Part shown: piece after piece, positions 1 to 64,000 of the stretch | How positions within the stretch are numbered: position 1 is the first letter of the stretch | Layout of the letters: the number at the start of each line of letters is the position of its first letter | Assembly (NCBI GenBank): GCA_002269645.1 | Contig: NIVC01001613.1 | Location: 56,788-120,787 of the forward strand | From: Macrostomum lignano | Lineage: Eukaryota | DNA: 64,000 nucleotides | Reading direction: 5' to 3' | Notes under the pieces: generated by a model | What the model saw: only the letters and a program-made list of their open reading frames with translations | The model's database searches: none | What the model was told of the DNA's origin: nothing | Made by a program: the position numbers and the translations under genes

Positions 1-3000
1 TTAACAAGCCAGTGAGTAGCTCCGGGTTCTGCAGTAAGCGGCCTCGCTTAGAGGCACCAGCCACTTTGCCAGCATCGCAGTCTCGGCTGCCACTGCCGAC
101 TCCGGCAGCACCTCCGGCAGCTCGACCGTCAATGAGCAGCTCTTCAAATCAGTCGCTGCTAGGCAGTCCTGTTGTTGAGATGCCCCTGGATCAGGTGTGC
201 ATCGGCAATTCCGCTTTTCAGAAAGTCGACCCGCCGCATAACCTGTTGAAGGTAGGCTAATCAGCGTCAAGGGAATAATTATTGGGGAATCTTTGACAGG
301 GAATTGCCTGGGGAATGTTTAGTGTGTAATTTACCTGGAAAATCTATGATAGGGAATTCACCTGGGGAATCTTTGATGAGGAATTCACCTGGGAACTCTG
401 ATGAGGAATTCAGTCCCTAGGGAATCTTTGTTTGGGAATTCACCTGGGGAATCTTTGATGGGGTATTTACTTGGGAAATCTTTGATGGGGATTCACCTGG
501 GGAATATTTGATTGGTAATTCACTTAGGGAATCTTTGATTGGTAATTCACTTGGGGAATATTTGATTGGTAATTCACTTGGGGAATCTTTGATTGGTAAT
601 TCACTTGGGGAATATTTGATTGGTAATTCACTTGGAGAAACTTTGATTGGTAATTCACTTGGGGAATCTTTAATTGGTAATTCACTTGGGGAATCTTTGA
701 TTGGTAATTCACTTGGGGAATCTTTGATTGGTAATTCACTTGGGGAATATTTGATTGGTAATTCACTTGGGGAATCTTTGATTGGTAATTCACTTGGGGA
801 ATCTTTGATGGGAGATTCACTTGGGGAATCTTTGGGAGATTCACCTGGGCAATCCTTGATGGATAATTCACCTGGGGAATCTTAGGTGGGTAATTCACCA
901 GGGGAATCTTTGATTGGGAATTAACCTGATAGATTTTTGATGGTTAATTCACGTGGGGAATCTTTGATGAGGAATTTACCTGAAAATCTTTAATGAGGAA
1001 CTCACCTGGGGAGTCTTTGATTGGGAATTCACCTGATAGATCTTTGATGGGTAATTCACCAGGGGAATCTTTGATTGGGAATTAACCTGATAGATCTTTG
1101 ATGGGTAATTCACCAGGGGAATCTTTGATGGGTAATTCACCAGGGGAATCTTTGATGGGTAATTCACCAGTGGAATATTTGATGGGTAATTCACCAGGGG
1201 AATCTTTGATGGGTAATTCAATTCACCAGGGGAATCTTTGATGGGTAATTCACCAGTGGAATATTTGATGGGTAATTCACCAGTAGAATATTTGATTGGG
1301 AATTAACCTGATAGATCTTTGATGGGTAATTCACCAGGGGGATCTTTGATGGGTAATTCACCAGAGGAATCTTTCATGAGTAATTCACTAGGGGAATCTT
1401 TGATAAGTAATTCACCAGGGGAATCTTTGATGGGTAATTCAATTCACCAGGGGAATCTTTGATGGGTAATTCACCAGTGGAATATTTGATGGGTAATTCA
1501 CCAGTGGAATATTTGATTGGGAATTAACCTGATAGATCTTTGATGGGTAATTCACCAGGGGGATCTTTGATGGGTAATTCACCAGAGGAATCTTTGATGG
1601 GTAATTCACCAGGGGAATCTTTGATGGGTAATTCACCAGTGGAATATTTGATGGGTAATTCACCAGAGGAATCTTTCATGGGTTATTCACCAGTGGAATA
1701 TTTGATTGGGAATTAACCTGATAGATCTTTGATGGGTAATTCACCAGTGGGATCTTTGATGGGTAATTCACCAGAGGAATCTTTGATGGGTAATTCACCA
1801 GGGGAATCTTTGATGGGTAATTCACCAGTGGAATATTTGATGGGTAATTCACCAGAGGAATCTTTCATGGGTTATTCACCAGGGGAATCTTTGATTGGGA
1901 ATTAACCTGATAGATCTTTGATGGGTAATTCACCGGGGGGATCTTTGATGGTGGATTCACCTATGGAATGCCAATCTGAGCATCTGAATGTATTTCAATA
2001 ATGAATAATTAATTAATCCATCATTTAAGGTCTACCACGGCTTCACCCAGTTCAGTTTTCCTCGATCCAACAACTGCGCCAAGGCGCGTCGCCGGCGTCG
2101 ACGCCGTCGTCGGCAGCAGCGCGGCTTCGATGACGACGATTTTGAAGACGAAGACGACGACGATTTTGCTGATGACGTCATCGATTCAGAAGAAGAAGAC
2201 AACGACTACGACGACATGGCCGACGACGATGACGATGACGATGAAGAAGAGGAGGCTGAAGTAGAGTACGCCCAGATTCACCTGCACCATGCCCAGATCA
2301 GCAAAGTGTCATTCGCCATCGAGCCAACCTGTTTCGTAGCGTTTCGCTTGAAATCGGCAGAGTTCAGTCGGCGAATCTGCTCGGAGGCCGGACTGCAGCC
2401 GGGCACCCTGTCGGCCGCCGAGACCCGCGATTTAGGCAAGAAGTGGATCGTGCTGGTGTCCGATAATGAGCGTGAAGGCGAGCTAAGAAAATTATTTGCA
2501 TTCTATACAGATAAGAAGGCCGAGTCCCAGGCTAAATTTGATTTCGATTTGCAAAACTTGAATAAAGTCTCGGCTAGAGGCATGCTGGATCATTGCCAGC
2601 AGGGATTCTTCAACGAGCTGCTCGGCTTGCCGCAACAACAGGCTTCGGCACCGGCAATGTCTTCAACTTTACAGCGGCTCCACAGCAGCTCCTCAACAGC
2701 TGAGCAGCAATTAGTTGTTCCAGCAATGCATCGTCTGCTTCCGCTGTTGCAACGTCTGCTTCTTCTGCTGCTAAATCTGCCGAACTGTACCAGAAGGTGG
2801 CGAACTCCAATCTGGCTATTGGTCTTCTTGTGCAACAGAAGCACAAGCAGCAGAACTCGTCTGTTGGTAATGGAACTGCGTCCCAACAAATTGACGCCTC
2901 TGCGATTGAGCCATCGTCTCTGCAGGTGAGAAATTAGTTAAGAAAATTGGAAACGATGACTCAGTGGTGGGAGGCAACTGAAGACTCAGTGGGAGGGAAC

Positions 3001-6000
3001 TGAAGACTCTGTGGGAGGGAACTGAAGACTGTGGGAGGGAACTGAAGACTGTGGGAGGGAACTGAAGACTGTGGGAGGGAATTGAAGACTCAGTAGGAGG
3101 GAACTGGAGACTCAGTAGGAAGGAACTAAAGAATCTGTGGGAGGGAACTAAAGAATCTGTGGGAGGGAACTAAAGAATCTGTGGGAGGGAACTAAAGAAT
3201 CTGTGGGTGGGAACTGAAGAATCTGTGGGAGGGAACTAAAGAATCTGTGGAAGGGAACTGAAGAATCTGTGGAAGGGAACTGAGGACTGTGTGGAAGGGA
3301 ACTGAAGACTGTGTGGAGGGAACAGGACTCTGGATTACCCTAACGAAATTGTTTCAGAGCGAGTCGTCTCAGGAGCAGCGCCAGTTGTCAACAGCAACAT
3401 CAGCATCGGCCCCGACATCGTCAGGAGCCGCTGACACAACCACCTCGAGCAGCAACAGCAAGCCGCCGCCCCGCCTCACTGGTCAGGTTATTGAGAAGTT
3501 CAGCTACTCACCTGGCGGCACAAACGGCATAACAATCACGAACGCGGATCTGATGTGCCTAAACCCGTGCGAGTACCTGAACGACGTGGCAATAGATTTC
3601 TATTTAAAGTACATGTACCACGAGATGCTAACGCCGGAACAACGCAAGAGTACGCACATATTTAATTGTTTCTTTTTTAAACGGCTCAGTCAGAAACTGG
3701 ACCCGCCGCCTGGGAAAGACGAATCAGCCGCTTCCTTGGCTATCCGTCGGCACGAGACAGTTGCCAAGTGGACTAGAAAAGTTGATTTATTCACTAAGGA
3801 CTTTATTCTGATTCCTATCAATGAGAATTGTCATTGGTTCTTAGCCGTCATCTGCTTTCCCTGGATGGTTGGCATGGTGAATTATACAGGCAGCGCTGAG
3901 GCTCAAGTCAACAGCTTGCTGCCGTTCGACGTTCGAATGGCCAGCGACGGCACGCTTAGAATGCCGTGCGTGCTCATGTTCGACAGCTTGATGGGCAGCA
4001 CCCGAAGTCCGAACGTGCTGGCTATTAGAGAGTGAGTCACGTGACATTGTGTGTTCTTGCTCGGAGCTTGCTTGGTCACTATAACAGCTGTTGCAGTGTC
4101 TGGGTTGGGGCTGTTCAGGTGCCTGAGTGGGGGCTGTTGCAGTGTCTGAGTGGGGGCTGTTGCAGTGTCTGAGTGGGGGCTGTTGCAGTGTCTGGGTTGG
4201 GGCTGTTCAGGTGCCTGAGTGGGGGCTGTTGCAGTGTCTGAGTGCGGGCTGTTGCAGTGTCTGGGTTGGAGCTGTTGCAGTGTATGAGTGGGGGCTGTTG
4301 CAGTGTCTGAGTGGGGGCTGTTGCAGTGTCTGGGTTGGGGCTGTTCAGGTGCCTGAGTGGGGCTGTTGCAGTGTCTGAGTGGGGGCTGTTGCAGTGTCTG
4401 GGTTGGGGCTGTTCAGGTGCCTGAGTGGGGGCTGTTGCAGTGTCTGAGTGGGGGCTGTTGCAGTGTCTGGGTTGGGGCTGTTCACGTGCCTGAGTGGGGG
4501 CTGTTGCAGTGTCTGAGTGGGGGCTGTTGCAGTGTCTGGGTTGGAGCTGTTGCAGTGTCTGAGTGGGGGCTGTTGCAGTGTCTGAGTGGGGCTATTGCAG
4601 TGTCTGAGTGGGGGCTGTTGCAGTGTCTGGGTTAGAGCTGTTGCAGTGTCTGAGTGGGGGCTGTTGCAGTGTCTGAGTGGGGGCTGTTGCAGTGTCTGAG
4701 TGGGGGCTGTTGCAGTGTCTGGGTTAGAGCTGTTGCAGTGTCTGAGTGGGGGCTGTTGCAGTGTCTGAGTGGGGGCTGTTGCAGTGTCTGAGTGGGGCTG
4801 TTGCAGTGTCTGAGTGGGGGCTGTTGCAGTGTCTGAGTGGGGGCTGTTGCAGTGTCTGAGTGGGGGCTGTTGCAGTGTCTGGGTTAGAGCTGTTGCAGTG
4901 TCTGAGTGGGGGCTGTTGCAGTGTCTGGGTTGGAGCTGTTGCAGTGTATGAGTGAGGGCTGTTGCAGTGTCTGGGTTAGAGCTGTTGCAGTGTCTGAGTG
5001 GGGGCTGTTGCAGTGTCTGAGTGGGGGCTGTTGCAGTGTCTGAGTGGGGGCTGTTGCAGTGTCTGAGTGGGGGCTGTTGCAGTGTCTGGGTTAGAGCTGT
5101 TGCAGTGTCTGAGTGGGGGCTGTTGCAGTGTCTGAGTGGGGGCTGTTGCAGTGTCTGAGTGGGGGCTGTTGCAGTGTCTGAGTGGGGGCTGTTGCAGTGT
5201 CTGAGTGGGGGCTGTTGCAGTGTCTGGGTTAGAGCTGTTGCAGTGTCTGAGTGGGGGCTGTTGCAGTGTCTGGGTTGGAGCTGTTGCAGTGTATGAGTGA
5301 GGGCTGTTGCAGTGTCTGGGTTAGAGCTGTTGCAGTGTCTGAGTGGGGGCTGTTGCAGTGTCTGAGTGGGGGCTGTTGCAGTGTCTGAGTGGGGGCTGTT
5401 GCAGTGTCTGGGTTAGAGCTGTTGCAGTGTCTGAGTGGGGCTGTTGCAGTGTCTGGGTTAGAGCTGTTGCAGTGTCTGAGTGGGGCTGTTGCAGTGTCTG
5501 AGTTAGGGCTGTTTCAGCGGTTGATTGCAGTATCAATTCGAAACGTATTCAGTAAAAGTTAATTTGATTAATAAATCATTCAATCAAGATACCTGCAAGT
5601 CGAATGGGACATCAAAAAGAGATCAATGAAAGGTCCCAAAGTATTCGACAAGGAGACAATACGCGGCTATTGTCCGTGTGTGCCGCTGCAGCCCAACACT
5701 GTGGACTGCGGGCCGTACGTGCTGCACTACGCTGAGCTGTTTTTCAAACGGCCAGTTCGCGAGTTTACGCGCAACTATTTCCAGCTGGAGATGAGCAGCT
5801 GGTTTCGACAGGAAGAGATTAATCATAAACGGGCAGAGATACAGGTATATTTTTGTTGTGTGGACTGTCTTCTGTGAGATTTACATGTATGTATGCCTGT
5901 TTTGGGTGTCCATGGCTCAGACAAGAAGGGTGTCCATGGCTCACTCAGTTTGGGTGTCCATGGCTCAAACAAGAAAGGTGTCCATGGCTCACTCAGTTTG

Positions 6001-6668
6001 GGTGTCCATGGCTCAGACAAAAAAGGTGTCCATGGCGAACAGGATGTGTGCATGGCCCAGTTAGGATGGGTGTCCATGGCCAATTTAAGATAGTTGTCAA
6101 TGGCCCAGTTAAGATAGGTGTCCATGGCCAATTTAAGATAGTTGTCAATGGCCCAGTTAAGATAGGTGTCAATGGCCCAGTTAAGATAGGTGTCCATGGC
6201 CCAGTTAAGATAGGTGTCCATGGCCCAGTTAAGATAGGTGTCCATGGCCCAGTTAAGATAGGTGTCCATGGCCCAGTTAAGATAAGTGTCCATGGCCCAG
6301 TTAAGATAGGTGTCCATGGCCCAGTTAAGATAGGTGTCCATGGCCCAGTTAAGATAGGTGTCCATGGCCCAGTTAAGATAGGTGTCCATGGCCCAGTTAA
6401 GATAGGTGTCCATGGCCCAGTTAAGATAGGTGTCCATGGCCCAGATAAGATAGGTGTCCATGTCTCAGTTAAGATAGGTGTCCATGGCCCATACAAGGAA
6501 GTCCATAACTCCACGCCCCCAAATCCGATCGCGCAGGACCTCATCGTGAGCCTAGCCAGGAAGAACAATGCCCTGGGCCCAGACGCGGCCGCTGCACTTG
6601 CCGCAGCTGCCGGTAACTCTGACGGCTCGTCCGTTGGCGGCTCTGCTTCGTCTTCGTTCTGCGCATAG
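1..6668 (+). CDS. SENP6/7: Sentrin/SUMO-specific protease, SENP6/SENP7-like (Ulp1/C48 peptidase), 5'-partial, multi-exon
   Basis: Exons <1-251, 2030-2925, 3358-4031, 5589-5844 and 6537-6668, all with GT-AG boundaries. Phases match except for a frame change inside exon 2030-2925 (see findings). C48 motifs: EYLNDVAIDFYLKY, THIFNCFFFKRL, DFILIPINENCHWFLAVIC (catalytic His), LMFDS (Asp), REYLQVEW spanning a junction, and QPNTVDCG (Cys). An Arg9 run followed by an acidic tract lies at about 2090-2260. Confidence 0.9.
290..1960. repeat. ~27-bp minisatellite filling SENP intron (unit ~ATTGGTAATTCACTTGGGGAATCTTTG)
   Basis: Direct tandem repeats visible in the sequence. They account for the LIGNSLGES and NYPSKIP pseudo-ORFs. 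Confidence 0.95.
2955..3325. repeat. ~20-22-bp minisatellite in SENP intron (GTGGGAGGGAACTGAAGACT)
   Basis: Tandem copies between the donor at 2926 and the acceptor at 3357. Confidence 0.9.
4088..5515. repeat. 23-bp minisatellite in SENP intron (CTGTTGCAGTGTCTGAGTGGGGG)
   Basis: Tandem copies filling intron 4032-5588. Confidence 0.95.
5903..6490. repeat. 24-bp minisatellite in last SENP intron (TGTCCATGGCCCAGTTAAGATAGG)
   Basis: Tandem copies. Source of the MDTYLNWA and GVHGPVKI pseudo-ORFs. Confidence 0.95.
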
Positions 6669-7694
6669 ATAGTGCATCACCTTCAACTGGTTGATTGATT
6701 GATAGATCGAATTCCCACTTTCAATTTGCAAAAACAAACATGGCCTTGCCTTGAAGTTTGTATTTAAATTTGTTTATCCTTTAATTGGTTTTCCTTATAA
6801 ATTTGTGCTGTAAATTAGTCTGGCATGTTGTAAATGTATATTTCAATTTCAAATAATTTACTTCTAATGTAATTATCCTCCTGTTCAATTAATAAATAAG
6901 TTTGTATACGGCAATCTTATCTTGTGTCTGATGCTCTACTGCTCATTGCTATTTATCAGTTATTTATTTAAATAAGAATCAGTCAGTCAGCACTCGTACT
7001 GGCTCATTCGTTCAATCGCGAATAGTAGCATTTAATACATTTAGCTGAGAGATTTACGAGTAATTCAAGCCTAAAAAACGCTAACATATTATTTAATTAA
7101 TAATTCTTTTAGTTTTAGGAAGATATAATAAATATGTATATATCAGGTTTTTCGGTTATATTCTTTGCTTGAGTATTTGTCCTGCTTAACTACTACTAGT
7201 ACTGTAAGATGCGTAATTATTAGTATCATCTGTTCTGCCTCCTTTGTGTCTATTGATTTTTTCTGTGCTGTCTGTCAATTCGTCATTTTCCTAACCTGAG
7301 CTGCTTAGCGCGTGCGTGTAGTGTATGTACATTGTGTATTGTCTATAAATGGGGTGATGTTAATTTTTTTAAATAATAATTTTACATAAAAATACTCTTT
7401 ATTGAACCTTGCTGCTTTCGATGCGATGGCTTTGCATTGAATTTAGTTATAATTTCGAAAAAGATTTGTGTGTAATAATTTTTATTAGTAAATTCTATTA
7501 TGTCCGCGCATTTTTTAAAAACAATAGGAAGAGTTGGATGGATAGGTAGATAGATTCATTCATTCATGGATAAGTATATGGTATCACCCCATGTATTCAT
7601 TTATTTGGTCGACAGAGTGGCTGAGGGCTGCATTTATTGGCCGGGGCGAAGCCTGGCCGGATAAATTAACCATAGACTACAACCTCGAGGGGGT

Positions 7695-7803
7695 AAATCG
7701 ATAGATGGATAGATAGATAGATAAATAGATAGATAGATAGATAGGTAGACAGATAGATAGATAGATAGATAGATAGAAGATAGATAGATAGATAGATAGA
7801 TAG

Positions 7804-7845
<42 letters not shown>

Positions 7846-7846
7846 C

Positions 7847-7931
<85 letters not shown>

Positions 7932-7952
7932 AGATAGATAGATAGATAGAAA

Positions 7953-8012
<60 letters not shown>

Positions 8013-8140
8013 ATAGATGGATAGATAGATAGACAGATAGATAGATAGATGGATAGATAGATGGATAGATAGACAGATAGATAAATAAATAGATAGATAG
8101 ATGGATAGATAGATGGATAGATAAATAGATAGATAGACAG
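7695..8140. repeat. (GATA)n microsatellite
   Basis: About 450 bp of AGAT repeats between the convergent SENP and calmodulin-like genes. Confidence 0.97.
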
Positions 8141-8340
8141 ATATTACTCGTCATCAAAGCACTAAAAATGGCGATTGCCGATATTAATTCATATCTATAT
8201 TTGAAGGCCAGTATATTTACACAGGAAAATCATGTCAATTTAAAGAGAAATGTTATGCTAATATGCTATTACATATTTGATCTGATTTGATAAATTATTT
8301 GTTTTTAACGAGTCCATCTTTCGAGTCGTCAAGTTCAGTT

Positions 8341-8793
8341 TCACTTCTTGCCGCCCATCAGCTGGGTGAACTCCTCAAAGTTGATCAGCCCGTCGCCATC
8401 GATGTCGCCGGCTTTGATCATCTGTCTGACCTCTTCGTCCGTCAGATTCTCGCCGATGTGCTTCATCATCGATTTGAGCTCTTCAAAATCGATCTGACCA
8501 TCCTTGTTGGTGTCGAACGCGTTGAACACGTCGCGAATCTCTTTGGCCTCGTCCTGAGTTCGATACCGGCTGATCATGGTCAGGAACTCGGGGAACTCGA
8601 TGGCCCCATTGCGGTCTCTGTCCACCATTTCGATCATCTCCTCCAGCGACTCCGGGCCGATTTCCTTGATGCCCAGTTTGTTAAACAACATGCCCAACTC
8701 TTTTGAGGAGATTGAGCCGTCCTGGTCTGTGTCAATCAGGTCGAACACCTGCTTGTAGTGGACCAGATCGTCTGTGCTCAACTTTCCAGCCAT
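8341..8793 (-). CDS. Calmodulin-like protein, four EF-hands, 150 aa, intronless CDS
   Basis: EF loops DTDQDGSISSKE, DRDRNGAIEFPE, DTNKDGQIDFEE and DIDGDGLINFEE. The C-terminal half aligns to calmodulin (GENLTDEEVRQMI vs GEKLTDEEVDEMI). A probable 5'UTR intron spans 8795-8888. Confidence 0.92.
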   Translation of the reverse strand: MAGKLSTDDLVHYKQVFDLIDTDQDGSISSKELGMLFNKLGIKEIGPESLEEMIEMVDRDRNGAIEFPEFLTMISRYRTQDEAKEIRDVFNAFDTNKDGQIDFEELKSMMKHIGENLTDEEVRQMIKAGDIDGDGLINFEEFTQLMGGKK

Positions 8794-9399
8794 GCTGTTT
8801 AATTGATGCCAGAGAATTTGCTTCGCGAATCAACCTAAACTTTGTCATTTAGACTTCTTCGCGTTGAGGCATTTAAACAACTCAATACCTGTCAGCTCAA
8901 GCCCGCGAAAGCTCTGAGATAAGATAAAAAGAAGATCGAAAATTGTTCCATTTTGCGCGCTCGTTCGATCAATGACCCCGTGGCAACTGAATTAGCAATT
9001 GATTCTATTAACCGTTTTCTTTCAAACTCTCGTTCGACTGCTATCTTGAATCTGCTTATCGATTTTGTTGCAGTTCTAAAAATAGTCTGGCTCGAGCGTA
9101 AATCGACTTTTCTAGTCTTGTGTGCTTGGCTTCTAAATGTCTACTTGTTTAGTGTGATACCGCATAAACAGCACCTGTGTTTTGACTGATTTATAAATAG
9201 TTTATTTTTCATGAATTCTTGTCTTATCCTTCAAGCTGCTTTAGAGTTTAATTTACATTGACTATTTTCAATAGATTTTACCGACACAACCTACAAGTAT
9301 ATGCACATGTCCATGCACATCTACTTAGTTCTCCTGATTAAGTTAACTTGAAAATTATGTTTATTAGCTTCAAAATAATAGCAGTATCCCTTCAAATGA

Positions 9400-9790
9400 C
9401 CCGCCATAACCTTGAATGATATGGCAACCTCTTAAAATGGCAACCCCCCAAGTGACATGGCACCCCCCTCCAAATGACATTACATCCCCTCAAATAACAT
9501 GACATCCCATCAAGTGTTATGACATCCTCTCAAATGACATGGCATCCCATCAAATGTTATGACATCCTCAAATGACATGGCATCCCATCAAATGTTATGA
9601 CATCCTCAAATGACATGGCATCCCATCAAATGTTATGACATCCTCAAATGACATGGCATCCCATCAAATGTTATGACATCCTCAAATGACATGGCATCCC
9701 ATCAAATGTTATGACATCCTCAAATGACATGGCATCCCATCAAGTGTTATGACATCCTCTCAAATGACATGGCATCCCTTGGCATGGCAT
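9400..9790. repeat. 38-bp minisatellite (CAAATGACATGGCATCCCATCAAATGTTATGACATCCT)
   Basis: Period of 38 seen at 9541/9579. Degenerate at both ends. Confidence 0.9.
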
Positions 9791-10589
9791 CAAAGCTTAC
9801 TCGATCGGACAAATACCAGAGTGTAGTTTTATCGATGCCCCTAACTTCAGAAAGTCACAAAGCTTCTTCGTGACCAAAAACATTGATGACTAAGATCCAA
9901 AGCAGTTATAGAATATTGTCATAAAAAATTGACTCATTCAAACTGCAGACAACAATAGAAGTGGCATATTGTTGCGATGCAGATCATGCAGACTAGTGTA
10001 GTTAGGAGTTTTTTCTTCGTTTAAAGGGTTTCGTGCGCTTTTGCAAAGAAAAGGTGCTCAATGCCAGCTCTATTCATGCTGTTATGAAAAAACTTTGATT
10101 GACTTCAACTAAACTGATTTGAATAGCTGTGGCACGACTCCGCCCAAAACATATTAATATAGTAGCTGGAAATTGCAAATATTCACACCCTATCATATAT
10201 AGTGTTTAAAGTACAAGCACATGGTCAAACAGTAAAAGCTACCTACACACGGTAAAACTCTAATTCCCTTGCAATGATCTGTGCAATCATAGGACAGCTT
10301 GTATTTCAAGTATCGATATCTACTTTTATGAACCACTCGTGGATCGATATGCCGAATGCAGTTCCTGTACCTGTATGTACAGGCAGTTTATATGATTACA
10401 CTCCTTTCCCAATGAAGAAGATCAAATGTACCAATATGATGGACAGCTGTGTCCTTGGGCAAACACTTTGTTGGAAATGTGTGAAGCATTGATAACTTGA
10501 CTTATTGCTCTTGCAGTTTATAGCATCCTATTCCAATGTGTCCGTTAGGTTAATCAAAAAAAATCTTTTTAAAATTTTCTCAAGCATCC

Positions 10590-11310
10590 CATAGTATACT
10601 TAACCCCCCAGTCACCCACCTCACTCCCTGCCCCAGCCCCATAGCATGTTTAACCCCCCCCCAGTCACCCACCTCACTCCCTGCCCCCAGCCCATAGCAT
10701 GTTGAACATCCCCAATCACCCACCTCACTCCCTGCCCCAGTCCCATAGCATGTTTAACCCCCCCCCAGTCACCCATCTCACTCCCTGCCCCCAGCCCATA
10801 GCATGTTGAACACCCCCAATCACCCACCTCACTCCCTGCCCCAGTCCCATAGAATGTTTAACCCCCCAGTCACCCAACTCACTCCCTGCCCCAGCCCATA
10901 GCATGTTGAACACCCCAATCACCCACCTCACTCCCTGCCCCAGCCCCATAGCATGTTTAACCCCCCCAGTCACCCATCTCACTCCCTGCCCCCAGCCCAT
11001 AGCATGTTGAACACCCCAATCACCCACCTCACTCCCTGCCCCAGCCCCATAGCATGTTTAACCCCCCCCCCCCCAGTCACCCATCTCACTCCCTGCCCCC
11101 AGCCCATAGCATGTTGAACACCCCCAATCACCCACCTCACTCCCTGCCCCAGCCCCATAGCATGTTTAACCCCCCCCCAGTCACCCATCTCACTCCCTGC
11201 CCCCAGCCCATAGCATGTTGAACACCCCCAATCACCCACCTCACTCCCTGCCCCCAACCCCATAGCATGTTTAAACCCCCCCGTAGTCACCCACCTCAAT
11301 CCTTCCCGCC
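10590..11310. repeat. C-rich ~52-bp minisatellite with two alternating subunit types (~104-bp dimer)
   Basis: TCACTCCCTGCCCC-AGCCCATAGCATGTT core, alternating TTTAACCCCC-CAGTC and TTGAACACCCC-AATC variants. Confidence 0.9.
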
Positions 11311-11355
11311 AACCGCATCGGATGTAATTATCTCTGCTCCTAATTAAATACAAAA

Positions 11356-11378
11356 TCTCTACCTATAAAAATCAAAAC

Positions 11379-11411
<33 letters not shown>

Positions 11412-13149
11412 GGACAAATTACTTCGCTATGGACTCCCAAACCGCTCAACCAAATTACACCAAACTTTACACCCACCCTAAACTTACTACGGAGAATGTC
11501 TTAGGCTACCTTAAAATTTCCTAAATTTGAGTCTTCCCACCTAAAAGTGCAAAAAACTGCTCAAAATGCGCGATTTTTTCACTTAATCCTCCATAGCGCC
11601 GCTCCACTTATACCGATTCTCTTCAAATTTGACACAGATAATCTTAAACTATTTTGGCACAATCATGTAAAATTTCGAGTCTCAAAGGTAATCCTGAGCG
11701 GTGCTGTGCACTTTTAAAATTAGGCTGTTTTTTTCAGCGTAGCAACCACCCCAACCTCCGCCCGCCTGCCTCTCTTTCCCGATACCGATCTGGGCCCAGA
11801 TGTGTAAAAGGGTTTCAAAATTGACTAACTTTCAGCTGCCATAAGTTTGCTCCACGTAAAGCGATTAACTTCAAACTTGACACAATTCTTCATTGACCCA
11901 TTCTATATCTAAATGTAAAGTTTCAACTCTGTAACTCAACCGAAAAAGAAACTGTAAGCATGTGAAGTTTGTCTGCTTTTTCTGTTGTTTGTGCCACTCA
12001 CTCACACTCATTCCCCCAGAGCCAGACGAAGGGTCAGGCGATAGGACTGAATGTACATAGCAAATGTAGAGTGTTTTGGAATAACTTTTTTATAGCCTTC
12101 TCTGCACCCCGAGAGTGGAGAGGCTACGTTTATCCATGACAGTTTAGTGAGAAATTCTAACCACTGCCCTCCCCTCTGTATTGGCAAACTCTGCAGCAGT
12201 TTAACAGTGGATGGCAATTGGCAATTGGCAAATCGAGGGAATCCACTATCCAGCATGGTTTGTAAAAGCGAAAGATTTATAAAAAGGCGATGCGATGCAA
12301 TGCAATACAACCCTACTAAATTAGGCACACCATGGAAATTTTAGGTTTCTTTTAAAGGTACTGTGTAAATTTTAAATGGCCTCCTAAGAAATGCGTATTT
12401 CCTTGGTTGTTAGACTGATGCAGACTGCAGTGAAGCTGAAGATACACAAATTCCTTTCAGGGCTGCAAATTGGCAAGAAAGATGACGTGATCAAAGCATG
12501 AGAACAACCATGAGAGTACAACGTCCCACAAACTGGCTTTCCAAGCAGGGATAGGCAGACTTTTACCTCAAAGGCCAGATAAAGAATCCAGCTCATAGCT
12601 GAGGGGCAGATGAAAGTGGAAAGAAGAAGGAATAGACGATTCGAAGAGAGGAGAGGCAACAGAGGGGATAAAAGAAAAGATAAAAGATAATAGGAGAGAT
12701 GAGGGGGTGAGGACGATGAGAGAGGGGGAGAAGAGGGGAGAGAGGAAAAGCGAGAGGAGAGAGTAGAGAGCTGCAGATGAGGAGAGAGGAGAGTGGAGTG
12801 AGAGAAGATCGAGGAAGAGAGTATAGAAAAGGGAAGAGAAGAGAAAAGAAGAAAGGAGAAAGGAAAGTGAGGAGTCAAAAGAGGGGAAAGAAAAGAGTAC
12901 AGAGGAGAGAGGTGAGAGAACATATAAGACAGAGATGCCAGATTAAAGAGGGGGATGAGAGAGCAGAGACGAGAGTGAACAGATGAAAGATGAGAGAGTA
13001 GAGAGAACAGATGAGAGATTTCAGAGACGAGAGGAGAGAGGAGAGACAAAGGTAGAGAAGTGAGTGAGAAGAGAGGAGAGGAAAGAGGAGAATGGAGAGG
13101 GGAGAGAGTAGAGAGAGGAGTAGAGATAAGAGATAAAGACAGAGAAGAG

Positions 13150-13193
<44 letters not shown>

Positions 13194-13940
13194 GAGATAG
13201 AGAGAGGGAGAGAGAGAGAGAGCAGAGGAGAGAGATCGCGAAGAGATAAGAGAGAAAAAATAAAAGAAGAGAAAGGAGAGATAAAAACGCAGACAAGAGA
13301 GAAGAGAGGTGAGGGAAGAGACGAGTGACGAGGGGAGAGAGAAGAGATAAAACAAGAAAAGAGATGAGAGGAAAGAGAGAGAGGAAAGAGGTGAGAGAAG
13401 AGACGAGAGAAGAGGGGGAGAGAGGAGAGAGGAGAGGAGAGAGAAAACGAAAGAGTAGAGAGGAGAGAGAAGACGAAAAGTAGAGAGGAGAGAGAGAGGA
13501 AAGAGTAGAGAGAAGAGACAAGAGATGAGATAAGAGAGATGAAAGAGAAGAGAGATGAGGGAAGATACGAGCGAAGAGAGGAGAGAAGAGAGAGGAGAGA
13601 GGAGAGACGAGGGACGAGAGAGAAGAGAGGAAACAGAAGAGACGATAGAAATTTTAAAGGATCTAAGGGACGTAGGGAGAGTCAGGGAGAGGCCAGAGTT
13701 TGCCAATACATGTTTTAGAGTCAGACAGACATTGCCTGGCATTCTGTGGAGTACCCCAGCAAACAATATCAACGTTTGCCTCAAACCCTAATTTTACACG
13801 AATGTGCTCCATTTTATGTCTACCTCTATCCTACTAACATTAATTTGTTTGTGTATGGCCTTAGATTTCAGAATACATGCAAAAGTAGTTCCGGGGATTG
13901 GAATTCCCCGGGTTCAAAATCCGCGGGTTTCAACAGCTTG
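11356..13940 (+). mobile_element. Non-autonomous Helitron-like element, copy A
   Basis: 5' end A|TCTCTACCTATAAAAATCAAAACTCTG(TCTG)n. Subterminal hairpin CCGGGGA-ttggaat-TCCCCGG at 13891-13911. 3' end CCGCGGGTTTCAACAGCTTG|T. Homologous end-to-end to 15783-19030. No Rep/helicase ORF. Confidence 0.75.
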
Positions 13941-15782
13941 TCCTAATACTAAAACCGACGCGATGTTTGTCTGTCTGTATGTCTGTCTGTCTGTATGTAG
14001 CAAGTGAACTCCTACAATTCTGCCAAGTCAACGTCGAAACTTATATGGGAAAACTGCAAATTTTCCGGAGCAGGCTTTAGGCTATTTTAATTTTTAATTT
14101 TCACATTTTAACATCCCTAAAAAAGCAGAAAACTGCTTTTTTAACCCCAATAACCTTCTTTGGTCACTCTGCCTGGGGCTTCAGCCAGTTTGTAAAAATA
14201 GCCACCCCAACCTCCGCCCGCGGGCCGCTGTGTATTGAGGGGTGGTGGTGCGCGTGTTCTGCGTTCAATGCAAATAAAACCCCCCGCGTGTTGGGGGGTT
14301 AAGTTCAATTTAATGATTCCCCAGACTGGGGGTTGGGCTTGGGCTGAGTGTACATAGCAGTTGTACAGTGTAAATAGATAGACTGTGTCGAGATTCATTT
14401 GGTTTTATTATTGGCAGCCCTGTGTATTAGTTTGGCAGTGAAATTCAATGAATAAACTTGCGAGCTTCTCTAGCAAGCAGTCGGGAAATCGGTAAATTTC
14501 AAACGCTAACTGTTCCTCGAGTTTTAAACTTTGAGAGGAGAGACTTATATTGCTGGAAAGATCTTGCAACGCTGAGTTTGGGGATATAAGTTGTTTGCTT
14601 TATATATGAAAAGAAAAAGCACAGCATTTGAAAAACTATTTTCATACTTTTAACTTTCTGCAAAGATTGTACTTAGTTTTGCGAGACGTAATAGATAAAG
14701 TTGGGGGAGGGTTCAACTTCTCACTGCTGCTGTGTATTGGAGGGTTGATTTAGATTGCGCAACTGTTTATTTAACTTTAAATAAGACTGATACTGTCTGA
14801 CTGAGAAATGGTTTGCGCAATTAATTGATTCAATTAATTCAACACGCAGCTCTGTGCAGCTCGAACCCTAACCCTAACCAATGAATTCTGAAAGTTAAGT
14901 TCTTTTTGACAGAGAAAATTTCGATTGAGTCCAGTTTCACGGAGTATTCTGATGGTTTTCGGTTTCACGGAGAGGATTTATTTTTCGTGGAGAGAATTTA
15001 GATGTATTTCTGTTTTACGGAGACGATTTTGATGGATGTCAGTTTCACTCAGAGGATTTCCATGGAGCCCAGTTTCACGGAGAGGATTTCTGTTTCGCGG
15101 AGAGGATTTCTGTTTCACGGAGGGATTTTGATGGATTTGGTATCTTCAGTCAGTCAGTAAAGAGAGTAAAGAGAAGAGTGAAAAGAGAAGAGAGAAGAGA
15201 TTATAGAAAAGAGAGTAGAGATGAGAGAGGACAGATTAGACATGACAGATGGGAGAGAAGAGGGGAGTAAGGCGGGAACGAAGAGGGAGAGAGAAGAAAA
15301 GAGGAGAGAGGAGATGAGAGGGAATATATGAGATAGCAAAGGGAGACAGGAGAGATGAGAGGAGAGAGAAGAGAGGAGCTGAGAGTAGAGGAGAAAGAAA
15401 TAGTGAGATGAGGCATGAGGGATGAGAGATGAGAGAGGAGAGAAGAGAGGAGAGAGGAGAGAGGAGAAAACAGGGGATAAAGGAGACAGAAGAGAAAGAC
15501 GAAAGACGAGGGAGAAGAGATAAATAAGGTGGTAGAGATGAGAGACGTGAGAGGAGAGAAAAGAGAAGAGAGGAGACAGAAGAATCTGAGTCTGGACAAT
15601 GGCAGTCAGTTTTTGCGAACAGGGAAAACAAGATATGGTATTTGAAAGGCTTTACAGAGGATTTGGAGATGATTTGGAAGATGGGATTCAAGTCATGGAA
15701 TTTCAGCTGATGGATTTCAGGGAATGGAATTCCGGTGATGGGAGTTCTTCCCCTTTCTCCTCCAGAGGAGGAGTTGGCCTCG
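13941..15782 (+). mobile_element. Non-autonomous Helitron-like element, second family (B)
   Basis: Starts TCCTAATACTAAAACCGACGCGATGTTTG(TCTG)n directly after copy A. Ends with hairpin CTCCTCC-aga-GGAGGAG (15757-15773) then CTCG|T. Only one copy is in the window, so the boundaries are inferred from terminal motifs. Confidence 0.55.
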
Positions 15783-19030
<3,248 letters not shown>

Positions 19031-19429
19031 TATTATATATACTGTATACTAATTTAGCACAAGTATCCGATACCATTGCGTGCTTGTTCTTATATAATAT
19101 TTCTATAGGGTTTTTTGATTAGAAAATGAAGCAATGAAACCGAAGACGCACAGATCGATAAGCTCGGGAAATAGATCAATATCTCGGACTTCAGAAAGCG
19201 AGATAAATAATGTATGCTTGACAGACCCTATCTGCTCTCTCAGCTCTTTGCTCGAGCATAATTAAGGATTGGCACTCGGTATAGATATACGTGCACTCTG
19301 TAAGATCGATTTTCATCACGCGATTAAGAGAACTCTTGATCAATACAGTAAGTTTGTGCTAATATATACGTATGGCTATATTTCATGTCGAGGGATTAGG
19401 CCACACAAAATAATTGAGAATTATTTTGT

Positions 19430-20200
19430 AGGCACCAGCCTCTCTAATTTAACAACAGCTAGGGTGCTATATATGGCGCCAGTTTCTCTAAATCATAAAT
19501 ACAAGCGCTAGATATGGCACCAGTTTCCTCAATTCATAAATTCAAGCGCTAGATATGGCGCCAATTCCTTTAAATCATAACTACGAGCTAATAGGTGCTA
19601 GATATGGCGCCAGCTCCTCTAAATCATAACTAATAGGCGCTCGATATGGCGCCAGTTCCTCTAAATCATAACTAATAGACGCTAGATATGGCGCCAGTTC
19701 CTTTAAATCATAACTAATAGGCGCTAGATATGGCGCCAGCTCCTCTAAATCATAACTAATAGGCGCTCGATATGGCGCCAGTTCCTCTAAATCATAACTA
19801 ATAGACGCTAGATATGGCGCCAGTTCCTTTAAATCATAACTAATAGGCGCTAGATATGGCGCCAGTTCCTTTAAATCATAACTAATAGGCGCTAGATATG
19901 GGGCCAGTTCCTCTAAATCATAACTAATAGGCGCTAGATATGGCGCCAGCTCCTCTAAATCATAACTAATAGGCGCTAGATATGGCACCAATTCCTCTAA
20001 ATCAAAACTAATATGCGCTAGATATGGCGTTAGTTCCTATAAATCATAACTAATAGGCGCTAGATATGAGGTTAGTTCCTCAAATCATAACTAATAGGGG
20101 CTAGATATGGCGCCAGTTCCTCTAAATCATAACTAATAGGGGCTAGATATGGCGTTAGTTCCTCTAAATCATAACTAATAGGCGCTCGATATGGCACCAC
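19430..20200. repeat. 42-bp minisatellite (GCTAGATATGGCGCCAGTTCCTCTAAATCATAACTAATAGGC)
   Basis: Tandem copies. Source of the LAPYLAPISYDLEE pseudo-ORF. Confidence 0.95.
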
Positions 20201-20745
20201 CCAAAAAAGAGCTTAGAGGTGACTGGCACAAAAAATACAGGTGCTATACTACAGAATTCCCGGGAACCCTCCCACACAAATCGAGTTCACTAAGTACATG
20301 TGCAAAAACCATATTTAGCTTATCTAGCAGAACACCATAGGCTATCTAAGTAATCAGAAAGAAATTGGAATTCAGCATCTCTCTTGTCAACTTCTCCATC
20401 ATTATTTTACCTGCATCGTGCAACTAACAGGTAAGCTTATATATTCGCATTTGGTTTGCGCCCACGCAGAATGGACTATTTACCAAAATGATATTAATCC
20501 GATAGGATCAAAGCAACGGCTTTATCTACAGCTAGCATGCACAGTATATTATCAAAGCTATTAAGGTGCGAAACAAAAAGAATAATGATACAGTGAAGCA
20601 TCCATGAGGTTGGACAGACAGTGCAGGGCTAAGAAGCTTGGGCAACTATAGGTCTGCCCTTGCTCAGATACTGTTGCTCGATAATATTGTAAAGGAATGC
20701 ACCAGTGATTCATTTTTTTCGCAGAGAGTTGAAAGCAAAAATTAA

Positions 20746-21091
20746 CTAGTTAGTCAGTTAGTTAGTTAGTTAGTTAGTCAGTTAGTTAGTTAGTTACTTA
20801 CTTACTTAGTTAGCTAGTTAGTTAGTTAATCAGTTAGTTAGTTAGTCAGTCAGTTAGTTAGCCAGTTAGTTAGTTAGTTAGTCAGTTAGTTAGTTAGTTA
20901 GTTAGTCAGTTAGTTAGTTAGTCAGTCAGTTAGTTAGTCAGTTATTTAGTTAGTCAGTTAGTTAGTCAGTTAGTTAATTAGTCAGTTAGTCAGTTAGTTA
21001 GTTAGTTAGTTAGTCAGTTAGTTAGTTAGTTAGTCAGTTAGTTAGTTAGTTAGTTAGTTACTTAGTCAGTTAGTTAGTTAGTTACTTAGTC

Positions 21092-21145
<54 letters not shown>
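20746..21145. repeat. (TTAG)n microsatellite
   Basis: About 400 bp. Lies in a probable 5'UTR intron (donor CAG|GTAAGC at 20431, acceptor CACAG| at 21625) of the downstream gene. Confidence 0.97.
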
Positions 21146-21652
21146 CAACTTTGTGCTTGATCAGCTCTACTTGTGGCTTTCTTCTGAGTGAGCATAGAAG
21201 CACTATGTGGTGTGTATTTCTATGGCTAAGGGTATGCGAACAAATGCATGCTGCTTACAGCAGGAAGCACCTATAAAAATCGGACTTTCATGGCATGAAA
21301 GCTAAAATAAGCCGCTAACTTATAAGGCATATGATTTTTTAACACACATAAACACCCGTGGAAGCAAGCAAAAGTGACACTACTTCTGGGACACCCCTCG
21401 TACCATCTAGATCTTAATTCTACGTACTCCATGAGTCGGAGTCCCTATCCAGATTACACGTCTATGGTACTCCATGCAACGGCCAATAATTCCCTTTCCT
21501 AGGTGTTGCCCCCTATTGGACCACGAACCGAACAGTCTGTATGCAGTGTATTAAAAGGACATGCCTCATGCTCGCTGGTTTCGTTAGCTAGTTCTATTTG
21601 TTAATCTGCCATTTCTCCTTCACAGATTTCAATAATTATTGCGAAACAAAGC

Positions 21653-24600
21653 ATGCATTTATGGCGATCGTTATTTTCGATATTGCCAATAATCCTATTA
21701 TCAATCGGATCTGCCGAACAGTTGGATCACCGTAGTCGACAATTATTAATGCGAACTGTGTTAAACTTAGCCGGTCATGGCAACTACAGCTGTCGGAGTG
21801 TCTTATCTAGCGAGCTGGTCGAAGTTGCACCGGCGGCGGAGAGGGTTCACCTGGGCGAGAGGCAGCTCACTCTGGTGCTGCGGCTGATCGGTTGTCGTTC
21901 ACTGATCCGACCGGGTGGCAACGATAGCGGCTGGCTAATCGATTCTGAGGATAGCGATGAAGCTAGGAAGTTCATCTTCCATGGCAACAGTAACAGCGAA
22001 GGTGAGACATTGACGTGACCTGACACCAACATCCTGATAGTTCATTCAATGAATCTCACCTGACACCCCAATAGTACATCCTGACAGTTCAATGAAGCTC
22101 ATCTGACACCCCAGCAGTGCATCCTGACACAGTTCAATGAAGCTCACCTGACACCCCAACAGTACATCCTGACACACTTCAATGAAGCTCATCTGACACC
22201 CCAACAGTACATCCTGACACACTTCAATGAAGCTCACCTGACATCCCCCTACAGTACATCCTGACACACTTCAATGAAGCTCACCTGACATCCCCCTACA
22301 GTACATCCTGACACACTTCAATGAAGCTCACCTGACATCCCCCTACAGTACATCCTGACACACTTCAATGAAGCTCATCTGACACCCCAACAGTACATCC
22401 TGACACACTTCAATGAAGCTCATCTGACACCCCAGCAGTGCATCCTGACACAGTTCAATGAAGCTCACCTGACACCCCAATAGTGCATCCTGACACAGTT
22501 CAATGAAGCTCATCTGACACCCCAGCAGTGCATCCTGACACAGTTCAATGAAGCTCACCTGACACCCCAGCAGTGCATCCTGACACAGTTCAATGAAGCT
22601 CACCTGACACCCCAATAGTGCATCCTGACACAGTTCAATGAAGCTCACCTGACACCCCAGCAGTGCATCCTGACACAGTTCAATGAAGCTCACCTGACAC
22701 CCCAGCAGTGCATCCTGACACAGTTCAATGAAGCTCACCTGACATCCCCCTACAGTACATCCTGACACAGTTCAATGAAGCTCACCTGACATCCCCCAAC
22801 AGTGCATCCTGACACAGTTCAATGAAGCTCACCTGACACCCCAACAGTACATCCTGACACTTCAATGAAGCTCATCTGACACCCCAACAGTACATCCTGA
22901 CACACTTCAATGAAGCTCACCTGACATCCCCCTACAGTACATCCTGACACAGTTCAATGAAGCTCACCTGACATCCCCCAACAGTACATCCTGACACAGT
23001 TCAATGAAGCTCACCTGACATCCCCCTACAGTACATCCTGACACAGTTCAATGAAGCTCACCTGACATCCCCCAACAGTACATCCTGACACAGTTCAATG
23101 AAGCTCATCTGACGCCAATGAAATGTACATGTATTTTATCTTCAATCGAAAAAGGTTTCCCAAATCGAGCTGAATTCCCATCTAGCGGCAGTTTTTTAAA
23201 AAATCAACACTTTCCCAGCTTCTACAACTGCGCAGAGCCCCCTCCTCCAGTTGCCTACCATCTGTCTGTGTGAACCGTTTTCGGACCTCTTCACCGTCAA
23301 CCCTCTGCCCTGGCGTCCTCTCGTCCCTATCTATTGAGGATCGCTTCTGTTTCTGATCCAAATAGCTGCAGTAATGGCCTTGCGTTTGTCTTCAACACAC
23401 ATATGTAGAAGCAGCAGCAGCAGGCTCTATTGAACAAGTATATTATATTATATACAAGCCCTTGGCTAGAATTAATAGTACTTCTGACTCTGCCTCTTCC
23501 CAGCCCATCGCATCGGCCGCCCTATATTACCCTCACTGAAAGAGTCTAAACAACCTGCTACGCGCCATGGGCGATTAGTTTGCCTGGGCCAATATACGAA
23601 ACCAAGTGTACATTTTGGCCCATTTTTATACCCCTGGCTGGGCTGAGCTGAATGCACTGCATGCACACTGCGCTTATGGGCATGGCTATCACCAGTTAGA
23701 GCGGGCATCCGGCAACGCGCTCCTCTCCATCCCTCGCCATCCGGCCCTCGGGGTCTTTTGTAACTTCACAATAGCAATCCGGCCCGTTTAAGGCTTGTGT
23801 CTCTTCTCAGCTCTCTTCTCTCTCTTCTCTCTCCCTCTTCTCTCTCCCTCTTCTCTCTCCTCTCTTCTCTTCTCTCTCCCTTTTCTCTCTTCTCTCTCCC
23901 CTCTTCTCTCTTCTCTCTTCTTTCCTCTCTGCTCTCTCCCCTCTTCTCTCTCCCCTCTTCTCTCTCCCCTCTTCTCTCTCCCCTCTTCTCTCTCCCCTCT
24001 TCTCTCTCCCCTCTTCTCTCTCCCCTCTTCTATCTGCCCTCTCCTCTCTCCCCTCTTCCCTCTCCTCACTTCTCTCTCCCCTCTTCTCGCTTTTCTCTCC
24101 CCTCTTCTCTACTCTCTCCTCTTCTCTCTCCTCTCTTCTTTCTCTGGTCCCTCTTCTCTCTCCTCTCTTCTCTCTCCCCTCTTCTCTCTCCCCACTTCTC
24201 TCTTCCCTCTTCTCGCTTCTCTCTTCCCTCTTCTCTTCTATCTTTTTCTTTCTCCTCTCTTCTTTCTCTGGTCCCTCTTCTCTCTTCCTTCCCCCATTCT
24301 CTCCTCTCATTCTCATCTCATCTCCCCCTTTTATCTATCCTCTCATATATTCTCTTCTTTTTCTTCTCGTCAATGTTCACCCTTTATACACGAAGATGTT
24401 CGTGTATCGCTGACTAACGATGAATAAGGCTCCGGGAAGCTCTAAACGAATAGTTTAATATGTATGAAATTAAAACATATATAATATTATAGCAAATTTA
24501 TGAAGATAAATCTAACCTGAACAATTAGTTTCCAATCCAGATAACTCGTAAGTCTAGTAGCCCATGGCCAGACGGGAAAATTGTCCATCGGAACAACTTA

Positions 24601-24713
24601 TAGCTACATGTAGTTAGTTAGCTTATAACCGCATTAGAACAGCAACGGCAGTACAGGAAAACAAAGACAGGACAAAAAATATAAATCTATCTAGAAATTG
24701 TAATCGCGAGAGA

Positions 24714-24764
<51 letters not shown>

Positions 24765-27700
24765 AAGCTGCCCGTTCTGTAACCTAGCCTATGGCCAAGC
24801 CGCAATGCAATGCCATAAATACAGTACTGTGTTTGTTTCCTTACTTATCTATCTATAGCTAGTGTTCGTCCTGGGAAGAAAATGGATTTCTGCAGTTATG
24901 CATGAAAAGCTGATAGACGTACGCTCGTATCATTGTAGAATTGTAGGATAGGTTGAGGATCGCCCAGTTGTAACTTTGAATGACCGCTTATTTTTGGGTA
25001 CTAATTGTTCGGGACTGATTTGTTTATTTTAATTTATTCAACGTTGGATATACGAGCTCGTAGATTCTGTTTTTGTTAAATTAGCGCAGAATACTAGCTT
25101 CTAGATAGCTCTAGTGAAGTTGTTGACCGTTCGATGTGATGTAGATATAGCTATATACAGACTTACATTTATCGGCATTTTAGTATATGTAGACTAGCCA
25201 TCTAAAGCCCCCCCCCCAGGGAAGTATAGTACTTTAGTGCAAGCATCAACTGGTAGCAAAAGGACGTAACTTCAACGTTTCAAAATGAAAATGGAGAGTT
25301 TATTCGAAGTCCTAATTAACGAACGAGAAAATTCCTAAATTTTTAATCTATGGCTACAAATAAAGATTATGAGAAGCTGTAGTACACTGTATGCAGTACA
25401 CTGTATGCCCAAGGTGGGGTCTTTTTCAAGTTTTTAGATTTAGTTACTTTGGTTATGCTGCCAAAGTAGATAAATTTTACAGCAATATTGCAGAAAAACG
25501 TGATAGCTAACCCCACCGCAGTAAAATATATGGCTATAGTTATCAACCTACCGGGTAGGTAAGTGAAGTTCAGTTCCGAAAATTTGAAAATTTACTGTTT
25601 TCAAGAAAAAAAGCATTTTAATTTAAAACGGGCCTTTTAAAATTAATTTTCATAAACTCTACTACGATGAAGTTGGTCCGTGTTTTACTGCTTGGGCTTA
25701 CAAATGCAGTAACATTTTCAGGTATTATACTCGGTGTACTCATGTAGTCCTTTCATATACTCGTATTTATGATTTTTGAGTTGAAAATTCGACGAGAAAT
25801 CAGACTTGAGAGCGGATTATTCTCGTACGGCTGTTCAGTCCAATGACAGGGGGGTCGCCATGCACACCCACCCTCAATTACCCCAGCTAATGCTGGCACT
25901 CATTTTACGGCTGAGTGAACTGAAGCAATGTAGAGTTAAATGTCTTGCTCTAAGACACAAATTGCAGTCTAGGAGGAGGTTGTAGCCTCAGTTCAACAGT
26001 ACCAATAAACTACCTCTAGCTGTCCACGAGATAAATTTAGCGGGCGCTAAGTAATATTTTTTTACAATCTGGAGAAAAATCTCGCAGGGAGAAAATGAAT
26101 TGGATCTTGCGTGTGGGGATTATGTTTTCAGTAGATATATATCGAGTATTTTCAATCTCTAGGGACCTGCATATAGAGTAGTATGATGGAGGGGCCTGGA
26201 GAAGTCTGGGCTTATTCGGGGAAAGCCATATGGCTCTGCCGCGAGAAGCCTTCCCTCCAAAGTAATAAATGATGAATGACTTCTGAATCGAACGGATAAC
26301 TAAGAGTTGAGCTATATTAGAATCTGCTAAGATATACAGAGTGAGTATTGACCTATCTCTGTGCTCAGAGATCTGCTGCCTAGAACTTCTCTCTTGGTCT
26401 AAAAGCATTAGCTAGAAAAGAAATAGAATAATATGGAATAAGAGAGGGCTAAAGGAGCCTATAGTAATGAGCAAAACATATTGTCAGTGCAGAGAAAACA
26501 TGATTAAAGGACGTTGGATAGCGAGCAGTCAGTTTTGTTTCAGACATGACTACTAATTTATTAGTAGGAGTTTTTCCTTTAATCTAAGCTGCAGCACATT
26601 ACTTTGAGTGAAATATTAAAGACTACGGGATACTGAAGACTATGCACTGGGGCATACTGTTGGGGAATTGGGGATGTGTGATTGGGATCTGGGATTGGGG
26701 ATCTGAGATTGGGGTCTGGGATTAAGGATGTGGGGTTACGGATGTGGGATTGGGGATTTGGGATTAGGGATGTGGGATTGGGGATCTAAGATTAGGGACT
26801 GGGATAAGGGATCTTGGATTGGGTATCTGGGATTAAGGATGTGGGATTGCGGATATGGGATTGGGGATTTGGGATTAGGGATCTGGGATTGGGGATTTGG
26901 GATTAGGGATCTGGGATTGGGGATCTGAGATTGGGGGTCTGGGATTAGGGATGTGGGATTACGGATGTGGGATTGGGGATCTGGGTGGGATTGAGGATCT
27001 GGGATTGGGGATCTGGGATTGGGGATCTGGGTGGGATTGAGGATCTGGGATTGGGGATCTGGCATTGAGGATCTGGGTGGGATTGAGGATCTGGGATTGG
27101 GGATCTGGGATTGAGGATCTGGGTGGGATTGAGGATCTGGGATTGGGGATCTGGGATTAGGATGTCGGATTGGAGATGTGTGATTATTGGGGATCTGGGA
27201 TTGAGGATGTGAGATTAGGGATGTGTGATTTTTGGGATCTGGGATTGAGGATGTGAGATTAGGGATGTGTGATTTTTGGGATCTGGGATTGAGGATGTGA
27301 GATTAGGGATGTCTGATTATTGGGGATCTGGGATTGAGGATGTCGGATTGGAGATGTGTGATTATTGGGGATCTGGGATTGAGGATGTGAGATTGGGGAT
27401 CTGGCATTGGGGATGTGGAATTGGGGATCTCAAATTCTTAAATTTCCTATTGCAGAGCGAACCAGCGCGGCCATCACCCTGAAGCAGACGGTGGTGTTCA
27501 CCGTATGCGGTGCCATTATATCAGCATTCTTCCTGGTGGCAGCGATTCTGCGATTTCGGTGAGTGTTAAACAGCACCATAGGATTTGAAATTACCGGACA
27601 ACTACTGTTAGTAGTTTGCTTGCAAATCTCAATTAAATCTTGCAAAACCTACCTGAAGGCAACAAACAACACAACACTGAAAACACTGAAAACAACAAAC

Positions 27701-30307
27701 AACACCAATGAAAACACTGAAAACAACAAACAACACAACAAAGAAAACATTGAAAACAACAAGCACAACAAAAAACACGCTGAAAACAACAAACGACACA
27801 CCAATGAAAACACTGAAAACAACAAACAACACACCAATAAAAACACTGAAAACAACAAACAACACAACAAAGAAAACACTGAAAACAACAAACAAGAAAC
27901 CAAAGAAAACACTGAAAACAACAAACAAGGCACCAAAGAAAACACTAAAAAACACAACAAAGAAAACACTGAAAACAACAAACAAGACACAAAAGAAAAC
28001 ACTAAAAAAACACAACAATGAAAACACTGAAAACAACAAACAACACCAATGAAAACACTGAAAACAACAAACAACACAACAAAGAAAACATTGAAAACAA
28101 CAAGCACAACAAAAAACACGCTGAAAACAACAAACGACACACCAATGAAAACACTGAAAACAACAAACAACACACCAATAAAAACACTGAAAACAACAAA
28201 CAACACAACAAAGAAAACACTGAAAACAACAAACAAGAAACCAAAGAAAACACTGAAAACAACAAACAAGGCACCAAAGAAAACACTAAAAAACACAACA
28301 AAGAAAACACTGAAAACAACAAACAAGACACAAAAGAAAACACTAAAAAACACAACAAAGAAAACACTGAAAACAACAAACAAGGCACCAAAGAAAACAC
28401 TAAAAAACACAACAAAGAAAACACTGAAAACAACAAACAAGACACAAAAGAAAACACTAAAAAAACACAACAATGAAAACACTGAAAACAACAAAGAAGA
28501 CACCAAAGAAAACACTGAAAACAACAAACAACACAACAAAGAAAACATTGAAAACAACAAGCACAACAAAAAGCACGCTGAAAACAACAAACGACAAAGA
28601 TATTAAAAAATTCAGCGTGTCTATGTCTTAATATAGATAAATCAAAAAAAATTACAATCGGAATATTTTCCTTGCAGCTACAGGCATAACTATCGCACTT
28701 TATAAAGCTAATCTGTACTGAAATGTTATTCAAGCGTCAGTCAGTATGCGCCGGAGTTGTTATGACACGAGACAAAGGAAGAGAGAAAGGAGAGTCAACA
28801 CAAACGAAATCTTACACGAAAAGACAGTGCATTCAGTGCAAAGCAATATAGATTGGATTGATGGATACCTATTGTATTAAGCCACCGATAGCACAGTCAA
28901 TGACATTTTATCAGCAAACAGATTCTTTCTAATCTTTATATCAATATGTCTGCATTCATGCTATGCTTCAGTGCAAACTCGTTCGATATGATTGCTGGTG
29001 CACTGTACCGGAATAGAGGGAATTAGAGATGTAGACCCTGCAGGGAGCTGGAAATTTGGGATTTGGAAAGCTGGAATTGGGATTTAGGAATCTGGAATCG
29101 GGATTTAGGATTTAGGAATCTGGAATCGGGATTTGGGATTTTGGAATCTTGAATTGGGATTTAGGAATCTAGAATTGGGATTTGGAATTTTGGAATGTGG
29201 ATTTGGGATTTGGGAATCTGGAATTGGGATTTGGGATTTAGGAATCTGGAATTGGGATTTAGGATTTTGAAATCTGAAATTGGGATTTGCGAATCTTGAA
29301 TCCAGATTGGGGATTTGGGAATCTGGAATCGGGATTTGGGGTTTAGGAATCTGGAATTGGGGTTTGAGATTTAGGAATCTGGAACTGGGATTTGGGATTT
29401 GGAAATCTGGAATTGGTATTTGGAAATCTGGAATCGGAATTTGGGATTTGGGAATCTGGAATCGGGATTTGGGGGGATTTGGGAATCTCGAATCGCGATT
29501 TGGGATTTGGGAATCTGGAATTGGTATTTGGGATTTGGGAATCTGAAATTGGGATTTAGGATTTGGGAATCTAGTATTGGGATTTGGGATTTGGGAATCT
29601 AGTATTGGGATTTGGGATTTGGGAAGCTGGAATTGGGATTTGGGAAGCTGGAATTGGGACTTTGGAAGCTGGAATTGGGATTTGGGATTTGGGAAGCTGG
29701 AATTGGGATTTGGGATTTGGGATTTGGGATTTGGGAAGCTGGAATTGGGATTTGGGATTTGGGATTTGGGAAGCTGGAATTGGGATTTGGAAAGCTGGAA
29801 TTGGGATTTGGGAAGCTGGAATTGGGATTTGGGAAGCTGGAATTGGGATTTGGGAAGCTGGAATTGGGATTTGAGAAGCTGGAATTGGGATTTGAGAAGC
29901 TGGAATTGGGATTTGGGAAGCTGGAATTGGGATTTGGGAAGCTGGAATTGGGATTTGGGAAGCTGGAATTGGGATTTGGGAAGCTGGAATTGGGATTTGG
30001 GAAGCTGGAATTGGGATTTGAGAAGCTGGAATTGGGATTTGGGAAGCTGGAATTGGGATTTGGGAAGCTGGAATTGGGATTTGGGAAGCTGGAATTGGGA
30101 TTTGGGAAGCTGGAATTGGGATTTGGGAAGCTGGAATTGGGATTTGGGAAGCTGGAATTGGGATTTGGGAATCGTTTAATCGAGGAATCTGAAGCGAGTA
30201 AAATTACTGGCAATCGCAGCAGCAGACTCAAGAAGAAGCTGCACAGCCATCGTCGGAAACGTCGAGAGGAGGAGTGCGACAGCTGCAGCGGCTTCGGCGG
30301 CGCGATG

Positions 30308-30343
<36 letters not shown>

Positions 30344-32408
30344 CGCTACAGCGCAGGCAGTCGAGAACATCGACGCCAAAGAAGGCAACGTCAGCTGGCG
30401 TCGTCTGTCCAGCAGAGGCGGCCGGTTTCGCTGTCCGAGGATTTTCAAATCGATCGCGAAAGCGGAATCCCGTCTGTAGCGATGGGAGTGGCTGTCACGG
30501 CTGCTGTAATTACCTGTTTGGATGTTGGATGAGATGCAGGAGAGAATGAATTACAGGCAGACAGAAGTACAGACAGAATTACACACAGAATTACGGACAG
30601 ACAGAATTACAGACAGACAGAATTACGGACAGACAGAATTACACACAGACAGAATTACAGACAGACAGAATTACAGACAGACAGAATTACAGACAGACTA
30701 AGTTACAGATAAACAGAATTACAGACAGAACTACAGACAGACGGACAGTATTACAGAGTGAAAGTACAGACAAACAGAAATATACAGACTGAAGTACAAC
30801 CGGTGGAAACTACAGAAAATGTACACACAGCCATAACCCTCTCCCCCTGTCCAGTCCATGGATCACGTGATCGTTGACGTGCCGCCGGGTCAGCCGGTTC
30901 AATCGCCATCGTCAGTTGTGGGCGAGAAGCCACGGCATGCCAGCAGAGAGCCGGGAGCAGTTGACGATGACGTCATAAATTTCCTGCCCGCCAGTCCGCT
31001 GGTGAGCTCGGTAGAGAGCGGCTTTTTGTCGCTCATAGAGGGTGATTTATTCTATCGGTCATAGAGGGTGGCACGAGTACTTATTGACGGTCATAGAGGC
31101 TGATTTCTATTGTCGGTCATAGAGGCTGATTTCTACTGTCGGTCATAGAGGCTGATTTCTACTGTCGGTCATAGAGGCTGATTTCTACTATCGGTCATAG
31201 AGGCTGATTTCTATTGTCGGTCATAGAGGCTGATTTCTACTGTCGGTCATAGAGGCTGATTTCTACTATCGGTCATAGAGGCTGATTTCTATTGTCGGTC
31301 ATAGAGGCTGATTTCTACTGTCGGTCATAGAGGCTGATTTCTACTGTCGGTCATAGAGGCTGATTTCTACTATCGGTCATAGAGGCTGATTTCTACTGTC
31401 GGTCATAGAGGCTGATTTCTACTATCGGTCATAGAGGCTGATTTCTATTGTCGGTCATAGAGGCTGATTTCTATTGTCGGTCATAGAGGCTGATTTCTAT
31501 TGTCGGTCATAGAGGCTGATTTCTATTGTCGGTCATAGAGGCTGATTTCTATTGTCGGTCATAGAGGCTGATTTCTATTGTCGGTCATAGAGGCTGATTT
31601 CTATTGTCGGTCACAAAGGGTGGCACTGGAAATTGGTCATAGGGGTTTGTTTTTACTATTAGTCATAGAGGGTGTTTTTTCGATCAGTCAAAGAGAATGC
31701 TTTTTCCTGTCGCTCATGGAGAATGCCTTTTAATATCGGTCGTTGTCATAGAGGGTGGTTTTCTATTGATCATATGAATGTAGTGTGTGTTTTTTGATCT
31801 GTCCTAGAGGCTGGCTTTGTTTTCGGTCATATAGGGTGGCCTTTTACGCCCGTCAAAAAGTATGTTTTTTATCAGTCATAGATTGGCGGTTTGATCATAG
31901 AGGGTAAATATCAAGTGAATAGCTAATCTGGGAGTATGACGAAAGCTGAATTACCTAATGTGTCACTGAGCAGTTATAATCAATAATTCAGGCTGCTCTA
32001 GCGAGTTCCGGTTGCAGTTCAGCCGGTCCAGCCTCTCCGCTACATCAACAGCAGCAAAATCAATTGTTAACTAAAAGCAATAGCAACAGCAGGCCTACGG
32101 AAGCCACATCAGTCGGGAATCGTTCCAGAATCCCATCGCAAGAATCGCAACGTCAAAGTCGAAACTCTTTCAATCAGAAAAAGCCAACAGCAGCAGCAGC
32201 AGCAGCAGCAGGCACAAGCAGAAGCAATCAGCGACCAAATCAAAGCAGAATTAGACTGCAGCAGCACGCAAACTCGGGACCTTCGCTGAGAAGCCGACTG
32301 CCCGAGCTGCCGAGCATCGGCGGGGCTCTCACAGGTGGTGGCGGCGTCGGGATGGTGGACGGAATCCCCGTTCACTCCCCGGACGATGATCTGGAAGCTT
32401 CACCTTGA
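21653..32408 (+). CDS. Uncharacterised single-pass type I membrane protein, 5 exons, 433 aa
   Basis: Exons 21653-22001, 27456-27558, 30220-30505, 30855-31001 and 31992-32408. All junctions are GT-AG and phase-consistent; total 1302 nt. Signal peptide [21 protein letters not shown], then about 100 aa of ectodomain. TM helix [20 protein letters not shown] is followed by basic [18 protein letters not shown] and a low-complexity cytoplasmic tail. The boundaries of exon 3 are the least certain. Confidence 0.75.
22015..23115. repeat. 45-bp minisatellite (CACCTGACACCCCAGCAGTGCATCCTGACACAGTTCAATGAAGCT)
   Basis: Period of 45 seen at 22561/22606. Begins about 15 nt after the donor at 22002. Confidence 0.95.
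23798..24370. repeat. CT-rich low-complexity tract
   Basis: Polypyrimidine (CTCTT/CTCCC) repeats. Source of the L/S/P-rich and R/E/G-rich pseudo-ORFs. Confidence 0.95.
24708..24762. repeat. (GA)n microsatellite
   Basis: Near-perfect GA run. Confidence 0.95.
25825..25960 (-). mobile_element. CORE-SINE fragment (MIR-like CORE plus tail shared with SINE at 44965-45235)
   Basis: 25899-25960 (CTCATTTTACGGCTGAGTGAACTGAAGCAATGTAGAGTTAAATGTCTTGCTCTAAGACACA) resembles the MIR/CORE consensus as I recall it (CCATTTTACAGATGAGGAAACTGAGGC..AGAGAGGTTAAGTGACTTGCCCAAGGTCACA). 25825-25905 matches 45060-45145. Confidence 0.65.
26660..27428. repeat. G-rich (GGGATT/GGGATCT) degenerate minisatellite
   Basis: Ends about 25 nt before the acceptor at 27455. 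Confidence 0.93.
27645..28600. repeat. A/C-rich (AACAACAAAC..GAAAACACTG) repeat with larger internal duplication
   Basis: Short units plus a block of roughly 340 bp repeated in tandem. Source of the KTLKTTN and ENTENNK pseudo-ORFs. Confidence 0.93.
29050..30172. repeat. 21-bp minisatellite (GGAATTGGGATTTGGGAAGCT)
   Basis: Degenerate at left, homogeneous at right. Intronic. Confidence 0.95.
30545..30765. repeat. Short ACAGACAGAATT-type repeat
   Basis: Tandem copies in intron 30506-30854. Confidence 0.85.
31062..31612. repeat. 26-bp minisatellite (TGTCGGTCATAGAGGCTGATTTCTAT)
   Basis: Period of 26 seen at 31441/31467. Intron 31002-31991. Confidence 0.95.
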
Positions 32409-32499
32409 TGTCAAAACAATGATGATTTTGTATTGGCAACCGTAGACAGAGGATATTAAACAGTTAGAATAAGGTTAGAATTATTCTTTACTGGCGAAA

Positions 32500-33300
32500 A
32501 AGTGGTGTCAGGAGTGGCGCTTAAATCTGTGTCAGGAGTGGCGCTTAAATCTGTGTCAGGTGTGGCGCTTAAATTTGTGTCAGGTGTGGCGCTTAAATTT
32601 GTGTCAGGTGTGGCGCTTAAATTTGTGTCAAGTGTGGCGCTTAAATCAGTGTCAGCTGAAATGGCACTTAAATTTGTGTCAGGTGTGGTGCTTAAATCTG
32701 TGTCAGGTGTGGCGCTTAAATTTGTGTCAGGTGTGGCGCTTAAATTTGTGCCAGGTGTGGCGCTTAAATTTGTGTCAGGTGTGGCGCTTAAATCTGTGTC
32801 AGGTGTGGCGCTTAAATTTGTGTCAGATGTGGCGCTTAAATCTGTGTCAGGTGTGGCGCTTAAATCTGTGTCAGGTGTGGCGCTTAAATTTGTGTCAGGT
32901 GTGGCGCTTAAATTTGTGTCAAGTGTGGCGCTTAAATCAGTGTCAGCTGAAATGGCGCTTAAATTTGTGTCAGGTGTGGCGCTTAAATCTGTGTCAGCTG
33001 AAATGGCGCTTAAATTTGTGTCAGGAGTGGCGCTTAAACTTCTGTCAAGAGTGGCGCTATAGTTCAGGTGTCAGGAGTGGCGCTTAAGTTTGTATCACTT
33101 GTGGCGCTTAAATCAGTGTCAGCTGAAATGGCGCTTTAATTTGTGTCAGGAGTGGCGCTACAGTACAGGTGTCAGGAGCGACGCTATAGTGCAGCTGTCA
33201 GGATTGGCGCTTAAATTTGTATCAAGAGTGGCGCTTAAATTTCTGTCAGAATTGGCGCTTGAATTTATGTCAGGAGTGGCGCTAATGGAAACTGTCAGAA
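32500..33300. repeat. 24-bp minisatellite (GTGTCAGGTGTGGCGCTTAAATCT) just downstream of stop codon
   Basis: Tandem copies. Source of the VSGVALK and WRLNLCQ pseudo-ORFs. Confidence 0.95.
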
Positions 33301-34833
33301 AAGTAGCTATAGTCTGTGTTAGAAAGTGTTAGAGGGGCTGCTGATGTATCAGTAGGAGGGACACTAAATTATGACTGGCACTTTGTAAAACCTTTAAGAA
33401 GTAATATTATTTATGTTATAAGTTCGATTAATATTACTTTGAGTAGAGTATCAGTGTAGTTCAAACCGGTTTCTCGTAATTTATAGTTACAAATACTGAA
33501 TAAAAATGTAAAAAAATCTACACAGGTTGCAGAAGGCACTGTCAATTTGGACGCCCTTCTCAAGACAATTAAAATTGAATGCCACTACTTATCGAGTAGT
33601 CCCTGCTAACCCCTACAATTGCTACACTCCTTACCTTACAAATTTCACAGAATAGTTTTTCGTAAATTTCCTTTTATTTTTTGCCGACGGGGGTTGCCGC
33701 GTCAATCATCAACAAGACCAGGCTCCATTTTTAACTAATCGAAATCATTCTAGAAATGAATCATAAATTATTTTGCATAGAAGCATTATTATATATGTTT
33801 ATAATTAGTAATAGTTTTTGTTTCAACCATATATTAATTCTACTTCTGATGCGCTATATCTTGCATTATACTACTTACAAGATGTCAGTAGAGTGATTTG
33901 TAAATAACTTAACTTTCTTACCTTTCTAACCCTATTATAAATATTTATTTTTTAGTACAAGACTAATTGTTTCCTATGCTGATGTGTTTTGTTTGTCATA
34001 GCCTTTTTTTAATTTTCCGAATACTGGTCAAGTAAATTTATCAATTTAATCGGACAGATTTCCTGTGGAGACAAGCAACTGCACATTCAGTTAAAAATGT
34101 TTAAAAAATGAAGTTAATAATCGGCTGCTAATAAGTAGTAGAATTTTTAATTACCGAAATAACACAATATTTTAAATTAAAATATCATTTATTTGTTTGA
34201 ATTTCGTATCTCTTGTAAATTATGAAAGTTTTAGTTCATATAGCGCGCTTTAGTTTTGTTTAAAATGGATGACTGTTATCAAAGATTTTATTAACCTTTT
34301 TCGGCCAATTCAAATTATGCGGGCCCAAAACTAATCCAATGCACCTTAAATCGGCGAAGTTGCTTGGAAAAATTATGAGTTCCGTGAAAATATATGGGTT
34401 CTCGCAAGGAAATCACTCTGAAAGGTCTTTAGTTTAGCCATTCGTCAGTATCTCATGAAGCCGGAAAAAACTCTAGAAGAAATGGGATTGAGAAAACTTC
34501 ACTTTCTTCTCAGTTTCACTTGGGTAATTTCTGAATTGGAAATACTACTGTATATTTACCTATCTTCCTCCTCGGTCGATTGACCGCCCAAATCCGAGAA
34601 TGGAGAGGATCTTCAGGCGGGGATCTGTGTGGGGCAGCTATAGATAGATAAATGGAGGCCAAGAATTACCGAGTCGTATTAAATGAGCCACTCAAAAAAC
34701 GCCAAACGTGCGAAAGAATTAAGTGAACCGTTGCAATTAGGGAATGAGGGAGGCAAACACTTCTTCAAATTGTAGGAATAAAGAAGCTACGTGTGGAGAC
34801 AGTTACAGTAGATCAACTCTTGTATTCTATATA

Positions 34834-36200
34834 ACAACAACAACAAAATACGCGGCCCCGCAATCAAACTCACAGAGCAGGGTGCGTCAGATGGTGCGCC
34901 GCAGAGCCTGGGAGCGAATGAAGTCCGCTCCGTTGGCAATATCGGGCGCCCCAGCGTCGCACAGCAGGCAGTCCACGTATCGACGGGTTCGGGCCTGACC
35001 CCGCCTCAGCGGGCCCTGCAAGGTGAGCAGCAGGACGTCCTGAACAGGTTGGGGGGCAGTAGCCCTCGGCCCAGATCACGTGGCCCGCCAGTTGAAGTCA
35101 CCGCCGGCGCAGGATGATGGACGGGCGCTGCAGCTTGGCCCAATCGTACAGGGCCTCGGTCCCGACGCTCTCGTCAGCTCGAAAGGTCGCACGGAGCAGC
35201 CCTGGGTGCGCCGAGTTCAGCTGCCGCTCCAGCGTAGCCGTCAGCGTCCACGTCTCGGCGTTGTATAGCAGGACGGTTTCGACCACCGCCTGCCACAGCC
35301 GAGCCCTCTGGCGGTCGGGCAGCGCTTCGGACTGGACGACGGCCCGGATTGAACGGAAGGCCGCCCAGGCGCCGCCGGAGGTCTTCACCCACGTGAGGCA
35401 CCAGACCGCCGAGGTAGGTGAACCGCTGGCAGCGTGCGAGTCTGGTCGTCTGCCCGTCTGCGCCGCGGCACGTCAGGTCCGCTGGGATGTCGGCCGGCAC
35501 AGTCAGCACCTCGGTCTTCAGGTCTGGTTGTCTGGTTGTTGACAACCAGACCGACGCTCGATGCCACCTCGACCAACCTGTCGATCTGGCGCTGGGCACC
35601 TTCAACGGACGAGGACAGGAGGGCGAGGTCGTCGGCGTAGCCAAGCACGCTTAGGCGCTTTTCTCCGTGGCGGCGACCGATGCGTCTGGGCAGCAGGAAG
35701 CCGTCGTTAGCCGAGGGGAGTGCAGTCCGAAGCACCCAGTCCAGGAGCAGCACGAAGAGGAACGGCGCAAGAGTGTCACCCTGCAGAACTCCTGATGAAG
35801 TGTCGAACAGGTCAGACAGGCCGTCCGCCGTCACCACAGCAGCTCGAGTATCGCAATACAGCGCCATGACAGCGTCAATTAGCTGCTGGGGTATCCGGTA
35901 GACTCGAAGGACAAAGTAAAGCGCGGCTCTCAACACCGAGTCAAACGCCTTTCGAAAGTCAACGAAGACAATGATCAGCATAGACTGGTGAATGCGCGCC
36001 TCCTCGATGACACGGCGGAGTGCGAGGATCTGTGTCACTGTACCGCGTTGCCGCCGGAATCCGTTCTGCTCGTACCGCAGGTACGGGTCCAGCACCGACT
36101 GCAGACGATCGATCAGCAGCCGGTTGAAGAGCTTCGCGGTGCCGGACATCAGCGAGATCCCGCGGTGGTCTTCTTTCCGCGTTGTCCCTGCCTTCTTCGG
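34834..36200 (-). mobile_element. 5'-truncated, frameshifted non-LTR retrotransposon (RTE-type LINE), reverse transcriptase plus 3' end
   Basis: RT motifs PKK..HRGISLMS, EQNGFR, FVDFRKAFDSV, GVLQGDTLAPFLF and YADD. Post-RT RTE-like motifs FTYLGG, ETVLLYNAETWTLT and RRLQLAGHV. At least two frameshifts, including an 8-bp AACCAGAC duplication near 35535. (TTG)n tail. TATATA on both flanks (34828-34833 and 36201-36206). Confidence 0.9.
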
Positions 36201-36785
36201 TATATAGATCGATTGATAATTGTGCTCGCTAAATTCAAATGATTAATTTATAATTGTGCTTGATCAATTTCATTGTTAGACTAAATTATGATTTACCAAT
36301 ATCATATATTAAGTTGAATTGAGACAATCTTGATTGATCAGTTTTAGTGATTGATTGATTGATAATTGCGCTTGATCATTATTATTTATTGATTGACATA
36401 TGCTTGATCAACATCAATTATTGATAGGTCAATTTGTCCTATATTGATCAAATGATACCAACATGGGCAGTACGTGACAGTCGAGGAGTTTACAGACGAC
36501 GAAAGTACTTATTGACTGTGTAAAAGAAATTTTCAAAAAATAAGAAACGACATTATATTATTAAAGTTTTTTGGTTTCCAATCCAGACGCGACACGAATA
36601 TATACTTAGTTGTCCTTGGCTCGGTCAGGATGCCCCTTTATTTCTCGCGGCGCATGCAAGAGCTGCTATTGGCTAAAAGGCATCAAACGCTATAATTAAG
36701 AAATTCTGTCAGGATAGTAAATAAAGGGCCAAATTCAATGACGTCTACTTGAAGTCTGCAGTCTGCTCAAAATAGCTTTTCAAAT

Positions 36786-39700
36786 ATGCCCGACAATTTC
36801 CACTATGAGAAATGGCTAACCGCCGGTCTCATGACCATAGTCATTGCTATGACCATTTGCGGCAATGCCCTGGTCATTCTGGCCGTGCTCACGTCGCGTC
36901 TTCTGCGTCAAGCGCAGAATTTCCTGATCGTTAGTCTGGCCTGCGCAGACATGGCTGTTGGCATCCTGGTACTGCCTCTGCAAGTGAAGCTGTACGTCAC
37001 TGATGAAGAGTGGTTGCTACCCTGGATGCTGTGCGCCGCGTTCACTACATCTGATATATTCTTTTGCACGGCGAGTATTCTAAACCTAGCCGGCATAGCA
37101 GTGGACAGGTATTGCGCTATCAAGTACCCCATTGCCTACGCCACCAAGAGAACAACAACCACAGTGCTATTAATGATTTTTGCAATTTTCTTCTTCAGCG
37201 GACTAATTAGCATTGGTCCGACACTTAGTTGGAACTCGGCGAATAAAGAATATCCTACGGTTAATACTACTATTAATACTATTGATAATATTAATAATAT
37301 TACGGAAATTTTAATGGAAAAATGCAAATTACCAGAACAGAAAGGCTATGTGTTCTTCAGCGCTATGGGAAGTTTTTATATACCGGCTGTGATAATCATA
37401 TCGCTCTACATCAGCATCTTCTTTGCTCTGCGACGCCGGCTGCAGAAGAGGGCGGCTGCGTCTGCTGCGCATCGAATTAACCAGCTTCATCAGGCTGCTC
37501 AGGTGAGCAAGAAAATTAAATTATACATTCTGAATTCAAATCGATCTAATCTCAAATCGTCTGATCTAATCTCAAATCGTCCGAATCTAATCTCAAATCG
37601 TCTGAATCTAATTTCAAATCGTCTGATCTAATCTCAAATCAGCTGATCTAATCTCAAATCATCTGAATCTAATCTCAAATCATCTGAATCTAATCTCAAA
37701 TCGTCTGATCTAATCTCAAATCGTCTGAATCTAATCTCAAATCGTCTGAATCTAATCTCAAATCGTCTGATCTAATCTCAAATCGGCTGATCTAATCTCA
37801 AATCGGCTGATCTAATCTCAAATCAGCTGATCTAATCTCAGATCGCCTGACCTAATCTCAAATCAGCTGATCTAATCTCAGATCGTCTAAATCTAATCTC
37901 AAATCGTCTGAATCTAATCTCAGATCGCCTGACCTAATCTCAAATCAGCTGATCTAATCTCAGATCGTCTAAATCTAATCTCAAATCGTCTGATCTAATC
38001 TCAAATCGGCTGATCTAATCTCAAATCGGCTGATCTAATCTCAAATCAGCTGATCTAATCTCAGATCGCCTGACCTAATCTCAAATCAGCTGATCTAATC
38101 TCAGATCGTCTAAATCTAATCTCAAATCGTCTGAATCTAATCTCAAATCGTCTGATCTAATCTCAAATCGGCTGATCTAATCTCAAATCGGCTGATCTAA
38201 TCTCAAATCGGCTGATCTAATCTCAAATCGGCTGATCTAATCTCAAATCGGCTGATCTAATCTCAAATCGGCTGATCTAATCTCAAATCGGCTGATCTAA
38301 TCTCAAATCAGCAGATCTAATCTCAGATCGCCTGACCTAATCTCAAATCAGCTGATCTAATCTCAGATCGTCTAAATCTAATCTCAAATCGTCTGAATCT
38401 AATCTCAAATCGTCTAATCAATTTATTAGAGTCGCATATCTAATCAAGCTTTAGACATGTATTATATAGATTTAATCTTTCGACTCGTGTATCTATAATC
38501 TCTAAACTCGTATATCTAATCTCTAGACTCGTATATCTAATCTCTAGACTCGTATATCTAATCTCTAGACTCGTATATCTAATCTCTAGACTCGTATATC
38601 TAATCTCTAGACTCGTATATCTAATCTCTAGACTCGTATATCTAATCTCTAGACTCGTATATCTAATCTCTAGACTCGTATATCTAATCTCTAGACTCGT
38701 ATATCTAATCTCTAGACTCGTATGTATAAGTTAAAATTAGAAATTAGAGTTAAAAATAATTTAGAAAGAGAAAGAAATTCCATAGGAAGTCTGCTGCCCA
38801 ATGCCCTATTCTCTTCTTGTTTCAATGACATGGTTGAATTGAAATCTTTACAGGAAATCTTACAGTGAGCAATCCAATCCACTTGTTATTTTTGGTAATC
38901 CCTGACCCTGACTAAAAAGCAGAGAAAGTTTTGACTCGTTTCTGAACAATCTCATTAGCAAAAATCTGAGCACGCAGTGATATGCAAAGTTTTACTTTCA
39001 AGGCTTTGATTTCTCAGCCAGTAAATATCGTCGATTGATATTTTTTATTGCTTTATAATTTTGCATAGAAATGTTTTGGATTAAGGAATTCCTCAACGAT
39101 TATCTACAATGTAATTGCTTCAGAAATCGCGCGTTTGCCGTTATCTCACCTTGATAATCTCACCCTGCTAATCTCACCCTGCTAATCTCACCTTGATAAT
39201 CTCAACCTGATGATCTTATTACCCTGATAATCTCACCTTGATATCTCACCTTGATCATCTCACATTTATAATCTCACCTTGATCATCTCAACCTGATAAT
39301 CTTATTACCTTGATAATCTCACCCTGGTAATCTTGCGCTGAGAATCTCACTTTGAAAATCTCAACCTCGGATTTTGACCCAAAGAATTTCATCCTGGAAA
39401 TCTCAACACTGAAAAATTTCACCCTGCGAGTTTATATTAAATCCTAGAATTCTACAAGCCGCAAGAGCTGGCACGCAATTGACTAAATTCATCGGTTTCT
39501 TAGCAACAGAAACCTAAACAAAAAACCAAGCAAAAACAGACGAAGATTAAGATTAGCATAGCTGCCTTCCTGTCGATGTATCTGATGGCTTTAGTCTAGA
39601 AATAATACAATATCAGAGCCAAGTCTTCACTAACTGAAACAGGAAACTATCAGATATTATACCTGTCAATCATTTTATATGCTCGTAAGTAAGCACACGA

Positions 39701-41783
39701 GCCTGTCTGCGTGATTCAAGTCTGTCTCTCAGGTTCAGTGTCTGTCTGCTTTGATTGCGAAGGGCGAAAGGCGAGGGAGACAGGGGAGGGTAAAGTGCAA
39801 TGGGAGATAGGAGAGGGTAAAGTGCAATGGGAGATAGGAGAGGGTAAAGTGCAATGGGAGATAGGAGAGGGTAAAGTGCAATGGGAAACAGGGGAGGGTA
39901 AAGGGCAAGGGGAGATAGGTGAGCGTAAAGGGCAAAGGCGGCAGGAGAGGGTAAAGTCTAAGGAAGACAGGGGAGGGTAAAGGCTAAGGGAGACAGAGGA
40001 GGGTAAAGGCTAAGGGAGAAGGGGAGCGTAAGCAGGAGAAAGTATACGCAATACAAAAAAGTGAGCAGAGTTTTATCAGAGCTTCGAAAACTGGTTAATC
40101 TACCAATGAATGCGGTAGGCAGTCATCAATGCAATAAATTTATTTTGCTGTCTGAAGTTACACTCGGCACTCACTTCTTATGAGTGCTGATTTTATTTAG
40201 AGTAGAACACTAACTAGAGAGTAGAAGTGAGAGTAGAACACACTAACTAGAGAGTAGAAGTGAGAGTAGAACACACTAACTAGAGAGTAGAAGTGAGAGT
40301 AGAACACACTAACTAGAGAGTAGAAGTGAGAGTAGAACACACTAACTAGAGAGTAGAAGTGAGAGTAGAACAGACCAGAGGGTAGAGAGAGGCATAACGC
40401 ACAGCGAAGGAAGCTAGAAAACCCCGAAATCAAGAGAGCCAAAGAACTGCGAGTAGAAGAAAAGGTCAGGAATAAAAATCCCCCAAAAGACCGTTGCCGG
40501 CAAACCCAATTATTGACCCAAATCAGAGTTCGCGAGCTCGAGTCCCAGCGCTAGACAATTAGCTAATGACTATGCGATCTTCGGATTAGCTCTAAACTTT
40601 AAGAATCTTCGGTTCTGCATTTCTGCGATTTGCTAATTGCTATAAAAGAAAACCTGATTATTAGGTTTCTGTTGGTCTAATATCTTGAAGCAACGAAGTT
40701 ACCAATTGTACTTTAGATTTTTCCCGGCGAAAGTTTAGAACAAAATTGCATGCAATCGTGCATAATAGTTGTTTTCAAATGTGACAATATTTAAAAAACA
40801 AAAAACAAAAAATGACAAAAGCATTTTTAAAAACACGAAAGGACACACATTTAAACAAATAACAAGACGCAAGAATGGAACACACGGATGGAACTCTTAC
40901 TACATTTAAACAGCATACATAAAAGTGACATTTTATTAGCAACAGATATGATAATGTATACGCATTAAAACAACAACAAACACTATAAATTGAACGCTTT
41001 TAAACAAAAAGAAACGTGATTAAGAAAATAGCAACTACAAAGGAGACAGACGACACGCATTAAAACAACAATAAACACGATGAACTTCACGCGTTAAAAT
41101 AACAAAAAACACGATATGACCATGCATTTTCAAAGAAACGCATAAATAACGCGATAAATAGCACGCATTTAAACAAACGAAATGTACGAGTACTTCAACA
41201 GTATTAAACGCGATAAATGACACGCATTGAAGCAACAAAAACACGTCAGTAAATAGCACGCAATTAAACAAAATAAAACCGCGGAAAACGCATAAATTTA
41301 ATTTTCTAGGACGACAGCAGCGAAGTGAATCAACATCATCAGTGCCCGCAGCTGACTCAGCAGCAGCAGCTTCAAGAAGACGAAAACAAGCAAAACGATC
41401 TGGACAACGAGGCTGACGACGACCAAGGTTTCGCGGACACCGGAGGTGACGGCGGGTCAGCGGGAAGGCGTCCAACCGAGGCGGCCATGTCACGGATGCT
41501 GGTTGAGCAATCTCAACACCGGCAGAGAATATCCCTGAGCCATGAGCGCCGAGCTTTGAGAACTCTCGGCATCATTATGGGAATTTTCATGCTCTGTTGG
41601 CTGCCATTTTTTGTAGTCTACCTGGGCGGAGTCTGGGACCTGCCGGCTCCCAAAGCGGTGTTCGACCTGTTTGTGTGGCTGGGCTATTTGAACTCGGCGC
41701 TGAACCCGGTTATCTACACCATTTTCAATGCGGATTTTCGGAGGGCGTTCGGCCGCCTGCTTCGCTGCAGACGTCCACGTTAA
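36786..41783 (+). CDS. Class A biogenic-amine GPCR, tyramine/octopamine (TyrR1-like) receptor, 2 exons, 396 aa
   Basis: Exons 36786-37502 and 41310-41783 (phase 0). GN in TM1, SLACAD in TM2, TM3 Asp in SDIFFCTAS followed by DRY, TM5 [36 protein letters not shown], and [14 protein letters not shown]. The ligand assignment is inference from similarity to invertebrate Oct/Tyr receptors. Confidence 0.9.
37536..38722. repeat. Two adjacent intronic minisatellites: 19-20-bp (TCTAATCTCAAATCGTCTGA) and 21-bp (CTCGTATATCTAATCTCTAGA)
   Basis: Arrays at 37536-38420 and about 38470-38722. Both units share TCTAATCTC. Confidence 0.95.
39135..40375. repeat. Further small arrays in GPCR intron: ~14-bp (39135-39420), 27-bp (39765-40030), 33-bp (40195-40375)
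   Basis: Units ATAATCTCACCTTG; GGAGAGGGTAAAGTGCAATGGGAGATA; GAGTAGAACACACTAACTAGAGAGTAGAAGTGA. Confidence 0.85.
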
Positions 41784-41974
41784 CTGATGCTTACCCTGAA
41801 TAAGTTTAGAAACTTGAAAACTATTCTTTTATTTCATGTACATACAGAAGTATTATATAAATTAGAGATCCCAGAGTCCCTCTAAACATCCCAAAGTGGA
41901 ATGCCTCTCCTTTCTAGTGATCCTAGAGTCCCTGAGAATCACAAAGTCCCCTTTAGAAGATTCAAACTTCGCCT

Positions 41975-42300
41975 ACAGATCCCAAAGTCAACCTACAGAT
42001 CCCAAAGTCAACCTACAGATCCCAAAGTCAACCTACAGATCCCAAAGTCAACCTACAGATCCCAAAGTCAACCTACAGATCCCAAAGTCAACCTACAGAT
42101 CCCAAAGTCAACCTACAGATCCCAAAGTCAACCTACAGATCCCAAAGTCAACCTACAGATCCCAAAGTCAACCTACAGATCCCAAAGTCAACCTACAGAT
42201 CCCAAAGTCAACCTACAGATCCCAAAGTCAACCTACAGATCCCAAAGTCAACCTACAGATCCCAAAGTCAACCTACAGATCCCAAAGCCCCCCTTACGAT
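41975..42300. repeat. 20-bp minisatellite (CCCAAAGTCAACCTACAGAT) downstream of GPCR stop
   Basis: About 15 near-perfect copies. Confidence 0.97.
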
Positions 42301-42898
42301 TTCAAAGTCCCCTTAGGATTCCAAAGTCAGTCTACAGATCCGTAAGTTTCCCTAAACATCGCAAAGGCACTCTCTATATATCCCAAGCCCTTGCCCTATT
42401 AAAGACCTAATTAAAGTACCTTGAAAAAATTAAAAAATTGTCTGTCCAGTTTAAAAAATTTCCCGAATTATTTTGACGCCTTATAAAATTTTGTTTTGGC
42501 TGTGAGCCCGAAAGATCAAAGGCCTGCATGAGTCTGTTTAAATTTTAACTCATTTTTTTAGGAAAATAGAATTGAATGACGGTTTTAAAAGAAATAATGA
42601 AGAGCAGTATTGAGTTGACATCATTTTAAAAGAGGGCTGAGAGCAAATTTACTTTGCTTTTGTATTTTTAATTAACGTATATTTTTAGAAATTTACTGGT
42701 AAAAATCATTCAATTTGCTTTTTTTCGTCCTATCTGATTAGCTGACAGATCGTTAAAATACAGAATCCTACGCAATGATAGAAGGGTTATTATTTTCAAA
42801 GAATGAAAGTACTTTCCTTAATAAACTACTGAAGAACAGTAGTAAGGAGAAAAAGGTTGCAAAGTTTTGATTACCTTCAAACTAATGAAATAAAGGTT

Positions 42899-43437
<539 letters not shown>

Positions 43438-43928
43438 AAGACGGAACTAAGTCAATAAGTTGAGGCTGTTGCATAAAGCAAGTTTCTTGAAATATGTTGA
43501 CATACATGTAGGTGAAATTTGAATCCAGCACAGCTCTCGCTCGGGGATGGGAAAAACCCAAGTTTTTTTAACCAGACAAGTCGCAACTTTTACACTGATT
43601 AGACAGCCGAACAGAGCTAATATTCATAATTGAATTTAACTTTACTTTGTCCTCGAAAGAAGCAACTCCCAGTCAACCTAAAGATGCGGAACAGACTTGG
43701 AATGCTTGATGGAAAACTACAGTATAACACTGTAGTTTTCCATCATATTGACGTCAACACTGAAGAGAGACTGATCTGATAGGTTGAAAGGCTTCCTCTT
43801 GTAGATGGACGACTCTTGAAATTTCTTAGAGCGTCTCAGAACTGGTTCGGATGCAGAGATGCAGAGAAAGTTACCAGGTTCAGAGTCAGTTTGATAAAGG
43901 CAAGAATTTTTCGATCTGATAAAATATT

Positions 43929-44024
43929 ATGAGACAGGCGCCGCCCAATTCCGTATCCGCTCCTGCAGCAGGAACAGCAGCAATAGTTGGCATTCCGTCT
44001 CAGTCTAGGCAGGTCCTGCAGCCT

Positions 44025-44075
<51 letters not shown>

Positions 44076-44102
44076 CAGCAGCAGCAGCAGCAGCAGCAGC
44101 CT

Positions 44103-44151
<49 letters not shown>

Positions 44152-47100
44152 CACAGAAGCGAGTAGACACACTGAGGTTCTTCGCAGCCAGCACAACTGC
44201 TCATGGTTTTCACAAGCTGAACCATCCAGTCAGAGCCTTCCAGATCGGCTGGCTGATACTCATCGGGTGCGCCTTCGCGGGCTTCAGCGTTCATCTGGTC
44301 ACTCTAGTCGTGAAATATTTAGACGAACCAATTACTACAAAAATTGATCCCAAAGGCAGCAGGTTTCTCTATCCGGACATTACCGTGTGCAACCTGATGA
44401 TGTTCGCCATCAGTAAGATATTCGACCAGCATCTGGTAAACAAGACCCAAAATTCGACAACATCGAAGCCAGTGTTCAGATACACTTTGAATAAGAAATT
44501 TAAACCATTGTACGACGATATTCAACAAGTCAGAGACATTCTAAACAAGAGTGTCCGGCAGTATCTGCTAGATAAGTTCGGCAACTACGAGTCCGATACG
44601 AGCCTGCTCAGGGTTGAAGATGACGGTCTGTACAATCTGCCAAGTGAGTTGCGCTGACTTCGCTGCTCTTCTGCTATAGAGACAAAGGCTAGAGTTCAAA
44701 GGGTGATGCCGCGGAGCACTTCCTTCAATTAGATACTCCCTGTCACCTGAGTCTTTGGGTTCCGATAGTAATTAATTAGCAACGCCCCTGAGTTTTAACA
44801 ATATTAGTTTAAAGTGGAGGTGCACTAAGCAGAATATATTTGTTATAGTCTACGACAAAAAGATTAAGACGAACTTAATTTACTCGACAAAGTTAAAACT
44901 CCCACGATTTAACATCGTGCAGCGTCCTTTTTAATTTAGTTGTCCATTTAGTTGTCCATGACAATAATAATAATATACTAATTGATTACACCTGCCATAA
45001 CGGCAGATGTGCAGCCGACAGCTCAGCCGCAGCTATTGCGCGGCGCATCTGAAGGCTGCGTACGGCTGTTTAGTCCGAAGACTGGGGGGGGGGGGGGGGT
45101 CGCCACACACACCCTCAATCACCCCAGCTAATGCTGGTACCCATTTAATTCCAGTGGGATCCGGAATCGAACCCGCGACTGATGACTCAAGTCGTGAGTC
45201 CGACGCTCTAACCACTAGGCTGCACCACCCTATAGCGACAAAAAAGATGAAGACAAAGTTACTCGACAAAGCTAAAACTCACGATTTTTTACGTCAGCTG
45301 TCGACGAACAAAGCTCATTGTGACAGACATTAAACCCACAGATTTGGTCATCCGAGACACCTACGGCTTGGAGAGAGTCTCCCAGTTCGCCCTCGATCCC
45401 AAAGAGATGCTGCTCTGGTGCTCGTTCGGTTCTCTGGCCTGCGACCACAACGACTTCTCCGCGATGACGCTGACCGCCTATCCATCCTGCCTGACGTTTA
45501 GCCTGGATAAGTTCCGACAACGACGGGGCACTTTGGTGAACGATCTGAACGAATTGCGAATGGTGCTGTTCACTGACTCGGTGAACCGGCATCCAGATAT
45601 CACGGCGGCTTTAGCCAACGCTCCAGGTACGGTTCGAAGATATTTGGGTAGCTCAACGGTAAGGCGTTCGAATCGATCGCGTTTAAGTAAAAATAATACC
45701 TGCAGAACGACTGCGGGCTCACTGGCGCAACGCCTTCGGCGAAATGTTCCCAAAACTAATTCTGAAGCTTGAGAACACTCTCAAGCGTACCTCTCAAGCG
45801 TACGCAGGCACGCACTCATACACGCTCACACAGGGGGTGTGAAACAGACCTGACGTTCTAATCGTCAAGGCATGTACACTGTTTGTGCCTTGGAGATGGC
45901 ATTCGAGGAATCGAACCAGGGGTCGTGCGGCGCGGGAATCGGACACGTTTACCACTGAGAACGTCAATTAGACACCATTCGAATCCTTGAAACAAAGCTT
46001 ATTTCAATTTTTGTAGGCGACGAGTTTAACATGCAGACGAACGGTGGAGCAGCCGTGCTCATTCACCTCCCAGGCACCTATCCAACCAATGGTCTTCTAA
46101 TAGAAGCTTCAAACAATCAGGAAACCATAGTAGACGTTCGTTATCAAAAGTACACGGCCATGAACACTAGGAAGATGCAGTGTCTGGACATGGAAGCCTC
46201 CGGACCGTCGGACACCACAAGCTACATGGTGGTGAAGGATGGCAAGGCAACGCTGGAACAGTTCAAGAAATTGCCAATCGACTGTCGAGTTCGGGCTGCT
46301 CAGGAATACCTTGTGGAAAACTGCGGATTCGTGGATCCAAATAAACCGATTGGATCCGAATTTATCGAACAGCATCGCAGAGGCAACTTGTCGAACTTGT
46401 ACCTGAACTCGTCCAGTCCGGACCCCGGATACATAATCGATCTAGTGAGCGAAGTGTTCAACAGCACCAACCAGAGCAGCAATGGAACTTACCGACTGCC
46501 AACCATTATTGAGAGCCTGTTGGACAATGAGACATGCTTGAGAATGGCTCGCATCCTGGTGACCAACGATACCAGAATGCAGAGCTGCTTAGAGAACTGT
46601 CTCACTAGGACCTACTCAGTAGGCTTCATGTCGAACGCTTGGCCAGTGTCAACCGGCGAGTTTCTCCAGCCGCTGCTCGAACGATGGCTTCAATCCAATG
46701 TGTTCTTTCTCAATGGAACGTCACGATCGGCGCAAACGATCAACACGGACTTCGTCCGAGCGACCAACTGGCATCTGCATCAAGCGTTCAATCGGTTAGA
46801 CGAGAGCCAGGATACCACAGTGGCGCAGAATTTCCTGGCTTTACGAATTCGAGTCGGTGACAGCCTCGGCCTGGGTCTACTCACCGAGGAGAACTGGGGC
46901 TATCAAGTGTACGATCTCATGTCCGATATTGGCGGCATACTGGGACTCTATCTTGGCATGAGCGTGCTCACGCTCTGCGAGATGATCGAACTCTGCCTGA
47001 GGCTGTTCGCGTTCAACTCGATTCTGACTTCTAGGGAGAGATTTATTGAAAATCAGAGACGAGGCTGCCGGCCCGCTGGCGGAGTCCCAGGCGGCCTGGC

Positions 47101-47239
47101 AATGAATGGCGTCAACAGCGGCATGGACTTGGACTTGGACGATGAGGAACCTGAAGGCGTCCGGCAAGCTGATGAGCAGGAGGGCTCGAATCAGCGGAGA
47201 GCAAATGGTTTGGCGAACGGCAGTTATCAGATTGGATAG
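43929..47239 (+). CDS. DEG/ENaC (amiloride-sensitive sodium channel) family subunit, 3 exons, 745 aa
   Basis: Exons 43929-44643, 45327-45626 and 46017-47239, phase-consistent, 2238 nt. STTAHG gating motif, TM1 (IGWLILIGCAFAGFSVHLVTLV), YPDITVCN, EMLLWCSF..C..NDF..YPSCLTF, WP motif, and TM2 LMSDIGGILGLYLGMSVLTLCEMIE with the GxS filter. Confidence 0.9.
44965..45235 (-). mobile_element. tRNA-derived SINE (family 1) in ENaC intron 1
   Basis: On the minus strand: head GGTGGTGCAGCCTAGTGGTTAGAGCG (A box), then GGTTCGATTCC (B box, plus-strand 45163-45173). The body is shared with 25825-25905. (TAT)n tail. Confidence 0.75.
45700..45965 (-). mobile_element. tRNA-derived SINE (family 2) in ENaC intron 2
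   Basis: On the minus strand: CTCAGTGGTAAA (A-box-like) and GGTTCGATTCC (B box). Homologous to 60165-60478 and 58185-58345 (GGCGCAACGCCTTCGG and AGGCATGTACACT blocks). Confidence 0.7.
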
Positions 47240-47590
47240 TGGCAGTTGTCAGATTGGATAGTGGCAGTTGTCAGATTGGATAGTGGCAGTTGTCAGATTG
47301 GATAGTGGCAGTTGTCAGATTGGATAGTGGCAGTTGTCAGATTGGATAGTGGCAGTTGTCAGATTGGATAGTGGCAGTTGTCAGATTGGATAGTGGCAGT
47401 TGTCAGATTGGATAGTGGCAGTTGTCAGATTGGATAGTGGCAGTTGTCAGATTGGATAGTGGCAGTTGTCAGATTGGATAGTGGCAGTTGTCAGATTGGA
47501 TAGTGGCAGTTGTCAGATTGGATAGTGGCAGTTGTCAGATTGGATAGTGGCAGTTGTCAGATTGGATAGCGGCAGTTATCAGATTAGTAG
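47219..47590. repeat. 22-bp minisatellite whose first unit overlaps the ENaC stop codon
   Basis: GGCAGTTGTCAGATTGGATAGT, about 16 copies. The first unit GGCAGTTATCAGATTGGATAG encodes the final GSYQIG*. Confidence 0.95.
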
Positions 47591-48259
47591 TTGGATAGCG
47601 AATTAGCTAGAATAATTAATCTCAAGCACCAACTGCATCTAAAATTGACCTGCAGGTCTTTTGTTGTAAGTAAATTATATTATTACATGCAGTTACATTG
47701 TTGTGTTTGGAAGAACTATTTAAAACTTCATGACAAGTTTTCAGTCTGAAATTTTACAGAACTGATCAAAGTAGAATTATTTTATTTCACAAACGTTTCA
47801 AAAATTTCTTTCAAAATTGAAAATCTTTTCTGGTATTAAGAAATTTGTTTTACGATATTTTACGTTAACAAACTTTAAACGTTAACTTGTAAAACGTGTT
47901 CTTCTTTCTTTGTTTAGAATATTTTTTTGCAGATCAGTTAAATAAATTTGTTAAATTTGTTTTATTTTTGTCGCAGAGAATTTATTGGCTTTTAAAAATA
48001 TGAATGATGGTAATAAATGAATGGATGAAAGCGTGCAGGACTTAATACACATTATATGCAAATATTGTAAATTTACGAACCAAAAAAATCAACGTCAATT
48101 GAAATAATTCGCAATGAATCTATTTTAGTAACACGGTTATAGGAAATAATGAGTTCATTCATAATTTCTATGTCAAAATGAAAAATGTTTCTATGAAAAG
48201 AAACACAATTAAAATCACTTTCAAAGGTCCTTCCAGTATTTATAAACAGACGCAGATTG

Positions 48260-51200
48260 TCAACGACTGAACTGTACTCCTGGCTCCTCCATCTGCAGTG
48301 GGCGGTTTTTGCAGTACAGGTAGATTCCGATGAAGCCCATGCCAACCAGGATGCTGACCAGTAGAATTCCCAACACTGCCAGCACGGTGGCCACCGCTGA
48401 CAAGCCGATGGTGTCGCCCGGGTTGACGCTGTCGTTTCGTTCAATCCAGATTGAGCCATCGGTGTCGTATTGGCCTGAAATTAAAGTAAAGACCGGTGAG
48501 GAACCGGTAAAGACGGGGAGTAACCGGTAAAGACCGGTGAGGAAACGGTAAAGAGCGGTGAGGAACCGGTGAAGACCAATGAGGAACCGGTGAAGACCGG
48601 TGAGGAACCAGAAAAGATCGATAAGGAATCGATAAAGAATGGTGACGAACCGGTAAATACCGGTGATTTTGACACATGCACCATGTAAAGACAGAAAAAT
48701 ATCAGAGTAATTTTTATTACTGAAAATTGAATTTTCGAGTTAATTTTAATTCTTTTTCGAAACAGCTTTCATAAATGATTGTTGGTGAAAAAAATCGACT
48801 ATGATGAAAGTAAAACCGCGAAATCTTCTCTGAGCTATGTGATCTTAACAAAGTGGATTTCTGGCTGTCGAAAAGAAAGATTTATTTACAATTCAAGTAT
48901 CACGAAATCTCTGCATGCAGTGATGACGTGCGTGACCAGCTCGCCTTACCGTTACTCAGGAATAAGTTCGAGTCTTTAACGAAAAATTTAAATTCGGTAA
49001 GAAACGATTTATAGTACGTTTTTTATATAGCTCAAAAATGGTGTACACCAGGCTTACGTCGCTCACACGGTGTACACCAGGCACACGCTCACACAGGGTG
49101 TACACCAGGCACACGCTCACACAGGGTGTACACCAGGCACACGCTCACACAGGGTGTACACCAGGCACACGCTCACACAGAAAGTACACCAGGCACACGC
49201 TCACACAGGGTGTACACCAGGCACACGCTCACACAGGGTGTACACCAGGCACACGCTCACACAGGGTGTACACCAGGCACACGCTCACACAGGGTGTACA
49301 CCAGGCACACGCTCACACAGGGTGTACACCAGGCACACGCTCACACAGAATGTACACCAGGCACACGCTCACACAGGGTGTACACCAGGCACACGCTCAC
49401 ACAGGGTGTACACCAGGCACACGCTCACACAGAATGTACACCAGGCACACGCTCACACAGGGTGTACACCAGGCACACGCTCACACAGGGTGTACACCAG
49501 GCACACGCTCACACAGGGTGTACACCAGGCACACGCTCACACAGGATGTACACCAGGCACACGCTCACACAGGGTGTACACCAGGCACACGCTCACACAG
49601 GGTGTACACCAGGCACACGCTCACACAGGGTGTACACCCGGCAGCGCGCATAGCATTGTAATATTGTAGTTTGTACTACATGTACTTTGCCCATCAAAAG
49701 GTGTCATTATTGCACTCTCATTTCAGTCTTATTCAAATACGAGTACAAACTGTTTCGTTCAAGCAGCAAAATGGTAAACTTAAGTGCAAATAACTCAGTT
49801 CAAAGGCTGATTCACGATTCACCATTTATGGTAAGATAAACTGAACATTATGCACTTGATATGGCTATGCTTGAACTTGATTTGAGCATTGGGCAACTGG
49901 ATTGGAAAACCATGTAACGATTTTGGTAGATATAGATGATAAAACGCGGGAAAGCGGTCACGTGATGAAATTTTTTGTACATAGGGTAAATGTAGCACCG
50001 CACAGGATCAGGTGATAAGTAGCTTGTAACATGGACAATAATCTCATTGCTCCTTTCTAACCTTTGAGCCGCTGCTAATATCCATATAGGTCGCCGGGGT
50101 AAATTGCGTCCTGCGATTTTGCTATTTCAATTTCATTAAATCAGCTACCCTAGCTGGTACAGTTGAGATATTCCTCAGTTACTTTGCTAGGGTTTAATGT
50201 CTGAATTGAGAGCTGGTGAGGGTTTAGATGCCTGCAATGAGAACCGGTGATGGTTTAGATGTCTACATTGAGGACCGGTGAGGGTTTAGATGTCTACATT
50301 GAGGACCGGTGAGGGTTTAGATGTCTACATTGAGGACCGGTGAGGGTTTAGATGTCTACATTGAGGACCGGTGAGGGTTTAGATGTCTACATTGAGGACC
50401 GGTGAGGGTTTAGATGTCTACATTGAGAACCGGTGAGGGTTTAGATGCCTGAACTGAGAACCGGTGAGGGTTTAGATGTCTACATTGAGGACCGGTGAGG
50501 GTTTAGATGTCTACATTGAGGACCGGTGATGGTTTAGATGTCTACATTGAGAACCGGTGAGGGTTTAGATGTCTACATTGAGGACCGGTGAGGGTTTAGA
50601 TGTCTACATTGAGGACCGGTGAGGGTTTAGATGTCTACATTGAGAACCGGTGAGGGTTTAGATGTCTACATTGAGGACCAGCGAGGGTTAAGATGTCTAC
50701 ATTGAGAACCGGTGAGGGTTTAGATGACTACATTGAGAACCGGTGAGGGTTTAGATGTCTACATTGAGGACCGGTGAGGGTTTAGATGTCTACATTGAGA
50801 ACCGGTGAGGGTTTAGATGTCTACATTGAGAACCAGTGAGGGTTTAGATGTCTACATTGAGGACCGGTAAGGGTTTAGATGTCTACATTGAGAACCGGTG
50901 AGGGTTTAGATGCCTGAATTGAGAACCGGTGAGGGTTTAGATGCCTGAATTGAGAACCGGTGAGGGTTTAGATGCCTGAACTGAGAACCGGTGAGGGTTT
51001 AGATGCCTGAACTGAGAACCGGTGAGGGATTAGATGTCTACATTGAGAACCGGTGAGGGTTTAGATGTCTACATTGAGAACCGGTGAGGGTTTAGATGTC
51101 TACATTGAGAACCGGTGAGGGTTTAGATGTCTACATTGAGAACCGGTGAGGGTTTAGATGCCTGAACTGAGAACCGGTGAGGGATTAGATGTCTACATTG

Positions 51201-54200
51201 AGAACCGGTGAGGGTTTAGATGCCTGGATTGAGAACCAGTGAGGATTTAGATGTCTACATTGAGAACGGGTGAGGGTTTAGATGTCTACATTGAGAACCG
51301 GTGAGGGTTTAGATATCTACATTGAGAACCGGTGAGGGTTTAGATGCCTGAATTGAGAACCGGTGAGGGTTTAGATGCCTGAACTGAGAACCGGTGAGGG
51401 TTTAGATGCCTGAATTGAGAACCGGTGAGGGTTTAGATGCCTGAATTGAGAACCGGTGAGGGTTTAGATGCCTGAACTGAGAACCGGTGAGGGTTTAGAT
51501 GCCTGAACTGAGAACCGGTGTGGGTTTAGATGCCTGAACTGAGAACCGGTGAGGGATTAGATGTCTACATTGAGAACCGGTGAGGGTTTAGATGTCTACA
51601 TTGAGAACCGGTGAGGGTTTAGATGACTACATTGAGAACCGGTGAGGGTTTAGATGTCTACATTGAGAACCGGTGAGGGTTTAGATGCCTGAATTGAGAA
51701 CCGGTGAGGGATTAGATGTCTACATTGAGAACCGGTGAGGGTTTAGATGCCTGAATTGAGAACCGGTGAGGGTTTAGATGCCTGAACTGAGAACCGGTGA
51801 GGGTTTAGATGCCTGAATTGAGAACCGGTGAGGGTTTAGATGCCTGAATTGAGAACCGGTGAGGGTTTAGATGCCTGAACTGAGAACCGGTGAGGGTTTA
51901 GATGCCTGAATTGAGAACCGGTGAGGGTTTAGATGCCTGAATTGAGAACCGGTGAGGGTTTAGATGCCTGAATTTAGAACTGGTGAGGGTTTAGATGCCT
52001 GAATTGAGAACCGGTGAGGGTTTAGATGCCTGAATTGAGAACCGGTGAGGGTTTAGATGCCTGAATTTAGAACTGGTGAGGGTTTAGATGCCTGAATTGA
52101 GAACCGGTGAGGGTTTAGATGCCTGAATTGAGAACCGGTGAGGGTTTAGATGCCTGAATTGAGAACCGGTGAGGGTTTAGATGCCTGAATTTAGAACTGG
52201 TGAGGGTTTAGATGCCTGAATTTAGAACTGGTGAGGGTTTAGATGCCTGAATTTAGAACCGGTGAGGGTTTAGATGCCTGAATTTAGAACCGGTGAGGGT
52301 TTAGATGCCTGAATTTAGAACCGGTGAGGGTTTAGATGTCGGCAATGAGAACTCACGACTGTAGTAGGCGCAGGACGGCACTCCGCTTGAGCCGCTAGGT
52401 TTAGTTACCAAGGCCACCCCGGGCACTCGAATGCTACAAGTAGACCTCACTTCGTTCCCATTGTACGGCTCGCAGTAATAAAATCCATTGCATTTTTCGC
52501 CATAGTCTTCAACGCATCGACGAGAGCAATAATCCAGGTTGAGGTCGGAGTGGGTGGCCGTGTAAGCTGACAGGTCCGGTTGAGACACCTTGAACTGCTG
52601 CTTGAAATCCGTGGTGAACGACCTCGAATAGTGAGTACAGTTCAGGTTGGGCTCTGATTTCACCGAATCGTCTGATTTGTGGCTGGCACTCAGGTAGCAG
52701 AATTTCTTCAGGCCTTCGCCGAAATCGCAGATGTCGAAACTGCGACACGGCTTTGAGGGACTCGAGCCGACACAGGCGGCTGCGCACTCCCGATCTGTGT
52801 CCACCAGCTGCAGGTCTTTGTGCACGTCGATCAGGCGGGAGAGGCCCGGCTCTTTGGTGAACAGACCGAGCTCCGTCTCTGGGAAGGGAGTTTGTGGTTG
52901 AGCAACTCTCTACCTGCGTACCTTTATTGGTGTCTTCGTGTCTTGATGTCTGAGTGTCTTGGTGTCTGAGTGTCTTGATGTCTGAGTGTCTTGATGTCTG
53001 AATGTCTTCGTGTCTTGATGTCTTGGTGTCTTGATGTCTGAGTGTCTTGATGTCTGAATGTCTTCGTGTCTTGATGTCTTCGTGTCTTGATGTCTGAGTG
53101 TCTTGATGTCTGAGTGTCTTGATGTCTGAGTGTCTTGATGTCTGAATGTCTTGGTGTCTTCGTGTCTTGATGTCTGAGTGTCTTGATGTTTTCGTGTCTT
53201 AGTGTCTTCGTGTCTTGATGTCTGAGTGTCTTGATCTCTGAGTGTCTTGATGTTTTCGTGTCTTAGTGTCTTCGTGTCTTGATGTCTGAGTGTCTTGATG
53301 TCTGAGTGTCTTGATGTCTGAGTGTCTTGATGTCTGAGTGTCTTGATGTCTGAATGTCTTGATTTCCGAGTGTCTTGATGTCCGAATGTCTTGATTTCCG
53401 AGTGTCTTGATGTCCGAATGTCTTGATTTCCGAGTGTCTTGATTTCCGAGTGTCTTGATTTCCGAGTGTCTTGATGTCTTCGTGTCTTGATGTCTGAGTG
53501 TCTTGATGTCTGAGTGTCTTGATGTCCGAGTGTCTTGATGTCCGAGTGTCTTGATTTCCGAGTGTCTTGATGTCTGAATGTCTTGATTTCCGAGTGTCTT
53601 GATGTCCGAATGTCTTGATTTCCGAGTGTCTTGATGTCCGAATGTCTTGATTTCCGAGTGTCTTGATGTCCGAATGTCTTGATTTCCGAGTGTCTTGATT
53701 TCCGAGTGTCTTGATTTCCGAGTGTCTTGATTTCCGAGTGTCTTGATGTCTTCGTGTCTTGATGTCTGAGTGTCTTGATGTCTGAGTGTCTTGATGTCTA
53801 AGTGTCTTGATGTTTGAATGTCTTGATTTCCGAGTGTCTTGATGTCCGAATGTCTTGATTTCCGAGTGTCTTGATGTCTGAGTGTCTTGATGTCTGAATG
53901 TCTTGATTTCCGAGTGTCTTGATGTCCGAATGTCTTGATATCTGAGTGTCTTGATGTCCGAATGTCTTGATATCTGAGTGTCTTGATGTCTGAGTGTCTT
54001 GGTGTCTCACGACTCAACTAACACTGGTAACTCACTATCGTACAGGTTGCACAGTCCTCTCTGCACAACCTTGTCAGGCTGCTCCCTCGGCGAGGCGTCA
54101 TTGAGCAGGCACTGGCCCAGGCTGTAGCAGTAGGTGAACGATTTGCACTCAAAATCTGCGTTGCCAAGGCAAGCTTCGGCGCAGTCGTCAACAGACAGGG

Positions 54201-57200
54201 CATCCAGCATGGCTCTGGTTGGCGGCATTCCCGCACTTTTGGTCACTTCGAACTGGAACAGGTGTCTGCCAGTCAGAGCCAGGTCTACGTTTGGTCGAAC
54301 TTCGAATTGTTCAATATCGAGAGCGGTGATGTTGACAATGTCGATGTTTCCCGTTTCCGGCGTGATTTTCTCCATTGGAACCCGGAATAGGCTGCTGTCA
54401 ACGTAGGTCACTAGAAGGTCGAATGCCGTCTCCAAAGATAGCTCAAGGGCGTCTGGGCGGATCACTGATACCGGGCCTGAAAATCACATTGGCGGTGATC
54501 TTCTTTGAAGTTTCTCTAATTAATTAATTTTTTTCTACCTTTGCTTACAAACTAATCAGTCGGAACCATTACATAAAAGACTCGCTGCTCTTATCAGCAC
54601 GTGACTCACCTATCATACAGGTATAATTGCTGTTCTATTATCAGCAGGTGACTGGGCTATATCATACAGGTATAATTGCTGTTCTATTATCAGCAGGTGA
54701 CTGGGCTATATCATACAGGTATAATTGCTGTTCTATTATCAGCAGGTGACTGGGCTATATCATACAGGTATAATTGCTGTTCTATTATCAGCAGGTGACT
54801 GGCCTATATCATACAGGTATAATTGCTGTTCTATTATCAGCAGGTGACTGGGCTATATCATACAGGTATAATTGCTGTTCTATTATCAGCAGGTAAAAAG
54901 GTGGAATGTTCTTCTCTTCGGTTATGCAAATATCCCTGGTCACTTTAAAATAGCAACAAAAAAACGAACAACAAAAGCAATAAATAGCGATAAGATTTCC
55001 GCTACTCAAACAGCTTCTACTCACGAATGAGCACGGAACACTGATGAGTCTTATCCGGGTTCTCCGTGTCCTTTTTGAAAGACGAGCTCAACAGGCAGTT
55101 CGAGCCGGATTTCGAGCCGGGGCAGAAGGCCACACTGTTGCAGGGCGGCATCAGAAGGCTGTTGCAGCGGCGAAGACAGTCCAGCTCGCTGGCTACATTG
55201 GCAGTCTGCTCGGCGCTTTCAATGTACCGGTTTGGTCCAGTGAGTCGGTTGAACTGGGCTGAAATGCCGTTTTTTTTAAATAAGTTATTAAATTATTTGA
55301 AATAATAATGAAACAGGTAAGAGACTAGCGCCCCTGGTGCTAAAGCCCCTGGTGCTAAAGCCCCTGTGCTAAAGCCTCTGGTGCTAAAGCCCCTGGTGCT
55401 AATGCCCCTGGTGCTAATGCCCCTGGTGCTAAAGCCCCTGGTGCCTTAGAGCTCCGTTTCCAATCCAGATCTCGATTTTGATAAGTCCATGAACCGAAAT
55501 CTTGAGCATTACTTAAAGAACCCTATTAAAAAATGATGAAAGGAGATCTCAGTATTTAAAGCCAAGCTAAATCGCACAATTATCAATTCACGAATGAATT
55601 TTTATCCAAAGAGCACAGCAGCTCGTACAGGTTCTTGCTGCGCAAATGCGCGAATATCAATGTTGGCCTTAAGTCTGTTTCAGATTATCCTCTGATAATC
55701 CCCCGACAGTAGAATCACCAGCTAAAATGTAATTAAGTATGCAATAGATGCAGCGGATTCCGTCCTCACCGTACGGATGTGGCCCATCTAGCAGGGTGAA
55801 GATTAAATAGATGAATACATCGTCATAGTCGAGTCTTACTCGCTGAAATCTGATCGGATTAACAAAACCCAGGTCAGCGTTGGCCAGTACTTTAGTGGCC
55901 CGGCGAATGAATAAATTTTGACTGCCCTTCACGTACTTGTCGTAGATACCGCCTGTGGTCATAGATAGAATTTGTGTCTATTTGTTACATCCATAGGCAA
56001 AAATAGTCATAGTCAGCAATCAGAAATCTGTGGGAGTCCTCTGAGCATTGAGTAATCTATAGAAGTCAGCTGATCACTCGATTGTTTATGGGATCGAGTC
56101 AGCTGATCACTCGATTGTCTATGGAAGTCAGCTGATCACTCGATTGTCTATGGAAGTCAGCTGATCACTCGATTGTCTATGGGAGTCAGCTGATCACTCG
56201 GTTGTCTATGGGAGTCAGCTGATCACTCGATTGTCTATGGAAGTCAGCTGATCACTCGATTGTCTATGGGAGTCAGCTGATCACTCGGTTGTCTATGGGA
56301 GTCAGCTGATCAATCAGTTGTCTATGGGAGTCAGCTGATCAATCAGTTGTCTATGGGAGTCAGCTGATCACTCGGTTGTCTATGGGAGTCAGCTGATCAA
56401 TCAGTTGTCTATGGGAGTCAGCTGATCAATCAGTTGTCTATGGGAGTCAGCTGATCAATCAGTTGTCTATGGAAGTCAGCTGATCACTCGGTTGTCTATG
56501 GAAGTCAGCTGATCACTCGATTGTCTATAGAAGTCAGCTGATCACTCGATTGTCTATGGAAGTCAGCTGATCACTCGATTGTCTATAGAAGTCAGCTGAT
56601 CACTCGATTGTCTATGGAAGTCAGCTGATCACTCGATTGTCTATGGAAGTCAGCTGATCACTCGATTGTCTATGGAAGTCAGCTGATCACTCGATTGTCT
56701 ATGGAAGTCAGCTGATCACTCGATTGTCTATGGGAGTCAGCTGATCACTCGGTTGTCTATGGGAGTCAGCTGATCAATCAGTTGTCTATGGGAGTCAGCT
56801 GATCATTCGCTTGTCTATGGGAGTCAGCTAATTAATCAGTTGTCGGTGGGAGTCAGCTGATCAATCAGTTGTCTATGGGAGTCAGCTGATCATTCGGTTG
56901 TCTATGGGAGTCAGCTAATTAATCAGTTGTCGATGGGAGTCAGCTGATCAATCAGTTGTCTATGGGAGTCAGCTGATCACTCGGTTGTCTATGGGAGTCA
57001 GCTGATCAATCAGTTGTCTATGGGAGTCAGCTGATCAATCAGTTGTCTATGGGAGTCAGCTGATCAATCAGTTGTCTATGGGAGTCAGCTGATCACTCGG
57101 TTGTCTATGGGAGTCAGCTGATCACTCGGTTGTCTATGGGAGTCAGCTGATCAATCAGTTGTCTATGGAAGTCAGCTGATCACTCGGTTGTCTATGGGAG

Positions 57201-60200
57201 TCAGCTGATCACTCGATTGTCTATGGAAGTCAGCTGATCACTCGGTTGTCTATGGGAGTCAGCTGATCAATCAGTTGTCTATGGGAGTCAGCTGATCAAT
57301 CAGTTGTCTATGGGAGTCAGCTGATCAATCAGTTGTCTATGGGAGTCAGCTGATCAATCAGTTGTAGGTTGTCCCCTTACCATTCAAGAATCGAATAAGA
57401 ATATTCTTTCTCTCAGCCTTGGCGTAGCACTGGGTAACGTCCAAGTCGTAGGGTTGAAGCTGATCAAAATCTTTCTCAGCGTCGGGTTCAACTTGGGTGT
57501 CGAAATTGTAGAAATTGTAAACCTCCTGGTAGTTAAAAGTCGGATCATCAATCTGAAATGTTGCGTTGTTATATTTTTTTACCCCTGTTTAAGAGGTGTT
57601 TAGCTGCAGAATCATGCAGCTCCCATGTCAAGATGCCTTGCCTGTTGTTCTAAATCTATTTATTGATTTCGGTGCAACCTTCTTGCTCAACATAAACAAA
57701 AGTACAAAAACCCTCAAACTCACTTGGCCCAGCGATTTGTAGTTGGTAATCCTCAACTGTACAGGGATATTCTTCCCTTGGTTGATTTTGTTCTTTCCCA
57801 GAACGACTTCAGACACGCGAGGCTGCAAAAAACAAGAGAAAGACGAAACGATTTCAATATGAGTTTGACTAATGACCAGGATATGACCAGATGGGTCTGG
57901 CACTCTACCTACGAAGGCCAACTATATCCCAAAGCAAAAAGTATAATTGTAAACTGTCACAGCGTTGGCAAAGTCAGGGCCTGTGGCCCATCCCAGACTC
58001 ACATCAAGCATCTCGTATTCAAAAGTGAAGTTCATGCCCGGCCGACCTTTGATTTCATAGTCCTTTCGCAGCGATATGTATCGGTGAATTGGAATGCCGC
58101 GAACAACGCGCTAGAAATGTTGAAAGGAATTGTTTTTGTAATATTTTTGCACTTTAAGCGACATTGTCACACAACCGGCGACAGGCATTACTGCCCATTC
58201 CGCCGACTCCCTGAGCAGGCACACAAGAGCGCGGATACGTACGCAGTCGTACGCACAGGCACACACTCACACAGGAGTGTACAGCGGCCCTAACTTTATC
58301 GATCGTTAGGCATGTACACTTCACTGTGCCTTGGGGTTGGCCCTCAAGCTGGGCGCTAATTGCACGCTTTGACTCCTCGTCAGTAAAATTGTTTGCAATC
58401 GCAATTTTACTGATAAAAGTTAATTACTGTAAACTGTAAGACCTTTACCTTGCCAGTAAACTGATAGGTCTCATCGATCCTGAACAAATCCTTGGGACTT
58501 CTCAGCTCGATAATGTCCCAGCCAGGCCGGTCCTTGATCGGTGGATCTTCAGTGTCGAAGAAGTCGTTAGAGATCGGCTTGTCGGTGCAGTTGCCGATCA
58601 GGTCGTCGATAAAATAGGAGATACCTGTTTAAATGATTTTTGAGATGGCAGTTTAGCTTGCTTGCATTGTAACTTTTGGCACCTTTATGACTGCGCCCAT
58701 ATCGCCGATCCCCTCACTCTCAAGGTGTAGAACGGTCGTGGGGTCCTCATTGTCAACCCAATTTTTCACGATGAGGTTTAACTAAGTTAGTCTTAATTAA
58801 ATTGAAAAGACTCTGTATACTCGTAGTAATGGCAACTTTCGTGTGGATCGCACATCAATAGTGTTTCAGGGCGCAATCCCTCCTCATGAGATACTTCTTT
58901 TTTAATTTATTTTTTTCAAATTTGTGCTCAAAGCGTGCATGATTTAATAGCCTGTTTGTTAGTCTGCTTCAATCAAAGCATTGCTAATTGCTTTTGTATC
59001 TGGAAACCGAAATAATAAACGAAACATTCGATTCTAAACCAATATGCTTAGTTTGCTTAATTCATAAATGGAAAATTTATGATCTTATTTATTTCTATCT
59101 TTTTCATAAATGGAAAATGGAAAATGGAAAATTTCGTTTGTAAATGGTATACTTACCAGTAGTGAAATCCTGAATAACAGTCATTGAGCCAGGATTATAG
59201 AATGGCGGTTTGGTATCTCCATTGGGGTCTCTGAACTGGTACTTGACTAAGAATTGCGACCCATCGTAGTACACGTTGCCGTACTGCACCATCTCCAGGG
59301 CGGGATCGTGCACCAGCATCTCCTGGGTGTAGCTCATCACAGCTGGCAGCTCTGGCGGCTTCTGCACCTGCATCCGATCTTCGCAGTACACTCCGGTTGG
59401 GGTCTACAGATTGAGTTGCGGAGTTATTGATTGGAAAATTCAAATGACGTTATGAACTTTGAAATTGTAGAAGTTTCCCTGTAGACCGATTGAAAAAAAA
59501 CATTACATTTTTTCAACCTTTAAATTGACAGGTTGAGATAATAAGCTAGAGATTTATATTCATGATAGCAACAATAATAATACTTGTAGGAGGGCTATGA
59601 GGCCATCCTAGCTCAACGCATGCCAAATTAACATCGGAACGGAGCCACGAGGTTAAATCAATAACTTAATTGAAACAGTCGATTGGAAACGCCGAGACAT
59701 CCTGTCCGGGTCCCTTTCTTTTGCTCCCTTTCCTCGTATCCAGGGGGCAAGGGGGCCTCGCCCCCTCCCCTCCCAATGGGCTGGCAAAGACATGATGCCC
59801 TAAATGACACGTCAAACGGTCCTCGAGCACTGTCGTCCCACGTCAAGAGCACAGTAAGCAGCATTGGCCAAAAACTGATTAGTACAGTACTAGCTAGACC
59901 TACAGCAGTAAAACAAATCTCTGAACACCAAAACTCACGTCAAAGATGGTATTTTCAGCCATCAGTACGTCGCGAAACGACACAAAGTCGTAAATCATGT
60001 GAAACTTTCTCGGATTGCTAACGTCACCGGCCTCGCCAATGACTTCCGCACGAACTGGCAGGTTTACATCGTACGGCGTGTTCCAGCTGCTGGCTGCAAC
60101 AGTCACGTAAGAGTCACAGTAAAAACTTGGTTTACACAATACTTCGTAATAAGTTTAATAATTGTAGGAGAACTGCAAACAACCCTGGCGCAACGCCTTC

Positions 60201-61850
60201 GGTGAAATCGTTCCACGAGAAACGTTGACGGCGATTCTGGCCATTCCGCTCACTCCTAAGCACACAAGCGTGTCAATACTGTACACAGGCACGCAGTCAT
60301 GCACACGCTCATACAGGGTGTACATCGGCCCTCTGACTTTCTAATCAGTCAGGCATGTACACTTTCTGGGCCTTCTGAGCAGTCATGACTGTGAATCGCA
60401 CGACAACGCACGTCTTCGTACGGAATCGAACCTGGGGTCGTGACGCGAGACTCATACGCGTTTGCCGCTGAACTGCTCCGCCCCACTAGACTTACATACG
60501 TGTAGTGACCTTATGTAACATTTAAGTAATACCTGAAGGTCTTCAAATTCTACCGAAGTTTTGGACTAAAATTTTGCTGAAATCTACTGGAAAGTTAAAT
60601 CTGATAAACCTTTACATTTATTGTATCGTGTTTAACTGCACTATAAAGTACTTAAAAGGGTCACAGAAATGTTTTAAGCATCTTTTCGGGCCCTAACTTA
60701 CCAGAAAAGTACCAGTGCACTTCAAAAACCGCCTTTCGTTCCTTCCAAGTCTGACAACTGTACCAATAGTCCACCGTGATGCCGCGAACTATCGATTTGT
60801 TGCGGTACTCCTGTCAAATATTAGACCGACCCCAAGGTTACTTGTTGAAATATTTTAAATGTACAATTAAACTCCTTCTAAGGAAACGGGTATCTATACT
60901 TACCATTCCAAATTCTTTGCTAAATCTAAGCATTAGTGCCGACGATGGCAGCAGTCTACCATCTACGCCGAACAGTAGATCCAAATCAGTCTTGCCAGTC
61001 ATGTTGATCACGAGGCAGACCAGGTCATCTGCGGTTGCACGAAACACATGCTGATAATTGTATTACCATAATTTAAAGTTCCAGCATGATAGCAGAACTC
61101 ACTGAATATAACGTAGATCTCTCTGGTGGCATTGTTATAAATATAGTCGTCAATCTCTCCATCTTTTTGGTAGCGTCGGATCCTCACGTTTCCTAGGTAA
61201 CCGTCAAACCATTCCTGAAATTCGTAAGTCTGATTCTTAGTGAGGATGTTCATCTCTATCCTAGTCTGGTAGGATGGTGGAATGTAGGGCAGGCCGACGC
61301 CCTCTGAAAAAGAAAGAATGAAAATAAAATGAGAAAATTAGGATTGCTTCAGGATAATTACGAGCGTATATTCGTTAAAATATACGAGTATGTATGCTTT
61401 CAAGATTAAGCTCTCCACGAGTCTTAGTAGTCTTCAATGCGTGGCAGTTGAACCGTCAAGACAAAGATATCAGAACCTTGTAAAGCAGACGTTGTACCGA
61501 TGGAACATCAAGACAAAGCTACCAGAACCTTGCATAACAGACGTTGTACCGATGGAACATCAAGACAAAGCTACCAGAACCTTGCATAACAGACGTTGTA
61601 CCGATGGAACATCAAGACAAAGCTACCAGAACCTTGCATAACAGACGTTGTACCGATGAATAATCTAGTAAAAGCTATTAGAATCTCGAAAGAACCTCGT
61701 GTAGCTGAGGAACTCCCTATAAAACATGGTGCAAGCCTCACCTGTTGTATTAACTTTCTGGCAGAATTCGCCATTGGCGAAGCCGCAGAATTGACACGAG
61801 ATTACTGCCAGAGCCAACAGAATCCACGCTACAAGCTGTCGGATGGCCAT
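48260..61850 (-). CDS. Large type I membrane protein: signal peptide, two putative LolA/ependymin-like repeats, SEA-like module, four PAN/apple domains, TM; 15 exons, 1031 aa
   Basis: Exons 61850-61742, 61303-61103, 61028-60904, 60810-60702, 60093-59939, 59403-59157, 58624-58449, 58110-58003, 57822-57724, 57552-57381, 55952-55770, 55258-55025, 54476-54036, 52878-52357 and 48474-48260. All are GT-AG and phase-consistent; 3096 nt with no internal stop. Internal repeat motifs: IVRGITVDYW/VVRGIPIHRY, LPVRAEV/IPVQLRI, and IYDFVSF..IFDTPTGVYC/VYNFYNF..LDVTQCY. PAN pattern C-3x-C...C.SF.YC...C.L...C..Y occurs four times. TM VATVLAVLGILLVSILVGMGFIGIYLY. The LolA/ependymin and SEA fold names are inference. 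Confidence 0.85.
48485..48665. repeat. ~21-bp degenerate repeat (ACCGGTGAGGAACCGGTAAAG)
   Basis: Adjacent to the acceptor of the last exon. Confidence 0.8.
49040..49640. repeat. 28-bp minisatellite (GTACACCAGGCACACGCTCACACAGGGT)
   Basis: About 21 copies. The unit matches an internal segment of SINE family 2. Confidence 0.97.
50205..52340. repeat. 31-bp minisatellite (GAACCGGTGAGGGTTTAGATGTCTACATTGA / ...GCCTGAATTGA)
   Basis: About 2.1 kb with two unit variants. Ends about 15 nt from the donor at 52356. Confidence 0.97.
52930..54005. repeat. Short-unit (TGTCTTGATGTCTGAG-type) minisatellite
   Basis: Fills intron 52879-54035. Source of the RHSDIKTL pseudo-ORF. Confidence 0.95.
54610..54895. 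repeat. 49-bp minisatellite
   Basis: ATCATACAGGTATAATTGCTGTTCTATTATCAGCAGGTGACTGGGCTAT, about 6 copies. Confidence 0.95.
55328..55445. repeat. 15-bp repeat (CCCCTGGTGCTAAAG)
   Basis: About 8 copies. Confidence 0.9.
56062..57365. repeat. 29-bp minisatellite (GTCAGCTGATCACTCGATTGTCTATGGGA)
   Basis: About 45 copies filling most of intron 55953-57380. Confidence 0.97.
58185..58345 (-). mobile_element. Partial SINE family 2 copy
   Basis: Matches the internal part of 60230-60375 (CCATTCCGC..ACTCC, CAGGCACAC..CACAGG.GTGTACA, AGGCATGTACACT). No recognisable head. Confidence 0.6.
60165..60478 (-). mobile_element. tRNA-derived SINE family 2 copy
   Basis: On the minus strand: GTTCAGCGGCAAA and GGTTCGATTCC boxes. 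Shares its 3' block with 45700-45745. Confidence 0.7.
61455..61655. repeat. 52-bp tandem repeat (~3.5 copies)
   Basis: Period of 52 seen at 61501/61553. First coding intron of the PAN gene. Confidence 0.9.
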
Positions 61851-62847
61851 CTGTAGAGAAATTATTGAATAAACTGTCAGATTTCGATTTCGAGAGCAAC
61901 TAACGAGCACTTTTTTCTCTTGTCTGTCCCTGGTGCCACCAGCTCCTACAGAACGCAGGTGAGTTAAGCTAAACCAGATTTTATCAGTCCAGCTCAAGCA
62001 GCGTATGGACTCATAAGTTTGTTATCAGCTGCCATCTAGCAAGAGCTGGGCACATACCTGCAGCTATGCTTAAAAGCTTCAGAGCAAATAACTTAAAATT
62101 GTTTAAACTTTCTCCTGTGCATTAACTAGGTGGATTCTAATGTCTTATCGTGAAGGTCAAAAGCTCAATTTATCATGACTGTTGCGTGCCCAAAGTGCTA
62201 TTACCTTATTACCAAGGTCATTGGCAGGAATGCTCTGTCTCTACATTTAATTGCTAACCCGCATCTGTGGTACAGCTAGAAAAGGTTAACAAGGGTCACT
62301 CTGTTCGCACGAGCGGCACCAAGACCAAGCAGATACCACTTTTTAGTCCTAATTGTCGCTAAACTCATGCTAATTCATGCCAAATTTTATCATTTAAAGG
62401 TATTTTTAGCCTACGAAAATTTATAGAGTGCAGGAAAACATCAGTTAAACTTCAGTAACATTTGTATATTAAGCTTAAAGTATATTAAGTTGTAAGCCGC
62501 GGACAGGTTTACGACTATGAGGCTAGCCTATAGCATACTCAAGCGAGCGGTTTAAGCGTTCATAAACTTCCGCTTTATGGAATAATGGATACGATAGAGT
62601 GGGCTACTTGCACCTGGGGGCCCCAAAGTCTCTAAGAACCTCGCAGAATGCAGTGGAATTTTAACAAGTCAATCAATTCACCCTCTTCCTGCTGCTCAAA
62701 GGATTGAAAGCTCAGAGATCCATGTGCATGCAATCCATTCGCTTTTTACTCTTGAAAAAAATCAGTCATAGCTGTATTACTGTCAGTAGCATTAACATAT
62801 TTTCATAGAATGAAATAAAGATGGAACAAACAAACTAACAGAAATAA

Positions 62848-62873
62848 AGACAGACAGACAGACATACAGACAT

Positions 62874-62963
<90 letters not shown>
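62848..62963. repeat. (CAGA)n microsatellite
   Basis: Near-perfect run. Confidence 0.97.
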
Positions 62964-62964
<1 letters not shown>

Positions 62965-63729
62965 GCAGAAACTCAGAGACATCTCCAGTATATACTTGAA
63001 TATGTTTCACGGAACATATGAATACAGTATGCCTGGTTTCCATCTCTCCCCTCTTCTCTACCCCCTCTCCCTCTCCCAATCCGATCCAGCAGCCTCCTAT
63101 AGCTGCTGGCCTTGCAAATACGCAGCTATTGATTGTATTGACAATCAACACGAGGACTGCCGCGGATTGAAGGCCGTGTGCAGGACGTGATGCAAGGCAG
63201 ACTCATTGTTCCTCGCTGAAGTGGGAGAAGGAGAGAGACTTGGGCGACGGCGAGGATGGCATACTGCTCGCAAAATATGGGCAAAAGAGAAAAGAGCTGG
63301 AAAGAGAAAAACAGGGTAGAGAACCAGGTAGGCTCAGTCTCCAGCTCTGCCATCCCTTCAAAGCCGACCCTCGCCACTCAACAACAGAGCAGCAGTGGAT
63401 GGTTGGCATAGCGATAGGGCGGAGGAAGGGGGGGCAAAAAAGCAGGGATGGAGGGGAAGGAAGCGCGCATAATATTGTTGATTTCCTCTCTGTCTAGCGT
63501 GGGCAGCGAGAAGCAGTTGCCACGGACGCGAGTGTAGAGTCTTCTTTCTCACTGGCAGATTGCAACTATCATTCTCAATACTTGTATATCGCATCGTCAG
63601 TTTTGATAGCAGCGGATTTTTTTGTTTGCAGCAATAAGGATGAGCGCTGCACTGGTTGCTCATTCAGCAACGACTCAGTCAGGACAGCGAGAGCGCATCG
63701 ACGTCGCCTAGTTGACAGCGGCTTCCTGG

Positions 63730-63864
63730 ATGTTGAACGGTCGAGCCTACACCGGGGCACTAGACGAGGGTCGGTACCAGGCTGTGCTTTATCAGCTCAA
63801 ATTAGGTATGGATCCCAATGTTCGAAGTCGGCATGGACTGACGCCTTTGATGCGATGCGCCCAG
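63730..63864 (+). CDS. Probable first coding exon of an ankyrin-repeat protein (3'-partial)
   Basis: MLNGRAYTGALDEGRYQAVLYQLKLGMDPNVRSRHGLTPLMRCAQ contains the ankyrin signature G.DPN..S..G.TPLM..A. Ends at donor CAG|GTAGGC. The start codon is uncertain. Confidence 0.65.
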
Positions 63865-64000
63865 GTAGGCAAAGGATCTGGAGGGATTGCTCTTGATTGT
63901 ACAGTTCGGTCCCTACTTAATTCTATGGGCAACTGAAGTTAGAAGTATACGCTACGCCAAGGAAGCCTCTCTATATTCGCTTCGCTCCTTTGCGATCGCA

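Follow-up and report, generated by a model that had tools for sequence, protein, structure and literature searches.

A type I membrane protein of Macrostomum lignano with predicted tandem LolA/ependymin-fold domains and four PAN domains

A gene on the minus strand of the window (the whole 64,000-nucleotide stretch of Macrostomum lignano contig NIVC01001613.1 that was analysed) encodes a type I membrane glycoprotein in which a signal peptide is followed by two beta domains, an alpha/beta membrane-proximal domain, four PAN domains, a TM helix and a 17-aa tail, with the first PAN domain nested inside the alpha/beta domain. On the evidence of a predicted structure the N-terminal pair is a tandem duplication of the LolA/ependymin fold. 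This structural description can be given with high confidence, and the whole explanation, in which structure and a hydrophobic-ligand function are taken jointly, leans towards being right.

The hydrophobic N-terminus (MAIRQLVAWILLALAVISC) reads as a signal peptide and forms a helix at residues 2–19 of the AlphaFold2 (AF2) model. A single TM helix is placed by sequence at about residues 987–1014 (helix 987–1016 in AF2), and beyond it the 17-aa tail, CKNRPLQMEEPGVQFSR, ending VQFSR, carries no signalling domain. Signal peptide, TM helix and tail had all been picked out in the initial annotation; sequence reading and the AF2 helices agree with it and with a type I single-pass topology, the ectodomain having 30 Cys (an even number) and 10 N-x-S/T sites. 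Hydropathy finds a C-terminal TM in 75 of 94 relatives, with a median tail of 19 aa, and a tail motif of the form hydrophobic-x-[FY]-x-polar, present in the M. lignano tail also, recurs in 25 of these 75 as against 9.2 ± 2.5 in shuffled tails.

Fold and duplication of the N-terminal domains

Two homologous beta repeats of about 220 aa occupy residues ~40–252 and ~253–487, and as first annotated they share their VRGI, PV..I and aromatic/Cys motifs, which line up between the two. Pairwise BLASTP of repeat 1 against repeat 2 is not significant (E 0.81), and it is the comparison of the family profiles of the two repeats that reveals the relationship (probability 99.6%, E 2.9e-24 over 183 columns). 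In the AF2 model (pLDDT 84.7, pTM 0.71) DSSP assigns 6+5 strands to each repeat, giving the 11-stranded antiparallel open beta sheet, or half-barrel, of the LolA/EPDR fold. The top Foldseek matches in the PDB are the sponge EPD-BCP1, frog, human and mouse EPDR1, RseB, VioE and LolA, every one of them at probability 1.00 and with the repeat responsible not distinguished, and MucB is also among the top fold matches. EPD-BCP1 (8i34) is found at E 7.5e-8 and TM 0.67, the EPDR1 entries at TM 0.57–0.67, VioE at 0.53–0.63, and LolA and RseB at 0.36–0.46, with only 12–15% sequence identity to the structural matches. The LolA/ependymin fold call, made initially from the letters, is upheld by this AlphaFold and Foldseek check. 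The term "ependymin-like" is apt for the fold and not for the sequence, since the Pfam Ependymin family (PF00811, gathering score 32.3 bits) has no match to the model or to the identical database protein P0001, even at E<=10, and the family profile retrieves none of the PDB sequences at E<=1. Weak Ependymin matches occur in 5 of 46 relatives (best E 4.2e-6), the scores printed for relatives, 16.9 and 18.4 bits, being far under the gathering score.

Near-invariant Cys pairs, C108/C240 in repeat 1 and C328/C485 in repeat 2, lie at positions that, compared along the sequence, resemble those of C113/C210 in human EPDR1. The mid-strand and C-terminal Cys of each repeat appear to follow the order of the most conserved EPDR disulfide, which joins beta6 to the C-terminal loop.

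Ependymin-related proteins (EPDR1/MERP and EPD-BCP1; PDB 6e7o, 6jl9, 8i34) are the best structural matches of the M. lignano protein. EPDR1 is a homodimer whose subunits have an 11-stranded sheet (strands 1–6 and 7–11) and a deep hydrophobic groove (PMC6363788). The 6+5 sheet, the secretory pathway, disulfides and N-glycan sites are common to both, whereas EPDRs are soluble single-domain proteins of about 200 aa that form homodimers and the M. lignano protein has two covalently joined copies, a membrane anchor, the alpha/beta domain and four PAN domains. With bacterial LolA/LolB, RseB/MucB and VioE it has the open beta half-barrel in common, RseB being likewise a two-domain protein, although the bacterial proteins are periplasmic, without disulfides and without such a membrane anchor (PMC6363788).

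The juxtamembrane domain and the PAN domains

The membrane-proximal domain has the topology beta-alpha-beta-beta-alpha-beta-beta and is coded in two halves. By hhalign the exon 11 half matches the contiguous domain of short relatives (probability 99.8%, E 1.7e-28) and the exon 13 half matches positions 87–123 of that short-form domain (probability 85%, E 5.9e-6). The "non-Cys module" of the initial annotation is correct in that a stretch at about residues 640–715 is Cys-free, but this stretch is not separate and constitutes the C-terminal half of the juxtamembrane domain, which is split by PAN1. The domain is probably Pfam PF25899 (DUF7959), as judged from the listing order of Pfam matches; PF25899 is absent from the precomputed matches of P0001 and present for a Lingula relative. 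Its structural matches include the C-terminal domains of EpCAM and Trop2 and a domain of SorCS2, all weak (probability 0.8–0.9, E 0.13–0.34), and the best, to generic ferredoxin-like folds at E 0.023, is not significant.

Four blocks, each with exactly six Cys at near-identical spacing (C-x3-C-x7/8-C-x5-C-x5..11-C-x18..21-C), are the four PAN domains originally proposed. Pfam PAN_1 (PF00024) matches the whole protein at 51.5 bits against a threshold of 21.4 bits, and domain by domain PAN1 scores 21.6, PAN2 39.8 and PAN3 20.8 bits, the last just under threshold. PAN4 has no PAN_1 match when scored alone; the support for it is its six-Cys signature and its colinear alignment with PAN4 of a clam homologue (P0002). 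The signature is that of known PAN/apple proteins (the plasminogen/HGF N domain, factor XI/prekallikrein, apicomplexan MIC), and four tandem-like copies are found as in factor XI and prekallikrein. Unlike these proteins, that of M. lignano has no protease or kringle partner, has one PAN that is nested, and has a LolA-like pair attached.

PAN1 is encoded by a single symmetric exon of phase 1-1 set inside the juxtamembrane domain, the preceding exon ending seven residues past a conserved LL[DE] motif. In a Lingula relative without PAN domains one phase-1 intron lies exactly at the PAN1 site, in the LL[DE]..G loop, and so PAN1 occupies a pre-existing phase-1 intron position. Because a symmetric exon sits there, the arrangement indicates that PAN1 was gained by exon shuffling into a phase-1 intron, a point that is new in this analysis.

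Family and candidate functions

The family comprises 366 representatives at 50% identity, with named members from flatworm, molluscs, annelid, nemerteans, brachiopod, echinoderms, hemichordate and amphioxus, and homologues match down to E 1e-137 across the 525-aa N-terminal module. Its common form, which includes the deuterostome members sampled, is of about 650 aa without PAN. A four-PAN form of about 1000 aa, in which PAN1 splits the juxtamembrane domain and PAN2–4 come after it, occurs in flatworm, clam, annelid and nemertean, all spiralian among the members sampled. The PF25898/PF25899 proteins (such as Lingula LOC106173269, S. purpuratus LOC580499 and Patella LOC126816707) are true homologues that share signal peptide, two LolA-like domains, juxtamembrane domain, TM and short tail, most of them being of the short form whereas the M. 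lignano protein is of the long one. Neither vertebrates nor ecdysozoans are among the 30 clusters sampled, which may mean that both have lost the family. To call it undescribed, as was done at first, is too strong, since GenBank and UniRef contain this very protein, Pfam PF25898 ("LolA_2nd_metazoa") is a precomputed match for P0001, and UniRef names relatives "LolA-like domain-containing protein". The accompanying statement that no member has a characterised function does stand: all 30 sampled clusters are named "uncharacterized" and literature searches returned nothing, leaving a family that is catalogued yet uncharacterised.

In EPDR1, the sponge carotenoprotein EPD-BCP1, LolA and VioE the fold encloses a hydrophobic groove. 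The two LolA-like domains of the M. lignano protein may bind one or two hydrophobic ligands at the cell surface, be it a lipid, sterol, carotenoid or acylated molecule, and could pack against each other within the chain as the two subunits of the EPDR1 homodimer do. The alpha/beta domain and stalk would raise this binding module above the membrane, and the four PAN domains would add protein or glycan docking. A tail with a short recurrent motif and no signalling domain suggests that the protein would not signal as a receptor by itself but would serve in binding or uptake, or as a co-receptor. That its core function is to bind a hydrophobic ligand is read from a predicted fold and proposed tentatively, at a little under an even chance, and the lipid capture or uptake suggested in the initial annotation is likewise a reading of the fold. 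More than one class of ligand would be compatible with that fold, since LolA-fold proteins also include a sensor of peptide and LPS (RseB) and an enzyme (VioE). The broader proposal, of single-pass receptors that form a bilaterian family of ancient origin in which a covalent EPDR/LolA pseudo-dimer captures a specific hydrophobic ligand and which was re-aimed in spiralians by PAN domains, is possible though doubtful. If it were true, the ligand, for instance a dietary or microbial lipid, a sterol or a carotenoid, would be caught at the cell surface and either taken up or presented to a partner, and the spiralian receptor would owe its new aim to exon-shuffled PAN domains, one of them in a phase-1 intron of the juxtamembrane domain.

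Protein or glycan binding might instead dominate, in a recognition or adhesion receptor having an innate-immune or cell-matrix role and not that of an endogenous lipid carrier; this is rather unlikely. Microbial or matrix ligands would then be recognised by the PAN domains, perhaps together with the LolA-like domains used as protein- or LPS-binding scaffolds as in RseB. The presence of four PAN domains and of RseB and MucB among the top fold matches would fit, as would the large size of the family, the fusions with SRCR and fn2 domains in some relatives, and the several family loci on one contig of Haliotis rubra, which could be a lineage-specific expansion of the kind typical of immune or environment-facing genes. 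However, it is proteins that bind lipids and carotenoids, and not RseB, that match best in structure, and the commonest form of the family is without any PAN, which places a conserved core function in the LolA-like pair and the juxtamembrane domain. For an ectodomain that is shed as a soluble tandem EPDR-like carrier, with a cut in or near the alpha/beta domain or the stalk as in EpCAM/Trop2- and SEA-type receptors, one may cite the topology of the juxtamembrane domain, its weak likeness to the EpCAM, Trop2 and SorCS2 domains, and that characterised EPDRs are all soluble (PMC6363788). Shedding is nevertheless improbable, given that those structural matches are not significant and that an autoproteolysis motif was not seen in the sequence, and the recurrence of the cytoplasmic motif in the family argues that the anchored form matters. 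Less probable still is catalysis by the LolA-like domains, acting on a hydrophobic substrate as a VioE-like, cofactor-less enzyme: kievitone hydratase, Fsa2 and a PNGase are with VioE among the Foldseek matches, but VioE excepted these have TM ~0.16 and RMSD >22 Å, the closest matches are non-enzymatic binders, and no conserved polar catalytic cluster is evident, the near-invariant positions being Cys, Gly, Pro, aromatics and one Arg.

Gene model and exon structure

The gene runs from an ATG at 61850 to a stop codon ending at 48260, in the 15 exons of Table 1, with all 14 introns GT-AG and every phase consistent. The CDS of 3096 nt is open throughout and gives a product of 1031 aa identical to P0001 (NCBI GenBank BOX15_Mlig027239g2, Macrostomum lignano). 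The count of 15 exons and the consistency of phase agree with the initial annotation. Also correct was the remark that the gene is hard to see in the ORF track, because its exons, of 33–174 codons, lie amid long spurious ORFs that derive from intronic minisatellites around them. That this is a single gene and not two is in keeping with the GenBank annotation of NIVC01, which was built from genome-guided RNA-seq transcripts (PMC5730564), and with an intronless 3409-nt contig of a relative, most simply a transcript, which encodes 1001 aa at 44% identity and is colinear with the M. lignano model over all 14 junctions. Although introns 10, 13 and 14 are long (1.2–3.9 kb) and filled with minisatellites, an artefact made of two fused neighbours or of a decaying pseudogene is scarcely credible in the face of the 1031-codon open frame, the matching splice sites and phases, the transcript-derived annotation, a second locus of the assembly that encodes the same protein, and full-length colinear orthologues in clam, annelid and nemertean besides the relative's contig.

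Table 1. Exons of the M. lignano gene, in window positions, with the parts of the protein that they encode
Exon	Position	Strand	Residues and content
1	61742..61850	-	aa 1-36: start codon, signal peptide, Cys30
2	61103..61303	-	aa 37-103: LolA/EPDR-like domain 1 begins, strands 1-5
3	60904..61028	-	aa 104-145: LolA-like domain 1, near-invariant Cys108
4	60702..60810	-	aa 146-181: LolA-like domain 1, VRGI...W.SC motif
5	59939..60093	-	aa 182-233: LolA-like domain 1, PVRAEVIG and F.H.YDF..F motifs
6	59157..59403	-	aa 234-315: end of domain 1 (Cys240), linker, start of LolA-like domain 2
7	58449..58624	-	aa 316-374: LolA-like domain 2, Cys328
8	58003..58110	-	aa 375-410: LolA-like domain 2, second VRGI motif
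9	57724..57822	-	aa 411-443: LolA-like domain 2, IPVQLRI motif
10	57381..57552	-	aa 444-500: end of LolA-like domain 2 (Cys485), first strand of juxtamembrane alpha/beta domain
11	55770..55952	-	aa 501-561, phase 1-1: N-terminal half (helix, beta2, beta3) of juxtamembrane domain
12	55025..55258	-	aa 562-639, 234 nt, phase 1-1: PAN/apple domain 1 entire
13	54036..54476	-	aa 640-786, phase 1-1: C-terminal half of juxtamembrane domain (helix and strands, Cys-free), then PAN2
14	52357..52878	-	aa 787-960, phase 1-1: PAN3 and PAN4
15	48260..48474	-	aa 961-1031 and stop: stalk with conserved DG[ST] motif, TM helix, 17-aa cytoplasmic tail

The placing of exons 5, 10 and 11 follows alignments with P0001 and the clam homologue P0002, and intron 2, of 74 nt, is supported by the identity of the product to P0001. 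Immediately 5' of the ATG lies a pyrimidine-rich, acceptor-like site, ...tctctacag.

Gene model and a second genomic copy

The window is eukaryotic in character: its exons are short, its introns GT-AG and its minisatellites numerous. From 62.3 kb to 47.8 kb, a stop-to-stop scan of the minus strand finds a succession of open segments whose translations are recognisable as protein. A spliced model was built by hand and then refined by comparison with two proteins returned from a search of a 5.8-billion-protein collection, namely P0001, the 'hypothetical protein BOX15_Mlig027239g2 [Macrostomum lignano]' (1031 aa, named 'Apple domain-containing protein' in UniRef), and P0002, a clam homologue of 956 aa that is 28% identical. 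The final model has 15 exons running from 61850 to 48260 on the minus strand, a CDS of 3096 nt and introns that are all GT-AG and consistent in phase. Its translation is the same as P0001 over all 1031 residues, and so the coordinates, exon count and tail sequence put forward in the initial annotation were exact. The locus lies on NIVC01001613.1 (GCA_002269645.1) with 100% identity across 13,591 nt. Directly before the start codon, at 61851-61862, there is a good 3' splice-acceptor-like sequence, atttctctacag followed at once by ATG, and since M. lignano often uses trans-splicing (PMC5730564) this site could be a candidate spliced-leader acceptor.

A second copy on NIVC01000814.1 (L001 10001-23033, compared with window 48260-61850) encodes the same protein, with exons 1-14 identical and three synonymous changes in exon 15. 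The differences between the copies fall nearly all in intronic tandem arrays, most unique intron sequence being 100% identical; as this matches as closely as the exons, the copies either arose by recent duplication or are haplotypes, and the comparison is uninformative as to selection. The second copy fits with the redundancy already known for the DV1 assembly, which is also rich in tandem repeats (PMC5730564). That the model instead represents two genes, or a pseudogene, and so is an annotation artefact, is very unlikely, because the second copy encodes an identical protein, the GenBank annotation of the genome derives from a genome-guided RNA-seq transcriptome (PMC5730564), an intronless 3409-nt contig (run SRR30276804) carries the coding sequence of a 1001-aa protein (44% identical) colinear with P0001 over all 14 exon junctions, and colinear full-length orthologues occur in the annelid Owenia, the nemertean Lineus and a clam.

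Domain architecture and the LolA/EPDR fold

We describe the product with high confidence as a type I membrane protein, annotated from transcripts, that has two domains of the ependymin-related (EPDR)/LolA fold, arranged as set out in the table together with features of the surrounding DNA.

Domains of the predicted protein (residues) and features in and around its gene (window positions)
Feature	Position	Strand	Remarks
Signal peptide	residues 1 to about 27
LolA/EPDR-like domain 1	residues about 40-252
LolA/EPDR-like domain 2	residues about 253-487
Juxtamembrane alpha/beta domain, N-terminal half	residues 488-561
PAN1	residues 562-639
Juxtamembrane domain, C-terminal half	residues 640 to about 715		Cys-free
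PAN2, PAN3, PAN4	residues about 716-960
Stalk	residues 961-986
TM helix	residues about 987-1014
Cytoplasmic tail	residues 1015-1031		17 aa
29-nt x46 array	56027-57365
16-nt x68 array	52927-54007		nearly all of intron 13
31-nt x70 array	50189-52352		begins 5 nt past exon 14 donor
Further intronic arrays			28-nt x21.5, 49-nt x5.8, 21-nt, 15-nt, 52-nt
DEG/ENaC (amiloride-sensitive sodium channel) gene	43929-47239	+	Pfam ASC; at least 2 large exons; convergent downstream neighbour
Rhodopsin-family GPCR	36786-37631 and 41325-41783	+	Pfam 7tm_1
Reverse-transcriptase ORF fragment of a retroelement	35385-36149	-	RVT_1; just upstream of the GPCR gene
Calmodulin-like protein	8341-8793	-	150 aa; intronless; four EF-hands
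Ulp1/SENP-type cysteine peptidase exon	3289-4035	+	Peptidase_C48

An alignment of 94 sequences gave a full-length AF2 model with a mean pLDDT of 84.7 and a pTM of 0.71, whose top Foldseek match in the PDB is the sponge carotenoprotein EPD-BCP1 (8i34; E 7.5e-8, TM 0.67, probability 1.00). Among the other top matches are frog, human and mouse EPDR1 (TM 0.57-0.67, probability 1.00) and RseB/MucB, VioE and LolA (each probability 1.00). Each repeat is modelled as six strands, a loop and five strands, the same as the 1-6 / 7-11 strand arrangement of EPDR1 (PMC6363788), and so the predicted structure supports the LolA/ependymin-like fold that had been proposed for the N-terminal region. The claim that both repeats adopt this fold is based on their mutual homology and strand patterns, Foldseek having given no query ranges. 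Both are beta-rich, and the duplication is visible by profile-profile comparison only: the two repeats show no significant similarity to each other in pairwise BLASTP (E 0.81), whereas their profiles, from 88-92 relatives, align over 183 columns with a probability of 99.6% (E 2.9e-24), the VRGI, PV and aromatic motifs being in register.

At the sequence level the link to ependymin is weak. Pfam Ependymin gives no match to the window protein and weak matches in 5 of 46 relatives, and a scan of ten multi-repeat relatives with it gave two very weak matches only. The family profile finds nothing at E<=1 among PDB sequences, and when the 525-aa N-terminal region is searched against these as one sequence, it finds chance P450 matches only (E 0.9).

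The two juxtamembrane stretches (residues 488-561 and 640-715) are one contiguous alpha/beta domain of ~120 aa in short relatives, with which the first aligns by hhalign at 99.8% and the second, on a five-sequence alignment of the region after PAN1, at 85%. The AF2 model of this domain from P0034, a short relative, has a pLDDT of 90.6 and a beta-alpha-beta-beta-alpha-beta-beta topology. Foldseek gives it no significant match in the PDB (best E 0.023, to generic ferredoxin-like folds, with EpCAM/Trop2 and SorCS2 among the non-significant matches at E 0.13-0.34), and on that ground a SEA-domain reading was dropped; the juxtamembrane profile yields one chance match to PDB sequences (E 0.53). The domain is probably Pfam DUF7959 (PF25899), a label that comes from the one protein returned by a homologue search with a 16-sequence profile. 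The four PAN domains of the initial annotation hold, there being four blocks of six Cys, three of which are detected by Pfam PAN_1; the ectodomain carries 30 Cys and 10 N-glycosylation sequons.

Family membership and the nested PAN1 exon

The initial annotation put the protein forward as a candidate for an undescribed system, and 'undescribed' goes too far, since precomputed Pfam annotation of this exact protein gives PF25898 'LolA_2nd_metazoa' with PAN_1, and two relatives are named 'LolA-like domain-containing protein' in UniRef, so that the LolA-likeness is already catalogued. The gene and its domain family are thus public, and the gene is an EPDR/LolA variant that has been catalogued but not characterised; searches of the literature for PF25898/LolA-like plus apple-domain proteins, or for flatworm ependymin, found no paper on the family. 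Exhaustive phmmer with the 525-aa N-terminal module gives 366 representatives at E<=1e-3; 210 of them reach E<=1e-10, and 63 reach E<=1e-30. The named members of the 30 clusters sampled belong to molluscs, an annelid, nemerteans, a brachiopod, echinoderms, a hemichordate and amphioxus, and are all 'uncharacterized'; vertebrates, arthropods and nematodes are absent from this non-exhaustive sample. The common form, of ~650 aa, is without PAN: its signal peptide is followed by a pair of LolA-like domains, then by the juxtamembrane domain, TM helix and short tail. A C-terminal TM helix is found in 75 of 94 aligned members, with a median tail of 19 aa. In a few family members of alignment A2, among them P0044 (Owenia, 1400 aa), the annotation joins unrelated modules to the protein (iGluR ligand-binding and channel domains, SRCR, fn2, teneurin-type EGF), which may be true fusions or may come from merged gene models.

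Exons 11-14 are all symmetric (phase 1-1), and exon 12 (234 nt) corresponds exactly to PAN1. At this place the PAN-less Lingula gene has one phase-1 intron, in the codon seven residues past the second Leu of a conserved LL[DE], and the intron ending exon 11 in the window has the same position and phase. With exon 12 symmetric and the Lingula intron at the same place, the simplest reading, from the one short-form gene compared, is that the juxtamembrane domain already had a phase-1 intron and received a PAN exon there by shuffling. The arrangement is common to flatworm, clam, annelid and nemertean, so that the insertion would date to an ancestor of the long-form (PAN-containing) members sampled. 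The nested exon would be a small evolutionary example of domain insertion by exon shuffling at a conserved phase-1 intron.

Proposed ligand binding, the cytoplasmic tail and the surrounding DNA

To our knowledge the characterised ependymin-related proteins are all small soluble lipid or pigment binders, whose physiological roles are still debated, in contrast to the membrane-anchored, tandem family of the window. Conservation of an anchored tandem form across invertebrate bilaterians would represent a different use of the LolA fold, as a cell-surface receptor. The groove of LolA binds lipoprotein acyl chains. The hydrophobic groove of EPDR1 binds lipids (PMC6363788) and that of EPD-BCP1 binds carotenoids (PMC10470211). 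Because such grooves hold lipids, carotenoids or acyl chains, we tentatively propose by analogy, at somewhat less than even confidence, that binding of hydrophobic ligand(s) at the cell surface by the two LolA/EPDR-like domains is the core function. As EPDR1 is homodimeric, the tandem pair may be its intramolecular equivalent; the PAN domains may add docking to protein or glycan, and the short tail would serve sorting or partner binding rather than signalling. Alternatives to this reading are a receptor for recognition of protein or glycan, a shed soluble carrier, or an enzyme. M. lignano, in which RNAi and in situ hybridisation are possible, is tractable for learning the in vivo ligands of EPDR-type domains. 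A transgenesis method also exists (PMC5730564).

The tail itself, CKNRPLQMEEPGVQFSR, is encoded at 48260-48313. A hydrophobic-x-[FY]-x-polar motif, of which VQFSR in the window protein is one instance, is present in 25 of the 75 tails, and shuffled tails give 9.2 +/- 2.5 (maximum 17). It takes the form [VM]-x-F-[VT]-[NKR] (VHFVN, MSFVN, VSFVK, VQFSR) among the spiralians sampled and [VI]-P-Y-x-x-Q among the sampled deuterostomes, and no known sorting signal was recognised in it.

Intron length in the gene is mostly minisatellite (48486-57365 and 61456-61658; introns 1, 10, 11, 12, 13 and 14), giving spurious ORFs as long as 295 codons. The neighbouring DEG/ENaC gene has a poly-Gln stretch near the N-terminus of its product, and the GPCR, split by a ~3.7 kb intron in the region of the third intracellular loop, has DRY- and NPxxY-type motifs and is amine-receptor-like in appearance. 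The left half of the window (1-34000) is dominated by tandem arrays (for example 5823-6668, 12384-13784, 17671-18753, 27563-28733, 29577-30532 and 32502-33087); these are strongly skewed in composition between the strands, the GC skew reaching +/-0.46, and yield long repetitive pseudo-ORFs in both directions.
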